64,000 bases of DNA from a virus (lineage: Duplodnaviria; Caudoviricetes): positions 1-64,000 of IMG/VR virus record IMGVR_UViG_2808606954_000002. One strand, given 5' to 3'. This document shows positions 1-64,000 of this stretch, piece after piece (the stretch's first letter is position 1; each line of letters opens with the position of its first letter). The notes beneath the pieces were generated by a model, which saw only the letters and a program-made list of their open reading frames with translations, searched no databases and was not told the DNA's origin. The position numbers and the translations under genes are program-made.

Positions 1-507
1 TTATGTTCCAATTCGTCTAAGGGCTGTTACTTTGCGCAAAGCGCCCTTGCCTTGACCAAGTGTAGCGAAGTCTTTGGTTAAAAATTCCAAGATCGTTTCC
101 TCACCAGCTAAAACTAGGTGTGGCTCGAGTTGGCTGGCCAAGGCGCGCCCATCTTTACTCAGTTTGTATTGATCCTTATTCACCAGCTCTATGTCTAGGA
201 GGCCTTTTCCAATCAGATTATGTAGAGCCTGCGCTTGAATACCCCCCATTTTATCGTAAAGGATTGCAGGAGATGGAAGCTGAATGAAAGTTTCTTCAGG
301 TTTAGGTACCCGTAATTCTTTAAAAATATTACGAACATCGTTTGTCATGTGTGTCTTGTGTAGCAAGGTAGGGTTGACAAAGTAAAAGTCAGACACAAAT
401 AATCTATCGCTACTTGGTGGCTCCAGTTTCCAATTTGACAACAGGGCAATATACCGTCGCATGGTATCGAAGAGATCAAGTTGCGCATACCAGAGACGAT
501 ATGTCAT
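1..507 (-). CDS. ABC-three-component (Lamassu-like) middle component, MC5/LmuC-like
   Basis: 168 aa, overlaps the stop of the upstream effector gene by 4 nt. The N-terminus (YRLWYAQLDLFDTMRRYIALL) resembles ABC-3C middle components. AT-rich. Confidence 0.5.
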   Translation of the reverse strand: MTYRLWYAQLDLFDTMRRYIALLSNWKLEPPSSDRLFVSDFYFVNPTLLHKTHMTNDVRNIFKELRVPKPEETFIQLPSPAILYDKMGGIQAQALHNLIGKGLLDIELVNKDQYKLSKDGRALASQLEPHLVLAGEETILEFLTKDFATLGQGKGALRKVTALRRIGT

Positions 508-1700
508 GGTTTATCCCAACGAATATGACATTGCTCGGTTAAATAGTACATTGCATTTACTATTGTTTTAGATGTCGCATTTCTAGAGTTGTATTTTTGA
601 GTAAGCGGGTCAATTATGTTAATTTGAATTGAGTTAGCTATTGACGTTTCATCAGCATCTTTACAGATCAAGGGGTTAAATACATGCATTTTGAATCTTG
701 TTTCTATGTCAGCTAAAAGTTCTTTATGAAATGATGTCATTTTTGTCTTGAGGCCGTTTTTAATAAACGGGCGCGCAAACTTATTTTGCGAATCATTTGC
801 CTGGGGGTACTCATGCTCTCTTCCTGCAGCGATCATCTTCTCTAACAACTCACGCCTATCGTTTGGGTTGGGCTCTTCGAGCTCGTCATCCGGAAATTCT
901 TCTGGGTAGTCCTCACACCTTGGCGGTGTCGGTGCCATTTTCTTAATGTGACGCTTTATGGTGCTATAGAGGAAACTGTTTCTGTCATGTGGCTTACAGA
1001 TGCTTTGGTGGTCTGCTTCGATCGCAACCGGCATCACTCCGTTTACACCTGGGTCGGCACTTTTCATGTCCACAACAAGAAAACTTTTTTTCGTTTTGTG
1101 CATCTCATAGTAAACGTGAACTTCTATATGGCTTTTAAAGCATCTTGCGCGAAAGCTCTCGTTTAATTGAGTCAACTCAGCGCTATCGTTTTCTAATGTC
1201 TTGGCAACGGGAGATGTGATTTCATTCAGCAACGTACTTAATATGCTAGCAAGACTTGAACCAGAGTGAGGTGTGGCAATAAAAAAAATACCTTTGCACT
1301 GCAGATCTATTTTTTTCCAATCATCATCTAATGAATCTATTGCTGTTCTCAAAATTTGTTTAACTAATATGCCGCCGAGGCTGTGACATATGAATATTAC
1401 AGGACGACTGCCAATTTCGTTGTTTGCCAATGTATCAAGGACGTTTTTCGCGCGCTCATATAAGTTCATCTCTTTCTTGGCCCATTTGGCAAATATGCTC
1501 GCTGGATAGCCGAGGCTGTAAAGATTGAGATGTGGAATATCCGAAGCAAGCCATTTGGGCCAATATCCACCTTCAGTTTCAGGGGATTCTTCGTTTGTCC
1601 ATGTTTCCTGAGCATCGCCCGACAGGCCATGGACGAATATAACGTCAGTGTTTCCGTTGGTTGCTGAAATGGTTGAAAAGAGGGTTGATGATGACGACAC
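504..1700 (-). CDS. Alpha/beta-hydrolase (lipase-like) effector fused to an ABC-3C C-terminal domain (LmuA-like)
   Basis: Hydrolase motifs VIFVHGL, nucleophile elbow CHSLGG, FFIATPHSGS and DHQSICKP. About 130-aa C-terminal domain ending YYLTEQCHIRWDKP. GTG start. Confidence 0.6.
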   Translation of the reverse strand: MSSSSTLFSTISATNGNTDVIFVHGLSGDAQETWTNEESPETEGGYWPKWLASDIPHLNLYSLGYPASIFAKWAKKEMNLYERAKNVLDTLANNEIGSRPVIFICHSLGGILVKQILRTAIDSLDDDWKKIDLQCKGIFFIATPHSGSSLASILSTLLNEITSPVAKTLENDSAELTQLNESFRARCFKSHIEVHVYYEMHKTKKSFLVVDMKSADPGVNGVMPVAIEADHQSICKPHDRNSFLYSTIKRHIKKMAPTPPRCEDYPEEFPDDELEEPNPNDRRELLEKMIAAGREHEYPQANDSQNKFARPFIKNGLKTKMTSFHKELLADIETRFKMHVFNPLICKDADETSIANSIQINIIDPLTQKYNSRNATSKTIVNAMYYLTEQCHIRWDKP

Positions 1701-1775
1701 TTAAATGCTCATTGTTCGAATCGGTTGTACAACTTTAAATTATGACATTTGCAACGCAACGCTTATATTCGGTTA

Positions 1776-1782
1776 AAAGCTG
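1776..1782 (+). repeat. Candidate left 5-bp target-site duplication AAAGC plus terminal TG
   Basis: AAAGC|TG at 1776-1782, matched by CA|AAAGC at 37333-37339. Could be chance. Confidence 0.3.
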
Positions 1783-1817
1783 ATAATAATCGATGCTTTT
1801 TAGTTTTTGAGTGAATT

Positions 1818-2504
1818 TTAAGGCGGGTGGCCCACAAAGATCACCCGCCCAACGACCACCAAATCCTCAACCCGGTTGGCGTCGAAGGTTTCGACTGGGT
1901 ATTTCCCGGCGAGGTTATCTGAGATCAGGTCTAGTCTTCCGTCCATTCGCCAGTTAGCGCGTTTGACCAGCACCGCGTTGCCGACGCTGAAGACGTAGAT
2001 GCGGCCGTGGTCTACGGTGGTTTGGCTTGCGTCTACGATCATTAGGGAATTGTCTGGGATTGAGGGGAGCATGCTGTCGCCTGTTGACCACATCAAGAAG
2101 CACTTGTCGGGGGAGCCGCCAAGGTCTCTCAGGAACTTGCGTTCGAATGCCGTTTCGCTGGTGGGCATTTGATTGACGGCAATAAGGCCGTTACCCGCCG
2201 ATGCTCGGACGTCGTATTGAGGCATCAATACGAAATCACGGCTCTCTGTCGCGGATAGCTGATTCGCAGAGTTGTCGAGCGTCATGTCTCCTTGACCAGT
2301 AAATAGCCAATTGAGATTTATATTTTTCTCGCGTTGCAGCGTGGCCAAAAAAGCCCAGTCTGGTGATCTATCTCCGCGCTCGTAATTGCCGAGCGTGCCA
2401 TCGTTTACGCCAATACTCTCAGCGAATTCACGACGATCCATACCTTTTCTAAGCTCGGCTAACCGAGCTCCCAGGCCATTGGCTATTTTTGCTGGTCTTC
2501 CCAT
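1818..2504 (-). CDS. Mu-like prophage repressor, XRE HTH plus S24 peptidase (RecA-cleavable type)
   Basis: HTH (TLGNYERGDRSP), cleavage motif ASAG, catalytic GDSM and VKR 37 aa apart. Divergent from ner. Confidence 0.9.
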   Translation of the reverse strand: MGRPAKIANGLGARLAELRKGMDRREFAESIGVNDGTLGNYERGDRSPDWAFLATLQREKNINLNWLFTGQGDMTLDNSANQLSATESRDFVLMPQYDVRASAGNGLIAVNQMPTSETAFERKFLRDLGGSPDKCFLMWSTGDSMLPSIPDNSLMIVDASQTTVDHGRIYVFSVGNAVLVKRANWRMDGRLDLISDNLAGKYPVETFDANRVEDLVVVGRVIFVGHPP

Positions 2505-2629
2505 AAATATCTCAACGAATGGGGTTTACTAAATCCCAAACGATGATATTCTCCTCTATAAATACAGACCAAATCACCCATGAAAAAGGAGGCCAGTCAG
2601 GGCCTCCCCGTTCACAACGAGGAACTATT

Positions 2630-2968
2630 ATGCACCGTGCCCGTACTGCGGACAAGGCAGCGAAACTGCGCCTTGATGAGATTAATCGCATAAAGGCGAG
2701 GCTGAATGTTGCAGGCCTCACGCTGTTGGCGATTGACCGAGACTATGGCTTGCCACGCGGCACGGCCGGAAACACTTTGCAACAGGCCAATCTGGCAGGC
2801 GAACGCGCCATTGCCGCTGCCTTGAAAACCCGCCCGCATCTGCTGTGGCGCAGCCGCTATCACCCAAGTGGTGAGCGCCGCACGCCGCAGCCAGCTGAGA
2901 ATTACCAGCGGCCGCCCAACATGGAAAAGCGCCGCCTTCAAAGCTCCGGCACCCGCGAGGCTGCCTGA
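2630..2968 (+). CDS. ner: Ner-like transcriptional regulator
   Basis: ERAIAAALKTRPHLLWRSRY Ner signature. GAGGA RBS before ATG 2630. Confidence 0.8.
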   Translation: MHRARTADKAAKLRLDEINRIKARLNVAGLTLLAIDRDYGLPRGTAGNTLQQANLAGERAIAAALKTRPHLLWRSRYHPSGERRTPQPAENYQRPPNMEKRRLQSSGTREAA

Positions 2969-3201
2969 GGTGTGGTGCGGATGGCCTGCTGTTCTAGCCT
3001 TTAGCATCCGGGTTTTCACCGGCAGAACCTCAGACACTCCGTTGCAGAAGGTCTTTGCTCCGGCTGTCCAGTCCGTCCATCCGCGCCACACGTAAACAAT
3101 TTCCCAAATTGACGAGTGCCACAATGACAAATCGACACACTGAAATTGTCACGAAACGCCCCTTTATACCGTCGTTTTCACCCATTTGCCGGGTGGCCGA
3201 T

Positions 3202-3282
3202 ATGGTTTTGCTGTTTGCTATCTCTCTTGCTGGCCTTGCCGCTGCTTTGATTGTTTTGATCAGGCAGGTACTGCCATGCTGA
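3202..3282 (+). CDS. Small hydrophobic peptide (26 aa)
   Basis: MVLLFAISLAGLAAALIVLIRQVLPC; overlaps the next start. Confidence 0.35.
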   Translation: MVLLFAISLAGLAAALIVLIRQVLPC

Positions 3283-3626
3283 ACCTTCATTCCCAGGCAT
3301 CAATCCATGACGGCGTATTTCATGCCTGCGTTATGGCGGTGCGGGACGGCTTTCCGCATTTGTCGGTGCAGACGATTATTGATCCGCCGCATGAGTGGTT
3401 TGATGCCGCTTTGGCGCGTCAGGTGGTTATTCACATGATGGTGCGGGTGTTTTTGATCCCCAAGCGGCGTGTGGTGGAGCATCAGGATCGATCCCGCGAG
3501 GCCGTTAACCGGGCGCTGCGCACCATTGATGCGCGCCTCAATAGCCCAAGATTTGAACAGCATTACTGCAAGATGGCTGCCGCTGCGCGCGCCTCGCTGT
3601 ATGCCCGTATGGAGGACGCTGCCTGA
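3276..3626 (+). CDS. Phage early hypothetical protein (possible HTH)
   Basis: Translationally coupled to the neighbouring genes in the early operon. Confidence 0.6.
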   Translation: MLNLHSQASIHDGVFHACVMAVRDGFPHLSVQTIIDPPHEWFDAALARQVVIHMMVRVFLIPKRRVVEHQDRSREAVNRALRTIDARLNSPRFEQHYCKMAAAARASLYARMEDAA

Positions 3627-4480
3627 TGGCTGAGTTTGCCCGTATTCCTCTTTCCAGTATCCACATCGGTGTCCGCACGCGCCCTGTGGATGATGACCAC
3701 GCTCTGGCCATTTCGGCGTCAATGGCCGAGCGTGGTCTGATCAACCCCATTACGCTGCGCAAGACGCCTGCCGCCAACAAGGGTGCAACGCCTTATACAC
3801 TGGTGGCGGGCGGCCATCGTTTGCGGGCGGCAGAGCTGAACCAATGGACCGAGATTGACGCGATTGTTGTTGCTGCCGATGCGGTGGAAGGGCAGTTGAT
3901 CGAGATTTCGGAGAACCTTTACCGCAATGAGCTTTCCAAACTGGATCGCGCTGTGTTCGTGCTGACCTTCCGCGAATTGTGGGAAGAAAAACATGGCAAG
4001 ATTGAGCGTGGGCGTTACGCAGATAAAAAGGCCAATGATTGGCCTTTTGAAAAACAGGGCAATGATTGCCCTTTTTACATGGCGCCCGGAAAGGAGCTTT
4101 CAGAGCGGGTGCAAGAGCGTCTCGGCTTTGGCAAAAGCACCTATAAATATGTGACCACCATTGGCCAGCGTCTCTATCCGCCCTTGCGGGCGGCGCTGCG
4201 GGGAACGCCTTTTGCCGATGATCAGGCTTTGCTTTTGAAGCTTGCCAAGAAGGGGCCGACCGAACAGGCGCAAATTCTGGCCGCCATGGAGACCGAGCCG
4301 GATGTGCGCAAGATCCTGTCATGGATGGGAGCACCCAAGACCTCGGTTGATGCGCAAACCAAGCAGGCTGTCATTCTCACCACGCTGCAAAAGGCGTGGA
4401 AGGATGCGAATGAGGCGACCCGGCATAGCTTTCTGCAATCGATCGGCATGGCGGATGAGTTTCAAGAGGCTGCACAATGA
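3626..4480 (+). CDS. ParB/Srx N-terminal domain protein
   Basis: GLINPITLR...LVAGGHRLRA...EISENLYRNEL ParB motifs. Confidence 0.85.
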   Translation: MAEFARIPLSSIHIGVRTRPVDDDHALAISASMAERGLINPITLRKTPAANKGATPYTLVAGGHRLRAAELNQWTEIDAIVVAADAVEGQLIEISENLYRNELSKLDRAVFVLTFRELWEEKHGKIERGRYADKKANDWPFEKQGNDCPFYMAPGKELSERVQERLGFGKSTYKYVTTIGQRLYPPLRAALRGTPFADDQALLLKLAKKGPTEQAQILAAMETEPDVRKILSWMGAPKTSVDAQTKQAVILTTLQKAWKDANEATRHSFLQSIGMADEFQEAAQ

Positions 4481-4941
4481 GCAAGCCCGATCCCTCCCAG
4501 CTCGATTTTTTTGCCCAGCCGGTGTTTCCAGTGCGCGACGGGGCAAAGCAGGTTGATGTTGATCGCTATCGCACCAAGATCAAACGGGCCATGGCCCGCG
4601 CGATCCGCGAGTGTGACTATGATCGGCCAACGATTGCCGCCCGTATGGCGCATTATCTGGGTCTGCCCAATATCAGCAAGACTACGCTGGACGCCTATAC
4701 GGCTGAGAGCCGGAACGGCCATGATGTGACATTGATCCGCTTCACAGCCTTTGTGCATGCCACGGGCGCGCTCTGGCTTTGGGACGAGGTTGCCTCGGTG
4801 CAGGGCGTCACCGTGCTGATTGGTGATGAGGCTCGATTGGCCGAGATTTCAAGGTTACGGCAGGAGCGCAAGCGCATTGAGGCGGAAATCCGCCGTCAGA
4901 GCGCGCGTCCCGTCACGTTGGTATCAAGGGGGCGGGGATGA
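4477..4941 (+). CDS. Phage early hypothetical protein
   Basis: ATGA-coupled between ParB and the transposase. Confidence 0.65.
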   Translation: MSKPDPSQLDFFAQPVFPVRDGAKQVDVDRYRTKIKRAMARAIRECDYDRPTIAARMAHYLGLPNISKTTLDAYTAESRNGHDVTLIRFTAFVHATGALWLWDEVASVQGVTVLIGDEARLAEISRLRQERKRIEAEIRRQSARPVTLVSRGRG

Positions 4942-7022
4942 AAGAGTGGTTTTCCCTCGCGGAACTGGCCGAACTTAGCTTGCCAGACCTGCCGCATAAT
5001 GTGCCGAGCCTGCACCGGCTTGCAACCTCGCAGCATTGGCGCGGCCACACTGGCCTTGCCCGCCAGGTGAAGGGCGAGACGAAGAAGGTCTGGGAATATC
5101 ATATTTCGCTACTGCCGATTTCTGCGCAAACCCGGATCAAGATTGCAGCCTCGGCCTCTACGCCTGAGGAATGGAAAGCCATTCGGGAGCGTAAAAACCA
5201 GCTTTGGGCACGCTTTGAAAGGCTTTCAAACGAGCATCGAGACATCTGTAAAACCCGTTTGAACGTGCTTTGCCGGGTCGAGGAACTGGCCGCACATAAG
5301 GGCGTGAACCGTGTGGCAGCCATTGCCATTGCCACGGCTGACGCTGGCGTTCAGAAATCCGCTTATTATGAGTGGAAGGCTTTGACCGACGGGCTGGACC
5401 GGGAAGACTGGCTGGCGGCTTTGGCTCCATCTTTCTCACCGGCTGTTGATGGCGTTGTGCCGGATATGAGTGACATTCATCCCGATGCGTGGATGTTTTT
5501 GAAATCCGATTATCTGCGACCGGAAAAGCCTGCTTTCGCGGCCTGCTATCGCCGCATGATGAAAGTAGCCAAGCGCGAAAAGTGGGCACCGATACCGTCC
5601 GAGCGTACGTTGCGCCGTCGCTTTGAACGTGAAGTGGGCAAGGCTGTAACACTGCTAAAGCGGAGTGGCAGAGATAAAGCGAAAGCGCTTTACCCGACAC
5701 AGCGCCGTAGCCGCGCCCATCTGCATGCCATGGAAATGGTCAACATGGATGGCCACAAGATCGATGTGTTCGTGTCGGTTCCATGGAAAAAAGAGCCGAC
5801 CCGGATGTTCGTCATCGGTATTCAGGATCTCTATTCCGGCAAGATCCTGTCATGGCGGCTATCGGAAAACGAAACATGGGAAGCGGTGCGTCTGGTCATT
5901 GGCGATATGGTCGAGGCCTTCGGCATTCCTGAAGACATCTATCTCGATAACGGCAAGGCCTTTGCCAGCAAGTGGATCACGGGGGGCACGGTCAACCGTT
6001 TTCGTTTCAAGGTGAAGCCGGAAGATCCGCGCGGCCTGCTGACCACACTTGGCGTCAATGTGCATTGGACCCGGCCATATTCAGGCCAGTCTAAGCCGAT
6101 CGAGCGTGCCTGGCGCGATCTGGCGGAAAACATTGCCAAGCATCCATTTTGCTCCGGGGCCTATAGCGGCAATAAGCCGGATGCCAAGCCGGAAAATTAC
6201 ATGGATCGCGCTATTCCGCTGGAAGATTTTCGCATGCATGTGGCGGCTCAGATTGTTGAGCATAATGCACAAGCTGGTCGTCGGGCCGAGAATTGCAGGG
6301 GGCGCAGCTTTGACGAAACCTTTGCGGCTTCGATGGCGGCACCCTCGACCATCGTTCGAGTTCCATCGAAGGCGCAGGCCTCATTGTGGTTGCTGGCGTC
6401 CGATGCGATCAAGACCCAGAAGGCCAGCGGTGCGGTGCATTTCCAAGGCAACCGCTATTGGAACCGGGCGCTGAACGAATGGGCCGGAAAACAGGTGATC
6501 ATCCGGTTTGATCCTGATGTGCTGCACAAGCCGATCAAGGTCTACGACCTGAAAAACCGCATGATCTGCGAGGCGGAATGTGTGGCCGATGCAGGCTTTG
6601 ACAACATTGATGATGCCCGCCTGCATGCTCGTGCAGTGAAGACGCACCAAAAGGCGGTGGCTGCCAAGGCCGAGGCGGAAGCAGCACTCTCCGCGCAGCA
6701 GCTGGGCGAGATTTATTACAAAGGGTCGAAACCACCGAAGCCAGCAGATACGCCGGAGCCAATCCGGCCAACGGTGACGCGGCTTATCACCCGCAATCAG
6801 CAGATGGAAGCGCCGGTCGAGGCGATTTCCGATCAGCATTTTGAAGACAGTTTTTCCCGCGCTCTCGGCTTGGTGCAAGACCAGCTGCTGGGCGGTGGGA
6901 TCATTGAATTCCCGAGAGGGAATAACCCGGTGTCGCGTGTTTCTGATGCCGGGAGTAACGAGCCGAAAAGTAATGCGTACGGTTCCGGAAAAAAGAAAGG
7001 CAGTCCGAAGACTGCCAGATAA
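4938..7022 (+). CDS. Mu-like DDE transposase A
   Basis: N-terminal Mu HTH (MKEWFSLAELA), DDE core (NMDGH...YLDNGKAF...KPIERAW), Mu C-terminal domain. Confidence 0.95.
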   Translation: MKEWFSLAELAELSLPDLPHNVPSLHRLATSQHWRGHTGLARQVKGETKKVWEYHISLLPISAQTRIKIAASASTPEEWKAIRERKNQLWARFERLSNEHRDICKTRLNVLCRVEELAAHKGVNRVAAIAIATADAGVQKSAYYEWKALTDGLDREDWLAALAPSFSPAVDGVVPDMSDIHPDAWMFLKSDYLRPEKPAFAACYRRMMKVAKREKWAPIPSERTLRRRFEREVGKAVTLLKRSGRDKAKALYPTQRRSRAHLHAMEMVNMDGHKIDVFVSVPWKKEPTRMFVIGIQDLYSGKILSWRLSENETWEAVRLVIGDMVEAFGIPEDIYLDNGKAFASKWITGGTVNRFRFKVKPEDPRGLLTTLGVNVHWTRPYSGQSKPIERAWRDLAENIAKHPFCSGAYSGNKPDAKPENYMDRAIPLEDFRMHVAAQIVEHNAQAGRRAENCRGRSFDETFAASMAAPSTIVRVPSKAQASLWLLASDAIKTQKASGAVHFQGNRYWNRALNEWAGKQVIIRFDPDVLHKPIKVYDLKNRMICEAECVADAGFDNIDDARLHARAVKTHQKAVAAKAEAEAALSAQQLGEIYYKGSKPPKPADTPEPIRPTVTRLITRNQQMEAPVEAISDQHFEDSFSRALGLVQDQLLGGGIIEFPRGNNPVSRVSDAGSNEPKSNAYGSGKKKGSPKTAR

Positions 7023-7060
7023 TCGGCCCGAAAAGGGCTATTTCACGGAGCTAATTGTAA

Positions 7061-8104
7061 ATGAACAAGTATATCAACACAAGTCCAATTCCCGGCCAGT
7101 TTAATGCTGGGTCGTGGGAACGGCCTTTGCAGGCACCCGAATTGTCGGCCAACAAGAGTGAGGCCGATATTGAAAAATGGTGGGAGCTGGTGGATCGGGT
7201 GATTGCTGTTGCCCGCCAGTTTCGCTGGACCAAGGCGGAAGTCACCCGCCGTTCCGGCATGAAGGACGGCACCTTCAGCCAGTGGTTTTCCGGGCGGTAT
7301 GAAGGTCGCCTCGACGGCCACAACGCCATGATTGAACAATGGCTCGATGCCCTGGAAGCCAGCGCCAGTGTGGCGGCGATGATCCCGCAATCGCCAAACT
7401 TCATGAAGTTGCGCGGCTCGGCCGAAGTGCTGGAGACATTGCTCTGGGCGCAGATATGCCCGGATCTGGTGATGATCACGTTGGGTGCTGGCATGGGTAA
7501 AACGGCGACCTGCGAGTATTTCACCAATACCCGGCCGCATGTCTATCATGCCACCGTGTCTGAGAGCACCAAGACCGTCCACGGCATGTTGACCGAATTG
7601 GCCGAGCAGCTCGGTGTGCAGGAAAACAATCCGGCCCGCTTGGCCCGTGCCATTGGCATGAAGCTGAAGCGCACCGGTGATGGCACCTTGCTGATTGTCG
7701 ATGAGGGGCAGCACCTCAATGACGAAGCGCTCAACCAGCTTCGTCATTTCGTGGATGTTTATAAATGCGGTGTAGCCGTTGTTGGCAATTCCGAGGTTTA
7801 CAGCCGCTTTGCCAGCAACCGCAAAGGCCCAAGCTATGCCCAGCTGAAAAGCCGTATCGGCAAACGCTTGCAACGGGCGCAGCCTTATGCCGATGATCTG
7901 CAAACCTACATTGCCGCCTGGAAGGTGACCGATCCGGCCTGCATCAAGTTCCTGATGGGCATTGGCTTGAAGGGCGGGGCGTTTCGCCAGATCGAAAAGA
8001 CTATGCGCATGGCGCTGATGGTGGCGCTTGGGGCTGGAACTGAGGTGAGCCTTAAGGACATTCAGGCCGCATGGAAAAACCGCGATGTGGAGGACATGGC
8101 ATGA
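7061..8104 (+). CDS. MuB-like AAA+ transposition ATPase
   Basis: Walker A GAGMGKT, Walker B LIVDEGQ, N-terminal HTH. Confidence 0.9.
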   Translation: MNKYINTSPIPGQFNAGSWERPLQAPELSANKSEADIEKWWELVDRVIAVARQFRWTKAEVTRRSGMKDGTFSQWFSGRYEGRLDGHNAMIEQWLDALEASASVAAMIPQSPNFMKLRGSAEVLETLLWAQICPDLVMITLGAGMGKTATCEYFTNTRPHVYHATVSESTKTVHGMLTELAEQLGVQENNPARLARAIGMKLKRTGDGTLLIVDEGQHLNDEALNQLRHFVDVYKCGVAVVGNSEVYSRFASNRKGPSYAQLKSRIGKRLQRAQPYADDLQTYIAAWKVTDPACIKFLMGIGLKGGAFRQIEKTMRMALMVALGAGTEVSLKDIQAAWKNRDVEDMA

Positions 8105-8373
8105 TCCTCTCTCAAGAACTTGATGCGATGGCGCGTGATTTTTGCAGCGGGCGGGCCATCGCCCAGGACGAGCTGTTCGATATTGGCCGCTCGGTGGCAC
8201 TGCTGGCAAAGCTTGCGAAAAATCAGGAAAGCGAACTGGCGGTTCACCGGCTTATAGAGGCCGGGAAGGCCGGGCGCGTGGTGGTCGATCAACTGGCCAC
8301 CGAGCAGTTTTCCCAACTGGTGAAGGATGCGGACAGCAAGGTGATCCGCCCGGATTTTCGGGGGCGCTCATGA
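8101..8373 (+). CDS. Phage hypothetical protein
   Basis: Coupled to MuB (ATGA overlap). Confidence 0.6.
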   Translation: MILSQELDAMARDFCSGRAIAQDELFDIGRSVALLAKLAKNQESELAVHRLIEAGKAGRVVVDQLATEQFSQLVKDADSKVIRPDFRGRS

Positions 8374-8678
8374 GCTGCGCACCCATTCCTTCCGATCTGA
8401 TCCATGTCATCTGCCAGAGCCTGCGCGAGTTTGAGCACACAGGCCTTCAGCTTGCTCCCAGCCATGTCACCAAGCTTTTGACCAACCTTCGCACCGTGCG
8501 CGAGCTGTCGCGCGAGATGGAAGAGGAGATGCGTATTCTGGAGCGTCGGCTTCAGGAGGTTGAGCGTGGTGGCAAGGGCATGGGTTCGGTCATCATCGAT
8601 CTCACCGCCAGCAATGTGGTGCGCTTTCCCACGCGGGTTCGTGTGGTGGCACCGCGAGATGGAGGGGACGCGGCATGA
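8370..8678 (+). CDS. Phage hypothetical protein
   Basis: Coupled ORF in the semi-essential early region; start reassigned to 8370. Confidence 0.55.
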   Translation: MSCAPIPSDLIHVICQSLREFEHTGLQLAPSHVTKLLTNLRTVRELSREMEEEMRILERRLQEVERGGKGMGSVIIDLTASNVVRFPTRVRVVAPRDGGDAA

Positions 8679-8962
8679 AAACGCTCATTGTCCCCATCGA
8701 GATCCCGGTTGATCAACTGGTCGAAGCTGCTGCCCCTCGCTTGCTCAAAGCGATCCGGGTGGCAAAGCGGGAAGAAAGGGCGGCGATTGAGCGCCGCCCG
8801 ATGGATGAAGCCCTCGTGAATGCCGCCAAACAGCACTGGAAGGCACTTGATCGATACGAGGCCAGCGTTGGAACGCGCGATGAGAGAAGGGCGCTGAACG
8901 CCCTTCTTGCCACATCAAAAGGCATTCGAAATGCCACCAAAGATCTGCACGTAAAGGATTGA
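8675..8962 (+). CDS. Phage hypothetical protein
   Basis: GGGGA RBS, ATGA coupling. Confidence 0.55.
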   Translation: MKTLIVPIEIPVDQLVEAAAPRLLKAIRVAKREERAAIERRPMDEALVNAAKQHWKALDRYEASVGTRDERRALNALLATSKGIRNATKDLHVKD

Positions 8963-8966
8963 AACG

Positions 8967-9620
8967 ATGGAAGCCGTTATTTTGGAAGATACCCGCGACG
9001 ATGGCGTGACCATCATCAATGGCCGGGAGTTCATGGAAGATGCCAAGGGCAGCCTTGTGCCGATTGCCAATGTCAAACCCGAATACAAGCTGCAAGACGA
9101 AACCGTCCGCAAGATCATGAAATATGCAGTCGAACTGTCGGCGCAGATTGCCCGGTTTCGCAGCCACACCGTTGCCGATCTCGGGGCATTCGATGCACTG
9201 CTGGCGCAGGAATATGGCGCAAAGATTGGTGGCCAGAAAGGCAATCGCACCTACCAGACATTTGATGGTCTTATGAAAGTTCAGGTGCAGGTGTCAGACC
9301 AGATCAGCTTTGGGCCACAGCTGCAAATCGCCAAGGGTTTGATCGACGAGTGCCTGACCGAATGGTCGGCCGAGAGTCGCCCGGAAATTCAGGCGATAGT
9401 GACGCGGGCCTTCAATACCGACAAGGAAGGCCAGATCAACAAATCCGAATTGTTCATGTTGCTGCGCCTCGACATTTCTGACGAGCGCTGGAAGCGCGCC
9501 ATGGAGGCCATCCGCAACTCCATCACCGTCACCGGCTCCAAGGAATATGTGCGGTTTTATATGCGGCCGAGCAAGGATGACAGCTGGAGCGCGGTCACCA
9601 TTGATCTGGCAAAAGTGTGA
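8967..9620 (+). CDS. DUF3164 family (Gam-like) protein
   Basis: KGNRTYQTFDG...LFMLLRLDISDERWKRAMEAI signature. Confidence 0.8.
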   Translation: MEAVILEDTRDDGVTIINGREFMEDAKGSLVPIANVKPEYKLQDETVRKIMKYAVELSAQIARFRSHTVADLGAFDALLAQEYGAKIGGQKGNRTYQTFDGLMKVQVQVSDQISFGPQLQIAKGLIDECLTEWSAESRPEIQAIVTRAFNTDKEGQINKSELFMLLRLDISDERWKRAMEAIRNSITVTGSKEYVRFYMRPSKDDSWSAVTIDLAKV

Positions 9621-9631
9621 GGAGCAGGGTG

Positions 9632-10273
9632 ATGACAGCACTCAGCCGCACAATCCACACCGGTTTCAGTCAGCTCGGCATCCGCGATGATGCCGAGAAG
9701 CGGGCAATCTATAGCCGGGTGACCGGCGTGGATCAGTTGAAAGTCATGACGCCAGGACAGGAAGAGAAAGTCCTGACTGAGCTTCGTCGCCTTGGTTTCA
9801 ATCCGGCTGCCAAGCGTAGTGCCGGGCAGCCGGATATGGCAGGGAAATTCAGCCCGAAAATTCGCGCCCTTTGGATTGCGCTTTATAATCTCGGCGCAGT
9901 GCAAGATCGTCGCGACAGTGCCATTACCGCATTTGTGAAAGGGCAGGTGGCAATCGATCGGGTGCGCTTCGTTCATCATGCCAGTGATGCCAATGCTATC
10001 ATCGAAGCGCTAAAGGCGATTGCCGCCCGGCATGGTGTCGACTGGTCTGTTAAACGTGGTGAACCACTTTGGCGGAAGGCCCATGGCTATCACATCGCTG
10101 TTGCCCAATGGGCGAAGATCAACCCGCAAGGCGCTGGCGACTTCTGGGCGGTGGTGACCGATCTGATCGGTGAGGAGGCAACGTATCGCGATCTGACAGA
10201 CGAACAATGGATCATCGTGATGAACCATTTGGGGCAGCGTGTTCGTGCGCTGCCCAAGGTGTCGGGTGTGTGA
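9632..10273 (+). CDS. GemA/gp16-like regulatory protein
   Basis: QLGIRDDAEKRAIYSRVTG...SPKIRALWIALY...IIEALKA; position before mor. Confidence 0.75.
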   Translation: MTALSRTIHTGFSQLGIRDDAEKRAIYSRVTGVDQLKVMTPGQEEKVLTELRRLGFNPAAKRSAGQPDMAGKFSPKIRALWIALYNLGAVQDRRDSAITAFVKGQVAIDRVRFVHHASDANAIIEALKAIAARHGVDWSVKRGEPLWRKAHGYHIAVAQWAKINPQGAGDFWAVVTDLIGEEATYRDLTDEQWIIVMNHLGQRVRALPKVSGV

Positions 10274-10644
10274 TGAGTGACGACCTGACCAATGAGCTGC
10301 TGAACCTGTTGGGCAAAGATGATTTCTTTGCCCTTGTGGAAGCGCATGCGGGTGTCAGGCTTTATGTTCCGGCTGATCCAGCCAAGTCGGATTTACCTGA
10401 AACCATCGGGATGAATGCAGCTTTGCGGCTGGCCAGAGAGTGGCCTTCTGGCTATATCAAAGTGCCGCTGGCGAGAGAGTTTCGCATTGAACGCTATGTT
10501 AAAAGCGGCATGTCCAATCGCGCGATTGCCCAGCGGTTCGGCATGACGGAAAGCGGCGTTGAGAGGCTTTTAAAGCGCGCCCGCGAACACAAGCCGGTGT
10601 CGCGCCCGACTAAAAAAGATCCTCGCCAGATTGAAATGTTCTGA
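10273..10644 (+). CDS. Mor/C-family late transcription activator
   Basis: LVEAHAGVRLYVP...SNRAIAQRFGMTESGV C-terminal HTH. Confidence 0.8.
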   Translation: MSDDLTNELLNLLGKDDFFALVEAHAGVRLYVPADPAKSDLPETIGMNAALRLAREWPSGYIKVPLAREFRIERYVKSGMSNRAIAQRFGMTESGVERLLKRAREHKPVSRPTKKDPRQIEMF

Positions 10645-10647
10645 TCT

Positions 10648-10692
10648 CATGCCCACCATTGCGGGCATGACGCAATTTCCGCGCGCGCGATA
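10648..10692 (+). promoter_or_regulatory. Late promoter copy 1 (before lysis genes)
   Basis: ATGCCCACCATTGCGGGCATGA-N10-GCGCGCGCGAT, a dyad motif repeated four times. Confidence 0.7.
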
Positions 10693-10745
10693 AATCTCGC
10701 ATCCAGTGGTCGGCACTCGCCGGTCGAAAAACTGGAGCGAAGCGA

Positions 10746-11252
10746 ATGCCAAAATGGCCAACACAATCCACTGCAGCCGACTTTTACGGCAAAAATCTCA
10801 GAGTTCTCAAAGGCACTGCCGGTCCTGATCCGGCGTGGGAGCGGGCAAACCTCGTTCTCGTGCGTCTTCCCTGGAGGGCCGTTGCGGCCTGGGACAAGTC
10901 GCTGACGATCAAGTCATTGCGGGTCCATACGAAGGTTGCGGAAAGCCTGACCCGTGTGCTCGACAAGATCTGGTCTGATTTTGACCAAAACCAGAAAGCC
11001 ATTGAAACCGCAGGCATGAACCTGATCGGTGGTGGCTATAATTGGCGGCAGATGCGGGGTCACGCGCGGCTGTCCATGCATGCTTATGGCTGCGCTGTTG
11101 ATTTTGATCCGGCCCGCAATGGACTTGGCGACCCAACCCCCGAAATGGACCATCGTGTCGTTGAAGCCTTCAAAGCGGAAGGCTGGGTGTGGGGTGGTGA
11201 CTGGTCGCCACGCAGCCGCGACGGCATGCATTTTCAGGCAGCGACTGTCTGA
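10746..11252 (+). CDS. M15-family peptidase endolysin
   Basis: YNWRQMRG...SMHAYGCAVDFDP...DGMHFQ Zn-peptidase motifs. Confidence 0.85.
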   Translation: MPKWPTQSTAADFYGKNLRVLKGTAGPDPAWERANLVLVRLPWRAVAAWDKSLTIKSLRVHTKVAESLTRVLDKIWSDFDQNQKAIETAGMNLIGGGYNWRQMRGHARLSMHAYGCAVDFDPARNGLGDPTPEMDHRVVEAFKAEGWVWGGDWSPRSRDGMHFQAATV

Positions 11253-11521
11253 TGGAAAAGCCGTCCTATTCCACGACAAAGCGGGCGCTGTGGCTGTCAT
11301 CGGCCATGGCCTGGGCGGTGATCCTGATCCTCGCAATCGGTGCCGCCATCCATGATAAGGCCGTAGAGTTCGGCACGATTGCCGTCCCATCCATGGTGGC
11401 CGTGATTGTCGGTATTCTGGGCATTCATCGCGGCTTTGGCTCCGTCGATATGCATCTGATGACGCGCGGAGCAAAGCCAGATCCTCCGTTTGTTGAGCCT
11501 CCCGCCGGAGGTCAGCCATGA
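11252..11521 (+). CDS. Holin candidate (two transmembrane segments)
   Basis: Two hydrophobic segments, next to the endolysin. Confidence 0.55.
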   Translation: MEKPSYSTTKRALWLSSAMAWAVILILAIGAAIHDKAVEFGTIAVPSMVAVIVGILGIHRGFGSVDMHLMTRGAKPDPPFVEPPAGGQP

Positions 11522-11868
11522 ACCGTTATCTTATCGCGGGTCTCGCTACGCTTTTGGTCATCGCCATTATTGTGTGGGGCGGTGTGGCCGCCATCGGCAG
11601 GATTGATGCCATGATAACTGAGGCCACCGCCACTGCCCGCAATGAGCGCGATGCTTACTGGCAGGCGGAGATTGCAAAATCAAACGCGGATGCCCAGGCG
11701 AAAATCGCCGCAAACCTCAAAACCACATTCATCGCCCAGGAGGCCGCCCGTGACCAGATCGCGGCGCTCGAGCGCCGGGCCACCGAACTGGAGAAAGACA
11801 ATGATGCCCTGCCGGATCGTGCTTGTGGCCTTAGCCGTGGCCGTGTCCGGCTGCTCAACGATCGTTAA
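11518..11868 (+). CDS. i-spanin (Rz-like)
   Basis: N-terminal TM segment plus Ala-rich coiled coil. Confidence 0.65.
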   Translation: MNRYLIAGLATLLVIAIIVWGGVAAIGRIDAMITEATATARNERDAYWQAEIAKSNADAQAKIAANLKTTFIAQEAARDQIAALERRATELEKDNDALPDRACGLSRGRVRLLNDR

Positions 11869-12073
11869 GGAGACGCCTGTGCTGAAGACTGTTTATGTTG
11901 AGCGCGAGGTGCCTGCTGTTGCGAGACAGAAATGTGCCGCCCCTGTTGCGTTGCCCGACCGTGATCTGACGGACAAGGAAACGGCGTCGAGTTGGGCGAC
12001 TGATCGCAGCGCTTTGCGGATCTGCGAGATGCGCCGCGCCGCTGCCGTCTCGGGAGGGCCAGATGTTCAGTAA
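11801..12073 (+). CDS. o-spanin (Rz1-like lipoprotein)
   Basis: Lipobox AVSG|C; overlaps the 3' end of the i-spanin; GGAG RBS. Confidence 0.7.
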   Translation: MMPCRIVLVALAVAVSGCSTIVKETPVLKTVYVEREVPAVARQKCAAPVALPDRDLTDKETASSWATDRSALRICEMRRAAAVSGGPDVQ

Positions 12074-12281
12074 TTCCCATTTCGAACAGGCAGAAGAGCG
12101 CGTTCGACAAGAGCGAGACGCGGCTTTGGCCGAGGCGCGTGCTGATCTCAAAAAGGCGGGTGCGAGCGAATGCGTGGACTGTGGACACGCGATCCCTGAG
12201 CGGCGTCGGCTGGCCTATCCATCGGCCACCCGCTGCATTGATTGCCAGATCGAGGTTGAGCGGGAGGTGGCTTTCAAATGA
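12063..12281 (+). CDS. TraR/DksA C4 zinc-finger protein
   Basis: CVDC...IPERRR...CIDCQ. Confidence 0.85.
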   Translation: MFSNSHFEQAEERVRQERDAALAEARADLKKAGASECVDCGHAIPERRRLAYPSATRCIDCQIEVEREVAFK

Positions 12282-12613
12282 TCTTTGATGTTGCTGCCGT
12301 GAGTGGCCTTGTTGCCCTTCTTTTATCCAGCCTCAACCTGATTGCTCATGTCCGCACCATGCTGTCGCAAGGCGAGAAAAAGCTCGATGAGCGCTTGCTC
12401 AAAGTGGAAAGCAAGCTGGTTGAGCATGATCGCCGTGTGCAGGCGATTGAAGGCGAGATGAAATATCTGCCGGATCACGAAATGTTCCATCGTCTGGAAC
12501 TGGCCGTTGAGAAGATGAGCGGTCGCCTCGACACCATGGCCGAGACCCTCAAGCCCATCCGGGCAACATCCGAGCGCATGAACGAACTTTTGGTGGAGCA
12601 AGCGAAGAAATGA
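12278..12613 (+). CDS. DUF2730-like membrane/coiled-coil protein
   Basis: N-terminal TM segment; typical Mu-like position. Confidence 0.6.
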   Translation: MIFDVAAVSGLVALLLSSLNLIAHVRTMLSQGEKKLDERLLKVESKLVEHDRRVQAIEGEMKYLPDHEMFHRLELAVEKMSGRLDTMAETLKPIRATSERMNELLVEQAKK

Positions 12614-12924
12614 CCCTTGGCATTGATTACACAAAGAAGATCCGCGACGACGCACGCCTGATCGTGCTGCGGGCCTTGTCGGAACAGACCAATGATACAT
12701 TGGCCAGCAACGTCATTCAGGACGCTGTTTTGCCCGTGTTCGGCATCCGGCAGGATCGTCCGTGGGTTCACCTTCAGCTGGATTATCTGGCCAATCTGGG
12801 AGCCATATCCTTGATCAACGCTGGCACCGTCAAGGTGGCAACGTTGACCAAGCTTGGCAAGCGTCACCTCGACCGCGACATTGCGCTGGAAGATGTGACC
12901 CGTCCTTCGCTGGCTGGTGAATGA
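12610..12924 (+). CDS. Mu-like winged-helix hypothetical protein
   Basis: RLIVLRAL...LDYLANLG...ATLT; conserved position before the small terminase. Confidence 0.6.
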   Translation: MTLGIDYTKKIRDDARLIVLRALSEQTNDTLASNVIQDAVLPVFGIRQDRPWVHLQLDYLANLGAISLINAGTVKVATLTKLGKRHLDRDIALEDVTRPSLAGE

Positions 12925-12925
12925 T

Positions 12926-13561
12926 ATGGCCAAGGGACGCGGACGACTTTCCAAAATCGACCTGTTGCCGCAAGAATGCGACGAGGTCGTCTCCTGGGCC
13001 GCCCAGCAGCTTGCGGATCATAGCCGCACCCAGACGGAAATCTATCCCGAGTTCCGTGACAAGCTGATCGCCATTCAAGGCGAACACGGCATTGATTTCG
13101 ACATCCCTTCGTTTACCGGCTTCAACCGTTATTCGTTGAAGCTTGCCAACATCACCCGCAGGCTGGAGCAAACCCGCGAAATTGCTTCCACCCTTTCCCA
13201 GCGTTTGGATGCTGAAGGCTCGGACGATCTCACCCGCATCGCGGCCGAGGCCATCAAATCCTTGATCTTCGAAGTGCTGCAAGCCGCAGGCGAGGGCGGG
13301 ATTTCGCCGAAAGGCGCGATGGAACTGGCCAATGCGCTGCGTGCGGCGTCAGCCGCCCAGGCGACATCCTCCAACCGTCGCTTGAAGCTGGAGGCAGAGG
13401 AAAAGGCCCGTCGCGTCGAGGAAGACATGAAGGCCAATGCCGAGAAGGCACTGGATGCGCTTTCGCGTGAACCCGGCATTTCCAAGGAAGCCATTGCCCG
13501 TGCGCGGCGTGACTTCCTGGGTGTTCGGTCCAAGAAAACGGGCGAGGCCAACGATGGTTGA
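12926..13561 (+). CDS. DUF3486 / gp27 small terminase-like protein
   Basis: GRLSKIDLLP N-terminus; upstream of the large terminase. Confidence 0.75.
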   Translation: MAKGRGRLSKIDLLPQECDEVVSWAAQQLADHSRTQTEIYPEFRDKLIAIQGEHGIDFDIPSFTGFNRYSLKLANITRRLEQTREIASTLSQRLDAEGSDDLTRIAAEAIKSLIFEVLQAAGEGGISPKGAMELANALRAASAAQATSSNRRLKLEAEEKARRVEEDMKANAEKALDALSREPGISKEAIARARRDFLGVRSKKTGEANDG

Positions 13562-15239
13562 GCTGCCAAGAGGCGAGTGGATCGATCCACCTGTGTTGAC
13601 GCGCGATCCCGACGCCCTGCCGGAAGAGCTGCCACGCGGGCCGCAGATCCCGGACGATCTCGATCCGCTGGCCGATGGCGTGCTTATGGCGCACCAAGCC
13701 TCGTGGCTTGCCGATGAAAGCGACCTGAAGATCTGCGAAAAGGGCCGACGCACCGGCATTACCTTTGCCGAGGCGCTGGACTGCACGTTGATTGCAGCGG
13801 CGCAGCGCTCGGCTGGTGGGCAGAATGTTTTCTACATTGGCGATACCAAGCCGAAGGGCCGTGAGTTTATCGGCTATGCCGCCCATTTTGCCAAAACCGT
13901 TGCCAAGGAAATGCTGAGTATTGAGGACGGCATTTTCTTTGACCAGAAGGAAGACGGCACCACCACGGCGATTGCCAGCTATGTCATCCGCTTTAAATCC
14001 GGCTTTCGCATTGAGGCGCTGTCGTCACGCCCGGAAAACATTCGTGGTCTTCAGGGCACCGTTGTCATTGATGAAGCGGCCTTTCACCGGGACGTTCGCA
14101 ATGTGCTGGATGCCGTCAACGCCCTGCTGATCTGGGGTGGTCGTATCCGCGTGATCAGCTCCCACAATGGGATCAGCAGCCCGTTTAACGAGCTGATCAA
14201 GGAAGCGCGGGCGGGCAAGAACCCGTTTAGTGTTCACACCTATTCGTTCGGGGATGCGGTCAAGAACGGTCTTTTCCGGCGTGTCTGCTTGATCAAGGGT
14301 GAGGAGTGGTCCCAGGAGAAGGAAGACAAGTGGGAGGCGCAGATCCGCGCATCCTATGGCACGCGGCAGGCCAAGATGCGCCAAGAGCTGGATGCAATCC
14401 CTGCTGAAGCCGAAGGGGCAGCGCTGACACGGGTCTTGATTGAAAGCTGCATGAGCCGTGATCTGCCTGCCGTGGTGCGGTGGGATCGGCCAGACGATTT
14501 CAAAAACCTTGATGAATTTGAGCGTGAACGGCAGGCTGAAACCTTCTGTGAAGGGGTTTTGAGGCCGCTTTTAAAGGTACTCAATCCTGACCGTGAACAT
14601 TGCTTTGGCGAGGATTTTGCCCGCTCTGGCGACAAGACCGCAATCATCGTGTTTGAGATCGGCGCTGATCTGATCCGACGCGCCCGGCTGGTGGTTGAGC
14701 TGAAGAACATTCCGTTCGATCAGCAGCGCGACATCCTGTTTTATATTGGCGATGCACTGCCGCGCCTCATGGGTGGTGCGCTCGATGCGCGGGGTAACGG
14801 TCAATATCTGGCGGAAAAGGCGCGTCAGCGCTGGGGCGAGATTATTCAGGAAGTGATGCTGTCGGCCAAATGGTATGGCCTCAACATGCCCGCCTATATC
14901 GAGGCATTCGGTGATCGCAGCCTGCTCTTGCCCTATGATGCGGATGTGATCGCCGACCATCAGGCACTGGCTTACGTCAACGGCATTATCAAGGTGCCTG
15001 ATGAGCATTCCACCAAGGGTGTCGATGGTTTCGACCGGCACGGCGATACCGCGCCAGCCGGTGCCCTGGCGTGGTTTGCAAGCACGCAGGACGCCATCGC
15101 CTATGAGTATGAGACTGATCGCGAAACAGTCAGCCATGACGACGATGTTTATGGGGCTGGCGGTTACGGCTCTCTACGGGAGCAAAAGCAAGATCGGCGT
15201 GATCGCTCGATCGAGATAAACTTAAGAGGATCAATCTGA
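13554..15239 (+). CDS. Terminase large subunit (Mu gp28-like)
   Basis: EKGRRTGIT Walker A, VVIDEAAF Walker B, GEDFARSGD nuclease motif. Confidence 0.9.
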   Translation: MVELPRGEWIDPPVLTRDPDALPEELPRGPQIPDDLDPLADGVLMAHQASWLADESDLKICEKGRRTGITFAEALDCTLIAAAQRSAGGQNVFYIGDTKPKGREFIGYAAHFAKTVAKEMLSIEDGIFFDQKEDGTTTAIASYVIRFKSGFRIEALSSRPENIRGLQGTVVIDEAAFHRDVRNVLDAVNALLIWGGRIRVISSHNGISSPFNELIKEARAGKNPFSVHTYSFGDAVKNGLFRRVCLIKGEEWSQEKEDKWEAQIRASYGTRQAKMRQELDAIPAEAEGAALTRVLIESCMSRDLPAVVRWDRPDDFKNLDEFERERQAETFCEGVLRPLLKVLNPDREHCFGEDFARSGDKTAIIVFEIGADLIRRARLVVELKNIPFDQQRDILFYIGDALPRLMGGALDARGNGQYLAEKARQRWGEIIQEVMLSAKWYGLNMPAYIEAFGDRSLLLPYDADVIADHQALAYVNGIIKVPDEHSTKGVDGFDRHGDTAPAGALAWFASTQDAIAYEYETDRETVSHDDDVYGAGGYGSLREQKQDRRDRSIEINLRGSI

Positions 15240-16846
15240 TGGCGGGTTTGAAAAGCTGGCTGGGCCGTGCCGTTCAAATGGCTTCTCTTGTCGTGCCGAT
15301 TGCGACGCCACAGGCGGGCGGTGTTCGCCAGGTGATCTCCGGTCATCCGGCCGATGGTATTCGGCCGGAGCGTCTTGCCCGTATTTTGCGCTCGGCCGCT
15401 GAAGGTGAGCCGGAAGCTTTTTTCGAGCTGGCCGAGGATATTGAAGAGCGTGACTTGCATTATGCCGCTGTGATGGCGACCCGTAAACGCTCCGTTGCCC
15501 AGCTGCCCATCACCGTCAAGGCGGCATCTGACAGCGCGGAGCATCAAAAGCATGCGGCTTTCATCCAGTCATGGATTGATGAGGAGATCCTGCGCTCCAG
15601 CCTGTTTGATATGCTGGACGCCATCGGCAAAGGGCTTTCGGTGATGGAAATCGATTGGCAATATCGCATGGGGTCGATGTTGCCACGCCAGTTTATCTGG
15701 CGGCCCCAGCGCTGGTTTACCTTTGATCGAGCCGATGGCGAAACGGTGTTGCTGCGCGAGGGCGTAAGCGGTCAACCGTTGGCTGACCACAAGTTCATCG
15801 TCCATCGGCATAAATCCAAGTCCGGCCTGACGATCCGCTCCGGCATTGCCCGCACGGCGATGTGGGCATGGATGTTCAAAAGCTATACCACCAAAGACTG
15901 GGCGATTTTCTGCCAGAACTACGGACAGCCCCTGCGCATCGGTAAATACGGGCGTGGTGCAACGGAGCCGGAAAAGGATGTGCTGTGGCGGGCGGTGAAG
16001 AATATCGCTGGAGACTGTGCTGCCATCATCCCGACCAACATGCTGATCGAATTTCACGAGGTTGGCTCCAAGACCAGCTCGACGGATATGTTCGAGCGTC
16101 GGGCAGACTGGCTGGATCGGCAGGTGTCCAAGCTTGTGCTGGGGCAAACCACGACCACGGATGCTGTTTCGGGTGGTCATGCCGTCAGCCAGGAACACCG
16201 TCTTGTGCAGGAAGATATTGAGCGTGACGATGCCGGAATGGTCACAGCCACCATCAACCAGCAGCTCATTCCCAATATGGTGGCCTTTAATTTTGGTCCG
16301 CAGGACCACTATCCGCATGTGCGTGTCGGCCGCCCTGATGAGGTGCCATTGGCTGAGTTCGCCGATGCCTTCTCCAAGCTTGCCCCGCATGGCCTGACGG
16401 CGGATGAGGCATTTTTGCGCGAACGTCTTGGCATTCCAGCTACCAAAGCCGGAGCGGTTATCGTGGGTGGTCGTGCCGCCACGCCGGTTGCTGTTGAGCC
16501 TACCGATCAGAAGCCGATTGCCCGCAATGATGTGCAGCGGGCATTTGATGGGCTGTTCACCTCGGCCCATGCCTCCTCCGTTCATAAGCCGGGTGATGTG
16601 TCGGAAGAGATCATTGCGGCATTGAGCCGACAGCTGGATGTTGATGCCGCAGCTGCCATGGACGGCATGATTGACGAGGTGCGCAAGGCCCTGATGCAGG
16701 CCAGTGATTTGCGCGATGCCGCGTCCCGCCTGGCGGCCCTTGATCTATCGCCCGATGATCTTGCGGAAGCGATGGCACGTGGCATGGCTTTGGCGCATTT
16801 GGCAGGGCAGGCTAGCCTGATTGATGACCTTGAAAGCCAGTCATGA
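15239..16846 (+). CDS. Portal protein (Mu gp29, DUF935)
   Basis: QPLRIGKY...QVSKLVLGQTTTT motifs. Confidence 0.9.
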   Translation: MAGLKSWLGRAVQMASLVVPIATPQAGGVRQVISGHPADGIRPERLARILRSAAEGEPEAFFELAEDIEERDLHYAAVMATRKRSVAQLPITVKAASDSAEHQKHAAFIQSWIDEEILRSSLFDMLDAIGKGLSVMEIDWQYRMGSMLPRQFIWRPQRWFTFDRADGETVLLREGVSGQPLADHKFIVHRHKSKSGLTIRSGIARTAMWAWMFKSYTTKDWAIFCQNYGQPLRIGKYGRGATEPEKDVLWRAVKNIAGDCAAIIPTNMLIEFHEVGSKTSSTDMFERRADWLDRQVSKLVLGQTTTTDAVSGGHAVSQEHRLVQEDIERDDAGMVTATINQQLIPNMVAFNFGPQDHYPHVRVGRPDEVPLAEFADAFSKLAPHGLTADEAFLRERLGIPATKAGAVIVGGRAATPVAVEPTDQKPIARNDVQRAFDGLFTSAHASSVHKPGDVSEEIIAALSRQLDVDAAAAMDGMIDEVRKALMQASDLRDAASRLAALDLSPDDLAEAMARGMALAHLAGQASLIDDLESQS

Positions 16847-16965
16847 GAAACGGCCCGCTGACGCGCATCAACAGTCTGGTTGGGACCGATGTTGCCATTT
16901 TGCGCAAAAGCCCGTCCAGAGGCTTCAAATGGGGTTTAAATTTGAAGACAAAGCCCGTCGCTCGC

Positions 16966-18051
16966 ATGGGATTGATACTTTCCGCCCTTGATCAGCCATT
17001 TGATGAAGCAATCCGGTTTTTGCGCGACAAGACATCCATGCCAACCGAGAGCTGGCGTGATGTCTGGGACAGTGCTCATTCGAAGATGTTCATGGTTGCC
17101 GGTGCCAACAAACAGGCGCTGGTTGACGACTTCAAAGAGTCGATTGCCAAAGCTCTGGAACAAGGCACGACGCTGGAAGAGTTCCGCAAGGACTTTGACC
17201 AGATCGTCAAAAAGCATGGCTGGTCTTACAAGGGCGAAAAGGGCTGGCGCACTCGAACCATCTTTGAAACCAATTTGCGCACCGCCTATGCCGCTGGCCG
17301 CTATGCCCAGATGACCGAGCCGGATACGCTGGCGACGTTCCCTTACTGGCAATACCATCATTCAGGTGCCTTGCATCCAAGGCTACAACACAAGGCCTGG
17401 GACGGCGAGGTTTACGCGGCAGACGATCCGTTCTGGATTGTAGCCTATCCGCCCAATGGTTTTGGCTGTGGCTGTTTTGTTGTGCCGGTATCGCGCGGAG
17501 GTCTGAAGCGGCTCGGCAAAAGCGGTCCGGATCGCGCACCAAATCGCGATCAGCTCGGCACGGATCAGCCGCTCGGCGTTGATCCATCGTTTGCCTATAA
17601 TCCGGGGATGGCATGGCTCTCCCAGACCGCGCCCGGTCCAAAGGCGGTGGCCGCCAGCGAGGCCACCGTTGCCGCCTTCGTGAGATCATCGCTCAAAGGC
17701 AAATGGCCGGATGGCAGCTGGACGCCCGTGGCAACGGCTGACAAGGCCATTGCCAGTGAGCTTGAAGTGAAGGTCGGAACCGAGGTTCGGTTGTCGGCCG
17801 ATACGATCCGCAGTCACATCAAGCATGAAGTTGCGACGCCGGATGCTTATGGTGTGTTGCCGGGGTGGTTGGCGCGCAATGGCAGGCTGCGGCAAGACAA
17901 ATCGGGGCGCTGGTCGTTCATTGGCGAGTATGAGGGAAATCTGTATCGTGCAGCCGTCAAGGTCGTGAAGAAAGGCGAGCGGCAGGAAGTCTGGCTGACA
18001 TCGTTGCGGCGCACGAACTTCAAACAGGTTGCCAAGGATTTTGGAGAATAG
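16966..18051 (+). CDS. Mu gpF minor head protein with C-terminal extension (PBECR-like putative RNase); alternative start 16843
   Basis: MuF core (RTIFETN...YPPNGFGCGC) plus about 130 extra aa ending YRAAVKVV...VWLTSLRR. Confidence 0.8.
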   Translation: MGLILSALDQPFDEAIRFLRDKTSMPTESWRDVWDSAHSKMFMVAGANKQALVDDFKESIAKALEQGTTLEEFRKDFDQIVKKHGWSYKGEKGWRTRTIFETNLRTAYAAGRYAQMTEPDTLATFPYWQYHHSGALHPRLQHKAWDGEVYAADDPFWIVAYPPNGFGCGCFVVPVSRGGLKRLGKSGPDRAPNRDQLGTDQPLGVDPSFAYNPGMAWLSQTAPGPKAVAASEATVAAFVRSSLKGKWPDGSWTPVATADKAIASELEVKVGTEVRLSADTIRSHIKHEVATPDAYGVLPGWLARNGRLRQDKSGRWSFIGEYEGNLYRAAVKVVKKGERQEVWLTSLRRTNFKQVAKDFGE

Positions 18052-18119
18052 ACGCGCCGGGGAGCCGGAATTGCTGATCCCAATCCGCCTGAAGGCGGTC
18101 CTTCCTGGTCAGCGCGTCT
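18050..18119 (+). ncRNA. Candidate multibranch structured element directly after gpF
   Basis: Nested stems GACGCG/CGCGTC, CCGGGGAG/CTTCCTGG, ATTG/CAAT and CCGCC-TGAA-GGCGG. No U-tract. Confidence 0.35.
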
Positions 18120-18156
18120 GACAAGAATATAAGTCCAATCAGGGGATAATGCAATC

Positions 18157-18660
18157 ATGAGCGGCGTATCCGTATCAGTCACCATAAGCGATGCATCTGT
18201 ACGCCGGGCGTTTGATAACCTCGCTGTTGCCATGGGCAACACGCGCCCGGTGATGGCTGCGATTGGCACTGAGCTGGTTGGCTCTACCCATATGCGGTTT
18301 GTGAAGCAGACGGACCCTGATGGGAATGCCTGGCAGGCGCTCGATGAGGATTATGCTGCCACAAAGCGCAATTCTCGCATCCTGACCGAGTCTGGTCGGT
18401 TGCGTGACAGCATCAATGCCAGGGCGGGAAATGATCAGGTTAGTGTCGGCACCAATGTCGTTTATGGAGCCATCCACCAGTTCGGCGGCACCATTGTGCC
18501 CAAAAACGCCAGCCACTTGTTTTTCAGGATCGGTGATCGTTTGGTCAAGGCTGATAGTGTGACCTTGCCCGCAAGACCATATCTCGGTATATCTGCCGAC
18601 GACGAAACGGCCATTGCCGAAATCGTCTTCTCCTTCGTTGATCGGTACATCAAGCGGTAA
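18157..18660 (+). CDS. Virion morphogenesis protein (Mu gpG)
   Basis: ILTESGRLRDSI...VGTNVVYGAIHQFGG...PARPYLG. Confidence 0.9.
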   Translation: MSGVSVSVTISDASVRRAFDNLAVAMGNTRPVMAAIGTELVGSTHMRFVKQTDPDGNAWQALDEDYAATKRNSRILTESGRLRDSINARAGNDQVSVGTNVVYGAIHQFGGTIVPKNASHLFFRIGDRLVKADSVTLPARPYLGISADDETAIAEIVFSFVDRYIKR

Positions 18661-18667
18661 CGCTTAA

Positions 18668-18705
18668 CCCGCCCACCGTGGCGGGCATGATGCAATCGCG
18701 CCCGC
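18668..18705 (+). promoter_or_regulatory. Late promoter copy 2 (before protease I)
   Basis: CCCGCCCACCGTGGCGGGCATGA motif. Confidence 0.7.
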
Positions 18706-18722
18706 AATGGCAATGTGCGGCC

Positions 18723-19760
18723 ATGAAAAACCGCACCGCCTATCACCTTATTGCCCTGCATTCAGCCGATGGCACTGCCCCGGAATGGCTGCACCTGCTG
18801 CCTGCGACATCTTTTAAAGGTGTCGATGGTCGCGGACCTTATGCCGCGCCCGATGCGACTGCGCTTATCGGCCTGTTCAACTCTGAGGGCCGCAAGCTTC
18901 CCGTTGACGAAAACCACGCGATTGATCTGGCTGGCAAGTCCGGTCATCCGTCACCAGCGCGCGGCTGGATTGTCGAGCTTCAATCTCGTGATGATGGTGT
19001 GTGGGGTCGGGTTGAATGGACCGATGAAGGTCAGTCGCTCGTCGCTGGCAAGTCCTATGGCTATCTGTCGCCGGTATTTTTGCATTCAGCCGCCAAGCCC
19101 TATCGGGTCGACAAACTGTTGCGCGTGGCGCTGACCAACGACCCCAATCTCAATTTTCTGACATCCCTTCATAGCCGACAGGAGACCGAAATGCTCGAAG
19201 AGCTGCGGAAGGCGCTTGGCCTTCCCGAAACTGCAACGGAGGCCGAGGTGCTGGCAACCGTTGCCTCCACCCATGCCGCCAATCAGGCCAATACGGCACT
19301 GATGGCGAAAATCCGAGAAGCCTCTGGCGTTGATGCCACAGTAACGGGCGATGCGCTGGTGATTGCCCTTCAGTCTCGCGGCAAGCCAACCGCAACGGAA
19401 GCCGAAAACACTGAGCTGAAAACTCAACTGGTCTCGCTGCAAGCGCAACTGACCTCGCTTGCGACGGATACTGCCCGCGAAAAGGCTGTGACCACGATTG
19501 AGGCGGCCATTGCAGGCGGCAAGATCGTACCTGCGCTGCGGGATCACATGGTGTCGCGCCATATGAAAAACCCCACAGAGGTCGAGGCCGAGATTGCCTT
19601 GATGCCGTCACTCAACGCAGGCGGGCTTGGTGGCCGCAAGCAGGCAATCGACGGCGAAACCGCGATGACCGATGAAGACCAGCAGGTCGCTTCGATGATG
19701 GGCTTTGACCCGAAGGTCTTTGCTGAACACTCCAAAGCCCTGCACGGGAAAGGCAACTGA
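18723..19760 (+). CDS. Head maturation protease I (Mu gp32)
   Basis: LPVDENH...ARGWI...GRVEWT...YGYLSPVF...ALTNDP. Confidence 0.9.
   Translation: MKNRTAYHLIALHSADGTAPEWLHLLPATSFKGVDGRGPYAAPDATALIGLFNSEGRKLPVDENHAIDLAGKSGHPSPARGWIVELQSRDDGVWGRVEWTDEGQSLVAGKSYGYLSPVFLHSAAKPYRVDKLLRVALTNDPNLNFLTSLHSRQETEMLEELRKALGLPETATEAEVLATVASTHAANQANTALMAKIREASGVDATVTGDALVIALQSRGKPTATEAENTELKTQLVSLQAQLTSLATDTAREKAVTTIEAAIAGGKIVPALRDHMVSRHMKNPTEVEAEIALMPSLNAGGLGGRKQAIDGETAMTDEDQQVASMMGFDPKVFAEHSKALHGKGN
19191..19760 (+). CDS. Scaffold protein Z (in-frame internal start in I)
   Basis: AGGAG RBS before the in-frame ATG at 19191, as for Mu I/Z. Confidence 0.6.
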   Translation: MLEELRKALGLPETATEAEVLATVASTHAANQANTALMAKIREASGVDATVTGDALVIALQSRGKPTATEAENTELKTQLVSLQAQLTSLATDTAREKAVTTIEAAIAGGKIVPALRDHMVSRHMKNPTEVEAEIALMPSLNAGGLGGRKQAIDGETAMTDEDQQVASMMGFDPKVFAEHSKALHGKGN

Positions 19761-19762
19761 TC

Positions 19763-20158
19763 ATGACGGCAACAGATGATATTCGCGCACTTCGCAAGCC
19801 CGGTCCTGATCGCTCTTACGCCTATCCGGTTCTTGCCGGTGTGGTTATCTTTGGCGGCACGGCGGTTGGCATTACCGCCAATCTGGAGGCCGTTCCGGCA
19901 GGCCATGCCTCGGCCGTCAAGCTCATGGGCTTTGCCGATCAGCGGGTTGATAACCGCGACGGTGCCACGGGCGATCTCTACGCCAAGATCGAAAAGGGCG
20001 TGCGGCAGATCCCGCTTGCCGGTGCCACCGCTGCCGACATTGGAGCCACGGTCTACGCCTCGGCCGATGACACGTTCACGCTCACTGCTGGATCGCTTCT
20101 GCCGATCGGCACCATTGATGCCATTGACGCCGAAGGCGTCTGGCTGAACACGCTTTGA
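19763..20158 (+). CDS. Capsid cement/decoration-like protein
   Basis: Gly/Ala-rich beta-type protein between protease and major capsid. Confidence 0.6.
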   Translation: MTATDDIRALRKPGPDRSYAYPVLAGVVIFGGTAVGITANLEAVPAGHASAVKLMGFADQRVDNRDGATGDLYAKIEKGVRQIPLAGATAADIGATVYASADDTFTLTAGSLLPIGTIDAIDAEGVWLNTL

Positions 20159-20168
20159 GGATCTGACC

Positions 20169-21062
20169 ATGGATATTAACGCCAGCACACTGCGCTCGAT
20201 CTACACCGGCCTTTCCACGGCCTTTAACGCCCGCTTTTCGACGGTGCAGACCTATTACAACATCGTTGCCATGACGGTGCCCTCGACCACGGCGATGAAC
20301 GAATATCCGCGCCTTGATGATCTGCCGGGATTTCGTGAGTGGCTGGGTGATCGCGTCATTCATGATCTGGGTGCGCAGACCTACGTCATCCGCAACAAGA
20401 CGTTTGAGAAGACCATTTCAATCAAGCGCGAACAGATCGAAGATGACCAGCTCGGCATCTTTGCACCTGTGTCCTCCCAGATGGGGCAGGATGCGGCCGA
20501 GTTCCCAGATCATCTGTGCTGGCCTTTGATGAACAAGGGCGAAACGCTCAAATGCTATGACGGCCAGTATTTCTTTGACGCCGATCATCCCGGCTATGAT
20601 GAGAACGGCAAACGGGTTTCTGTTTCCAACTTCACGGCGGGTTCCGGGCCTGCCTGGTATCTGGTTGATGACAGCCAGGTGATGAAGCCGCTGGTCTATC
20701 AGACCCGCCGCCCGTTCGCGCTGACGCCTTTGCAAAGCCCCGATGATCCGAATGTGTTTTTCCAAGGCAAGTTTATCTGGGGCGTGGATGGCCGCAGCAA
20801 CTCCGGCCTTGGTCTGTGGCAGCTTGCCCACAAGAGCAAAGCCGTCTTGAACGAAGCCAACTTCATGGCGGCGCTGACGGCCATGACCACCATGCGCCGT
20901 CGTGATGGCTCAATCCTCAAAATCCGCCCGACCAAGCTTTTGGTGCCGTCTGCCTTGGAGCTGACCGCGCTGAAATTGATCAAGGCGGAACTGACGGGCG
21001 GTGGCGATACCAACGTATTGAGCAAGATGGTCGAGGTTATCTCCGTTCCTTACCTCATTTGA
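20169..21062 (+). CDS. Major capsid protein (Mu gpT)
   Basis: PGFREWLGDR...CYDGQYFFDADHP. Confidence 0.92.
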   Translation: MDINASTLRSIYTGLSTAFNARFSTVQTYYNIVAMTVPSTTAMNEYPRLDDLPGFREWLGDRVIHDLGAQTYVIRNKTFEKTISIKREQIEDDQLGIFAPVSSQMGQDAAEFPDHLCWPLMNKGETLKCYDGQYFFDADHPGYDENGKRVSVSNFTAGSGPAWYLVDDSQVMKPLVYQTRRPFALTPLQSPDDPNVFFQGKFIWGVDGRSNSGLGLWQLAHKSKAVLNEANFMAALTAMTTMRRRDGSILKIRPTKLLVPSALELTALKLIKAELTGGGDTNVLSKMVEVISVPYLI

Positions 21063-21092
21063 CGCTTGATCCATTGTGATCGCTTTGCCCAT

Positions 21093-21124
21093 CCGCCGCC
21101 AGCGCTCCTCCCGGCTGGCGGCGG
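21093..21124 (+). terminator. GC-rich hairpin after the major capsid gene (terminator or mRNA stabiliser)
   Basis: CCGCCGCCAGC/GCTGGCGGCGG 11-bp stem. Confidence 0.45.
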
Positions 21125-21153
21125 TTCCCTAAAAAAGCAAACAGGAACCCGAC

Positions 21154-21528
21154 ATGTCTGATCTTAAAATCCAGATTATCTGCACCTCTCCTGGCATGCG
21201 GCGCAATGGCGTCGAGCATCCGGCATCGGCTCTTTATGCGCCTGATCGCTGGACCAAAAAGGAGCTGGATGCTTTTCGCGCTGACCCGAACTTTGTGGTT
21301 CGTGAGGTAACGGGTGCCGAAAGCACGACCACGGACGCCGACATCGAGCTTCGCATTGAGGCCGAGGTTGAGAAGCGGCTGAAGGACAAGGCTGATGCCT
21401 TGCAGACCTCTTTTGAAGAGGCCGTAACGGAAAAGGCCAAAGAGCGCGTCGAGGCGCTGGAAGCCAAGGTGAGTGAGCTGAACGCCAAGCTGGACGCGGC
21501 CACCAAGAAATCGACCGCAAAATCTTGA
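21154..21528 (+). CDS. HI1506-like head-associated protein
   Basis: GMRRNGVEH...DPNFVV motif plus coiled coil. Confidence 0.55.
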   Translation: MSDLKIQIICTSPGMRRNGVEHPASALYAPDRWTKKELDAFRADPNFVVREVTGAESTTTDADIELRIEAEVEKRLKDKADALQTSFEEAVTEKAKERVEALEAKVSELNAKLDAATKKSTAKS

Positions 21529-21557
21529 AGCTTCAACCAAAACGCCGGAATTGATCC

Positions 21558-21995
21558 ATGTACGCCACTGTCACCCATATGATTGCCCGCTTTGGCGAGA
21601 CGCATCTGATCCGTCTGTCTCGGCCAGAAGATCGCACGGCCGAGACGGTGGATGAGGCCAAGGTGAACACAGCGCTGGCGGATGCCTCGGCCTTGATCGA
21701 TGGTTATATCCGTGGCCGCTACTTTGTGCCGATTGCTTCACCGCCTGACGAGATCATTCGCGCCGCCTGCGTTCTCGCCCGCTATGATCTCGCCCAGGGC
21801 GAACATATGGACCCATCCGAGGAAATGGCGAAAGCCCGCAAGGATGTGATCGCCTGGCTGGAAAACATCTCGCGCGAACTGGTCAATCTGGATGTGCCAG
21901 CGGCCCGGCCAACCGGCACCAATGCAGTTGGCTCCGGCCCGCGCGTCTCGGATCGGCCGCGCATTGTCACTCATGAGACGTTGCGAGGCTTTTGA
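21558..21995 (+). CDS. Head-tail connector gp36 (DUF1320)
   Basis: MYAT...ALADASALIDGYI...ARYDL. Confidence 0.85.
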   Translation: MYATVTHMIARFGETHLIRLSRPEDRTAETVDEAKVNTALADASALIDGYIRGRYFVPIASPPDEIIRAACVLARYDLAQGEHMDPSEEMAKARKDVIAWLENISRELVNLDVPAARPTGTNAVGSGPRVSDRPRIVTHETLRGF

Positions 21996-21996
21996 G

Positions 21997-22572
21997 ATGG
22001 ACCTCTCCAGACAGCCCATTGCCCGCATGGAAGCGCTGATTAAAGAGCGCCTGCGCATTGCCTTTCCGGCCAAAACATTTGGCATTGAGCGGGTACCGCA
22101 AACCATGACGCTTGCCGAGTTCACCCGTCTGTCGCGGCTCACACCGTTTATCGGCCTGGCATGGACTGGCATGAAGCCGGACGGTGATGCCGGGCGTCGG
22201 TTGGACGGCAAAATGCTGTGGCGGTTGATCCTGATTTACAAGGCTTCAAATGGTCTTGAAGCCCGCTTCAAAGGCGATGCCAAGGGCCTCGGCCTTGATG
22301 CGATGATTGATGTGTCGATGGCGCTTTTGCACGGCTGGACGCTGCCAGAGGTCGGGCGATGTGCGGTGACACTGGCCAACAGCGTCATTGCCGATGGCTT
22401 CACCGACGATGCCGTTGTGATTGCGCAAGTGGATTTCGAGATCCGCTTTGCCGCTCCCGTTGCCGACTATGACCTGATCACGCTTGCCGAGTTCCAGGCG
22501 CTGGCTGTGAGCTGGTCGCTGGACGGGGCAACCGACACGCTCACCGATACGATTTCACAGGAGGCACCATGA
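21997..22572 (+). CDS. gp37-like tail completion protein
   Basis: Synteny between gp36 and the sheath gene. Confidence 0.6.
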   Translation: MDLSRQPIARMEALIKERLRIAFPAKTFGIERVPQTMTLAEFTRLSRLTPFIGLAWTGMKPDGDAGRRLDGKMLWRLILIYKASNGLEARFKGDAKGLGLDAMIDVSMALLHGWTLPEVGRCAVTLANSVIADGFTDDAVVIAQVDFEIRFAAPVADYDLITLAEFQALAVSWSLDGATDTLTDTISQEAP

Positions 22573-22790
22573 CCACCCGATTTCTCAAACCCGCACCCGG
22601 CCGTCATGTTGACCAGCTGGACGGCACACCCTGGCCAACTGATGGCATGAATGCGGCAAACACGCTTTTCGTTCGTCGCCGCCTCAAGGACGGCGATCTG
22701 ATTGAGGCCGACAGACCCGTTACCGCGTCGTCGCCAGCAATCGCTGATCCGGTCACGACATCGGCCAAAACCACCCGGAAGGACACCTAA
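22569..22790 (+). CDS. DUF2635 (gp38-like) protein
   Basis: FVRRRLKDGDL motif. Confidence 0.75.
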   Translation: MTTRFLKPAPGRHVDQLDGTPWPTDGMNAANTLFVRRRLKDGDLIEADRPVTASSPAIADPVTTSAKTTRKDT

Positions 22791-22792
22791 TC

Positions 22793-24283
22793 ATGGATTT
22801 TGATGAAATCCCATATCAGTGGCGGCAGCCTGCTACACTGTTGGAGATCAAGCCCAACTACGCCAACAAGGGCCTTTTTGACTGGCCGGAACAGGCGTTG
22901 ATCATTGGTCAGAAGCTTGCCACCGGCTCTATCGAAATTGGCAAGATTGTTGAAGTCACGCGCTGGCAGGATGGTATCAGCCTGTTTGGACGTGGCTCGG
23001 TCGGTGCCAAGATGGTGGAAGCCTATCGCAAGGCCAACAAGACAAGCCCGCTGTTCGTTATCGCTCTGGGTGATGCCGCAGGTGCCGTCAAGGCAACGGG
23101 TACCTTTACTTTTGCAGGAGCGATGAGCGCATCGGTGGTCTTGCGGTTTCGTATTGCAGGCCGCCAGATCCGCATCACGGCGCTGGCAACAGATGCACCA
23201 GCGACTTTGGCAACCAAGCTTGCTGCTGCCATCAATGCCGATGCCGATGCGGAAGTGACGGCAACAGCGGCCGACGCTGTTGTCACCTGCACCGCCCGGC
23301 ACGGTGGCGAGGTTGGCAACGAGATTGATCTGCGGGTCGATACCAGGGCGCAAGTCCTGCCTGCTGGTCTGACGATCACGGTTGCCGCTATGGCAGGCGG
23401 CACGGGTAATCCCGATCTTCAGGCAGCACTCGATGTGATCGCCAACACATGGTTCACCACCATCGGCATTCCATGGGCCGATAGCACCAATGTTGGTATC
23501 TTCGCGCTCTGGCTCAAGGATCGGTACACGGCCACAGCCCGGCGCGACGCGCATGGTTTTGTGTTCACCCATGGCACCTATGGTCAATTGAGCGCGTTCG
23601 GCCAGTTGACCAATTGCCAGCAGCTGACAGTCGGCGGCATGAAGGGCATGATGGAACCGGCTTATGTGCTGGCGGCTTCCCTCATGGGTGTTTGGTCTTT
23701 CCACCGCACCAATGATCCGGCCCGCCAGTTGCGGTCCTTGGTGGTGCCGAATGTCACGGCCCCTGATGCGGTGGATCAGTTCACCGACGAGGAAAAGAAC
23801 CTGTTGCTCTATCGCGGCATCTCGACTTTCGAGTGCCTGGCCGATGACACGGTGACAATTGCCCGCCTGATCACGACCTATAAGAAAAGCAATCTGGGCG
23901 TTGATGATGATGCCTGGCTCGACATCATGGTGCCCGCCACCATGTCACGCATCCGCTATGATTTTGCGGCTTATGTGGCGGTGATGTATCCGCGCGCCAA
24001 GTTGGTGGATGATGACAGCATGGCGGCCTTTGCCACCACCGGCACGGCCAGTGGCGATAGTGCATCCAGCGCCGTGGTTTCGCCGGGGCGCATGCATGCC
24101 AGCTGGGCGGCCCGCTGTAAGCTGTACGGCGAAAAGGTCTGGATCATGGACACGGCAACCACGGTGAGACAAAGCGTGTTTGCCATTTCAGGCAATGACA
24201 AGAACCGGCTGGAAAGCCGCCAGCAGGTCAAGATCGTTGGCAATCTGATGGTGCTGGCTGGCAGCCTTGAGTTCCAGGTTTAA
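22793..24283 (+). CDS. Tail sheath protein (Mu gpL)
   Basis: FGRGSVGAKM...ARHGGEVGNEI...DPARQLRSL. Confidence 0.9.
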   Translation: MDFDEIPYQWRQPATLLEIKPNYANKGLFDWPEQALIIGQKLATGSIEIGKIVEVTRWQDGISLFGRGSVGAKMVEAYRKANKTSPLFVIALGDAAGAVKATGTFTFAGAMSASVVLRFRIAGRQIRITALATDAPATLATKLAAAINADADAEVTATAADAVVTCTARHGGEVGNEIDLRVDTRAQVLPAGLTITVAAMAGGTGNPDLQAALDVIANTWFTTIGIPWADSTNVGIFALWLKDRYTATARRDAHGFVFTHGTYGQLSAFGQLTNCQQLTVGGMKGMMEPAYVLAASLMGVWSFHRTNDPARQLRSLVVPNVTAPDAVDQFTDEEKNLLLYRGISTFECLADDTVTIARLITTYKKSNLGVDDDAWLDIMVPATMSRIRYDFAAYVAVMYPRAKLVDDDSMAAFATTGTASGDSASSAVVSPGRMHASWAARCKLYGEKVWIMDTATTVRQSVFAISGNDKNRLESRQQVKIVGNLMVLAGSLEFQV

Positions 24284-24298
24284 GAAAGGAAACAAGAC

Positions 24299-24661
24299 AT
24301 GGCACAGACAGTCGGCATTATCGACATTGTGTGGAACGGCCGTTATCTCGCTTGCGAGAAAGGCTCAAAGGCCAAGCTTGGCGGCATCAAGAACAATCCC
24401 GTCACCCATGGCCGCAAGGTCAGCCGTGCGCAGGAATATCAAGGTTCGGAAATAGAGGCCACCGTGCCGTTTGAGCGCGGCATGACGCTTGCCGACATCT
24501 GGACGGAAGGCGAGGGCGAATTGCAAGTCCGCCTCGATACCGGGCAAACCTATGTCTGGAATGATGCATTCTTGAGTGGTGACCGCCCGACGATTTCGGA
24601 AGGCGAAGGCGGCAAGGTGCAGCTCAAATGGTCTGGCGGAACCCCTGAGGAGGTGATCTGA
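24299..24661 (+). CDS. Tail tube protein (Mu gpM)
   Basis: 120 aa after the sheath; GEGGKVQLKWSG. Confidence 0.8.
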   Translation: MAQTVGIIDIVWNGRYLACEKGSKAKLGGIKNNPVTHGRKVSRAQEYQGSEIEATVPFERGMTLADIWTEGEGELQVRLDTGQTYVWNDAFLSGDRPTISEGEGGKVQLKWSGGTPEEVI

Positions 24662-25143
24662 TGAGCAAGGCTTTGACAGGCAAGAACGTGGCTATTGATC
24701 TTGATGAAGATGCGCCGGTAACAGCGCCAAGCCATTCGGATAGCGCTGTGGTTGATCTGGATGGTGGTGCATCACGTACAAGCGATATTGTCGATGAGGA
24801 TGGTGATCCGCGTGACCGCTTGCCGGATCGGGCGGTGATCAATGCTGACGGCTCGGTGACATTGCCGCTTCTTTTTCCGCAAACCCTGACCACCAGAAAG
24901 GATGGCAAGGTGCGCGACAAGGAGTTCGCATCATTGACGTTTCACCGGATGCGGGGCGCTGACCAGATGGCAATCTCGGCTGTGCCAGAGGAAAAGCAGA
25001 TCTCGGTTGCCTTTGCCCGCTCGACGCGCACACCGCAAATGGTGATGGACAAGCTTTATGAAAAGCTTGATCTGGAAGACATCACCGACGCAGGCCGGGT
25101 GCTGAACCATTTTTTGACGAGTGGCCGCAAAACTGGCCGGTGA
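24661..25143 (+). CDS. Tail assembly chaperone (gp41-like)
   Basis: Position before the tape measure; contains a slippery site near its 3' end. Confidence 0.75.
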   Translation: MSKALTGKNVAIDLDEDAPVTAPSHSDSAVVDLDGGASRTSDIVDEDGDPRDRLPDRAVINADGSVTLPLLFPQTLTTRKDGKVRDKEFASLTFHRMRGADQMAISAVPEEKQISVAFARSTRTPQMVMDKLYEKLDLEDITDAGRVLNHFLTSGRKTGR

Positions 25144-25274
25144 TCCTTGGCGGTCTGGCTGATGGCTCCGGCTTCAGCGCCTCTGAGATCGGGGCGATGA
25201 CCAAGGATCAGGCGGTGACATGGTGGAATTGCATCATGTCGTTTCGCCAGGAAGTGCAGAAACAAACTGAATAG
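25110..25274 (+). other. -1 programmed frameshift site T TTT TTG and extended chaperone frame
   Basis: The -1 frame from 25110-25116 stays open (FDEWPQNWPVILGG...VQKQTE) to TAG at 25272-25274. Confidence 0.75.
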
Positions 25275-25280
25275 GTCATG

Positions 25281-25324
25281 CCCGCCCACGATGGCTGGCA
25301 TGATCTTTTTGGCGCGCGCGCGAT
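25281..25324 (+). promoter_or_regulatory. Late promoter copy 3 (before the tape measure)
   Basis: CCCGCCCACGATGGCTGGCATGA...GCGCGCGCGCGAT. Confidence 0.65.
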
Positions 25325-25353
25325 AGGTTGGACCGCCAATCTGGAGGCGGGCC

Positions 25354-27915
25354 GTGGCCAATCGCAATATGAACCTCGACGTGATCGTGCGCCTCAAAGA
25401 CCTTTTAAGCGGGCCTTTAAGGGGTGTTAAAGCAGCGCTCGAAGGTGTCGCCAACATGGCGCGCAAGATCGGCATTGTCGGTGCGGCTGTTGCCGGGATC
25501 AGTTTCCTTGCACCCATTCAGGAAGCCGCAGCTTTCCAGCAACAGCTCCTCGATATTGCGGGCACCTCCAATCTCGTTGGCAATGCCGCCTTTGCCTATG
25601 TTGGCAAATCAAAAGAACAGTTCGAAACCTTGGCGCTGCAAATCGGCCAACTGTCTGACACGGTTGCCAAGGGTGCGGGGCAGATGATTGCAGCCGGTGT
25701 TGATCCCAAGTTGGTCGACGCCTCGGTCAGCAGCATTGGCCGTGCCGCCACTGCCGCGAACGCCGAATTTGCCGACATGGCGGGCGTTGCCACCTCCTTG
25801 CTCACCACGCTCAAACTGCCTGCCGATCAGCTGGACAGTGCGCTGGGCGGTCTTGTGGTGGCGGGCAAGGAAGGTGCGTTCGAGCTGAAGGACATGGCCA
25901 AGTATTTCCCGACGCTGACCAGCCAGATGGCGAAATTCGGCATCACGGGCCGCGAAGCCGTCAATTTCTTGGGTGCCGGTTTGCAGATTGCCCGCAAAGG
26001 CACGGCCGATCCGGCAGAAGCCGCCAACAATCTCAAGAACTTCCTGAGCAAGGTTCTCGCACCCGCCACCATCAAGAATTTTAAGGACATGGGTGTCGAC
26101 ATAGAGGGCGTCATGAAAGATGCCGCCACCAAGGGCATCAATCCGATTGAGGCGGTGGTGCAAAAGATCACCAAGCTCACCGGGATCTCGTCCAACGAGG
26201 TCGACAAGATGATGAAAAAGGCCAAGGCGGCGGGCATGACCGACGCTGAAGCTCTGAAAACCGTGCGCGAACAGATTGAAAAGACGGCAGGCGCTGGCAA
26301 GCTTGGGCAATTGTTCGGTGACATGCAGGTGATGGATTTCCTGCTGCCGATGCTGGGCAATATTGATGAATACCAGCGGATCAAGGGTGAGGTGGCGAAA
26401 GCGACCGGCTCTGTCATTGATGCCGATTTTGAAACCCAGATGCAGGGGCTAAACCGGCAGCTGACCACGTTTAAGGAAATCGGCGCGCAAGGTGCGCGCG
26501 AGGTTGGTTTTGCCTTTGGCACATGGTTGCCGATGATCAACGACAATCTGGCCGCTGCCCTCAAGTGGTTGCGCGAGCTGGACGCCTCCACGGGCGGCAT
26601 GGTGAAAAAGGCGCTGGCTTTTGCGGGTGCTGGCGTTTTGCTGGCCGCAGCCCTTGGTGTGCTGGGCGTCATCTTGCCGGTTATTGGTGCCGGGCTTTCC
26701 ATGATCGGCGCACTTCTTAGCCCGGTTGGGATTGTGCTTGCGTTGATCGCGGCGGCCGGTGTTGCGATTTATCGCAACTGGTCAAGCATTGGTCCGTCAT
26801 TGCAGCGCATATGGGCTGGGCTTGGAGGCGTCTGGTCAAGCGTCATGGGGACGATGCGAGACGCTCTTCCTCGTCTCAAACAGATAGGCTCAGAAATCGT
26901 GCAGGCCGGTCGCGAGATGATCGACCGCTATGGTCCTGTCGTGAGGCAGGGCTTTCAGGCGGCCTGGCGGGATGTTTCTGTCGGGTTTGCCAAGCTTGGT
27001 GATCTGTTCAAGGGCTTCTCGAAAGGCCTCAATCTTGATGCCATCATGTCAGGGCTGACCATCGACAATGCCAAAATTTTAGCATTCGGCGCTCTTGATG
27101 TTGCTCTTCGCGGTATTGCGACAGCTTGGGCTGCCCTGAAGGATTTTGGCTCTGGCTTTGCGCCTTATCTGTCTGGTATTGGCGAAAACTTAGGGGGCAC
27201 AGTGAAAGCGATTGGCGAAATCGCCAGTGGACTATGGCGGCTCGTCAAAGCACTTGTGTCCTTGGTTTCATTCGATCCGGCCAAAGCCAGCGGCGTTTTT
27301 ACATGGCTTGGCAGTTTTGCCGGAGGAGCGATTGAAGTTGCAACCTTTGCCATCCGCACCATGGCTGAAGCGTTTGCCCACCTTATCACAACGATGGCTG
27401 ATCTGGCCGAAGGCAAGATCAGCTGGGAGAGCCTTATTCCGCAGGGGGTTTCGGAGGCGTGGAAAGATGCTTCAACGGCGGTGACGGGTTTTCTGACCTC
27501 TGCCAAGACGTTGGCGACCGATCTCTATGATACGGGTGTGCAGGCAGGCAAAGCCATGGTCGATGGCATTATAGCGGCCTTTGATGCGCTCGTTGCGTGG
27601 TTCAAGGGATTGCCCGGCCGGATCAAGGACGCCATTGGCAAGATTGATCTTTCCAGCATTATCAGCATGCCATCCTTGCCAAGCTGGCTTGGCGGTGGTG
27701 GTCCCAAGCCGCCCGCCGCTGCAAACCAGAATGCACTTCCAGCAACGGCTTTGCCCGCGCAAGCTTCGCCCACCGCACAGCCCGCTCAACAGCTGAACGT
27801 CAACACCACGGCAACGGTGAAGGTCGATGGCCCCGGTCAGGTTTCCAGCCAGGCAACCAGCGTGACCTCGCCATCGCCAAACGTCAACACGGGCCGAGTT
27901 GTCGGGAGGGACTGA
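25354..27915 (+). CDS. Tail tape measure protein (TP901-like core)
   Basis: 853 aa, Ala/Gly-rich; GKEGAFELKDMAKYFP. Confidence 0.9.
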   Translation: MANRNMNLDVIVRLKDLLSGPLRGVKAALEGVANMARKIGIVGAAVAGISFLAPIQEAAAFQQQLLDIAGTSNLVGNAAFAYVGKSKEQFETLALQIGQLSDTVAKGAGQMIAAGVDPKLVDASVSSIGRAATAANAEFADMAGVATSLLTTLKLPADQLDSALGGLVVAGKEGAFELKDMAKYFPTLTSQMAKFGITGREAVNFLGAGLQIARKGTADPAEAANNLKNFLSKVLAPATIKNFKDMGVDIEGVMKDAATKGINPIEAVVQKITKLTGISSNEVDKMMKKAKAAGMTDAEALKTVREQIEKTAGAGKLGQLFGDMQVMDFLLPMLGNIDEYQRIKGEVAKATGSVIDADFETQMQGLNRQLTTFKEIGAQGAREVGFAFGTWLPMINDNLAAALKWLRELDASTGGMVKKALAFAGAGVLLAAALGVLGVILPVIGAGLSMIGALLSPVGIVLALIAAAGVAIYRNWSSIGPSLQRIWAGLGGVWSSVMGTMRDALPRLKQIGSEIVQAGREMIDRYGPVVRQGFQAAWRDVSVGFAKLGDLFKGFSKGLNLDAIMSGLTIDNAKILAFGALDVALRGIATAWAALKDFGSGFAPYLSGIGENLGGTVKAIGEIASGLWRLVKALVSLVSFDPAKASGVFTWLGSFAGGAIEVATFAIRTMAEAFAHLITTMADLAEGKISWESLIPQGVSEAWKDASTAVTGFLTSAKTLATDLYDTGVQAGKAMVDGIIAAFDALVAWFKGLPGRIKDAIGKIDLSSIISMPSLPSWLGGGGPKPPAAANQNALPATALPAQASPTAQPAQQLNVNTTATVKVDGPGQVSSQATSVTSPSPNVNTGRVVGRD

Positions 27916-29156
27916 TGCGGCTGGATGATCTCAATTCTGGCGATGGCCTGCTGCCCGGCATGTTTCGTGGCATTCCGATCAGCATATTGGATGCGTCCAG
28001 CGATCACGGGCGGCGCGTGCTGGAATATCTGTTTCCCGGTGTAGATCCTGCGGCTTACGATGATTTCGGGTTGGGGCCGTCCGGGATCAGCATCGAGGCG
28101 CTCTATATTGGCGATGATTATAAAGTGCAGGCCAGGCTTTTGGCCGCTGCTTTCGAGACGCCCGGTCCCGGCCTTCTGATCCATCCGTGGCTTGGTCCGA
28201 TCTCGGTCATCATGGAAGAGCCTGGGCAGATCCGCTTTTCCGAGCGTGAGCTGCGGGTGCTGCGCATCTCGGCCCGGTTCAAACGCGCGCCTGTTGTTGC
28301 GCTTGGGTTTGGCTTTTCCAGCCAGTTGGCGGATAGCATCACCGGGATGGTGAGCGCGATCACCGGGCTTGTCTCGATTATTGCCAGCGTGGTCTTGTCA
28401 TCCACCCGGATCTCGGCCTCACGCCGAAGTGTGCGGGTGGTCAATGCGGTGGCGGCAAGCCTCACCACGCCACCGTCGGCGCGCAGCGCCTTGACTTCCG
28501 TTCGTGTGGCGCTGGCCACGTCCGCCCCGCAATCGCCTCTCGCGTTTGATGCTTGGATTGCCAGCGCCAGCGCCGTTATCTCAACGGTGATTGAGCTGTC
28601 GCCGGTGGGATCGGCCAGCGACAAGAAGGAAGAGCCATCACCACAGGCTTTGATGACCATCGGCTTGTCCATGGCATCCGGCCTGATTGCGCAGGTGAAG
28701 TCTGCGCCGTCTGCCATTGATCGCCTGTTGCTGGTCGTGGCCGCAGCGCGGTTTGTGTCAGATGTGGCGGCGCAATCGCCCTATGCCGAGTTCACGTCTC
28801 GCAATGAGGCGATGACGTTTCGGGCTTCGATGACCACCGCTCTCTCGAACATCATTGATCTGGTTGAAGACAACAGCCCGGATACCATGCAGGCGGCAAG
28901 CCGAAAGGTTATTCGGGCTGGCCGCGCATTATCGGCCGCACTGGTGACCGATCTCAATGAGGTGATTGGCACCTTGCCTGCGGTGCAAGCGATGACCACC
29001 ACACGCTCAGTCGATGCCTGGGCGATTGCCCAGCATCTGGCTGGCGATACGCCGTCCAGACTTGAGGCGGTCTATGCTGATATTGTTGCCCGCAACGGGC
29101 CGGTGCATCCCGCCAATCTCACGTCCGGACGTGTCGAGTTTCTGGAGCTGGATTGA
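27915..29156 (+). CDS. DNA circularisation protein (Mu gpN-like)
   Basis: GMFRGIP...GRR...EYLFPG...GPGLLIHPWLG. Confidence 0.85.
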   Translation: MRLDDLNSGDGLLPGMFRGIPISILDASSDHGRRVLEYLFPGVDPAAYDDFGLGPSGISIEALYIGDDYKVQARLLAAAFETPGPGLLIHPWLGPISVIMEEPGQIRFSERELRVLRISARFKRAPVVALGFGFSSQLADSITGMVSAITGLVSIIASVVLSSTRISASRRSVRVVNAVAASLTTPPSARSALTSVRVALATSAPQSPLAFDAWIASASAVISTVIELSPVGSASDKKEEPSPQALMTIGLSMASGLIAQVKSAPSAIDRLLLVVAAARFVSDVAAQSPYAEFTSRNEAMTFRASMTTALSNIIDLVEDNSPDTMQAASRKVIRAGRALSAALVTDLNEVIGTLPAVQAMTTTRSVDAWAIAQHLAGDTPSRLEAVYADIVARNGPVHPANLTSGRVEFLELD

Positions 29157-30349
29157 TGGGTAAGAGCATTTCTCTCTATCTGGATGGCATTCTTTACGAT
29201 CAATGGGAGAACGGCGAAGTCGAGCGCGATCTCAAGGATTTTTCCGGCCGCTTCAGTTTTACCTTTCGAGATGCGGCGCGTTCAGCCGATGTGTTACCGT
29301 TTGCCACCATGAAAGCGGTCAAGCGCTTGAAGATCCAGATGCAGGCCAAAATCATGATCGGCCGCCGTGTTGTGCTGGTCGGCAACGTTGACACGGTTAA
29401 TCCCGATCTGCGCGATGGTCAGGCAACGGTGCAGATCTCCGGCCGGGACAAGACCGGCGATCTGATTGATTGTGCCGCCCTGGTTGATGGCCCGGCCGAG
29501 CTGAAGAATGTAAAGCTTGAGGATGCCGTCAAGAAGATTGCCGAGCCGTACGGGCTGACAGTCAAAACCGAAGTGGACACTGGCGATGTGTTCGACCGCT
29601 ATTCGGTTGACCTGGGCGAGACGGCATTTAGTGCCATTGAGAAAGGCACACGGTCGCGGCGAGTTCTGGTGCTGTCCGATGGTGTTGGCGGCATTGTGAT
29701 CACCCGCACCGGCAAGACCAAGGCCCCAGCTCCCATCACCTTGCCCGGAAACGCCTTGTCATCCAGTGCGACGTTCTCAATCGAAGGTCGCCACAGCAAG
29801 ACCATGGTGCGCGGCCAGTCTGAACGAGCAGGCAAATCGCGCAAATCGGCCAACCTTGACGCCAGCGCAGCACCTTTGACGGAGCGGACAGAGGGTAATG
29901 GCTCGGCACGGGACGCGGAGCGCAAAGGCACGGTTGCTACGGGCATCGCCACTGATGGCGAGATCAAGCGTTATCGGCCGATTGTGCATCTGGCCCGTTC
30001 CAAGGCTGATGCCAAAGCGGCAAGCGATGAGGCCGACTGGCGCAATCGCACGGCGCGCGCCAAGGCTGAAGAATATACCCATAGCGTCAAAGGTCATACG
30101 GTTGATGGCACGTTGTGGATGGTCAACCAGATGGTGACTGTCTCGGATGACTGGCTGGAAGTTTACCGCGATCTTTTGATTTCCAAGGTCAAGTTTGTCG
30201 AAGATCAATCCGGCATGACCACCGAGATCACCAGCTGTTCGCCGGAAGCCTTTGACACCGAGGCCACCGGCAAGCGGCGTAAAAACAAGCGCGGCAAGAA
30301 AAAAGCGAAAGCCACTGGCCCGCTGGACAGCACGGCAAAGGGGCTTTGA
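29153..30349 (+). CDS. Baseplate hub / tail protein (Mu gpP, gp44)
   Basis: ISGRDKTGDLIDC motif. Confidence 0.85.
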   Translation: MMGKSISLYLDGILYDQWENGEVERDLKDFSGRFSFTFRDAARSADVLPFATMKAVKRLKIQMQAKIMIGRRVVLVGNVDTVNPDLRDGQATVQISGRDKTGDLIDCAALVDGPAELKNVKLEDAVKKIAEPYGLTVKTEVDTGDVFDRYSVDLGETAFSAIEKGTRSRRVLVLSDGVGGIVITRTGKTKAPAPITLPGNALSSSATFSIEGRHSKTMVRGQSERAGKSRKSANLDASAAPLTERTEGNGSARDAERKGTVATGIATDGEIKRYRPIVHLARSKADAKAASDEADWRNRTARAKAEEYTHSVKGHTVDGTLWMVNQMVTVSDDWLEVYRDLLISKVKFVEDQSGMTTEITSCSPEAFDTEATGKRRKNKRGKKKAKATGPLDSTAKGL

Positions 30350-30356
30350 AGCGATT

Positions 30357-30869
30357 ATGAGAGAGCTTTACGGCAAGCTGCGCGGCATGGTCCGGCGCGT
30401 CACGGTCAAGAATATCAAGGATGATGGTCAGATGCAGACGGCCTCTGCCGAGGTGGCCGAGGGCATCTATCGCGATGATCTGGAAATCATGCAGCCCTAT
30501 GGCCTGTTGTCGGTGCCTGATGATGATGGTGCGGTCGGCATCGCCCTTGCCATCGGAGGCGATGAGGGCGACATGGTGCTGTTGCCGCTTGGCAATCCCA
30601 GCCAGCGCATGGGCGGTCTGAAGAAAGGCGATGTGGGGCTTGCCACAAAGTTCGGTGATCGCATCATTTGCCGGGCGAATGGTACGATTGAAGTGCAGGC
30701 ATCCAATGCGCTTGAAAGCAAGATCGGAGGATGCACGTTTCGGCAAACAGCGGCTGGCGTGGACATCACGGGCGGTTACCTCAAGGTCAACGGTGTTCGT
30801 GTCGACGACACCCACACGCACGGCGGTATTGTTCGCGGTGGCTCCCAGACGGACCCACCTTCCAAGTAA
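30357..30869 (+). CDS. Baseplate spike (gp45)
   Basis: MQPYGLLSVP; C-terminal HTH-GG iron-binding tip (THTHGG). Confidence 0.85.
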   Translation: MRELYGKLRGMVRRVTVKNIKDDGQMQTASAEVAEGIYRDDLEIMQPYGLLSVPDDDGAVGIALAIGGDEGDMVLLPLGNPSQRMGGLKKGDVGLATKFGDRIICRANGTIEVQASNALESKIGGCTFRQTAAGVDITGGYLKVNGVRVDDTHTHGGIVRGGSQTDPPSK

Positions 30870-30913
30870 CCCGCCCACCGCCACGGGCATGACGCGGTTC
30901 GCGCGCGCGCGAT
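30870..30913 (+). promoter_or_regulatory. Late promoter copy 4 (before gp46)
   Basis: CCCGCCCACCGCCACGGGCATGA-N7-CGCGCGCGCGCGAT. Confidence 0.65.
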
Positions 30914-30925
30914 ATTTTCGCCGCC

Positions 30926-31393
30926 ATGTCCAGCTTTCTCGATCTCGCCCTGACCTATGATGCCGTGCAGCGCCGATGTGATCTGGCGCTATCAGATGAT
31001 TGTGATCTGGTGTTGGATGAGACACCGATCAGCGCCATCATTCTCTCGGTCGGTCTTGATCGCCGAGCCTCGCCTGATGACGAACTGCCTGAAGGCCGTT
31101 CCGTCATGCTGGCACCCGCGTCGTTTTCCGAGCGGCGTGGTGCGATTGTCGATGGGCTGGTGCAAACCGGCGATATGACCGGCTCCAAGCTTTGGCTGCT
31201 GGATCGTGCCAAGCAGACCGAAACCACCCGTCAGCTCTGTGAATATTGGCTGATCGAGGCGTTAGCCTGGGCGGAAAAGGAAACCGGCACACCGGCCCAG
31301 ATCGAAGTGGAATGGGTGCGCCCGAATGTGCTGGGCTATCGTGTTCAGGTCGATGACAGCTCCCTCTCTTTGACCAAACGGGTGGCATCATGA
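30926..31393 (+). CDS. Baseplate protein gp46
   Basis: GSKLWLLDRAK...EALAW. Confidence 0.85.
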   Translation: MSSFLDLALTYDAVQRRCDLALSDDCDLVLDETPISAIILSVGLDRRASPDDELPEGRSVMLAPASFSERRGAIVDGLVQTGDMTGSKLWLLDRAKQTETTRQLCEYWLIEALAWAEKETGTPAQIEVEWVRPNVLGYRVQVDDSSLSLTKRVAS

Positions 31394-32529
31394 CCTGGTC
31401 AATTCCATCGGCTCGAACCATCCTTGCCCGCATTGCCTCTGTGGCCGAGACCGGCCTTTTGTCGATCAAGCCGGAGGCATCATCCACGGCGATCTCGCGG
31501 GCGGTGCGCTCAACCAAGGGCGTGTTTGCGCAAATCTTTGGAGCCGTGGCACCAGAACTGAGCGAGGTGCATGACCATATTGCATGGTGGGCGCGGCAAT
31601 ATATGCCTGACAGCGCCGATGACGAGGCCATGATCCTGCGCCATGCATCCATCTGGGGCATTGAGCAGCGCGAGGCGACTACGGCGGTCGGCACGGTTCT
31701 GATTTCGGGCACCGCAGGCACGGTGCTGGCCAGCGGCATAGACCTGACGGCATCCAATGGCGTGGCCTATATCACCACAGCTGGCGGCACGATCAGCGCG
31801 GGCGGCACTCTGACGGTTGCCGCTAAAGCGGTTGAGGCTGGCGGTAACAGTAATCTGGAGGCAGGCGTCAAGCTGTCGGTCACGCAGGCCAATCCTGACA
31901 TTGCCACCGTCACCGTCGCAACCGCGTTTTCGGGCGGTGCCAATGCCGAGACCCCGCAAGAGATGCAGGTCCGATATCTAGAGCGCATTCGAGAACCACC
32001 AAAGGGCGGCGCTGCCAGCGATTATAAAGCATGGGTTGGCAAGATTGCCGATGTCTATGCCGTCAATGTGGTTGAGGACTGGATTGGTCGCGGCAGTCTT
32101 GGCGTTGTCATCGTCATGAAGGATGAGGGTGGCAATCCGCGTGTGCCCAGTGCGGCCGAGCTGGTGACGATTGGTGCATACTTAGGCGCACAAGGAAGTC
32201 AAACCGGCGTTCGGCCCGTAACGGCCCGCGTCATTCCCGTTGCGGGTGCACTGGTTGCTGTGCCGATTTCCGTGCGGCTGCGGCCCGATACCGGCACCAC
32301 GCGCGCCGCTGTTGCTTCAGCTTTCGCCCGCTTCATTGCCACCATTGGCGATGATGACGACGACACCAATTCAAGCCCGATTGGTGCCGTGATTGAGCCG
32401 TCGCGGATCTCGGAAGCGATCTCGGCCGCTGACGGCGAATATGGTCATGACCTCATTGTGCCAGCGGCCAGATACACGCTGGCATCAAACCAGTGCCCGG
32501 TTGTTGGCACCATCACCTGGCTGAATTGA
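31390..32529 (+). CDS. Baseplate J-like protein (gp47)
   Basis: GGANAET...RIREPPKGGAASDYKAW...GRGSLGV. Confidence 0.9.
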   Translation: MTWSIPSARTILARIASVAETGLLSIKPEASSTAISRAVRSTKGVFAQIFGAVAPELSEVHDHIAWWARQYMPDSADDEAMILRHASIWGIEQREATTAVGTVLISGTAGTVLASGIDLTASNGVAYITTAGGTISAGGTLTVAAKAVEAGGNSNLEAGVKLSVTQANPDIATVTVATAFSGGANAETPQEMQVRYLERIREPPKGGAASDYKAWVGKIADVYAVNVVEDWIGRGSLGVVIVMKDEGGNPRVPSAAELVTIGAYLGAQGSQTGVRPVTARVIPVAGALVAVPISVRLRPDTGTTRAAVASAFARFIATIGDDDDDTNSSPIGAVIEPSRISEAISAADGEYGHDLIVPAARYTLASNQCPVVGTITWLN

Positions 32530-32543
32530 GGAGCGTTTGAACC

Positions 32544-33140
32544 ATGTCCAGAACCGCTTCAAATGTGTTTCAAAGCCTTCGCAACAAGATGGCGTCGGGC
32601 TTTGCGCTGGCCGCAAAAGACGGCGTGATTGACGTGATCCTGTCGGCCTTCGCTGCCGTGATCGCCGATGCCGAGGCAAGCGCTGAAGCCCTGATGAACG
32701 AGACAGACCCTCGGCAGGCAAACCAGCTTTTGTCTGATTTCGAGCGCTGCCTTGGGCCTGATGCTTGCGGGCGCACCCTTGGGCCTTTGACGGTGGAGCA
32801 GCGCCAGAAACTGGCGTTTCAGCGCTGGACCGCGCGCGGCGGCCAGTCGATCCCGTATTTTATTTCGGTGGCCAAGGCGCTGGGTGTGGACATCACCATT
32901 GAAGAGTTCTGGCCATCACGGGCGGGCGTGTTGCGGGCAGGTCAACGCCTGCGGCCTGAAGGCAGCCAGTTTGTCTGGCGCGTCAATATTCCCGGCCTTG
33001 TGAGCGTGGTGAAGTTTCGCTCAGGCGTCAGCCGAGCATCGCACCGCCTCGGTGTCTTTGAGATCAGCGCCATTGAATGCGAGTTGCGGCGTATCAAACC
33101 CGCCCACACCCATGTTGTTTTCAATTACGGAGAAGCCTGA
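32544..33140 (+). CDS. Baseplate protein gp48 (YmfQ/DUF2313)
   Basis: GGQSIPYFISVAKALG...IKPAHTHVVF. Confidence 0.85.
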   Translation: MSRTASNVFQSLRNKMASGFALAAKDGVIDVILSAFAAVIADAEASAEALMNETDPRQANQLLSDFERCLGPDACGRTLGPLTVEQRQKLAFQRWTARGGQSIPYFISVAKALGVDITIEEFWPSRAGVLRAGQRLRPEGSQFVWRVNIPGLVSVVKFRSGVSRASHRLGVFEISAIECELRRIKPAHTHVVFNYGEA

Positions 33141-34864
33141 TGGATCGCATCAATGGCGCGGACACTGTTGATATTGGCGGCGGCCGTCGCGGGTTTCGCG
33201 ATGAAAACCTTGTGGCGGGTGTACCAGGCACCGAGGTGACGGCAAGCTTTCTGAACGGGCTTCAGGAAGAGGTTTTGCAGGTCATCACCCAGGCGGGCCT
33301 TGCGCCGAGCAATGGCGACTGGACGCAGCTGTGGCAGGCGCTTCAGATTTTGGGGCTGTCCACGGGCGGGAAAAGTCGGCGCTGGCTGTCGGTGTTGTCG
33401 ATGACGCTGTCCAGTGCGCCGGGGTCTCCAAGCGTGGGCGATGCCTATTTTATCCCTGCCGGTGCAAGCGGCATCTGGGCCGCAAACGCCGGGAAAATTG
33501 CCGAGTGGACCGGCGCGTCATGGTCCTATCTGGCGACACCCAACGGCCATGGCTTCAGCCTGCCCGATGGACGTATTTTTGAGAAGATCAATGGCACTTA
33601 TACCGAGTTGTTGGCATCTGAGACCCGTTCCGGACTGGTCGAGCTGGCAACGCCCGCCGAAGCCAAAGCCGGAACCAATAGCTTACTGGCTGTGACGCCA
33701 CCCGGTCTTGTCGCAACAATCGCAGACATCATGCCACCGAGGCCGAACCTGTGCCCGAACGGCGGGTTTGAGGATGGGCTTGCCGGGATTGAGTCGTTCA
33801 GCAACGGCGTCGCAAAAAGCTTTACAGTGTCAGATAACATGTGGGGCAGGAATCTTGTTGTATCCGGGCCGCATGCAGATGGTTGGACATCTATCGTATG
33901 GCCTAAATTCGCTGTAACTCCCGGTCTTGCTTATACAATCTCTGGTGACGCGGCTTTTTTTGCGGATGCCGGGACCGTTAAATACGAATTAATTTGGTAC
34001 AGGGCCGATGGTACGGACTTAGCCTTCAGCGGCGGGGTGAAGCGCGGCACGGGCGATTTCGGTTACGCATCATCCGCACGTCAAGCCATGGCCATTTCGG
34101 TTGTCGCGCCTGCCGGAGCAGTAACAGCAAGACTAAGCTGTGTTTTCGAAAACGTAAAAAACGCAACAGTTATGTGCGCGCGGCTGGCCAAAGTCGAGTT
34201 TGGCCCGCTGCCAGCTACCGCTTATACGCCACCTACGGGTAAGTCTCGGCAGCCAGCGCTCTACACCTATGTAAACAGCGGCGTGTTTACAGCCCCAGAA
34301 GGTGTCTATTTCGTGCACCTGCGCGCTTGGGGTGGCAGCGCAGGTGGTGGCGGTGCTGGGCCAAATGGTGCAGGCGGAGGCGGCGGAGGCGGCGGTTATG
34401 CTGAGGGGATCGTAGCTGTTGTGCCGGGTCAAACATACCTGATCACGATTGGTCAAGGCGGCGCGGGCGGCGCAGCGGGTGGCGGCAAAGGCGGAGATGG
34501 TGGCACAACGTCATTTGGCTCATTGTTGACCGCAACGGGTGGCCTTGGCGGTTACGGCGCGGCCAGTGGCTATGCAAATGGCGGCACTGGAGGTGTCGGT
34601 GTGGGCGGGCAAATACAGGTGCCTGGTCAGGCCGGACAGCGCTCTATTGCGCAACGAGACCCCATCAATGGCGACGGTATTGTTTGGGTTGGTGGCCCAG
34701 GCGGCGGGGCATTTGGGTCCGGCTCTACGCACATGCTCTATGGTTCATCCTCTGGCTGGGCCGGTTGGTCGTATGGCACCGGCGGATCAGGCGGTGCGGG
34801 CGACGGCACGAACGGTTATGCGGGTGGCGTTGGACCGTCTGGCTTCCTCGCAATCGATTTTTGA
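33140..34864 (+). CDS. Tail fibre (Mu-type N-terminus, DUF2793-like, CBM-like and Gly-rich domains)
   Basis: FLNGLQEEV; GLVELATPAE; NLCPNGGFE; GGGGGGGY repeats. Confidence 0.85.
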   Translation: MDRINGADTVDIGGGRRGFRDENLVAGVPGTEVTASFLNGLQEEVLQVITQAGLAPSNGDWTQLWQALQILGLSTGGKSRRWLSVLSMTLSSAPGSPSVGDAYFIPAGASGIWAANAGKIAEWTGASWSYLATPNGHGFSLPDGRIFEKINGTYTELLASETRSGLVELATPAEAKAGTNSLLAVTPPGLVATIADIMPPRPNLCPNGGFEDGLAGIESFSNGVAKSFTVSDNMWGRNLVVSGPHADGWTSIVWPKFAVTPGLAYTISGDAAFFADAGTVKYELIWYRADGTDLAFSGGVKRGTGDFGYASSARQAMAISVVAPAGAVTARLSCVFENVKNATVMCARLAKVEFGPLPATAYTPPTGKSRQPALYTYVNSGVFTAPEGVYFVHLRAWGGSAGGGGAGPNGAGGGGGGGGYAEGIVAVVPGQTYLITIGQGGAGGAAGGGKGGDGGTTSFGSLLTATGGLGGYGAASGYANGGTGGVGVGGQIQVPGQAGQRSIAQRDPINGDGIVWVGGPGGGAFGSGSTHMLYGSSSGWAGWSYGTGGSGGAGDGTNGYAGGVGPSGFLAIDF

Positions 34865-34881
34865 TATTTTGAGGTATTGAG

Positions 34882-35442
34882 ATGATAAAATATGCGCGCA
34901 TACATGCTGGCATTGTCGTCGAGGTGATCGAGACTGACCACAAGATAGATGATCTCTATCACCCCGATATTGCCGCCTCATTTATGGAGGTGACGGACGA
35001 TGTTGAGCCGGGCTGGACATATACAGACGGCAAGTTGGCCGCGCCAGTTGTGCCATCAATACCAGCGCCGACGCTGGAAACCGTGCAGGCTGATCTGAAA
35101 GCCCGGATTGACAAACTGGCTGAGGTTGAGCGCCTGAAATACATCACAGGTGGCGTTGGGCAAGCCATGACCTATCAGCAAAAGGCGGCTGAGGCGATTG
35201 CCTATCTGGCCGCCACCAATCCGGTCGCCAAGGATTACCCTCTGCTCAGTGCTGAGGTTGGCCTGACGGGCAAAACATTGTCCGATGTTGCCACCACCGT
35301 GAAAGCGGCATTTGAGCAATGGCAGCTCATTGGTGCCGCTGTCGAGAAAGTGCGCCTCGGTGCCAAAAAGGCAATTGGCGAGGCAAAAACATCTGAGGCA
35401 GCGCAAGCCGTCTTTGATGCTGTGGTCTGGCCATCGGCTTAA
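34882..35442 (+). CDS. Tail fibre assembly chaperone
   Basis: MIKYARI...GQAMTYQQKAAEA...R.GAK..I. Confidence 0.7.
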   Translation: MIKYARIHAGIVVEVIETDHKIDDLYHPDIAASFMEVTDDVEPGWTYTDGKLAAPVVPSIPAPTLETVQADLKARIDKLAEVERLKYITGGVGQAMTYQQKAAEAIAYLAATNPVAKDYPLLSAEVGLTGKTLSDVATTVKAAFEQWQLIGAAVEKVRLGAKKAIGEAKTSEAAQAVFDAVVWPSA

Positions 35443-35476
35443 GCCGCTCAGTCATTTGAAAAATTAGGAGTCTTTC

Positions 35477-35698
35477 ATGTTCGTCAACAATTGGCGGCAA
35501 GTGCTTAAGCGCGCTTGGTCTGTCCGGCTGCTTTTGGCTGCTGGTTTCTTCTCCGGAGCTGAAGTCTTTCTGCCGCTCATCGACGGTCACATTGATATGC
35601 CGCGCGGCCTGTTTGCTGCCCTGTCCGGTTTGTCCGCAGCAGGGGCCTTTGTTTCCCGTTTTCTTGCTCAAAAGGATTTATCTGATGCCGATCAATAA
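35477..35698 (+). CDS. Holin (second lysis cassette)
   Basis: NWRQVLKRAWSVR plus two TM segments; AGGAG RBS. Confidence 0.7.
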   Translation: MFVNNWRQVLKRAWSVRLLLAAGFFSGAEVFLPLIDGHIDMPRGLFAALSGLSAAGAFVSRFLAQKDLSDADQ

Positions 35699-36275
35699 GC
35701 TTAAAGCCAGTAAGCGCGCAAAAACGGCCATTGCTGCAATTGTGTTTGCCGCTGGCACTGGTGGGACAATCGCGCTTTTTCCGGGGCAAGAGCCAGTTCC
35801 GGCTGATGTCGCGCTTGCGATTAACGCGCTGGTAAAGCCGTGGGAAGGTCGCAGCCTCAAGGCTTATTACGATACGCTGCCCACAAGGCCAGTCTGGACG
35901 ATTTGCGATGGTGATACCGATAACGTCAAGCCCGGAATGGTGGAAACCCCGCAAGGCTGTGACAAGCGGCTGGCAACCAAGATCGTGCGCGACTATCGCA
36001 AGCCTTTGACAGAGTGCATCTCTGGCTGGGACGGCAAGCCGCTGGCGTGGCGGGCGATGATGATTAGCCTGACCTGGAATATTGGCACCGGCGCTGCTTG
36101 CAGATCGACCGCTGCACGGTTGGGGCGCGAAGGCAAGTATCTGGAAAGCTGTAATGCTGCCACCGCCTTTAACCGTGCCGGTGGCCGCGTCATCATTGGT
36201 TTGGCCAAGCGGCGCGAAAACGGTGATGCGACTCGGATCGGGGAGGGAGAATTGTGCGTCTCCGGCCTGCAATGA
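35685..36275 (+). CDS. Phage lysozyme (GH24) with N-terminal SAR-like segment
   Basis: WEGRSLKAYYD...WTICDGDT catalytic loop; LTWNIG; FNRAGG. Confidence 0.88.
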   Translation: MPINKLKASKRAKTAIAAIVFAAGTGGTIALFPGQEPVPADVALAINALVKPWEGRSLKAYYDTLPTRPVWTICDGDTDNVKPGMVETPQGCDKRLATKIVRDYRKPLTECISGWDGKPLAWRAMMISLTWNIGTGAACRSTAARLGREGKYLESCNAATAFNRAGGRVIIGLAKRRENGDATRIGEGELCVSGLQ

Positions 36276-36757
36276 GCTTGGTCGCGCTTGCGTTAAGTTG
36301 TCGCGGTGTTTTGCTAAAATGGCTGAAAACATTTCTGGTCAATCTTTATGGCATGATCGGCATTGCCGGTTTTCTGCTGTTGGCGCTGTTGGTGTTCGAG
36401 GAGGGTGTGCCTTTCCTCGGCATCAATGGCCGGGTTGCCAATCATGCGGCCTCGCAGGTTGAGGCCGCAAAGGCGGGCTTGGTTGCGCAAGCCGATCTGG
36501 ACGCTGCCAATGCCAAATTGACGGCCATGACCTTGCGGTTACAGCAGGCGGAAATGCTGGCCGAACAGGCCCGCGCAATAGGCGAAAACATCATCAAAAA
36601 AGAAGGGCAGGTTAATGATGCGCTTAAAGCATCTGTTTCGGCTGACAATCGCGTTGATGGCGCTCGCTGGTCTGCCTCTGATATTGAGTGGCTGTCTCGC
36701 GAACGACAACGCCTCGGCCTCGCTGGCCAAGGCGGCGGCGCAAAAGGCGGTGGCTGA
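36272..36757 (+). CDS. i-spanin candidate
   Basis: N-terminal TM segment plus Ala-rich coiled coil. Confidence 0.6.
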   Translation: MSLVALALSCRGVLLKWLKTFLVNLYGMIGIAGFLLLALLVFEEGVPFLGINGRVANHAASQVEAAKAGLVAQADLDAANAKLTAMTLRLQQAEMLAEQARAIGENIIKKEGQVNDALKASVSADNRVDGARWSASDIEWLSRERQRLGLAGQGGGAKGGG

Positions 36758-36965
36758 AACAAAGGTGCCATTGCCGCCCTGGCCTGATTGGTGCAGGCAA
36801 CACATGCGCCGCATCGTGCCGGTGGCTGGCGGATCGGCGGCGCATGATCAACTTGGCTGGGAGGTCAGTGCCAACCAGCAGGATGCCCGCACTGATGCGT
36901 GTGCGGAAATTTACGACACGCGGCGGGCTGAGTACGGGGGGGGCGCACATGGCACCGGAAATTGA
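36615..36965 (+). CDS. o-spanin candidate lipoprotein
   Basis: Lipobox LSG|C; overlaps the i-spanin in another frame. Confidence 0.65.
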   Translation: MMRLKHLFRLTIALMALAGLPLILSGCLANDNASASLAKAAAQKAVAETKVPLPPWPDWCRQHMRRIVPVAGGSAAHDQLGWEVSANQQDARTDACAEIYDTRRAEYGGGAHGTGN

Positions 36966-37320
36966 CGCGGGTGTGCACCGGATGCTCGGTGAGCTGGTTG
37001 CAGAAATGCGCGGGCTGAAAGAAGACATTCAGGAAATTCGGGGCGCGCAAGTGCGCTCCGAGGATCGCGCAACCCAAAGCCGGGCGGTTGTGCACCGGCG
37101 CATGGATGAAATGGTGGATCGGGTTGGCGCGCTGGAAACCAACATCACCAATGTGCAGACTGATATTGCTGACATTAAGCCGGTGACCAATGAGGTCAAG
37201 CGTTGGAAGCTGATCGGCCTTGGCGCGCTCGGCATGATTGGCATCGGCGGGATCGCGCTTGGCGTATCCTTTGCTGATGTTTTGAAACGGGTTGGCGGTC
37301 TGCTGATTGGTCGGCTCTAG
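36949..37320 (+). CDS. Coiled-coil protein with C-terminal TM segment (DUF1515-like)
   Basis: ATG 36949; typically follows rhizobial phage lysis genes. Confidence 0.65.
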   Translation: MAPEIDAGVHRMLGELVAEMRGLKEDIQEIRGAQVRSEDRATQSRAVVHRRMDEMVDRVGALETNITNVQTDIADIKPVTNEVKRWKLIGLGALGMIGIGGIALGVSFADVLKRVGGLLIGRL

Positions 37321-37332
37321 CGCATCATCAGG

Positions 37333-37339
37333 CAAAAGC
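37333..37339 (+). repeat. Candidate right end CA plus 5-bp duplication AAAGC
   Basis: CA|AAAGC, matching 1776-1782. Confidence 0.3.
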
Positions 37340-37343
37340 AGAT

Positions 37344-37387
37344 AAGGCCGGAAAGTAGAATTCCGGCCTTTGCTTCTTTTCTTTTTT
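37344..37387 (+). terminator. Rho-independent terminator of lysis cassette 2
   Basis: AAGGCCGGAA/TTCCGGCCTT 10-bp stem plus T-rich tail. Confidence 0.8.
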
Positions 37388-37411
37388 ACAGATTCTCTAA
37401 AATGAAATAGG

Positions 37412-37657
37412 ATGCGACTCTACGTTAATAATTCGGGGATGTGGATGACCGATCCTAATAGTGTATCTTTAAGCCTCACATGTTCATGTGGGGAGAAGTA
37501 TAAAATTGGTGTAGCAGGATTGGATCTTGAGAGTATTAAATTTACATGTCCGGGTTGCGGTGTCGTAGACTCCCTTACACCTGACCAAATTAGCGCGATA
37601 AAATCCAAACATGAGGCAGTTGTTAATCGCCTGAAGGTGGCTTTTAAGGAATTATAA
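37412..37657 (+). CDS. Small AT-rich zinc-ribbon protein (moron-like)
   Basis: CSC...CPGC; lies between two terminators. Confidence 0.55.
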   Translation: MRLYVNNSGMWMTDPNSVSLSLTCSCGEKYKIGVAGLDLESIKFTCPGCGVVDSLTPDQISAIKSKHEAVVNRLKVAFKEL

Positions 37658-37690
37658 TCAATATGCATGGTCACACGCAAATGCCATACT

Positions 37691-37731
37691 AAGCCCTGCT
37701 TGTTTGTTCAGGCGGGGCTTTTTTTGTTTTT
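37691..37731 (+). terminator. Terminator
   Basis: AAGCCCTGC...GCGGGGCTT plus TTTTTTTGTTTTT. Confidence 0.7.
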
Positions 37732-37740
37732 ACGGCTGGT

Positions 37741-38043
37741 TTATCCATCGCGTCTTGCTCTTCCAAGCATAAAGCTGTTTTGCTGCCGATTGCCGCATTT
37801 TGCGCAGCGCAGCAGCGGCTCCATCGATATGATTGATCTGGCTTTGTGTTTGCGTTGCAGCTCCCAGCGATCCAAAGGCGAGGTATGGTCGCATCGCGCG
37901 CATTTCGCAAACAGGTTATACCATTGGGGCAGGTCTGCCAGCGTGGCGGAATGGTCGCGCTCCGGCACGATGATGCCGGTGGGCCTAGGTGGCAGGTTGT
38001 CGTTGCTGCTGCGGGTTAGGTCTAAGCCTCGACGATGCCGCAT
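37741..38043 (-). CDS. Small C4 zinc-ribbon protein, putatively SOS-regulated
   Basis: CARC...CAKC; LexA box upstream. Confidence 0.65.
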   Translation of the reverse strand: MRHRRGLDLTRSSNDNLPPRPTGIIVPERDHSATLADLPQWYNLFAKCARCDHTSPLDRWELQRKHKARSIISMEPLLRCAKCGNRQQNSFMLGRARRDG

Positions 38044-38067
38044 ATCGCCATCCTCTGGTTTTCACGC

Positions 38068-38111
38068 TTGACATTTGTTCTTAAAATGTTCTCATTTTAA
38101 GAGGGTGTCAA
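38068..38111. promoter_or_regulatory. Overlapping divergent promoters with an alphaproteobacterial LexA box
   Basis: TTGACA at 38068-73 (+) and 38106-11 (-); GTTC-TTAAAAT-GTTC at 38077-38091. Confidence 0.75.
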
Positions 38112-38115
38112 GGCG

Positions 38116-38475
38116 GTGAATTTTGAGGTTGCGATGACGGGCTGGTATGAAAAAAGACTGCATTGGGAAAGGTCGCGTCCCGGCGAAATCGACCCACACA
38201 CGGGCACTTTTTACGAGGATTATGTTGCTTGGTATGATGGACGGCAAGCGGGCCGGATCACGCTGGTCCTTGGCAATATTATGGGTGAAACCTCGTGGCG
38301 CTGGTCGGGTGGTTACCCGGCGGGGTATCGCGGCAAGCCGCTAATGCCAAACACGGGTTATGTTGAAACGGCAAACCAAGCCTGTCGGATGGCTGAAGAG
38401 TATTGGTTTGCAATGCTGGCGGGTTGCAAACCGGCAACGGATGATGATCGGCTCGGTCAGGGCGGCGCTGATTGA
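38116..38475 (+). CDS. Hypothetical Trp-rich protein, putatively SOS-regulated (start 38116 or 38134)
   Basis: Divergent partner downstream of the LexA box; convergent with repC. Confidence 0.6.
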   Translation: MNFEVAMTGWYEKRLHWERSRPGEIDPHTGTFYEDYVAWYDGRQAGRITLVLGNIMGETSWRWSGGYPAGYRGKPLMPNTGYVETANQACRMAEEYWFAMLAGCKPATDDDRLGQGGAD

Positions 38476-38480
38476 AGCCG

Positions 38481-39710
38481 TCAACCATGCTGCCTCCCCT
38501 CCCCTTCTCCGTTTTGCTTCAACAGCGCCATCAGTACCGGCCCCAGCGAGAACTCGCCCGCCTGCGCCTTGGCGGTCAGGCTGCGCAAATAGCCGCCCGC
38601 AGAATTGATCTGCCCTGCCCGCTCTAAAATACAGGCCATGGTTATCGCAGCAGCCTCCGGCCCCATGGCCTCGCAGGCCTGCTGATAGGCCGATGGGCTG
38701 ACGCCAAGCATGGACCGCACCACCACGGCGGCCGCCATCAGATCGCGCCAACCGGATACCGCGCCGCCCGGTCCATAATCGCCGATCTGCGGGCAGGCTT
38801 TCAACACCATGCTTAAGGGGTAGGTTTCCGGCTTGCGCTGTTTTGCCGGTTCCAGCCGTGCCGGTTCCGCCATCATATTTTCTTGGCCGTTTAATTCAAA
38901 TTCATAGGTAGATTCGGTATTTGAATTCTGTATGTGTGCGTCATTGTGGTTGGCATTGGTGGGCATTTTTTCGGATTTTAATTGCATTTCCAGCCGGTTA
39001 ACGACCTCTTCGCGCAAAAGCTCCATCTCGTCGCGGATCTCCATCACCTCGCCCATGGTGGGGCGGCGCGGCAAGCGGGCGAGAATGCTGATATAATGGT
39101 CCTCGGCTGCGGACCAATTGCCCTCGGCCCCCTCCTCAATGGCGGCGGAAATCAGCTTGCGCACATCGCGGCGGCAAATGGTGAGCGCTTCCTTTGCGCG
39201 TTTATAGGCGCGGGCCTCATCGGCCACGGCTTGCGCAAGCTGGGCCAGCTCACCCGCGCGAATAAGCAGCGGTGCCAGGCTAAAGCCGAAAGCGGCTTCA
39301 ATCTCACCTGCCCGGTCGCGGTGGGCGTAGCGCTTGCCGTTTGGGCTATCGCGGCGCTCAATCAACCCCGCCTCAACCAAGGCCGCCAAGGCCCGGCGCA
39401 ATGTGCTGCCTGATATGCCATGCGCGCGGATGGAAAGCTGTGCGTTGCTTGGAAACACAACAAGCCCCATGTCCTCGGAAAGTTCGGTTTCAGGATAGAA
39501 GCTCAACAGCGCATTTAAAACCGCCATGGCTCTATCTTGCAGGCCAAGCTTTTCGCGCGCTTCGCAAGCATCACGAAACACCCGCCATTTATCCACCGCC
39601 CTGCCCGGCTTTGCTTCGGCCCGTTCCATCTGGCCTTTCACCAAAGCAAGCTTCGCCGGTCGCCGCCCAAACGGCGTCGTGATCTGCATATGGGTCATTG
39701 CTTCCTTCAC
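38481..39710 (-). CDS. repC: Plasmid replication initiator RepC
   Basis: TTPFGRR, VFPSNAQL, RRDSPNGKRY, GFSLAPL, INSAGGYLR. Confidence 0.97.
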   Translation of the reverse strand: MKEAMTHMQITTPFGRRPAKLALVKGQMERAEAKPGRAVDKWRVFRDACEAREKLGLQDRAMAVLNALLSFYPETELSEDMGLVVFPSNAQLSIRAHGISGSTLRRALAALVEAGLIERRDSPNGKRYAHRDRAGEIEAAFGFSLAPLLIRAGELAQLAQAVADEARAYKRAKEALTICRRDVRKLISAAIEEGAEGNWSAAEDHYISILARLPRRPTMGEVMEIRDEMELLREEVVNRLEMQLKSEKMPTNANHNDAHIQNSNTESTYEFELNGQENMMAEPARLEPAKQRKPETYPLSMVLKACPQIGDYGPGGAVSGWRDLMAAAVVVRSMLGVSPSAYQQACEAMGPEAAAITMACILERAGQINSAGGYLRSLTAKAQAGEFSLGPVLMALLKQNGEGEGRQHG

Positions 39711-39758
39711 CTTTCAAAAGGCAAAAGAAATCCGCTCACCAAATGGCGTCAAAGACTC

Positions 39759-39847
39759 TTGACTATGATTCTTGGAAATGCGATTCTCTAACTGCTTACA
39801 TCAGAGAGGGCTTCCACGGTTCGCCGTTTGGGGGCCTTTTTCTTTTT
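39759..39847 (+). ncRNA. repABC counter-transcribed RNA (ctRNA/incA/RepE-type) with its promoter
   Basis: In the repB-repC intergenic region: TTGACT-N17-GATTCT promoter, about 55-nt transcript with hairpin AGGGCTTCCA/TGGGGGCCT and U-tail, antisense to the repC leader. Confidence 0.75.
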
Positions 39848-39852
39848 GCCGG

Positions 39853-40833
39853 TCAGTTTCCTTTGTTAAACTCGTCGTACAGTTCTGGCATGCGCGTCAT
39901 CAGATACTCTGCAAACGCCTCATTTTGAGTCCTGTCAATCTCAATCCTGCATTGTTTGCCTCTGAGCGCCAAGGATGCAATCTCTTGCCCGTCGCGGCTT
40001 TTGGCAATTTGTGGGGCCTCGCTCTTTGTGGCGGGCCGCTGCTTGGCAGATGCAAGCGCGGCCTTGAAGCGGTCATCTGACGATTTATGCGCAAAGGTGC
40101 TGTCTTGCGTGGCCTTGCGCACTTGCGGCTCAACCGTGCCTGATTTGAGCAGATCGGCCAGCTCTTGCCAGCGCGGGCGGCCAATCTTTGGCGCGGGGCC
40201 AATGGCCTCAATCAGCCATTGCGGCACGACCGCAGCCACGGCAATCAGCTTTGCCGCCTCGGCCCGATCCACCGCCAAAGCCGCCTGAATGTCAGACCGC
40301 TGAAAACCCGCGCTCTCCAGCCGGTGCGCAAAGGATGCGCGCTCAATAAAGCTTAAATCCTCACGCGCCGAATTTTCCACGCCTTGCGCGATTATCAGGC
40401 TTTGGTCATCCAGATCACGCACATAGGCTTTAACCGGGATGCCTAGCTCTCTAGCTGCCTGCGCGCGGCGATGGCCGTACGCAATCTGGTAGCGGCCTTG
40501 TGCGGTTGGGTGCGGGCGCACAAGGATGGGGATTTCCTGGCCATTGTCTGACAGCGATTGCTTAAGCTGTTCAAGGGCGGCTTTGTTGCCCGATGCCAAG
40601 CGATCCGCAAAAGGTGAGGGGTCCAGATGGGCGGGGTCCAAATCAGCGGCCTGCCCACCTTGCGCAAGCAAGCGGCGCAACTCTTCGTTTTCGGCCTCGA
40701 TGCTGGTGAGTGAGCCTTTCATGGCCTGCACCGCGCCGCTTGCCACGCGCTTTGATGTGGGACGGGCTTGCGGCTCTGTGCCTTCGTCGCCAGCCTTGAA
40801 CATGCCGCGAATAGAATTCATGCGCGAACTCAT
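39853..40833 (-). CDS. repB: Plasmid partitioning protein RepB
   Basis: PILVRPHP...YQIAYGHRR...ENSAREDLSFIE...PKIGRPRW. Confidence 0.95.
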   Translation of the reverse strand: MSSRMNSIRGMFKAGDEGTEPQARPTSKRVASGAVQAMKGSLTSIEAENEELRRLLAQGGQAADLDPAHLDPSPFADRLASGNKAALEQLKQSLSDNGQEIPILVRPHPTAQGRYQIAYGHRRAQAARELGIPVKAYVRDLDDQSLIIAQGVENSAREDLSFIERASFAHRLESAGFQRSDIQAALAVDRAEAAKLIAVAAVVPQWLIEAIGPAPKIGRPRWQELADLLKSGTVEPQVRKATQDSTFAHKSSDDRFKAALASAKQRPATKSEAPQIAKSRDGQEIASLALRGKQCRIEIDRTQNEAFAEYLMTRMPELYDEFNKGN

Positions 40834-40851
40834 TGGCCTGCCCCTTTCATT

Positions 40852-40867
40852 GTTGTCAGCTGACAAC
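40852..40867. promoter_or_regulatory. parS centromere
   Basis: Perfect palindrome GTTGTCAGCTGACAAC (fits GTTNNCNGCNGNNAAC) between repA and repB. Confidence 0.9.
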
Positions 40868-40897
40868 ATATCAAGTGTTTGATTTTATTGATGTGGG

Positions 40898-42115
40898 TCA
40901 TTTTTTGCGACCCCACACCGCCTCGATCATGTCAATCACTTCATTGTTGACGGCATTGATTGACTCCATGGCGCGCTCATAGACATTGCGGCCCACGGTG
41001 CCAGAGGTCAGCTCATAAAGCGACTGTTTGGTCAGGCCAGCGTTGGCGATGGCGGTGGATTTCCACGCGGTCGCAGTCATCACATCCTGCCCGAATACAT
41101 CACGCAACAGCGAAACAATCTCTTGCTCTGGCACGTCGCGCGGGTCGTGGCGGGTCACCAAAAATCGCATGAAATCATAATCCAGCGCGCCGCCCGCCTC
41201 CTCAATCACGGCCACAAGGTCAGAGGTCATCAGCAAAAACTGGCTCATGGATGCCACATCAACCATTTGCGGGTGCACGGTCACAATCATGCCGGTTGCG
41301 GCATTCAGTGCGCCCATGGTCAAAAAGCCAAGCTGCGGCGGGCAATCAATCACCACCACATCAAAATCGTCTTCGACCTCGGCAATGGCCGATGCCACGC
41401 GCCGAAAGAAAATATCGTGCGGGTTGCCGCGATTTTGCATCATGTAGCGCGGTGTCTGGTGTTCAAATTCCATCAGCTCCAGATTGCCCGGCACGATGCT
41501 AACGCCGGTAAAATAGGTGGGCCGGATAATGTCACGCATTTTCACGCGCTCGTCGTCGTAACGAATGGCCGCGTAAAGAGTGCTATTTTCCGCAACGTCA
41601 AATTCTGGCTGATAGCCAAACATGGATGATAAGGACGCCTGCGGGTCCAGATCGATCGCAAGAACACGCAAGCCTTGCAAGGCCAGCCCTTGAGCCAGAT
41701 AAAGCGATGTGGTGGTTTTGGCAGACCCGCCCTTGAAATTGGCAACCGTGATGATTTGCAGCTTCTCACCGACCCGGCGTTGCGGCCAAAATTTCAACGC
41801 CTCTTTTGGCCGCGCCTCGGCCAGATAGGCGCGCAGCTCCATCACCTGGTCCAGCGTGTACGCGCGCCGCCCGGCCCGGCCAATCTCTGGCGCTGGGCCT
41901 AAGCCGTCCAGCGAGAGCTGACGCAAATAGCCGTCCGACACATTGACAATGTTTGCAACCTCGCCACTGGTGAAAGAGCGCAAGGTTTTTTGCGCCGATG
42001 GCGGAAAGGCGCGCTCACCAACGGCCCGCAAGCGCGCAGAAAGCGCCTCGGCGCGCTCGGTGATTTTCGATGCCGTGCTCATAGCTTGCGTACTCTCTAC
42101 AGCGCTCATTTTCAT
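40898..42115 (-). CDS. repA: Plasmid partitioning ATPase RepA (start approximate)
   Basis: NFKGGSAKTT, DLDPQASL, IDCPPQLG. Confidence 0.97.
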   Translation of the reverse strand: MKMSAVESTQAMSTASKITERAEALSARLRAVGERAFPPSAQKTLRSFTSGEVANIVNVSDGYLRQLSLDGLGPAPEIGRAGRRAYTLDQVMELRAYLAEARPKEALKFWPQRRVGEKLQIITVANFKGGSAKTTTSLYLAQGLALQGLRVLAIDLDPQASLSSMFGYQPEFDVAENSTLYAAIRYDDERVKMRDIIRPTYFTGVSIVPGNLELMEFEHQTPRYMMQNRGNPHDIFFRRVASAIAEVEDDFDVVVIDCPPQLGFLTMGALNAATGMIVTVHPQMVDVASMSQFLLMTSDLVAVIEEAGGALDYDFMRFLVTRHDPRDVPEQEIVSLLRDVFGQDVMTATAWKSTAIANAGLTKQSLYELTSGTVGRNVYERAMESINAVNNEVIDMIEAVWGRKK

Positions 42116-42226
42116 CTCAGACGTTTCTAGCTCGTTAAACGCATTATTTCCGTTTTCAAAATGCACACGATTCTAATGTGGTTGCAAGATGTTTTTCGTA
42201 AATGAATGGTAAACGCATTGATTTGA

Positions 42227-42270
42227 CATGAAAAAGCCGCCTCAAAGGGCGGCTTTCTCTGTTTTGGGGC
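42227..42270. repeat. 44-bp direct repeat copy 1 containing a terminator hairpin
   Basis: CATGAAAAAGCCGCCTCAAAGGGCGGCTTTCTCTGTTTTGGGGC, identical at 43609-43652. Confidence 0.9.
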
Positions 42271-42279
42271 GTGTGCCCG

Positions 42280-42705
42280 TTAGGCGGCTTGGCGAACTGA
42301 CAAGACAATCTCTTGGCCAAGGGCCTCAAGCGCATCGGCCATAACGCCGATTTTAGAAGCGTGATCGGGGTCCAGTAACCGGCGCGCTTCATTTTCTGTT
42401 TTGCCAATGCGGCGCGCCAATTCCGTTTTTGAAATCCCCGCCTCATTGAACGCCTGGATCAGTGCAAGCTTTGCCGCCACATCGGCCACGACCGCAATGT
42501 CGTGGCCTTCCTGTGCCACAGGGGCGGGCAGGGGGCGGCCTTCCTGCATGATACCGCGCAGGGCAAGGCCAAGGGCTTCTCTGGCGCTTGCTACGGCTTC
42601 CTTCATTGTTTCCCCGTGGGTGATGGCCTCTGGCACATCGGCAAAGGTCACCACAAAGCCGCCGTCCGGATCTGTCTCAATTGTTGCTTTATAAGTGTAT
42701 TGCAT
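42280..42705 (-). CDS. hicB: HicB antitoxin
   Basis: FVVTFADVPEAITHGET.EA...C-terminal HTH. Confidence 0.9.
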   Translation of the reverse strand: MQYTYKATIETDPDGGFVVTFADVPEAITHGETMKEAVASAREALGLALRGIMQEGRPLPAPVAQEGHDIAVVADVAAKLALIQAFNEAGISKTELARRIGKTENEARRLLDPDHASKIGVMADALEALGQEIVLSVRQAA

Positions 42706-42763
42706 AGGTTGATGCCTTCTTTGTCACTTGATGATGATGATGTGGAATGAGGCGGGCTTGGCA

Positions 42764-42958
42764 TCATTTGATGCCAAGCTGTTTCTTGATAAGGCCTACA
42801 TAGAGCGGGGTCATTTCGCCGGATTTTATCGTGGTCGATTTTCCGTTGAGTGTTACCCGATAGTGAGAGCCTTTCCCGTTGTCTTCGAAAACCTCAAATT
42901 CCCAACCGTTGGATTTTGCTATTTTGCGAAGCTCTCTGAGAAGTTGTTCTCGCTTCAT
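42764..42958 (-). CDS. hicA: HicA toxin
   Basis: 64 aa, GKGSH motif; GGAGAGG RBS before ATG 42958. Confidence 0.85.
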   Translation of the reverse strand: MKREQLLRELRKIAKSNGWEFEVFEDNGKGSHYRVTLNGKSTTIKSGEMTPLYVGLIKKQLGIK

Positions 42959-42985
42959 TTCCTCTCCTTTCCTGCAATTATGTAT

Positions 42986-43032
42986 CGCACATTTTTGTGC
43001 GTATTGCAAATAAAATCGCACAAATTTGTGCG
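42986..43032. promoter_or_regulatory. Two palindromic operators of hicAB
   Basis: CGCACATTTTTGTGCG (42986-43001) and CGCACAAATTTGTGCG (43017-43032). Confidence 0.7.
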
Positions 43033-43305
43033 TTTTATTTTGAAGAAAATGAGGGTGCCCCAGTATGCAGGCCAAGATTATCGCACTCCGACTGGCGTAT
43101 TCATCTGCTCCACTGCCAATCGCGATCAGCGACAGAAAATTTCTGTTGCATCCATAAGGGAGGCAAGCTATTTTAGGAACAAGGCGTATTCTGAGTAGGT
43201 CACGAAACCGAAATTTTGAGCCCGTTCGACGAACCTATGATCCCACGTTAGAGGGAGATTACGGTTCGTCCGTGTCTCCTGCTGTTTATTTATAAGGAGA
43301 TACGC

Positions 43306-43494
43306 ATGAAAGATCGGAAAAAAAATTATAGTAAGTTCCAAGCCAGCTTTGTTGCTGGCTGCGGCATTTGCGCGCTTATTATAGCAGTGGTGATTGCTGT
43401 TGTGCCTTTGCCAGGAGATACACGCTTATTAGTGGCGATTTTCCAAGCATTCTTCTTACTGTTTGTGAACGGTAGCAAAGGATTATTGAAGTAA
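43306..43494 (+). CDS. Small two-TM membrane protein
   Basis: AAGGAG RBS; AT-rich; inside the repeat-bounded cassette. Confidence 0.6.
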   Translation: MKDRKKNYSKFQASFVAGCGICALIIAVVIAVVPLPGDTRLLVAIFQAFFLLFVNGSKGLLK

Positions 43495-43608
43495 GGCCGT
43501 GTTGAAAGGCGGCCAAGTGCTTGACAGCATGTCACACTGTCACCTTCTTGGATCAAGCGAGGCCTTTCAGCTCTCATTCGTACACCAACGTTCAATGCAT
43601 AGATTTCG

Positions 43609-43652
43609 CATGAAAAAGCCGCCTCAAAGGGCGGCTTTCTCTGTTTTGGGGC
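43609..43652. repeat. 44-bp direct repeat copy 2 / terminator of the leftward operon
   Basis: Identical to 42227-42270. Confidence 0.9.
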
Positions 43653-43775
43653 AGGGGAGGGGCATTCATGGCGGCGGTTTGCGGGCTTTATCCACTTTGG
43701 CCAGCCAGCGGCCAAGGCTTTCTGGGTTATACCAACAAACCCAGATGATAGCGGAAATGGTGGTTACAAGGAACG

Positions 43776-44624
43776 TCATGGCTGGGCTTCCAATCCCTTG
43801 CGCCGTTCCAGCTCGGCAGCAATCATGGTTTCGGCTTCGGTTTCTGTTGCTGTGTCCACCTCAAAATTATCATCGCTATCAGCGTCAGGTGCCGGTGGCA
43901 GAAAAGCGTAATATCTGGTTTCAACAACGCCGCCCCGCGAATATTCCAGCACTTCGCCCGGTTCCAATTCCAGATTCTCGGCGATGCCGCCGGGTGATCT
44001 TGCGGCGGCCTCGCTGCTGGTGTCATCGCTCGGCCAATACCAATCGCATGCGGCCATTATCTTGGCTGTGGCGCTCGCTTGGCTTTGCAGCTCCGCTATC
44101 TGCTCGGTCTTATCAAACAACGCAGTTTTTAGACGAAAGATCATGCTGATTAGCATGTGGGCATCGATAGAGCTGATCACGGCTGTCTTGCCGCTATTGG
44201 GGTTGCCGACCTGTTTGACAATCTTTTCGATGACCTCGGATGCTTTTCCCCAACTCTCACTTGTTGGCATCTGTGTGAGCTTTGTGGTCAACTCGTTGGC
44301 GTCACTGGTGGCGTTGAACTTGCGGATAACGGCCTGCTCAAGATCAATATGCGCTGTGTAAGCCACAAGCGTGGTCGTGTGGATCACATCGGCCAGTTCG
44401 TCGGCCAGCTGCTCAAACGTAGCGCGTGATCCGCGCCAGCCAAGGCGCTCACGCTCCAGCTTTTTGATAATGTTGCAGGCCTCGCCAACCTCTCCGGCCA
44501 GCTCATTGCCGCGAAAAGAGAGATCGGGCATTTGATCCGGGCACCATTCCGCCTGACGCGCGGCGTGGGCGGCGGCGAGGTTGCGAAATGTCAGTGAGTT
44601 GAAAGCATCAAGGTTGCTTGTCAT
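43776..44624 (-). CDS. MazG-like nucleotide pyrophosphohydrolase with C-terminal extension
   Basis: ELAGEVGEACNIIKK...LADELADV. Confidence 0.8.
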   Translation of the reverse strand: MTSNLDAFNSLTFRNLAAAHAARQAEWCPDQMPDLSFRGNELAGEVGEACNIIKKLERERLGWRGSRATFEQLADELADVIHTTTLVAYTAHIDLEQAVIRKFNATSDANELTTKLTQMPTSESWGKASEVIEKIVKQVGNPNSGKTAVISSIDAHMLISMIFRLKTALFDKTEQIAELQSQASATAKIMAACDWYWPSDDTSSEAAARSPGGIAENLELEPGEVLEYSRGGVVETRYYAFLPPAPDADSDDNFEVDTATETEAETMIAAELERRKGLEAQP

Positions 44625-45712
44625 GCTGCCCTCCTTGGGAAACCGTTGTGCTCGACGCCATCCAGCAAGCGACCGGCCTCGGACTTTTTGAGTTTGAGCC
44701 ACATCGGGCCGTCTGGTGATTTCTTGCTGTCAAGCCAGCCAAACTTGTCGGATTTTTTCAGCCACCGATCATGTTTGTTGGAGGATGCGGCGGTGAAAAA
44801 TACGCCGTCGCCGTGATCCTCGGCTGTGCCGCCAAGGTGTGCGCCCCATTGCTTAAACAAAAACGGCACCCCTGCGGCTGCGCATTGATCGCGCAATGAC
44901 CGCGCCCAATCTGGATGCATAGGCCGGGCACTTTTGCCGCTTTCGCCGCCTGCTACGACCCAATCAAGTCCGGGCTTGCATCGCTCATCGTGATGATGGT
45001 GCAGGTGGCGCGGGCAATCCGGTGTCCCGATGCCATAATGCTCTCCGCCACAGCCACGTTGCCCGCCAATCCATAGCGTACCGCCAAGTGTGCTGACTAA
45101 ATCAATTGGTCCCAACAGCGGCTCCGCGCTGATCCACCGCACGGCGGAGGGGGTGTCCAGCAAAATCGGAATGCGCTGATCTGCATGGCGTTGATCCTCG
45201 ACCGATACGCCAAGCCAGACGTTTGGCAGGGGCATTTCGAGCGCTCCCTTTCTGTTGCCAAGCCCAAAGGGTATAAGGTTGATTGCCTTACAGAGCGCGG
45301 TATTGCCCATGCCGTTGCGGGAAACTAAATATTCCCGCATACGCTCCGGCCTCTTGGTCAAAACCTGAAACGTATGCTGCGGTGCCAGCGCCATGACGGC
45401 AAAAATCTGGTCAAGCCAATCGTCTTTCACGGCCTCGGCAAACAGATCGCCATGCGCGACAACGAAAACCATGCGCGGCTTGGACCATTGCAACGGCTGT
45501 AAAAGCCATTGCTCGTTAAACCGTACCTCGCCTGTCCAGACGTGCTTGCCGTTGACTTGCTGGGTCAGTCCCTCGCGGCTGGGGTGATTGCGCAGCCGTG
45601 TGCCAGCCAGATTCATCGCATAGCAATTTGTGCAGCCCGGCGATGTGATCTTGCAGCCGGTGATGACCTGCCAAGTGGCGTCGGTCCATTCGATCTTGCT
45701 GTTATCCGCCAT
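44621..45712 (-). CDS. Phage Gp37/Gp68 (DUF5131) family protein
   Basis: SKIEWTDATW, GCKITSPGCTNCYA, RWISAEPLLG, GGESG, FKQWG. Confidence 0.9.
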   Translation of the reverse strand: MADNSKIEWTDATWQVITGCKITSPGCTNCYAMNLAGTRLRNHPSREGLTQQVNGKHVWTGEVRFNEQWLLQPLQWSKPRMVFVVAHGDLFAEAVKDDWLDQIFAVMALAPQHTFQVLTKRPERMREYLVSRNGMGNTALCKAINLIPFGLGNRKGALEMPLPNVWLGVSVEDQRHADQRIPILLDTPSAVRWISAEPLLGPIDLVSTLGGTLWIGGQRGCGGEHYGIGTPDCPRHLHHHHDERCKPGLDWVVAGGESGKSARPMHPDWARSLRDQCAAAGVPFLFKQWGAHLGGTAEDHGDGVFFTAASSNKHDRWLKKSDKFGWLDSKKSPDGPMWLKLKKSEAGRLLDGVEHNGFPRRAA

Positions 45713-46428
45713 CACCCAACCTCCTTGATCTGATCTATGTTTTGTTTGATGACGCGGAATGTGTAGGCCGCAACCCATGGGTTAGGGTAAATGTAATGGG
45801 GTTTACCGCGATGCGTTTCTGTACGGCGGGTGCCGTCCCACGGAAAGCTCTCAAAATGGCTGATCTTGCCATCGCCGCCCGTCACTGGCTTCGGCTTGGT
45901 GTTGATGCTATTCCAGAGGATGGCATAGGCTTGCTTTGGGTTTGTCGCGTAATGGCTATCCGCATCCGTGCCGTAGTGGATCAATGGCCCGTCAAGCTTG
46001 TGAATGCCCTCTGCAATTGCATCCGCCTCACTAATATCCTGCAAGCGCTCTATTCGCACGTCTGTGACAGTCAGTGTGATACGGCTGGCCCAACGCGGCA
46101 TGAAAATGGATGGCCGCCAAGTATAGCCGCGCGCTTTCGCGTCAAGATCAGCGCAGGGGTCTGTTGCGGCAAAGCGCAGTTCGCACGGCTCGTGCTTGGT
46201 TGGTTTAAAATCGCCAAACGTCAGGCCTTGCCACGTTTCTTTGACCCAAAGCCGGTCGCCAACCTGATATTTGGTGTTAAACGCACCTGTTGCGACCTGG
46301 ACTGAAATATCATCATCAAAATCAAATGGCGGCGGCGGGGTAAAGATTCGGCGGGTTTGCGTCTTTCGATCATCCAAGAGCGCGCGGACCATCGGGCCGC
46401 TAAAAAGGATTGGTTTATCGGCCATCAC
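45712..46428 (-). CDS. ASCH-like phage protein
   Basis: PILFSGPMVRALLDDRKTQTRR, GDRLWVKE, WRPSIFMPRWASRITL. Confidence 0.75.
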   Translation of the reverse strand: MMADKPILFSGPMVRALLDDRKTQTRRIFTPPPPFDFDDDISVQVATGAFNTKYQVGDRLWVKETWQGLTFGDFKPTKHEPCELRFAATDPCADLDAKARGYTWRPSIFMPRWASRITLTVTDVRIERLQDISEADAIAEGIHKLDGPLIHYGTDADSHYATNPKQAYAILWNSINTKPKPVTGGDGKISHFESFPWDGTRRTETHRGKPHYIYPNPWVAAYTFRVIKQNIDQIKEVG

Positions 46429-46832
46429 GCACCTGCCTTTTCTGAAAGCTTATGCTTGTCGATGGCCGCAATCGCATGGTCGTAGCCCGCCATGACTGCG
46501 CCTTTGACTTCGTTGCGCGCAATTTTGCGAGCGCGGGGCGTTGATAGGTCAAAGGCCTGCACGGTCATGATGGCCAGCGCTTCGCCGGTCATCATCCATA
46601 GGGCCGTTTGCAGCTGGATGGGGTCCAGCGAAAACTTGATGTTTGCGCTATTCACGCTTTCGACCACAGCGGCGGTCATAAAGCGACCGATGTGCAAGAG
46701 GCATCTTTCGTCTTCTGTCAGCGTCGTGTCTGGATCTTCAACCGACAGGGCCATCAAATCCAATATCTCATGGCCTTGCGCAAATTTATGATCAATCAGT
46801 TCAAAAAGGCCTTTCGTTTTTGTTGCCATCAC
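46425..46832 (-). CDS. Phage hypothetical protein
   Basis: Coupled ORF in the leftward operon. Confidence 0.6.
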   Translation of the reverse strand: MMATKTKGLFELIDHKFAQGHEILDLMALSVEDPDTTLTEDERCLLHIGRFMTAAVVESVNSANIKFSLDPIQLQTALWMMTGEALAIMTVQAFDLSTPRARKIARNEVKGAVMAGYDHAIAAIDKHKLSEKAGA

Positions 46833-47032
46833 GCACCCCCCTTGATCATTTTAACCTTGCTGATTGCCAAGCCTTCGCGGCTCCCACGCTTGCGGGCCTC
46901 GGCTGGGTTTCCGGCGCTAACGTCTGCGGTTGAGCCGTCCGAAAAATGCAGGCGGAACGGGGTCAGGTTTTCGGGATTTGTGGGATAAGCCTCATTATGA
47001 GACTTGGCGTCTACTGTGCTTTGTTCTGCCAT
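46829..47032 (-). CDS. Phage hypothetical protein
   Basis: Coupled small ORF. Confidence 0.55.
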   Translation of the reverse strand: MAEQSTVDAKSHNEAYPTNPENLTPFRLHFSDGSTADVSAGNPAEARKRGSREGLAISKVKMIKGGA

Positions 47033-47550
47033 TTTCTGAAATCTTTCTTGAGGTTAGCCCATTTGTGCGCGGCGGCCTGGTCGTGGTCGAGGTCGCTGCG
47101 GGAACCGATATTGAGAATTGAGCGCACACGGTTGGCGGCGGCGTCTTTGCCGGTGCTTTCCAGCCCGTGGCACTCGCGAAGAAAGGCTTGAAATTCAGCT
47201 TTTGCACAAAGCATGGCGCAATCACGCGCAAGCTTTGGGGCCTTGAGCTGGTCATTCTCGGCCTGCAACCTTGCGGCCTGTTGTTGGGCCTCGGCAACCT
47301 GCTGTGTGCGCCGGTCCAGCAACACCAAAAGTGCCGCCGCGTTGCGATAGGCATTGATGACCAATTCCGCGTCGTCAAACGGTGGCGACTTTGCCAGCCG
47401 CGCCACCGGCAAAGCCGGAAACCCATGGCCTTCGCGGGTCAAAATTGTCCGCTCACCGTTATGGTCCACAGCAACGGACCATTCCGGTGCGGCCAAGGCC
47501 ACGGTTTGGCGGATTTTCGGCAACAGCGCGGCGGCCTGTTCTACGTTCAA
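47011..47550 (-). CDS. Phage hypothetical protein
   Basis: TTG start at 47550 with GAGGAGG RBS. Confidence 0.6.
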   Translation of the reverse strand: MNVEQAAALLPKIRQTVALAAPEWSVAVDHNGERTILTREGHGFPALPVARLAKSPPFDDAELVINAYRNAAALLVLLDRRTQQVAEAQQQAARLQAENDQLKAPKLARDCAMLCAKAEFQAFLRECHGLESTGKDAAANRVRSILNIGSRSDLDHDQAAAHKWANLKKDFRKWQNKAQ

Positions 47551-48407
47551 CCGTTTGCCTCCTCGCTGGTTGCGGGGGCGGGCGGATGCGTCAGAAAATG
47601 CGCCGGTATGTCGGGAATGTCGCAGGCGGTCTGATGCGCGTAGAGGCCTATAAATTCCGGGCATTTATCGATCTGTAAAATGCTGACGCCTGCCAAATAC
47701 GCATTGGTAGTCGGCTGCACACCACCTTGTTTTGCGGTGTGTTGCATATGCAGGGCTGACTTATGCAGCGCCGCAAAATGCTCGTGAATGCGGACAAAGG
47801 GAGCTGTTAGCGCCGGATTGAAGAACGACTTGCTTCCTGTTGCATCGGGCGAGTTAAGCGCTTTGCGAAGTAATGCGCGCCAATTCCATTGGATTCCTGC
47901 ACTAGCCCTGTAGTCCATACCGCTGTTGTGGTATCTGAAACTTGCTGATCTCGAGTAAAGGGCGGGCTGGAAATAGTTGTCCTCTTCCGCCCAATCAGGG
48001 TGCCGCATTTTGGGGCTGATGTGAATACCGGCGTCATAAAAATAGGCTGTGCCTGGCTGTGCCCATGCTGGCGCTTGCAGTGTATAACTTCCGCCTTCGA
48101 AGGTCATGAATGTCGGCTCTGGTCCTTTGGCAACATCATAGGCGGCCTCTGGGATGTCCAATGTCATTGGTTCGGTTGCACGGCCATCAGGATCGTGGAT
48201 CACTGCTAGCGTAAGGCCGCACGTTGCCGTGAGATACACGCCGCCGATCTCTGCTGGCTCAATACTAAGCGCGCCTTTCCAGAGCCGCAGCTCATCGCCG
48301 TGACTGTTTGCTTCATCCACTATCGGTTTCAAAATGTGGAGATATTTCGCTTTTGTGAAAGCAAGTAGGCTTTTAACTTTCGTCTGTGGTTGCTTGGTTT
48401 CCGTCAT
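47547..48407 (-). CDS. Beta-clamp-like fold protein (tentative)
   Basis: GVYLTATCGLTLAVIHD resembles the clamp motif ATDGHRL. Confidence 0.45.
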   Translation of the reverse strand: MTETKQPQTKVKSLLAFTKAKYLHILKPIVDEANSHGDELRLWKGALSIEPAEIGGVYLTATCGLTLAVIHDPDGRATEPMTLDIPEAAYDVAKGPEPTFMTFEGGSYTLQAPAWAQPGTAYFYDAGIHISPKMRHPDWAEEDNYFQPALYSRSASFRYHNSGMDYRASAGIQWNWRALLRKALNSPDATGSKSFFNPALTAPFVRIHEHFAALHKSALHMQHTAKQGGVQPTTNAYLAGVSILQIDKCPEFIGLYAHQTACDIPDIPAHFLTHPPAPATSEEANG

Positions 48408-48706
48408 GGTTCGTCCTTGAAATAGGGGATTTGTCTTGGTGGGGCGGGAAGGGCCAAAAGCTCTTTGGCTTTGGCAATTCGTGGGCTTGGCCCTAAGGTT
48501 TTTGCGGCTTTGGCGGGGGGGGGTTCGGCTGCATCTTGCTCGGCCTGGGCCTGAGAGAGTTGGCGCAGCAATTCGCCAAGGTCGTAAGGATCGCGGGTTA
48601 TAAGCTCCACTTTCAGGGTCGATTCAGTGCCCCTGCTGGTTTGCCGCGTGGCGGCTGAAAAGGTTTTCAGCCTTGTGCCGGGGTGGCTCCAATAAAGTAT
48701 GCTCAT
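48404..48706 (-). CDS. Phage hypothetical protein
   Basis: Coupled ORF. Confidence 0.6.
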   Translation of the reverse strand: MSILYWSHPGTRLKTFSAATRQTSRGTESTLKVELITRDPYDLGELLRQLSQAQAEQDAAEPPPAKAAKTLGPSPRIAKAKELLALPAPPRQIPYFKDEP

Positions 48707-49053
48707 CGGGCCAGTTCCATGCGCCGTTCGCGGTCTGCAATGGCCGCCACTTGCGCACCAATGCGCGCCACTGTGATGCGGTGGCCAAGCTTGGTGGTCA
48801 TTTCAAAGCGGGGGATGGTGGCCGCTGTTTCGCGGCTGGGCAGGGTTGAGGGCTTTTTGGGCTTGCGGGGTTTCAAGGCTTTCCTCCTTGTGGGTTGCAG
48901 ACACAAACCGGCCATCGCGGCCCACGGCATGGGCGCGTTGTGCGTGTTTTTGTCGGGTGGGTCCGTTCGGGAAACCGCAAGCGGCGGGCTTGCGGAAACC
49001 GGAAAGGGCCGGGTTAGACGGTTTCGCGGGTCATGCTGATGCACTCCCGACAT
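48703..49053 (-). CDS. Phage hypothetical protein (start uncertain; 5' part overlaps a structured element)
   Basis: ORF track; the N-terminus looks like translated structured RNA. Confidence 0.4.
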   Translation of the reverse strand: MSGVHQHDPRNRLTRPFPVSASPPLAVSRTDPPDKNTHNAPMPWAAMAGLCLQPTRRKALKPRKPKKPSTLPSRETAATIPRFEMTTKLGHRITVARIGAQVAAIADRERRMELAR

Positions 49054-49495
49054 TTGCCCGCCTTACGGAAATGCCCTTGAGAAAATCGCGAAAACTCAGA
49101 TCGCTACTGTCGCTAAAGCGCAAAAAGGCTGCGTATTTGGCTGCCGACGCGCTTTTGTCCACCAAAACCATCGTGTGCGCGCCGTCGAGAGAAAGACGCG
49201 ACCCAACTATGACCTCATAAGCTTTATGTGGATCTTTGATTTCTTTCAGGTGGTTCGAGAGCGCTTTGCGTCCAGCTTCGGTCACGTGGAATGCAGCCGT
49301 ACCGTACGCATCATGCCTGCCCTTTTTCCAGTTTGGCGAGGCGGCGAACTGTCGCGCAAGGGTGCTATTCGTACTTGTGACAAAATAATTCCGTGCCGTT
49401 TCCCCCAATGGATCGAAAGGTCGGCCAAGGGCGTGATCAATATGATCCATTTCTTTGTCGTCAAGTGAGCGGTCTATGGATGGATTCGTCATCAT
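49031..49495 (-). CDS. First large gene of the PL operon, hypothetical
   Basis: HALGRP...RNYFVT motif; downstream of PL. Confidence 0.6.
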   Translation of the reverse strand: MMTNPSIDRSLDDKEMDHIDHALGRPFDPLGETARNYFVTSTNSTLARQFAASPNWKKGRHDAYGTAAFHVTEAGRKALSNHLKEIKDPHKAYEVIVGSRLSLDGAHTMVLVDKSASAAKYAAFLRFSDSSDLSFRDFLKGISVRRANVGSASA

Positions 49496-49656
49496 GCCGA
49501 TGCTCTCTCAATGTTGTTGCGTGGTTCGGCGGCTGAAAAACGGCGCAGGAAATCCATCGGCAAGCGGCGCTTGCACGTTGAAATTCTACCCTGCTCGTGG
49601 TCTATATCGGTTTGGTTGTGGTGGTTTTGGGGTTGTTTTTCTGATGCAAGGAATAA

Positions 49657-49679
49657 GGGGAATTATTTCCCCATGTCAA
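49657..49679 (-). promoter_or_regulatory. PL promoter with OL operator
   Basis: Palindrome GGGGAATTATTTCCCC (49657-72) next to TTGACA on the minus strand (49674-79). Confidence 0.7.
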
Positions 49680-49725
49680 GAGGAGAAACTAGCCGCAGTA
49701 ATAGAGAGATACTTCTGGAGGTTTT

Positions 49726-50220
49726 ATGGGGAGAAAATCTGTTGCGTTGCTGATTTTGGCGGCATCTTCGCTTTCTGTGGCGGGGCTGGCTAGTAGTGAT
49801 GATCAGACGGACGCTAAACAGTCGGCTTTCAAGGAATGCCGCGCTCAAGGCTACTCTTACCTATCAGCATGTCTCAAAGTGTATATGAATGATGATAGCG
49901 TTGTGGCAGCCGATATGGGCAATCATCTTGATGTAGAGTTCACCACTCGGCCCCTAACAATCGACCTTTCAAAAAATGAGTATCTGCGAGATGTGAAATT
50001 TTATATTCCGCGCCTGTTCGACGTCTTCAAAGGTGCGGATAAAATCAATTTCACAATGTTTGCGCAAATGCGAACGGTTCAAGGAAATGACGTTACTATT
50101 AGGGCAATATCGACAACTATTTCTCGGAAAAAATCACTGAGTACAAACTGGCAAAATGTTGATATTAAAAAAATCCCTGCCTTTGCAGATGACTATTGGC
50201 AAGCGCCGTCCTATCGGTGA
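49726..50220 (+). CDS. Exported protein in the immunity region
   Basis: Signal-peptide-like N-terminus; AT-rich; GGAGG RBS. Confidence 0.7.
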   Translation: MGRKSVALLILAASSLSVAGLASSDDQTDAKQSAFKECRAQGYSYLSACLKVYMNDDSVVAADMGNHLDVEFTTRPLTIDLSKNEYLRDVKFYIPRLFDVFKGADKINFTMFAQMRTVQGNDVTIRAISTTISRKKSLSTNWQNVDIKKIPAFADDYWQAPSYR

Positions 50221-50232
50221 CGGAATTATCGT

Positions 50233-50604
50233 TTAGCTTTTCGCAATCTCCGTTGCTGTCGCGATAGTCCGCATTTTGCTGATCTGCTGCATTAAGATAG
50301 CCCTATCCCTGCCGCCTTGCTCTAACAGCACACCCGCAGCGCAGGTTGCTTTCAACCGGCCAATGATTGGCGTGTCTGTTTGCGCTGTCAGCCACAGCGC
50401 AACAACAGCGTCGGGCACCGGTTCGGTAACAGTTGCAAAAGCTACGTCCCCCGCGAAAAAGTAGGGTTCAAGGCTGGTATCAGGAATCACCACGGGAATT
50501 GGTTGTTCCTGGAAAAAGCTGCCTTTTGTCTCAGCGCTGGGTGCATTCTCATCATCTGAGTATTTCAGGTATTCCATTGCTTCCACGCGATTACCCCTTT
50601 CCAT
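50233..50604 (-). CDS. Stand-alone S24-like (CI C-terminal) domain lacking the catalytic Lys
   Basis: SLEPYFFAGD resembles CI SMEPQYFAGD; IIGRL where VKRL is expected; no HTH. Confidence 0.6.
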   Translation of the reverse strand: MERGNRVEAMEYLKYSDDENAPSAETKGSFFQEQPIPVVIPDTSLEPYFFAGDVAFATVTEPVPDAVVALWLTAQTDTPIIGRLKATCAAGVLLEQGGRDRAILMQQISKMRTIATATEIAKS

Positions 50605-50949
50605 GGGCAAAATGCCGGACGTTTTAATCGTACGTCAAGCACATCAATTGCGTGTGTTTTGCAACAATGGCGGGGCGGCTGTAAGCGGCTAAACCCTTGG
50701 TTATAAAAACTTTGAAAAATCAGCGTAGTTTATAGGATCATTTTTTAAGGATAACGTAAAATAGGTGTAACATGCCTATTTTTCTTTGTTTTTAGTTCTT
50801 TCTTATATTCCGAATTTACCCGATAATATTCATGGGTTTTTCGGAGCAGGCCATGGCGGCGGTTGTAGACACCATAGTTGATATACTCGCGCACATGAGT
50901 GCCGATGAGCGCGCCGCCTATGAAATCTGGCTCGGCTGCGCGGCCTGTC

Positions 50950-51333
50950 CTATGCTGTCTGATTGCGATTTTGGGCAGCAATATGGCGAGCTTTTTGCAG
51001 CGCCATCGGCAGGCGCTCCGGCTCCTGCCGTGCCAGCCGTGCCAGCCCCGCAAAAATAGCCGCCAACTGCTCCAACTGCTCGGCAATCTCTTCGTCGCTG
51101 CCCGGTTCAATCAACCGCGCCACCGGCTTTGCGCTGTTGTGCGGGTTGACGGTCAAAAGCTCGTGGATCGTGCATTGCAGCGCTGCTGCCAGCTTTTCCA
51201 GCGTTCTGGCGCTTGGGTTTTCCACGCCGCGCTCAATATCGGATATGTGTTGCGCGCCAATTTCGGCGCGGGCTGCAAGCTGCTTTTGGGCCAGGCGGCG
51301 GAATTTGCGCCACTCGCGAACAAAATTTTGCAT
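50950..51333 (-). CDS. XRE-family HTH regulator downstream of cI
   Basis: LAQKQLAARAEIGAQHISDIERG. Confidence 0.8.
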   Translation of the reverse strand: MQNFVREWRKFRRLAQKQLAARAEIGAQHISDIERGVENPSARTLEKLAAALQCTIHELLTVNPHNSAKPVARLIEPGSDEEIAEQLEQLAAIFAGLARLARQEPERLPMALQKARHIAAQNRNQTA

Positions 51334-51342
51334 GATTTGCGC

Positions 51343-52029
51343 TCACACGCCAAAATATTCGTTGTTGGTGACAACGCGATGCACCGATTTGACGGTTTCG
51401 CGCGGCAATTCCACCTGCGCGCCGGGCGGATTGCGCTTGCCAATCAGCAGCATCTTCTCAGTCTCGCGCACAAAAATGCCCACAGATGCCTCAATATCGG
51501 CATGTTCGCTGTTTTGGGTTTGCACAACAACGTTGTCGCCTGCCTTGTAAGGCCTGTGCGGATTGATCAGGATAAGATCACCGGCAAAATATTGCGGCTC
51601 CATGCTTTGGCCCACAACATAGAGGCCGTAAATATCGCGTTTGCCCATCAGGCCGGGCGGGCAGCGCACATGCTCAATCACGCCACCGGCAAGCTGAAAC
51701 GCCCCACGCGCCAAAGAGCCTGCGGCTGTGCCAAGCACCGGGATGGTCTTTGGCCATTCCGATGTTGGTGGCAGTGCGGACACGGCTGCTGTTTTGCGGG
51801 CAATCTCATCATCGGAAATGCTATGGTCGCCGCGCAACAGCCACTCCGTACTGACTTGCAAAACGGCTGCGATTTTATCGATGTTTTCCCCGCGCGGCGA
51901 TGAATTTGGATTTTTTAGCATCATCCGCAAATAGCTGCGGTCCCGCCCCATAGCAGCAGATACCTTGCCTGGGTTTAGGCCAAGCTCTTTTATGCGCTGT
52001 TTTATGCGCTCGTGGACCGGGTTTTTCAT
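51343..52029 (-). CDS. cI: CI-like repressor (HTH plus S24-like domain)
   Basis: HTH; GTAAGS; GQSMEP; Gly at the expected Lys position (SVGIF). Confidence 0.88.
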   Translation of the reverse strand: MKNPVHERIKQRIKELGLNPGKVSAAMGRDRSYLRMMLKNPNSSPRGENIDKIAAVLQVSTEWLLRGDHSISDDEIARKTAAVSALPPTSEWPKTIPVLGTAAGSLARGAFQLAGGVIEHVRCPPGLMGKRDIYGLYVVGQSMEPQYFAGDLILINPHRPYKAGDNVVVQTQNSEHADIEASVGIFVRETEKMLLIGKRNPPGAQVELPRETVKSVHRVVTNNEYFGV

Positions 52030-52050
52030 AGGTCCATTATCATCTGCTTT

Positions 52051-52110
52051 GGGGAATTCTTGAACGGGATATATATTACCTTGACAATGAGGAATCTTTT
52101 CCCCATTCAA
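52051..52110. promoter_or_regulatory. OR operators and PR promoter
   Basis: GAGGAATCTTTTCCCC (52089-104, 13/16 identical to OL); weaker copies at 52051 and 52065; TTGACA at 52081-86. The cro ATG lies about at the predicted +1 (leaderless). Confidence 0.65.
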
Positions 52111-52116
52111 TTCTCT

Positions 52117-52368
52117 ATGACCCTGAGAGACCAAATCACAAAAGTTGCCGAACTCTACCTCGCTGTCAGCGGGCAAGGTCGCACGACTGTTTCCAAGCGC
52201 GTCTTTAACCGTGGCTCTCGGCTTGATGAAATCATCGGCGGCAAAGACCTCGCTACCCGCATTTTCGAACGCGCCATGCAGTGGTTTTCCGACAACTGGC
52301 CTGATGGTGCCGCTTGGCCTGCTGATGTTCCGCGCCCCGCCGTTCAAACTGTGGAGGTCGCGCAATGA
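52117..52368 (+). CDS. Cro-like regulator
   Basis: Divergent from cI; WFSDNWPDGAAWP signature. Confidence 0.75.
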   Translation: MTLRDQITKVAELYLAVSGQGRTTVSKRVFNRGSRLDEIIGGKDLATRIFERAMQWFSDNWPDGAAWPADVPRPAVQTVEVAQ

Positions 52369-52664
52369 CAGGCTTTCGTTTTGTTCCCCCGACCGCGCCG
52401 GTTTCTCCTCCCGTTCGGCGCGGCAACTGCGACCGGGCTGGCGGACCTTTGGCCCGGTCGCCTTTTTATTCTCCAATAGCCCGGATGGTCTCCGTCCATG
52501 CATTCGGGCTTGCAGCAGGCCGGGGCCGCACTCCCCGGTCTGCTTTTCCATTGCTGGCTGCATTGACTGTTTCTCCCCGGCTCTGCGCTGCCAAGGCACT
52601 TTTGCAGGTTTGCACTGCGGCAATCGACGGGAAATTTCAAAAAATCTTCCCGGTTTCCCTTTGA
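52365..52664 (+). CDS. Hypothetical protein
   Basis: ATGA-coupled to cro; composition suspicious. Confidence 0.35.
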   Translation: MTGFRFVPPTAPVSPPVRRGNCDRAGGPLARSPFYSPIARMVSVHAFGLAAGRGRTPRSAFPLLAALTVSPRLCAAKALLQVCTAAIDGKFQKIFPVSL

Positions 52665-52681
52665 TTTTCAGGAGTTTGATG

Positions 52682-53194
52682 ATGGCAAGGATCAAAAAAG
52701 AAGAGATGAAAAAGCAGCCATGGTTCCCGGCTGTCAAGGTTGCGCAGCGCGCTTTGATCAAGGCGGTTGGCGGCATCGAAAGTGCGGCCGATTTGCTGGG
52801 TTTGTCCTCGACGCAAGTGGGCCGCTACAACAACAGCAACGACCCTGATCTGATGGCGCTGTGGGAAATCGTTGTTCTTGAGGATGCCATTGGCAAGGCC
52901 GTTCTCTCGCGCGCGCTGGCCATGCGGGTTGGCTCCATTGTTGTTGATTCGTCGGGTCCAGACTTTGGCGACGGCGGCGACCTCTCCGAAAACGCCATGA
53001 GCCTGACGGCATCACACGCGAAATGGTGGCTTGGCTTTTTGGAAGCGGCAGAAGACCACGTTTTCACCAATTCCGAAAAGCTTGGCCTGCTGCCGATGCT
53101 GCAAAGCGTCATCCAGACGGCAAGCACTATGGAACGCAACATCATGAAAGAGCTTGGTGCGGCACTTGCCAAAGCGGACGGTGAAAAGCGATGA
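52682..53194 (+). CDS. CII-like phage regulatory protein
   Basis: LIKAVGGIESAA...STQVGRYNN...LE motif; position after cro. Confidence 0.6.
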   Translation: MARIKKEEMKKQPWFPAVKVAQRALIKAVGGIESAADLLGLSSTQVGRYNNSNDPDLMALWEIVVLEDAIGKAVLSRALAMRVGSIVVDSSGPDFGDGGDLSENAMSLTASHAKWWLGFLEAAEDHVFTNSEKLGLLPMLQSVIQTASTMERNIMKELGAALAKADGEKR

Positions 53195-53421
53195 GCGACA
53201 CCCCGAACACCCTTTTCGAGCGCCCGCTGAGTGATGCTGCGCGGGCTTACTTGCGCAAGGTTAAACACCACGGCGGGCGGTTGGTCTTTACCGATGCGGA
53301 ACCGCAAGGGCTGGCCGTTGAATGCCGCCGTGCTGGTTACGTGCATATCAGCGATTCGGGCATGATCCTGCTGACCGGGCTTGGTCAGGCCTATCTCGAC
53401 CGGCTCATGAGGGCAAACTGA
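53191..53421 (+). CDS. Phage hypothetical protein
   Basis: Coupled ORF. Confidence 0.6.
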   Translation: MSDTPNTLFERPLSDAARAYLRKVKHHGGRLVFTDAEPQGLAVECRRAGYVHISDSGMILLTGLGQAYLDRLMRAN

Positions 53422-53651
53422 TGGCTCTCGCGCACATGCAAAAGCTGCGGCGTGTTTCTGGCTGTCCTGTCTGTGCGGCGGTTGTGAGTGCGCGCGTGTC
53501 TGAGCCGGATCTTGAGCAGGTCTATTTTGTCTGTGGGCAGGCGTTTGGCGCGGACACCTCGTCGCCAATCTCGGCTGATGACTATTGCCGTAACCGCGCC
53601 GATCTGGCCGCAGACCTCTGGAATGTTGAGTGCAGCAAAGCCACGGCATGA
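53421..53651 (+). CDS. Small Cys-rich phage protein
   Basis: CPVC...C...C; coupled start at 53421. Confidence 0.5.
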   Translation: MALAHMQKLRRVSGCPVCAAVVSARVSEPDLEQVYFVCGQAFGADTSSPISADDYCRNRADLAADLWNVECSKATA

Positions 53652-53791
53652 CACCGCGCCAACGTTACAAACTGCTGATCCGCTCATTGTGGGAGGATGG
53701 CACCAACACCACCGCCATCGCAGAGGCCATTGGCCTGCCAGAACAGGCGGTTTGCGACGTGATTGAATCAGAATTTTTTGGGGGCAGATGA
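53648..53791 (+). CDS. 47-aa HTH-like protein not in the ORF track
   Basis: MTPRQRYKLLIRSLWEDGTNTTAIAEAIGLPEQAVCDVI; ATGA overlaps on both sides. Confidence 0.55.
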   Translation: MTPRQRYKLLIRSLWEDGTNTTAIAEAIGLPEQAVCDVIESEFFGGR

Positions 53792-54018
53792 TGGCAACAG
53801 CGCGGGTGAGATTGCGGGTAACAAAGGTTTGCTGCCCTGCTTGCAAGGGGTCTGGAACGTATCTTTCGGCCTTTGTGTGCCACATATGCGGCGGTGAAAA
53901 GCGGGTAGAGCCAGTGGTCGCGTTTGATTTTATCAGGCGCATGACATGCTCGTGGCATCCTGACACTGCCGCAAAAGGTCGGCGGTTTTTGGATTGTTTG
54001 ATGGGGCTGCCGCTATGA
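53788..54018 (+). CDS. DnaJ-type zinc-finger small protein
   Basis: CPACKGSG...CHICGG. Confidence 0.55.
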   Translation: MMATARVRLRVTKVCCPACKGSGTYLSAFVCHICGGEKRVEPVVAFDFIRRMTCSWHPDTAAKGRRFLDCLMGLPL

Positions 54019-55487
54019 ACGCCATCACCCCAATCGCCACCGACGCCTCAGAACTGGCCACCACCATCGACCGCGCGCGCACCGCGCTTGACGCTGGCGA
54101 TGTGCAGGTGGCTTTGCTGCTGTCATCGGGGGCCTATGAGCAAGCCAAGGCGGCGGGCGATTATGCCAAAAAGGTCAAAGCCAGTCATGATTTGATTGGC
54201 AAGGCGCGGCAAATGCAGGCTGACGCGCTGAAAATCGAAACCATGTGCACGATTGCAATGGCCGATTTTGTTGATGAAGCGCAGGCAGAAGGCAAGCTTT
54301 CGCGCGGGGGCAGGCCGCAAACGGTCCAAGATCAGGACCGTTTTTGTCTTGCGGACCTCGGCATTGATAAGCGCCGCCTGCTTGAAGCGCGCAAGCTGCG
54401 AAATGTGGAGCGCGCCAAGCCCGGCTTTATTGACCGCATTGTTGCGGCACGGCTGGCAGAAGGCTTGGAGCCGTCACGGGCATCGCTGAAAAGTGCCGCA
54501 AGCCATGCCATTGGCACCAAATCGGCATCGAAGGAAGAGCGCGGCGCTGATCTGTATGAGACGCCTATTGAAGCGATAAAAACCCTGCTGGCGCTGGAAA
54601 GCTTCGGCCTGACCGTGCTTGAACCAAGCGTTGGGCGGGGTGCCATTTTGCGGCCATTGGAGGCGGCTGGCTATGAGGTCAGTATTGCCGATCTGGAAGA
54701 TCGCGGCATTGCCACGCAATACGGTGAAAAACAGGCATTGGGTGATTTTCTCTTATCCAAGCGGGCAGGTGAGGGCTTCGATATTGTCACCAACCCCCCC
54801 TATGGCATTGCAAATGCTTACATTGCCCATGCGCTGCGCGAACATAAGCCGCGCAAAATGGCCATGCTGCTCAACCTCAATTTTCTCGCGGGCTTCGAAG
54901 ACCAGGACCGCTGCTATGTGATGGATGAATGCCCGCCTTCGCGCGTCTACGTGTTCACGCGCCGCCTGCCAATGATGCACCGCGACGGCTGGGATGGCAA
55001 CAAGGCCAGCAGCCAGATGAACACGGCATGGTTCATCTGGGAGCAAAACGAAGACGGCTCTTATGGCAGCGGGTTTCCGCAGATTATTCGGGTGGATTGG
55101 GAAAAATTTGCCCATGCGGAACCGCTGACGCCCGGCGCTGGCGGCAATATTTCACCGCTCACATTCGCGGAACCAGAAGAGGATTTTACGCGGGAAACGC
55201 CGCGCAAAACAATGGAAGAGCGAATCACAGAAGAGTTTGCGCGGGCGCTGGTTTTTGCCGGTGAGCGCAAGGGCAGCTTTGATTCTGTTGCTCTGCGACA
55301 AGGCATTGGTGTTCGGCCCACTGTGGCCGATGCGCTGATTGATAACATGGCCGCCAAAGGCCTGATTGAGCCTGTCGAGGCCAATCATTGGGCCATAACT
55401 GACCACGGCTGGACGGTGCTGGAAGCCACCGCCGCCGTGCTGCTGGGCGGCGAGATTTCAAAAATTGCAGAAAAGGGGGCGGCTTGA
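54015..55487 (+). CDS. N6-adenine DNA methyltransferase with N-terminal extension
   Basis: DLYETP, LEPSVGRG (SAM binding), IVTNPPY. Confidence 0.8.
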   Translation: MNAITPIATDASELATTIDRARTALDAGDVQVALLLSSGAYEQAKAAGDYAKKVKASHDLIGKARQMQADALKIETMCTIAMADFVDEAQAEGKLSRGGRPQTVQDQDRFCLADLGIDKRRLLEARKLRNVERAKPGFIDRIVAARLAEGLEPSRASLKSAASHAIGTKSASKEERGADLYETPIEAIKTLLALESFGLTVLEPSVGRGAILRPLEAAGYEVSIADLEDRGIATQYGEKQALGDFLLSKRAGEGFDIVTNPPYGIANAYIAHALREHKPRKMAMLLNLNFLAGFEDQDRCYVMDECPPSRVYVFTRRLPMMHRDGWDGNKASSQMNTAWFIWEQNEDGSYGSGFPQIIRVDWEKFAHAEPLTPGAGGNISPLTFAEPEEDFTRETPRKTMEERITEEFARALVFAGERKGSFDSVALRQGIGVRPTVADALIDNMAAKGLIEPVEANHWAITDHGWTVLEATAAVLLGGEISKIAEKGAA

Positions 55488-55774
55488 TGGATGATCTATC
55501 AGCTTTGGCGCGGCTGGAGCTTTGCAAGAGCGATGCGGATTTCGCGCGGTGGTTTTTGACGGAAAGCGATAGCGGTTTTTGTGCGGTTTTTGAGCAGGCA
55601 AATAACGAATTCCTGGCGGCGCAATTTGACGATGGTTTGCGGGCGCTCGACGTTCGGCGGTATGCGCTCAATGCGCAACGGCTGTCTGACGGCAACCTGC
55701 CGCAAACCATTCTTATGCGCCTCGAAGAGCAAAAATCACGGATGCGCGAAATTGCATCAAAGGGTGGTGCGTGA
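55484..55774 (+). CDS. Phage hypothetical protein
   Basis: Coupled ORF. Confidence 0.6.
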   Translation: MMDDLSALARLELCKSDADFARWFLTESDSGFCAVFEQANNEFLAAQFDDGLRALDVRRYALNAQRLSDGNLPQTILMRLEEQKSRMREIASKGGA

Positions 55775-56430
55775 TGGCTCAATCTCTCAAGGTTTTGATT
55801 GGCTGCGAAACGTCTGGCGTCATGCGCCGGGCCTTTGCTGACCTCGGCCATGATGTTTGGTCTTGCGACCTGTTGCCCGCCGACGATGGCAGCAACCGGC
55901 ATATTATCTGCGATGTGCGTGAGCTGCTGCAAGATGGCTGGGATTTGCTGGCCGTGATGCATCCGCCTTGCACACGGCTTTGCAACAGCGGTGTGCGGTG
56001 GCTGCATACGCCACCGCCTGGGCGAACCAAAGCCGAAATGTGGGCCGATCTTGACGCGGGTGCAGCCCTTTTTTCCGATTGCTGGAACGCGCCAATTGCG
56101 CGCGTGGCTATCGAAAACCCGATCATGCACAGATACGCGAAAGAGCGGATTTTGAATTATCAACCGCCTGCGCAAACCGTGCAGCCGTGGTGGTTTGGCG
56201 ATGAGGCATTCAAGGCCACATCGTTCTATCTGCGCGGCCTTGAACCATTGCAGGCCACACATCGGCTCTCGCCACCGAAAAGCGGCACGGCTGAGCACAA
56301 GCGGTGGTCTGCGGTGCATCGCGCACCGCCGGGCGCGGATCGCTGGAGAATAAGGTCAAAGACCTTTCCCGGCATTGCGGCGGCTGCGGCGGCGCAATGG
56401 GGCGGCTATGCGCTGGAGGTGGCGGCATGA
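55771..56430 (+). CDS. Short C5-cytosine DNA methyltransferase-like protein
   Basis: VLIGCETSG, HPPCT, IENP, RSKTFPGIA. Confidence 0.75.
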   Translation: MMAQSLKVLIGCETSGVMRRAFADLGHDVWSCDLLPADDGSNRHIICDVRELLQDGWDLLAVMHPPCTRLCNSGVRWLHTPPPGRTKAEMWADLDAGAALFSDCWNAPIARVAIENPIMHRYAKERILNYQPPAQTVQPWWFGDEAFKATSFYLRGLEPLQATHRLSPPKSGTAEHKRWSAVHRAPPGADRWRIRSKTFPGIAAAAAAQWGGYALEVAA

Positions 56431-57695
56431 GTTCGAAAGCTCGTTTTTCCATCATTCCCGGCTGGATCGTGACCGATTCGCGGTTGCGCGGAAAAGATTT
56501 GCAGATCCTGTGCTTGCTGGGTCGTCATACGGATAAAGAGGGCTGGTGCCGCCGATCACAGGTTAAAATGGCCGGTGAATTGTCCTGCGCACGGTCTACC
56601 GTGCATGACGCGCTCAATCGTCTGATTGAGATCGGCGCTGTTGAGCGGCATGTGGTGAGCGTGGATAATGGCCGCGACACCGCGCATTTTTACCGCGTGA
56701 TTTATGATCGGCCCGTGTCTGATAGCTATGCGCTAGAGGCAGACCTCACAGATGACGATTTGGAAAATTATTCCAATACCCCTGTCGATGAGGCGGCACC
56801 CCCTGCCGGTATACCGGCACCCCCTGCCGGTCCAGAACCGGCACCCCCTGCCGGTCCAGAACCGGCACCTATTAATGATCCTCTTATAACGCCCCTCTCT
56901 AAAGGAAACGGCGGGCGTGGGCGCGACGGGCAGGAAGAGAAGAATATTTCTGCTTTTGTAAGCGGGCAAGAACCGCAAACGTCGCGTCGGGCTGATCGCG
57001 AAAAGGTCGAAAGGCAATTCCAGCAATGGCTCAAGACGTGGCCTGGAGTGGGCAATCTCGATTTTGCGCGGAATGCTTGGCAGGCCTTGTCTGCCGATCA
57101 GCGTACGGCCTGCATCAATCAAACGCCTGCGTACCTCTCATGGGCTGATCGCAAGATTACAGCACCCGCCGTCTATCTCAAAAACAGGGCTTGGGAAGAC
57201 ATGCCAGAAGATGCGGGCGAGGCTGCGCGAACCCATGCCTTGGCGGGCTTTTGCGGCAAGCTTTGGGTGGGTCGCTGGTTTCAAGTGGTACTTTCTCCGC
57301 CTGAGGTCAGCCCGCTAACCAAAAGCGAAAGCGCCATGATTGAGCGCGGACACATGACCCGCGAAGCTGTGTTGCTTGGCAAGCGCCTCCAAAATGGCTG
57401 GCCTGAGGCTAACCGAATGCTTGATCTGGCGCGTGAATGCAAAGGTGTTTCCGTATCTTTGGCGCTCAAGCCATTTGTTGCAGATTTTCAATCTGTTGGC
57501 CGTGACACCGATCTTTTCAAAGCATGGAAGCGACTGCATGAGCGGCGCGGCTGGCCGCAAATCAAGAGGCCAATGCCGAATATCTGGCTGCCTGCGGTCG
57601 ATGCAGATGCGGTTGATCTTGATGCCGCTGTTGAGGTGGCGCTGGCGAATTTTGAACAGGCAATCAGCGAGGGGCGCGAAAATGATGCAGCATAA
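56427..57695 (+). CDS. Phage replication initiator (N-terminal HTH)
   Basis: SQVKMAGELSCARSTVHDALNRL HTH; internal iteron array. Confidence 0.8.
   Translation: MSSKARFSIIPGWIVTDSRLRGKDLQILCLLGRHTDKEGWCRRSQVKMAGELSCARSTVHDALNRLIEIGAVERHVVSVDNGRDTAHFYRVIYDRPVSDSYALEADLTDDDLENYSNTPVDEAAPPAGIPAPPAGPEPAPPAGPEPAPINDPLITPLSKGNGGRGRDGQEEKNISAFVSGQEPQTSRRADREKVERQFQQWLKTWPGVGNLDFARNAWQALSADQRTACINQTPAYLSWADRKITAPAVYLKNRAWEDMPEDAGEAARTHALAGFCGKLWVGRWFQVVLSPPEVSPLTKSESAMIERGHMTREAVLLGKRLQNGWPEANRMLDLARECKGVSVSLALKPFVADFQSVGRDTDLFKAWKRLHERRGWPQIKRPMPNIWLPAVDADAVDLDAAVEVALANFEQAISEGRENDAA
56795..56869 (+). repeat. Iteron-like tandem repeats (lytic origin)
   Basis: GGCACCCCCTGCCGGT at 56795, 56816 and 56840 plus a partial copy at 56864, followed by an AT-richer stretch. 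Confidence 0.75.
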
Positions 57696-58314
57696 GGATG
57701 TTTCTGGCGTAGCTATCGGCGGGCCGGTTTCGTGTGATGATTTTGAGCGCATGATTCGGCTGGATACATTGCGTTTGGGCCACAGGGATTGTGGCCTTAA
57801 GCGCCGGTGGTTTGCTGTTGCCGTTGCTTCTGGCCGGGAAAAGGCTGTGGAAAACGATTTGCAGGCATTGGGTGTTGAGGCGCTTGTGCCTTTGCGCAAG
57901 ATACCAAAACGCAAGCGCGGCCCTCGTGTCTTTCCTGAGCAATGGGTGCCTGTGATACATGGCTACATCTTGGTTTGCTTGCCTGCGCAGGTCGATATTT
58001 TGGCCGGTCTTTTGGGGGTCAAAGGGGTGCGCGGGCTGGTGGGTGGCTTTGAGTTTCCAAGGCCGTTGCTGACAGAAGAGGTCAATAATTTCAAAAGGCT
58101 GGCTAAGGCGGGCGCTTATGATGCCGATGTTGTTTGCGGCTTCACGTTGGCGCGTGATGAAAAGGTTCGCGTCAAGGCGGGGCCGTTTGCTGGCATGATG
58201 GCGGTAACGGTTACGCCATCGACGCGCGGCAAGGGTGAGGTTGTGGTTTTGATTGATCTGCTGGGTGCAATGGTGCCGGTCACGCTGCCTCTTGCGCTTG
58301 TCGAAAAACTGTGA
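57682..58314 (+). CDS. NusG/RfaH-family antiterminator paralogue
   Basis: WFAVAVASGREKAV...HGYILV NGN domain; VRVKAGPFAG KOW motif. Confidence 0.88.
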   Translation: MMQHKDVSGVAIGGPVSCDDFERMIRLDTLRLGHRDCGLKRRWFAVAVASGREKAVENDLQALGVEALVPLRKIPKRKRGPRVFPEQWVPVIHGYILVCLPAQVDILAGLLGVKGVRGLVGGFEFPRPLLTEEVNNFKRLAKAGAYDADVVCGFTLARDEKVRVKAGPFAGMMAVTVTPSTRGKGEVVVLIDLLGAMVPVTLPLALVEKL

Positions 58315-58321
58315 CAGTCAT

Positions 58322-58490
58322 TTGCTCATGGATAGCTGATGATCCTCTAGCGAACCTCACAAACGCCTGAGAATGGCGGGTAGAAATACCGAGGGCGAGT
58401 CGCGGGTCAGCTACCAGCCTTGACGGTCGCAAGCGGCGACATCGACTCAAGGTCAGTGCGTAAGCTATGCCCAAATGAATGAGTGAGCAG
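58322..58490 (+). ncRNA. Candidate structured late-leader RNA
   Basis: At least six nested stems, including GGTA-GAAA-TACC and CCTTGA/TCAAGG. Confidence 0.45.
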
Positions 58491-58724
58491 CAAGGCGGCC
58501 AATACGGTCGCCTTTTTGCGTATTTCAGGAGCTTTCCCATGTGCCGTTGTTCTGAGCGTCGTGAAATCATCCAGCATGTTGTTGATGCGGTTGCGGATGG
58601 CGACATTCAGGCAGCGGGCAATCAGGCGGCGGCTTTCGTGCAAACCGTGCGAAGTGACGCGGCGGACGCTGCGAGGGCGTCTGCCTCTGCCGTCCGAAAT
58701 GCTATCGCGAGGCTGCGCGGATGA
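58479..58724 (+). CDS. Phage hypothetical protein
   Basis: ATGA-coupled to the next gene. Confidence 0.5.
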   Translation: MSEQQGGQYGRLFAYFRSFPMCRCSERREIIQHVVDAVADGDIQAAGNQAAAFVQTVRSDAADAARASASAVRNAIARLRG

Positions 58725-59290
58725 TTGGTGTATCGATCAAAATCAGCGGCCTTGATCGCCAGATCAAATGGGTTGGCGGTCTGACGCCAAAAACCAAACT
58801 GGCAATCCGCAGCGGTATGAGCAACGGCGGCGACAAGGTTCGCACCGATGTGCGCAAAGCGCTCCAAATCGTGAGCGGTGCGACCAAATACGCCTCTGTC
58901 GTCAAGCGCAGCCAAGGCTTTTACGCGCCGTCATCTGCTCGTGGTGGTGCCTATGTCTTGCGGATTGGTCGCGGCGATGGTGACAACAAAAGCGCATTGC
59001 CGTGGCTTAAGGCGGATGAGTTTAAGGAGAGGGTCTCTAAAGCTGGGATTATTGCATCGCCATGGGCTAAACCTCGCTTGCTGAAACGCTCGTTTGCCAT
59101 CAAAGGCCGGGATGATGCCGACGCATACCGCGTCCGCCTGCCTGGACAACGCAAGACGCGGCGCATCTACGGCCCCAACCTTGCAAAAGAGTTCCTGACT
59201 GACATCCCGGCATACGTGGTCACGGGCAGCATCAAGACCCGCCTTGTCCCTGAGATCGGCAAGCGCCTCGATAAGGCATGGGGCATATAG
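58721..59290 (+). CDS. gpZ-like / phage late protein
   Basis: Basic protein ending RRIYGPNLAKE; typical position upstream of the terminase. Confidence 0.55.
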   Translation: MIGVSIKISGLDRQIKWVGGLTPKTKLAIRSGMSNGGDKVRTDVRKALQIVSGATKYASVVKRSQGFYAPSSARGGAYVLRIGRGDGDNKSALPWLKADEFKERVSKAGIIASPWAKPRLLKRSFAIKGRDDADAYRVRLPGQRKTRRIYGPNLAKEFLTDIPAYVVTGSIKTRLVPEIGKRLDKAWGI

Positions 59291-59367
59291 CCCCTCCCTA
59301 CCCCCACCCCCCCCCCTTTGGGTCCTTCCCCCACCCCCACCCCCCGCGATGCCGAACGCAGGCCGGG
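59291..59367 (+). other. Putative cos packaging region with poly-C runs
   Basis: Lambda cosQ-identical GGGTCCT at 59320-26; partial dyad at about 59343-59367; upstream of terS. Confidence 0.5.
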
Positions 59368-59426
59368 ATTTTGGTAGTTGCGGGGTTTGAAAAGTCATAC
59401 ACGCCCATGCACACCTGTGGGCAGGG

Positions 59427-59981
59427 ATGCACACCATGCACGGTTTGGTCAATTTGAGCCGGGCGGCTGAGTTGCTGACGGAAGCAGGGGACTCGGTTTC
59501 GCGGTCCTCGCTGTCAAGGTATGTCAAGAAATATGCGGATGCGCTGTTGCCGACTGAGGATGGCGGCAAGACATTCGTGAATTTCGAGGATCTGGCCAAG
59601 CACCGCCGCCAGAATATCCGCCTGGACCTTGGGGCGGAAGCGCCGACACAGCGGCCATCAATCAACAGCAATCGGGCCGACGAAGCGGCGCTTAACACCC
59701 GTGCGCAACGCTTGATGCGCGAAATCGAGCTTGGCAAAGAGCTGAAATTGTTGGTGCCGCGTGCTGAGGTGGAAGAGGCCGCGCGGGCGTCTGTCATGGC
59801 CATGCGCAACGCGCTGAGCATGGCGCTCAACGACACGGCGGAAGCCATTGCCGCCACGGCTGGCGTGGATGGCCGCTTGATCCGGCCACACTTGCGGGCC
59901 TTTGAACGCAAGGCGCTGGAAACCTTTAGACGCGACCTGACTGCTCGCCAGATGCTGGTTGAGGGAGGTGCGCCGGAGTAA
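59427..59981 (+). CDS. Terminase small subunit (Nu1-like)
   Basis: N-terminal HTH plus coiled coil; ELKLLVPRAEV. Confidence 0.75.
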   Translation: MHTMHGLVNLSRAAELLTEAGDSVSRSSLSRYVKKYADALLPTEDGGKTFVNFEDLAKHRRQNIRLDLGAEAPTQRPSINSNRADEAALNTRAQRLMREIELGKELKLLVPRAEVEEAARASVMAMRNALSMALNDTAEAIAATAGVDGRLIRPHLRAFERKALETFRRDLTARQMLVEGGAPE

Positions 59982-59988
59982 TGCCGGA

Positions 59989-62181
59989 ATGGAGGCGATT
60001 ACGGACATCCTCGACCATGAGGAGCTGACCGTTGAATATCTGCGCGGCGAGATGCCCAGCCTTGCCCATGGCGGGGCGGTTTTTTGCGCGGCGGTGATCA
60101 AGGCGGCGGAACCGGAAGAGGAATTGACAGTCAGCCAATGGGCTGACCGTTACCGCAAAGTCTCGGCGGAATCGGGATCGCCTTTCCCCGGCGATTGGAG
60201 CACAGATCGTGTGCCATACTTGCGCGAACCGCTTGATTGTCTGCATGAGGACCATCCAGCGCGCCGAGTAACCCTGAAATTCTCCGCTCAAACCGGAAAA
60301 TCAGAAGTTGGCGTGTGCTGGTTTGGCTATATCGTCGATAGAGCGCCCGCGCCGATCCTCACGATCCTGCCGACGCTGGATGAAGCGGTGAAATACAACC
60401 GCGTCAAGCTCCAGCCTACCATTGACGCAAGCCCGAAAATTCGCCACCGCGTGAAGGCGGAAAACAGCCGCGACGAAGGGGCCTCTACCTCGTCTTTCAA
60501 GCGGTTTTCGAACGGATTTAACCAGATCACCACGGCAACCTCCTCAAAAGGTTTGCAGATGATCTCGGTCAAATATCTCATCATGGATGAGGTGTCGGGT
60601 TATCCGGCTGACACCGATGGGCGTGGATCGCCGGTCGATCAGGCGCGGGCGCGTCAAAAGGCATTTGGTGAAAATTCGAAAGAATTGGTGGTTTCGACCC
60701 CCGGCGAGGTCGGCACCTGTCGTATCTCTTTGGAATATGATGCAGGCGATCAGCGGCGGCTCTACATGCCATGTTCGCAATGCGGCACATTCCAGCAATG
60801 GCCGTTTGAAAAGATGCGCGGGCCTGCGGCTGGTTCCAGCCGCCCACATTTTGTGTGTGATAATGGCTGTGTGGTTGAGCAAATCGACCGTGAGGCCATG
60901 TTGGCCGCACATCGCTGGGTGCCAACATGGGTTGAGGAGGGTGGAGAGCCTGTCCCGCAACTTATCGCGCCGGAAGACATCGACCATTGGGCTATCCCGC
61001 CTTGCACTGGGCGGGTGCGAGATAAGCAACCAAGTTGGGCGCATTGGGCGGCATGGTCACCGTTTGAACCATGGGCGGCCATCTGGCAGCGCAGTGTTGA
61101 AGCGTTTGGCGATCCGGCAAAGCTCAAGGTTTTCACCCAGCAGGATCTTGGTGAGGCCTATGAGGCCAAAAGCGACACGCCGGATTGGGAAAAGCTGCTG
61201 GCCTGCCGCACCAATTACAAACGTGGTGTGGTGCCTTATCCCGCCTGCGTCCTGTATGGCTTCTTTGACGTGCAGGGCAACCGTTTCGAGTGGGGGCTTT
61301 ACGCATTCGGGCCGGGCTTTCAGGCTTGGCCTGTAGATCGCGGCGTGATCAGCCACGATTACACCAGTGATGAGGCGTGGGAGGCCATTGATGCGATCAC
61401 CTCGCGCACATGGCCCACGGAAAACGGCAATGAGTTGGTCGTCAAACAATGGGGCATGGACACCGGCGCATACACGCAAACGCTCTATGACCGTGTTTCA
61501 CGCCGGTCGCAATTGCTGGCTTGCAAGGGTGAAAAAAACAAGCAAGCCGCCCCACTGAAGCTGACCCGCGCCGATCTCAAGGATGAGCGCGGCAATGTGA
61601 TTGCAGGGCGGCGTATCAATCTGGCTTTGATCGGCAACTTTGATCTGAAATTTGCAGTCTATGACGGGTTGCGAAGCCTTGTTGAAGGTCAAAAACCTGA
61701 CGGAACTTGGAAAAATAACACGCTCCACCTGCCTGAATGGTTTGGCGAGGATGAGCTGAAACAGCTCACGGCGGAAGTGCTGGTAGATACCCGCACGGAA
61801 ACCAACCGCAACGGCAAACGCGCGGCGTTGATCCGCCCCGGCGATGCCCGCGAATGGCGCAAGCGGTTTGGCTGGGCAAACGAAGGGCTTGATATTGCCG
61901 TTGGCTGCCGGGCTTTGGCCTGGGGCGATGGCGCGGGCCAGATCGACACTGCCCGCTGGCTGGAGCTGGTCGGGCAGGCCCATGGACTACAAGCAAAACA
62001 GTCCGCACAGATGGACCTTTTTGCCAAGAAACCACTGCCACAACAGGCCGATGAGGCCAAACAGGCGGCGCAAGCGCAACAACCACCACAGCCCGAACGC
62101 CTGCCGTTCCGGCCTGCCTCGGCAGGCCCAACCGCAGGGGGTGGCTTTGTGCCACGCCGTACAGGCTGGCTGCAACGATAG
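59989..62181 (+). CDS. Terminase large subunit (lambda GpA family)
   Basis: TVSQWADRYR, FSAQTGKSE, MDEVSGY, VSTP, FDVQGNR. Confidence 0.93.
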   Translation: MEAITDILDHEELTVEYLRGEMPSLAHGGAVFCAAVIKAAEPEEELTVSQWADRYRKVSAESGSPFPGDWSTDRVPYLREPLDCLHEDHPARRVTLKFSAQTGKSEVGVCWFGYIVDRAPAPILTILPTLDEAVKYNRVKLQPTIDASPKIRHRVKAENSRDEGASTSSFKRFSNGFNQITTATSSKGLQMISVKYLIMDEVSGYPADTDGRGSPVDQARARQKAFGENSKELVVSTPGEVGTCRISLEYDAGDQRRLYMPCSQCGTFQQWPFEKMRGPAAGSSRPHFVCDNGCVVEQIDREAMLAAHRWVPTWVEEGGEPVPQLIAPEDIDHWAIPPCTGRVRDKQPSWAHWAAWSPFEPWAAIWQRSVEAFGDPAKLKVFTQQDLGEAYEAKSDTPDWEKLLACRTNYKRGVVPYPACVLYGFFDVQGNRFEWGLYAFGPGFQAWPVDRGVISHDYTSDEAWEAIDAITSRTWPTENGNELVVKQWGMDTGAYTQTLYDRVSRRSQLLACKGEKNKQAAPLKLTRADLKDERGNVIAGRRINLALIGNFDLKFAVYDGLRSLVEGQKPDGTWKNNTLHLPEWFGEDELKQLTAEVLVDTRTETNRNGKRAALIRPGDAREWRKRFGWANEGLDIAVGCRALAWGDGAGQIDTARWLELVGQAHGLQAKQSAQMDLFAKKPLPQQADEAKQAAQAQQPPQPERLPFRPASAGPTAGGGFVPRRTGWLQR

Positions 62182-62190
62182 GAGATTGCT

Positions 62191-62442
62191 ATGGCTTGGA
62201 CACAAGTTGATCTCGATGCGCTCGACAAGGCGCTTGCCATGGGTGCGCGGGTGGTTGACCACCCCACAAACGGCAAGGTCGAGTATCGGTCGCTTAACGA
62301 GATGATCAAGCTCCGCGAAATGATCTCGCAAAGCTTGCGGGGTGTGACTGATACGCTTGCCGATAATCGTGTCGTTTCGGGTATGAATTGCGGGTTCACA
62401 CGCTCTTACAGCCTGTGTTCTAACGGGCGGCTGGTGCGCTAA
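62191..62442 (+). CDS. Head-tail joining protein (gpW-like)
   Basis: WTQ.DLDAL.KA.A.G...VEYRSLNEM. Confidence 0.85.
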   Translation: MAWTQVDLDALDKALAMGARVVDHPTNGKVEYRSLNEMIKLREMISQSLRGVTDTLADNRVVSGMNCGFTRSYSLCSNGRLVR

Positions 62443-64000
62443 TGGTGTCCGCTCTTCTCCGTGCCGTTGCCCCGCGATTTGCGCTAAAGCGTGAGATCGC
62501 GCGGCAACAGCTGGACCAATTGTCCAGACAAAAAAAGCGGCGCGACGGTTTTGACCCACGGGCTGGCTATGATGGTGCAACGCGCGGCCATCGCACGGCG
62601 GGCCGGTTGATTGGTTCCACCTCGGCAGATCGCGAAATCTGGACTTCGCTTTCCAGACTGCGCGATGTGCATCGTGAGCAGGTGCGCAACAACCCTTATG
62701 CCGGTCGTGCTGTTCAAGTCATCGCCTCCAATGTTGTTGGAGGCGGTGTCACCATGGCCGTGAAACATAAAACCAAAAACAGGCAAGCGGTGCTTGAGGA
62801 TTTGCTCAAGCGGCACATGCTCACCACCAAAATCGATTTTGCGGGCCGTCATAATCTCTATGGTCTGCAAAATCTGGTGGTGCGCACGGTAGTAGAATCC
62901 GGCGAGTGCCTGGTGGTGCGCAGACGCGCAAAGGCGTCTCGGAAATTGCCCTTGGCCTTTCAGGTCGAGGTGTTGGAGCCAGATTATCTGGTGTCCTACG
63001 CGAACGAAGGCGTAGGGGTTGCCAATGTGGCCGCTGGCAACACGGTTATTCAGGGTATCGAATATGATGCGGATGGCCAGCGGGTTGCCTATCACCTTTA
63101 TAAGCACCACCCCGGCAGTCTTTATCGGCTGTTTGGTGCCGGAACGGTTCGGGTGCCTGCTGAGGATGTAATTCACGTCTATCGGCAGGACAGACCCGGC
63201 CAATCGCGCGGGGTGCCGTGGGGTGCCCCGGTCATTATGACCCTGTGGGATTTGGCCGATTATGAAGATGCCGAATTGATGCGGCAGAAAATCGCGGCCT
63301 GTTTCGCGGTGTTCTGGATTGACAGCAACGGCACATTGAAACTCGGCTCGGATGGAAAGCCGGAAGCGCCTGAATATAACGCGGATATGTTAGAACCGGG
63401 CATGCAGCAACGTCTGCCGCCCGGCACGGATGTGAAATTTTCGACCCCGCCCACCACGGCTGGTTATCCCGATTATCTGCGCTCGATGATCCGCAAAATC
63501 GCCATCGGTTACGGTGTGCCATACGAGGCCCTTGCCGGTGATCTCTCGCAGGTCAACTTTTCCAGCGGTCGCATGGGCTGGCTGGAGTTTCAGCGCACTA
63601 TTACCCACTGGCAAAGCCAGATGCTCATTCCGCATTTTTGTGAGCGGGTGGCGGAATGGTTTCTGGATGCGGCCGATCTGGTTTCACCGGGGATTTCCGG
63701 TGGTGCCAGTGTGAGCCATACCGAACCGCGCCGGGAAATGATTGATCCGGCCAAGGAAATTCCCGGCATTCGTGACGCGATCCGGGCGGGCCTTATGTCC
63801 AGATCCTCGGCACTGCGGGAAATGGGCGAAAACCCGGAAGAAGTGGATGCGGAAATGGCCGCAGACAACGAGCGGGCTGATCGCCTCGGCCTGATCTATG
63901 ACAGCGACGGGCGCAAGCCGATGAATGGCGGACAGCCAGCCCCGGCCAATGACGACACACCGCCCGACAAACAAAAGGACAGCAGCAATGCCGGAAAAAA
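62442..64000 (+). CDS. Lambda-family portal protein, truncated at the window end
   Basis: Hand-translated from ATG 62442: YDGA...VRNNPYAGRAV...GQSRGVPW...GDLSQVNFSSGRMGWLEF; no stop before 64000. Confidence 0.9.
   Translation, partial: MVSALLRAVAPRFALKREIARQQLDQLSRQKKRRDGFDPRAGYDGATRGHRTAGRLIGSTSADREIWTSLSRLRDVHREQVRNNPYAGRAVQVIASNVVGGGVTMAVKHKTKNRQAVLEDLLKRHMLTTKIDFAGRHNLYGLQNLVVRTVVESGECLVVRRRAKASRKLPLAFQVEVLEPDYLVSYANEGVGVANVAAGNTVIQGIEYDADGQRVAYHLYKHHPGSLYRLFGAGTVRVPAEDVIHVYRQDRPGQSRGVPWGAPVIMTLWDLADYEDAELMRQKIAACFAVFWIDSNGTLKLGSDGKPEAPEYNADMLEPGMQQRLPPGTDVKFSTPPTTAGYPDYLRSMIRKIAIGYGVPYEALAGDLSQVNFSSGRMGWLEFQRTITHWQSQMLIPHFCERVAEWFLDAADLVSPGISGGASVSHTEPRREMIDPAKEIPGIRDAIRAGLMSRSSALREMGENPEEVDAEMAADNERADRLGLIYDSDGRKPMNGGQPAPANDDTPPDKQKDSSNAGK

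Follow-up and report, generated by a model that had tools for sequence, protein, structure and literature searches.

The phage-plasmids P1 and N15 and those of the Roseobacter group have in common that lysogeny takes the form of a plasmid of low copy number, a partition system taking the place of integration. The Roseobacter elements (Tritonibacter mobilis A3R06 type) are said to use ParABS or RepABC (bioRxiv 10.1101/2022.11.02.514943), and another publication (PMC5537653) describes plasmid-like prophages and phages of the Rhizobiaceae with a RepC-family initiator, namely pLM21S1 of Sinorhizobium sp. LM21 and the RHEph10-like rhizobiophages. Phages and phage-plasmids with RepC or RepABC have already been published. 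P1, N15 and the Roseobacter elements have other backbones and replicons and are seen as free plasmids, whereas the element analyzed here is known only embedded in a contig. pLM21S1 and the RHEph10-like phages measure 115-122 kb, are of an unrelated phage type and have a RepC that is 28-30% identical to the one found here; the published text available on them reports no complete repA-repB-repC set accompanied by ctRNA and parS.

Another relative, pAtCFBP5507b of Agrobacterium salinitolerans CFBP5507 (NZ_CP109971.1), is a true circular plasmid of 46,243 bp. Like the phage described below, it possesses a divergent XRE repressor/cro pair, an early operon with DUF5131, a NusG-family protein, a gpA-type TerL, a portal, a ClpP-type protease and a contractile tail (sheath), and it lacks a tyrosine integrase; lysis genes and Dam are found at its late end. 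The maintenance genes occupy the same position between the two arms (late end to early-left end), but consist of a small ParA with a partner, a serine recombinase/resolvase and BrnT, and not of repABC and hicAB. Its TerL is the best plasmid match for the TerL of our phage, yet the two are only 44% identical, and the order of its tail genes is P2-like. The same type of repABC cassette is found on Allorhizobium/Agrobacterium plasmids (A. ampelinum contig NBZE01000003.1; A. vitis F2/5, 98 kb), which carry relaxase, ParDE, Tn3 and transport genes and no phage structural genes.

The window (the whole stretch of 64,000 nucleotides that was analyzed) derives from an 82.7-kb IMG/VR provirus that was excised from a 568-kb contig. 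The record contains two phages, a Mu-like transposable phage and a repABC phage (Table 1). The latter is a temperate, cos-type, contractile-tailed phage of 44 kb, the host of which is a Rhizobium-family bacterium, and its unit, record positions 35074-79403, amounts to a circle of 44,329 bp that is opened within a stretch of tail-fibre sequence also present in the Mu-like phage. The original prediction, made on the window, overlooked that 1.8-35 kb belongs to a second, Mu-like phage, equipped with a transposase and a lysis cassette of its own, and that the head and tail genes of the repABC phage are located at 59.4-79.4 kb, mostly beyond the window.

Table 1. Features of the two phages, in order of position (window and record share their numbering).
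Feature	Position	Strand	Evidence or remark
Mu-like transposable prophage, genes	1818-33637	+	Pfam, PHROGs; context, outside the putative phage-plasmid
c repressor (Mu-like)	1818-2504	-	
MuA, Mu-type DDE transposase	4938-7022	+	Pfam
MuB	7061-8104	+	Pfam
Endolysin and spanin of the Mu-like phage	10746-11868	+	PHROGs
TerS (Mu-like)	12917-13561	+	
Mu portal	15239-16846	+	
Capsid gpT (Mu-like)	20169-21062	+	
Other Mu-like genes: MuF, protease I, sheath, tape measure, baseplate, fibre N-terminus	within 1818-33637	+	
Shared tail-fibre tip and chaperone N-terminus module, copy 1	33638-35074	+	Junction of Mu-like prophage and putative phage-plasmid
Lysis cassette, putative phage-plasmid	35477-37320	+	Pfam, gene calls, PHROGs
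Holin	35477-35698	+	Lysis cassette of repABC phage
GH24-type endolysin	35685-36275	+	Lysis cassette of repABC phage
161-aa ORF	36272-36757	+	Lysis cassette; gene call
DUF1515 protein	end at 37320	+	Last gene of lysis cassette
Terminator	37344-37370		After lysis cassette
100-aa gene, function not assigned	37741-38115	-	Including promoter region
Plasmid-maintenance module (repCBA and hicBA)	38116-43773	-	5,658 bp; at attP-int position of sibling prophages
113-aa ORF	38135-38475	+	Convergent with repC; gene call
repC	38481-39698	-	Replication initiator, 405 aa; full-length RP-C and RP-C_C matches
S-element, repC leader structure	39696-39764	-	Rfam RF00490, 69.2 bits (gathering 47)
Antisense ctRNA	39805-39849	+	repB-repC spacer; Rfam RF00489 (ctRNA_p42d), model 1-46 of 46
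repB	39853-40833	-	ParB-type partition protein, 326 aa; RepB and ParB_N domains
parS	40852-40867	.	Perfect 16-bp palindrome GTTGTCAGCTGACAAC, between repA and repB
repA	40898-42109	-	ParA-type ATPase, 403 aa; AAA_31, CbiA and MipZ domains
Low-G+C cassette between 76-bp direct repeats	42195-43652	-	Intrinsic terminator in each repeat
hicB	42280-42705	-	Pfam match
hicA-like gene	42764-42958	-	64 aa; palindromic operators upstream
62-aa membrane ORF	43306-43494	+	hicAB cassette; gene call
Early-left genes	43776-51333	-	MazG-like 43776-44624, DUF5131 44621-45712, ~10 small ORFs without assigned function
cI-type repressor	51343-52029	-	HTH_3 and Peptidase_S24, residues 258-459 of long ORF
Divergent cro-side ORF	52012-52368	+	phrog_7669 matches residues 34-117
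Early-right genes	53994-56430	+	PHROGs; two DNA-methyltransferase-like proteins, 53994-55487 and 55771-56430
Lambda-O-like replication initiator	56304-57695	+	phrog_270, E 1.3e-34
NusG-family protein	57376-58314	+	Pfam NusG; upstream of late operon
Late operon, start	59427-64000	+	Continues past window to record 79403
TerS (repABC phage)	59427-59981	+	Late operon
TerL	59959-62181	+	Lambda gpA type; late operon
Lambda-family portal	from 62442	+	Late operon
ClpP-capsid fusion, sheath, tube, tape measure, baseplate, fibre	up to record 79403		Late operon beyond window
Shared fibre module, copy 2	record 77967-79403		Outside window

The type of TerL agrees with the predicted cos-type packaging, and the proposed cI/cro switch was recovered as an S24/HTH repressor next to a divergent cro-side ORF that probably starts downstream of 52012. 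The separate iteron initiator was found as well, with four iterons of 21-24 bp (56779-56860) inside the O-like gene. The lysis cassette indeed converges on the replicon from the other side, facing repC, and homologues of it are present at the right ends of the integrase-type prophages of A. vitis and Rhizobium oryziradicis N19. We assigned this block (35.5-37.3 kb) to the repABC phage because the Mu-like phage, whose relatives show 83-91% MuA identity, has its own endolysin and spanin, because the chaperone found after a Mu-type fibre N-terminus in A. vitis is of the other, 151-aa type, and because in a Mu remnant of N19 MuA is joined directly to the Dam block. These data make it very improbable that the Mu-like phage (around 1781-37333) was inserted into the other phage, with the second lysis cassette as Mu cargo and a repABC phage that has Dam and no lysis genes. 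Such a nested insertion would give the Mu-like phage a second lysis cassette and deprive the other phage of any, and the A. vitis chaperone linkage argues against it, as does an A. vitis prophage of the integrase type, whose homology (35458-37371, 80%) runs through the right end that this reading proposes. Re-reading of the sequence did reveal TG...CA termini and a candidate 5-bp duplication, AAAGC, at 1781 and 37333, but an equally good candidate exists at 1781/81086, so that this match is weak evidence. Dam ends the late operon in pAtCFBP5507b, in line with the nested arrangement; however, in A. vitis S00303 the same left flank borders the Mu-like phage, yet there is neither a close repABC-phage terminase (29-32% identity at best) nor a close homologue of the repABC of the window (about 68% nucleotide identity at best).

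The statement that the window contains no recombinase gene proved wrong considering the presence of MuA and MuB, although these are part of the Mu-like phage and not of the repABC phage. Within the whole 82.7-kb record, no tyrosine or serine recombinase was recovered by searching for Phage_integrase and Resolvase Pfam matches. The central claim, that repABC sits where the integrase should be, held at both edges in a direct comparison with integrase-bearing N19 prophages, one of which (G004:C27:140,101-182,305) lies between the copies of a 24-bp att repeat. Two more N19 prophages and a prophage of A. vitis S00303 (G002:C2, about 278-320 kb) are of the same integrase type. In these relatives the early-left genes (MazG-like, DUF5131) and the right arm with the lysis and SOS genes are homologous to the repABC phage, at 72-86% nucleotide identity, but the place of repABC-hicAB is taken in them by attP-int, with a 24-bp att core. 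Homology with N19 prophage copy 1 ends at 38116 and restarts at 43774, the interval between these mapped breakpoints being filled in N19 by the attR arm, the att core and the integrase. The integrase gene (140166-141170) abuts the homologue of the MazG-like gene (window 43774+), and the right arm, homologous to 36458-38116, ends beside attR. All three N19 prophages and the A. vitis prophage, which share the lysis block, have the integrase on the early-left side, adjoining the early-left homologues, and in a Mesorhizobium relative the DUF5131 operon ends with it. The module thus lies between the lysis/SOS-gene arm and the last gene of the leftward operon. The 100-aa gene, with an exact alphaproteobacterial SOS box (GTTC-N7-GTTC, 38077-38091) in its promoter region, is the final block in common with the integrase-type relatives ahead of the replaced module. 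A gpA-type terminase homologue was absent from the N19 copies, which are therefore mosaic relatives and not the same phage.

The cassette was predicted to be an intact repA-parS-repB-ctRNA-repC array, and all parts could be located on basis of Pfam, Rfam, gene calls and a parS match. The parS site is the sole exact match to the pattern GTTNNCNGCNGNNAAC within the window. The ctRNA_p42d match, on the strand opposite to the rep genes, scored 39.2 bits (E 1.5e-7), under the gathering score of 50. No Pfam family matched the 113-aa ORF next to repC. The RepC protein aligns over 100% of its length with a plasmid RepC of Allorhizobium ampelinum, at 86% identity, and the repABC of the mobilisable A. 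ampelinum plasmid shows 82% nucleotide identity over 3,778 bp. On that plasmid a hicAB pair lies immediately upstream of repA, as in the window, although the HicA and HicB sequences are dissimilar, and fragments of Dam and orf107 homologues flank hicAB-repABC. A second phage/repABC junction was found neither in IMG/VR nor in metagenome contigs, and two conserved RepC peptide patterns gave no match in IMG/VR, which makes this a single example.

The original prediction had the PL operon run through hicAB into repABC. The order was right, as hicAB lies upstream of repABC on the minus strand, but read-through is doubtful: repA is separated from the early-left genes by two copies of an intrinsic terminator (42233-42256 and 43615-43638, both on the minus strand) as well as by a promoter/operator of hicAB's own. 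The terminators insulate repABC from the early operon, so that any co-regulation with the phage operon would be hypothetical. The same insulation fits a reading without any phage-plasmid, in which repABC-hicAB is the replication module of a large replicon, or the relic of a cointegrated plasmid, beside a defective integrase-less prophage. Megaplasmids and chromids of the repABC type are the norm in the Rhizobiaceae, and the five nearest RepC relatives with inspected contexts were all on ordinary plasmids without phage genes. A small circular replicon had been expected, and a large replicon with housekeeping genes had been considered contrary evidence. The record, both ends of which are stop codons, is colinear with 368366-451094 of the 568,017-bp contig, and host genes flank the provirus on both sides, the contig's host genes including metH, a tRNA-Met and GGDEF/EAL genes; taken literally, the context is the contrary one. 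Nevertheless, we hold this reading to be unlikely, since the two edges of the 5.66-kb module are the attP-int edges of a sibling prophage and the module lacks other plasmid backbone genes. In addition, phage and module together (44.3 kb) are packageable and close in size to the true plasmid relative of 46.2 kb, and a syntenic N19 scaffold carries the locus without repC, indicating a large replicon that is independent of the repABC cassette. In weighing the phage-plasmid reading, we counted against it the placement between host genes in a 568-kb contig, a free or circular form not having been seen, the ordinary plasmids of the nearest RepC relatives, the lone example, the terminators and the A. 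ampelinum Dam/orf107 fragments.

The two copies of the fibre module were found by self-BLAST to be 96.8% identical over 1,437 bp; their core (33687-34865) of 1,179 bp is interrupted by 3 mismatches, and its exact runs measure 337, 543 and 279 bp. As the element is opened in a fibre segment nearly identical to that of the Mu-like prophage, the two phages look interleaved. A single RecA-type crossover in this repeat could have produced a cointegrate with the Mu-like prophage, reversible by the same route. Such a crossover places Dam and orf107 in the Mu-like phage and leaves the fragments on the A. ampelinum plasmid unexplained. Alternatively, an assembler may have joined a free 44.3-kb circle into the chromosomal copy via the 1.18-kb fibre segment; the Mu-like prophage in the large replicon would then be intact. 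This is a possibility to which we give some, though clearly the lesser, weight. The exact runs exceed short-read length, the layout is precisely what mispaired in/out edges at a two-copy repeat would give, and in the integrated form both phages would be too large or disrupted for packaging. An independent Logan assembly of the sequencing run contains the flanking defence gene but lacks both of the chimeric chaperone genes that lie where the repeat ends, which fits contig breaks there. The three mismatches, however, divide the repeat into segments for which phasing by paired reads is feasible, and the contig through both copies may therefore be right. The artefact would concern only the physical state of the element; if true, the phage-plasmid reading gains strength.

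On balance, we consider it probable that this is a cos-type phage in which attP-int was swapped for hicAB-repABC, a phage-plasmid by gene content that in this assembly appears interleaved with a Mu-like prophage. A 5.66-kb block from an Allorhizobium-type plasmid would have taken the place of the attP-integrase module. As judged from the genes present, lysogeny may then take the plasmid state, in which RepC would provide low-copy replication of the prophage, RepA, RepB and parS its partition, and HicAB, as a toxin-antitoxin pair, the death of cells that lose it, whereas the lambda-O-like initiator with its internal iterons would take over for lytic replication once the cI/cro switch flips. With repABC-hicAB at the integrase position of its relatives, the 44-kb phage reads as a phage-plasmid.

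The original prediction placed a repABC replicon where the integrase of a lambdoid phage should be, and this idea is supported, as the breakpoints could be mapped on both sides against an integrase-type sibling, prophage copy 1 of Rhizobium oryziradicis N19 (G004:C27:140,101-182,305). This prophage has a 24-bp att repeat as its limits, with copies at 140,101 and 182,282. The integrase gene (140166-141170) lies immediately next to the homologue of the window from 43774 onward; on the right arm, homology to the window reaches 38116, where the attR arm and the att core of N19 take over. In place of the attR arm, att core and integrase the window holds a module of 5,658 bp (see Table). The same phage architecture is found in pAtCFBP5507b, a circular 46.2-kb plasmid of Agrobacterium, but there the equivalent position is taken by ParA, a resolvase and BrnT, whereas a Mesorhizobium relative has an integrase at that position.

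The predicted cassette is intact, and all of its elements were located. The genes repA (ParA-type), repB (ParB-type) and repC (the initiator) form one same-strand operon in the canonical order. The repB-repC spacer contains an S-element (69 bits, above the Rfam gathering threshold) and, on the opposite strand, a full-length match to ctRNA_p42d (39 bits versus a gathering threshold of 50, E 1.5e-7). The parS palindrome GTTNNCNGCNGNNAAC lies in the repA-repB spacer, which holds the window's sole exact match to the repABC parS consensus GTTGTCAGCTGACAAC, and upstream of repA we found hicB and a hicA-like gene, the latter carrying its own palindromic operators. Over 3,778 bp, the repABC part shares 82% identity with a mobilisable plasmid of A. 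ampelinum, where hicAB is likewise located directly upstream of repA, and the remaining close RepC relatives with inspected contexts all reside on ordinary plasmids. The proposal that the PL operon runs on into repABC did not hold: two copies of an intrinsic terminator and the hicAB promoter separate repABC from the early-left genes, so that one transcript from PL cannot be taken as the default. The two terminator copies lie within 76-bp direct repeats (87% identical) that bracket a low-G+C cassette consisting of hicAB and a 62-aa membrane ORF, which has the appearance of having been inserted later, at the terminator that precedes repA.

Table. Position and content of the features of the record and its flanks (L001, right part of the record; L002, DNA running left of the record start)
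Feature	Position	Strand	Content
Left-flank host genes			ABC-3C defence ATPase, then YjbQ, GGDEF/EAL, HNOB, LysR, LysE
424-bp unit, two tandem copies	L002:12540-13390		2.0-2.9 kb left of window position 1, outside the record
ABC-3C defence system	1-1700, on into L002:10509-12428		MC5 (1-507); CTD9 effector with DUF676 esterase domain (504-1700); AAA_23 ATPase, 639 aa, left of the record
Mu-like transposable phage	1.8-35 kb		c repressor, MuA, MuB, GemA, Mu portal, F, I, T, sheath, tape measure, baseplate
9-bp direct repeat	1811-1819; 38116-38124		c stop codon; exact left breakpoint of the repABC module
MuA	4938-7022		DDE transposase
Mu-like lysis genes	10.7-11.9 kb		endolysin, spanin
Fibre block, copies 1 and 2	33638-35074; 77967-79403		1,437 bp
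Fibre core, copies 1 and 2	33687-34865; 78016-79194		1,179 bp
Lysis block and SOS-box gene	35.5-38.1 kb
SOS box	38068-38116		GTTC-N7-GTTC between opposed TTGACA hexamers
Swapped module	38116-43773		113-aa ORF, repCBA, hicBA, 62-aa membrane ORF, duplicated terminator
repC	38481-39698	-	full-length Pfam domains
repB	39853-40833	-	full-length Pfam domains
parS	40852-40867		repA-repB spacer
repA	40898-42109	-	full-length Pfam domains
76-bp direct repeats	42195-42270; 43577-43652		intrinsic terminator in each
Iteron region of O-like initiator	56759-56903
Second structural operon	59.4-~79.7 kb		TerS, gpA-type TerL, lambda-type portal, ClpP-capsid fusion, sheath, tube, tape measure, baseplate, fibre
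Dam	79995-80479
orf107	80704-81112
308-aa and 165-aa genes	81304-82729 (L001:18304-19729)		low G+C; predicted membrane segments in the 165-aa protein
Right-flank host genes			tRNA-Met, SIMPL, porins, EamA, GntR-aminotransferase, SNase, metH

The phage that carries the module possesses a full gene set, with TerS, TerL, portal, protease-capsid, sheath, tube, tape measure, baseplate, fibre, holin, endolysin and cI/cro, and its structural operon, the second of the record, lies largely past the window end. The layout is lambdoid, and both the cI/cro switch and the separate iteron initiator that had been proposed were located, the former as an S24/HTH cI with a divergent cro-side ORF and the latter as an O-like initiator with four iterons within its own gene. 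A NusG-family protein and a lambda gpA-type terminase were located as well. A Pfam search for an integration module gave no match to PF00589 or PF00239 in the whole 82.7-kb record, nor was a tyrosine or serine recombinase found there. Head and tail genes without an integrase had been expected, which agrees with the structural operon and with the lack of a match in these two recombinase classes. Contrary to what had been stated, the window is not free of recombinase genes, as it contains MuA of the Mu-like phage, together with MuB. The presence of repABC and hicAB together with the absence of an integration module constitutes the gene content of a phage-plasmid, and on the basis of that content we infer its replication in plasmid form. 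Situated between two opposed TTGACA hexamers, an exact alphaproteobacterial SOS box is kept in the N19 prophages, where it adjoins their attR; this region is a candidate SOS-sensing module for induction.

The record was expected to be a small circular replicon, which it is not, as host genes are found on both sides. IMG/VR classifies it as a provirus of 82,729 bp, of which the window represents the first 64 kb, and within the 568,017-bp contig VIVD01000003.1 (assembly GCA_007993855.1) it occupies positions 368366-451094, with 0 mismatches in the 10.5 kb compared per end. Both record ends coincide exactly with stop codons. Circularity was suggested at first by the low-G+C DNA at both ends, but these are provirus cut points in the 568-kb contig, and a terminal overlap between them was not found. 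With respect to an extrachromosomal state, the sole assembly places the phage element within this contig. On the syntenic N19 scaffold (C27), a search for repC, dnaA and translational GTPase genes that could distinguish chromosome from chromid recovered none, and the lack of repC there argues against the cassette serving as the large replicon's own origin. The tRNA-Met gene, 223 bp past the right end of the record, was considered as an att site and rejected, there being no tRNA repeat in the record plus 10 kb on each side. At the same locus in N19 the tRNA-Met is occupied by a 16-kb island (G004:C27:507916-523852) that encodes a tyrosine integrase of its own and is bordered by a repeat of the tRNA 3'-end. 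The 308-aa and 165-aa genes, located between the Dam-orf107 block and tRNA-Met, are swapped for unrelated DNA in N19 and nearly missing in A. vitis; at 1781/81086 a candidate TG/CA pair is flanked by AAAGC, and this pair would join them to the ABC-3C island.

The left part of the record is occupied by a Mu-like transposable phage for which all hallmarks were found (MuA DDE transposase, MuB, c repressor, Mu-type portal and the F, I and T proteins), together with an endolysin and spanin of its own. Its homology to relatives extends no further than the c stop codon. At 3.9 kb to the left of the c gene there is a 424-bp unit, beginning with TGTTGTCTGACA, which is seen again on that side of c in further Mu-like prophages, among them those of A. 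vitis; in R. paknamense a similar sequence is found 70 bp past the Dam-orf107 block. This unit is probably the left end of the Mu-like phage; in that case the ABC-3C system would be Mu cargo and the prophage would be truncated in the IMG/VR record. An inverted partner of the unit was not found, searches for inverted repeats and motifs between left candidates and 36.6-38.5 kb or 80.6-83 kb yielded no convincing Mu ends, and for a 5-bp target duplication there are only weak AAAGC candidates. R. paknamense, where 33.5 kb separate one MuA from Dam and orf107 to its right, was only partly useful as proof that Dam marks the right end of Mu: the pair also occurs directly left of a second Mu-like left end, with no tail homologues in between. 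The low-G+C ABC-3C system is cut by the record boundary, and the slot left of the Mu c gene contains other cargo in N19 and in A. vitis. The 9-bp direct repeat GTGAATTTT is probably due to chance, though its position is striking.

The two phages are connected by their fibre genes, which have a block of 1,437 bp in common. Its 1,179-bp core, with three mismatches (99.7% identity), represents the receptor-binding tips of two unrelated myophage tails, and this near-identity indicates a very recent tip exchange between co-resident phages. Four lines of evidence bear on the arms of the repeat. Firstly, the lysis block and SOS-box gene recur in integrase-type prophages, three in N19 and one in A. 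vitis S00303, at the right end of each and with nucleotide identities of 72-86%; in each of these four the block lies 34-41 kb right of the integrase, and early genes of the MazG-like or DUF5131 type adjoin the integrase in the A. vitis prophage and in copy 1 of N19. Secondly, the Mu-like phage already has a lysis cassette at the canonical Mu position. Thirdly, the chaperone type found after copy 2 in the record is the one that comes after a Mu-type fibre N-terminus in A. vitis. Finally, a Mu remnant at the syntenic N19 locus has the 3' end of Dam fused directly to MuA residue ~192. Together, these indicate that the DNA right of copy 1 belongs to the repABC phage and that right of copy 2 to the Mu-like phage. 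An earlier reading of the N19 locus as a 75-kb deletion of Mu, repABC and phage was dropped once the Dam block had gone to the Mu-like arm.

Undoing the interleaving yields a circle of 44,329 bp (35074-79403) and a Mu-like prophage of ~40 kb. The integrated layout could reflect a real crossover at the fibre repeat, reversible in the same way, and it is on this model that the assignment of the lysis cassette to the repABC phage depends. It could also be a mis-join made by the assembler at the 1.18-kb repeat, in favor of which are the exact identity within the repeat over as many as 543 bp and the lack of the two chaperone genes at the repeat ends in another assembly of the run. One may tentatively envisage, as a rather doubtful possibility, a working repABC phage-plasmid of Rhizobiaceae in which attP-int was swapped for a plasmid hicAB-repABC block, and which shuttles between a free plasmid state and an integrated, Hfr-like one within a Mu-like prophage via RecA-dependent recombination at a receptor-binding module exchanged by both phages.

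Two further observations concern the plasmid relatives. On the A. ampelinum mobilisable plasmid (L071, NBZE01000003.1), fragments homologous to orf107 and Dam flank hicAB-repABC (6295-6704 / 11426-11855) and are adjoined by an ABC-3C system; the crossover model offers no explanation for these fragments. Furthermore, a plasmid contig of R. paknamense contains a stretch of 146 bp (G003:C29:30962-31107), which matches the iteron region of the O-like initiator at 85% identity and lies 1.3 kb upstream of the repA of a cassette that is 77% identical to that in the window. This similarity may point to an older connection of this replicon lineage with the phage replication module.

Phage-plasmids are a known kind, to which this element is a rare addition, notable for the clean swap and the Mu-like fusion. 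In PMC5537653, pLM21S1 is described as a RepC-type plasmid-prophage, and Roseobacter phage-plasmids with RepABC-type systems have been reported (bioRxiv 10.1101/2022.11.02.514943). RHEph10-like phages have also been published or deposited already, with a distant RepC (28-30% identity). Two conserved peptide patterns did not recover RepC in IMG/VR contigs, and a 31-mer spanning the phage/repABC junction was absent from IMG/VR and metagenome contigs, without a second copy; the element is therefore rare. Close phage relatives were found neither in IMG/VR by TerL or RepC patterns nor in INPHARED by DNA, and a literature search by accession gave no matches. None of the conclusions draws on the unpublished genome G083.

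The apparent fusion with the Mu-like phage illustrates how two phages can be merged in one record by provirus callers and assemblers, and, as it runs through the tail-fibre tip, that receptor-module exchange between co-resident phages can rearrange replicons too. The integrase-to-replicon swap, readable at both breakpoints against integrase-bearing siblings, provides a clean natural case of a temperate phage turning into a phage-plasmid. In Rhizobiaceae, repABC predominates among the replicons of plasmids, chromids, and symbiosis and virulence plasmids. With a canonical repABC cassette on a tailed phage, incompatibility and partition interactions with these replicons would become part of phage biology, and transduction would be opened as a route for the spread of repABC.
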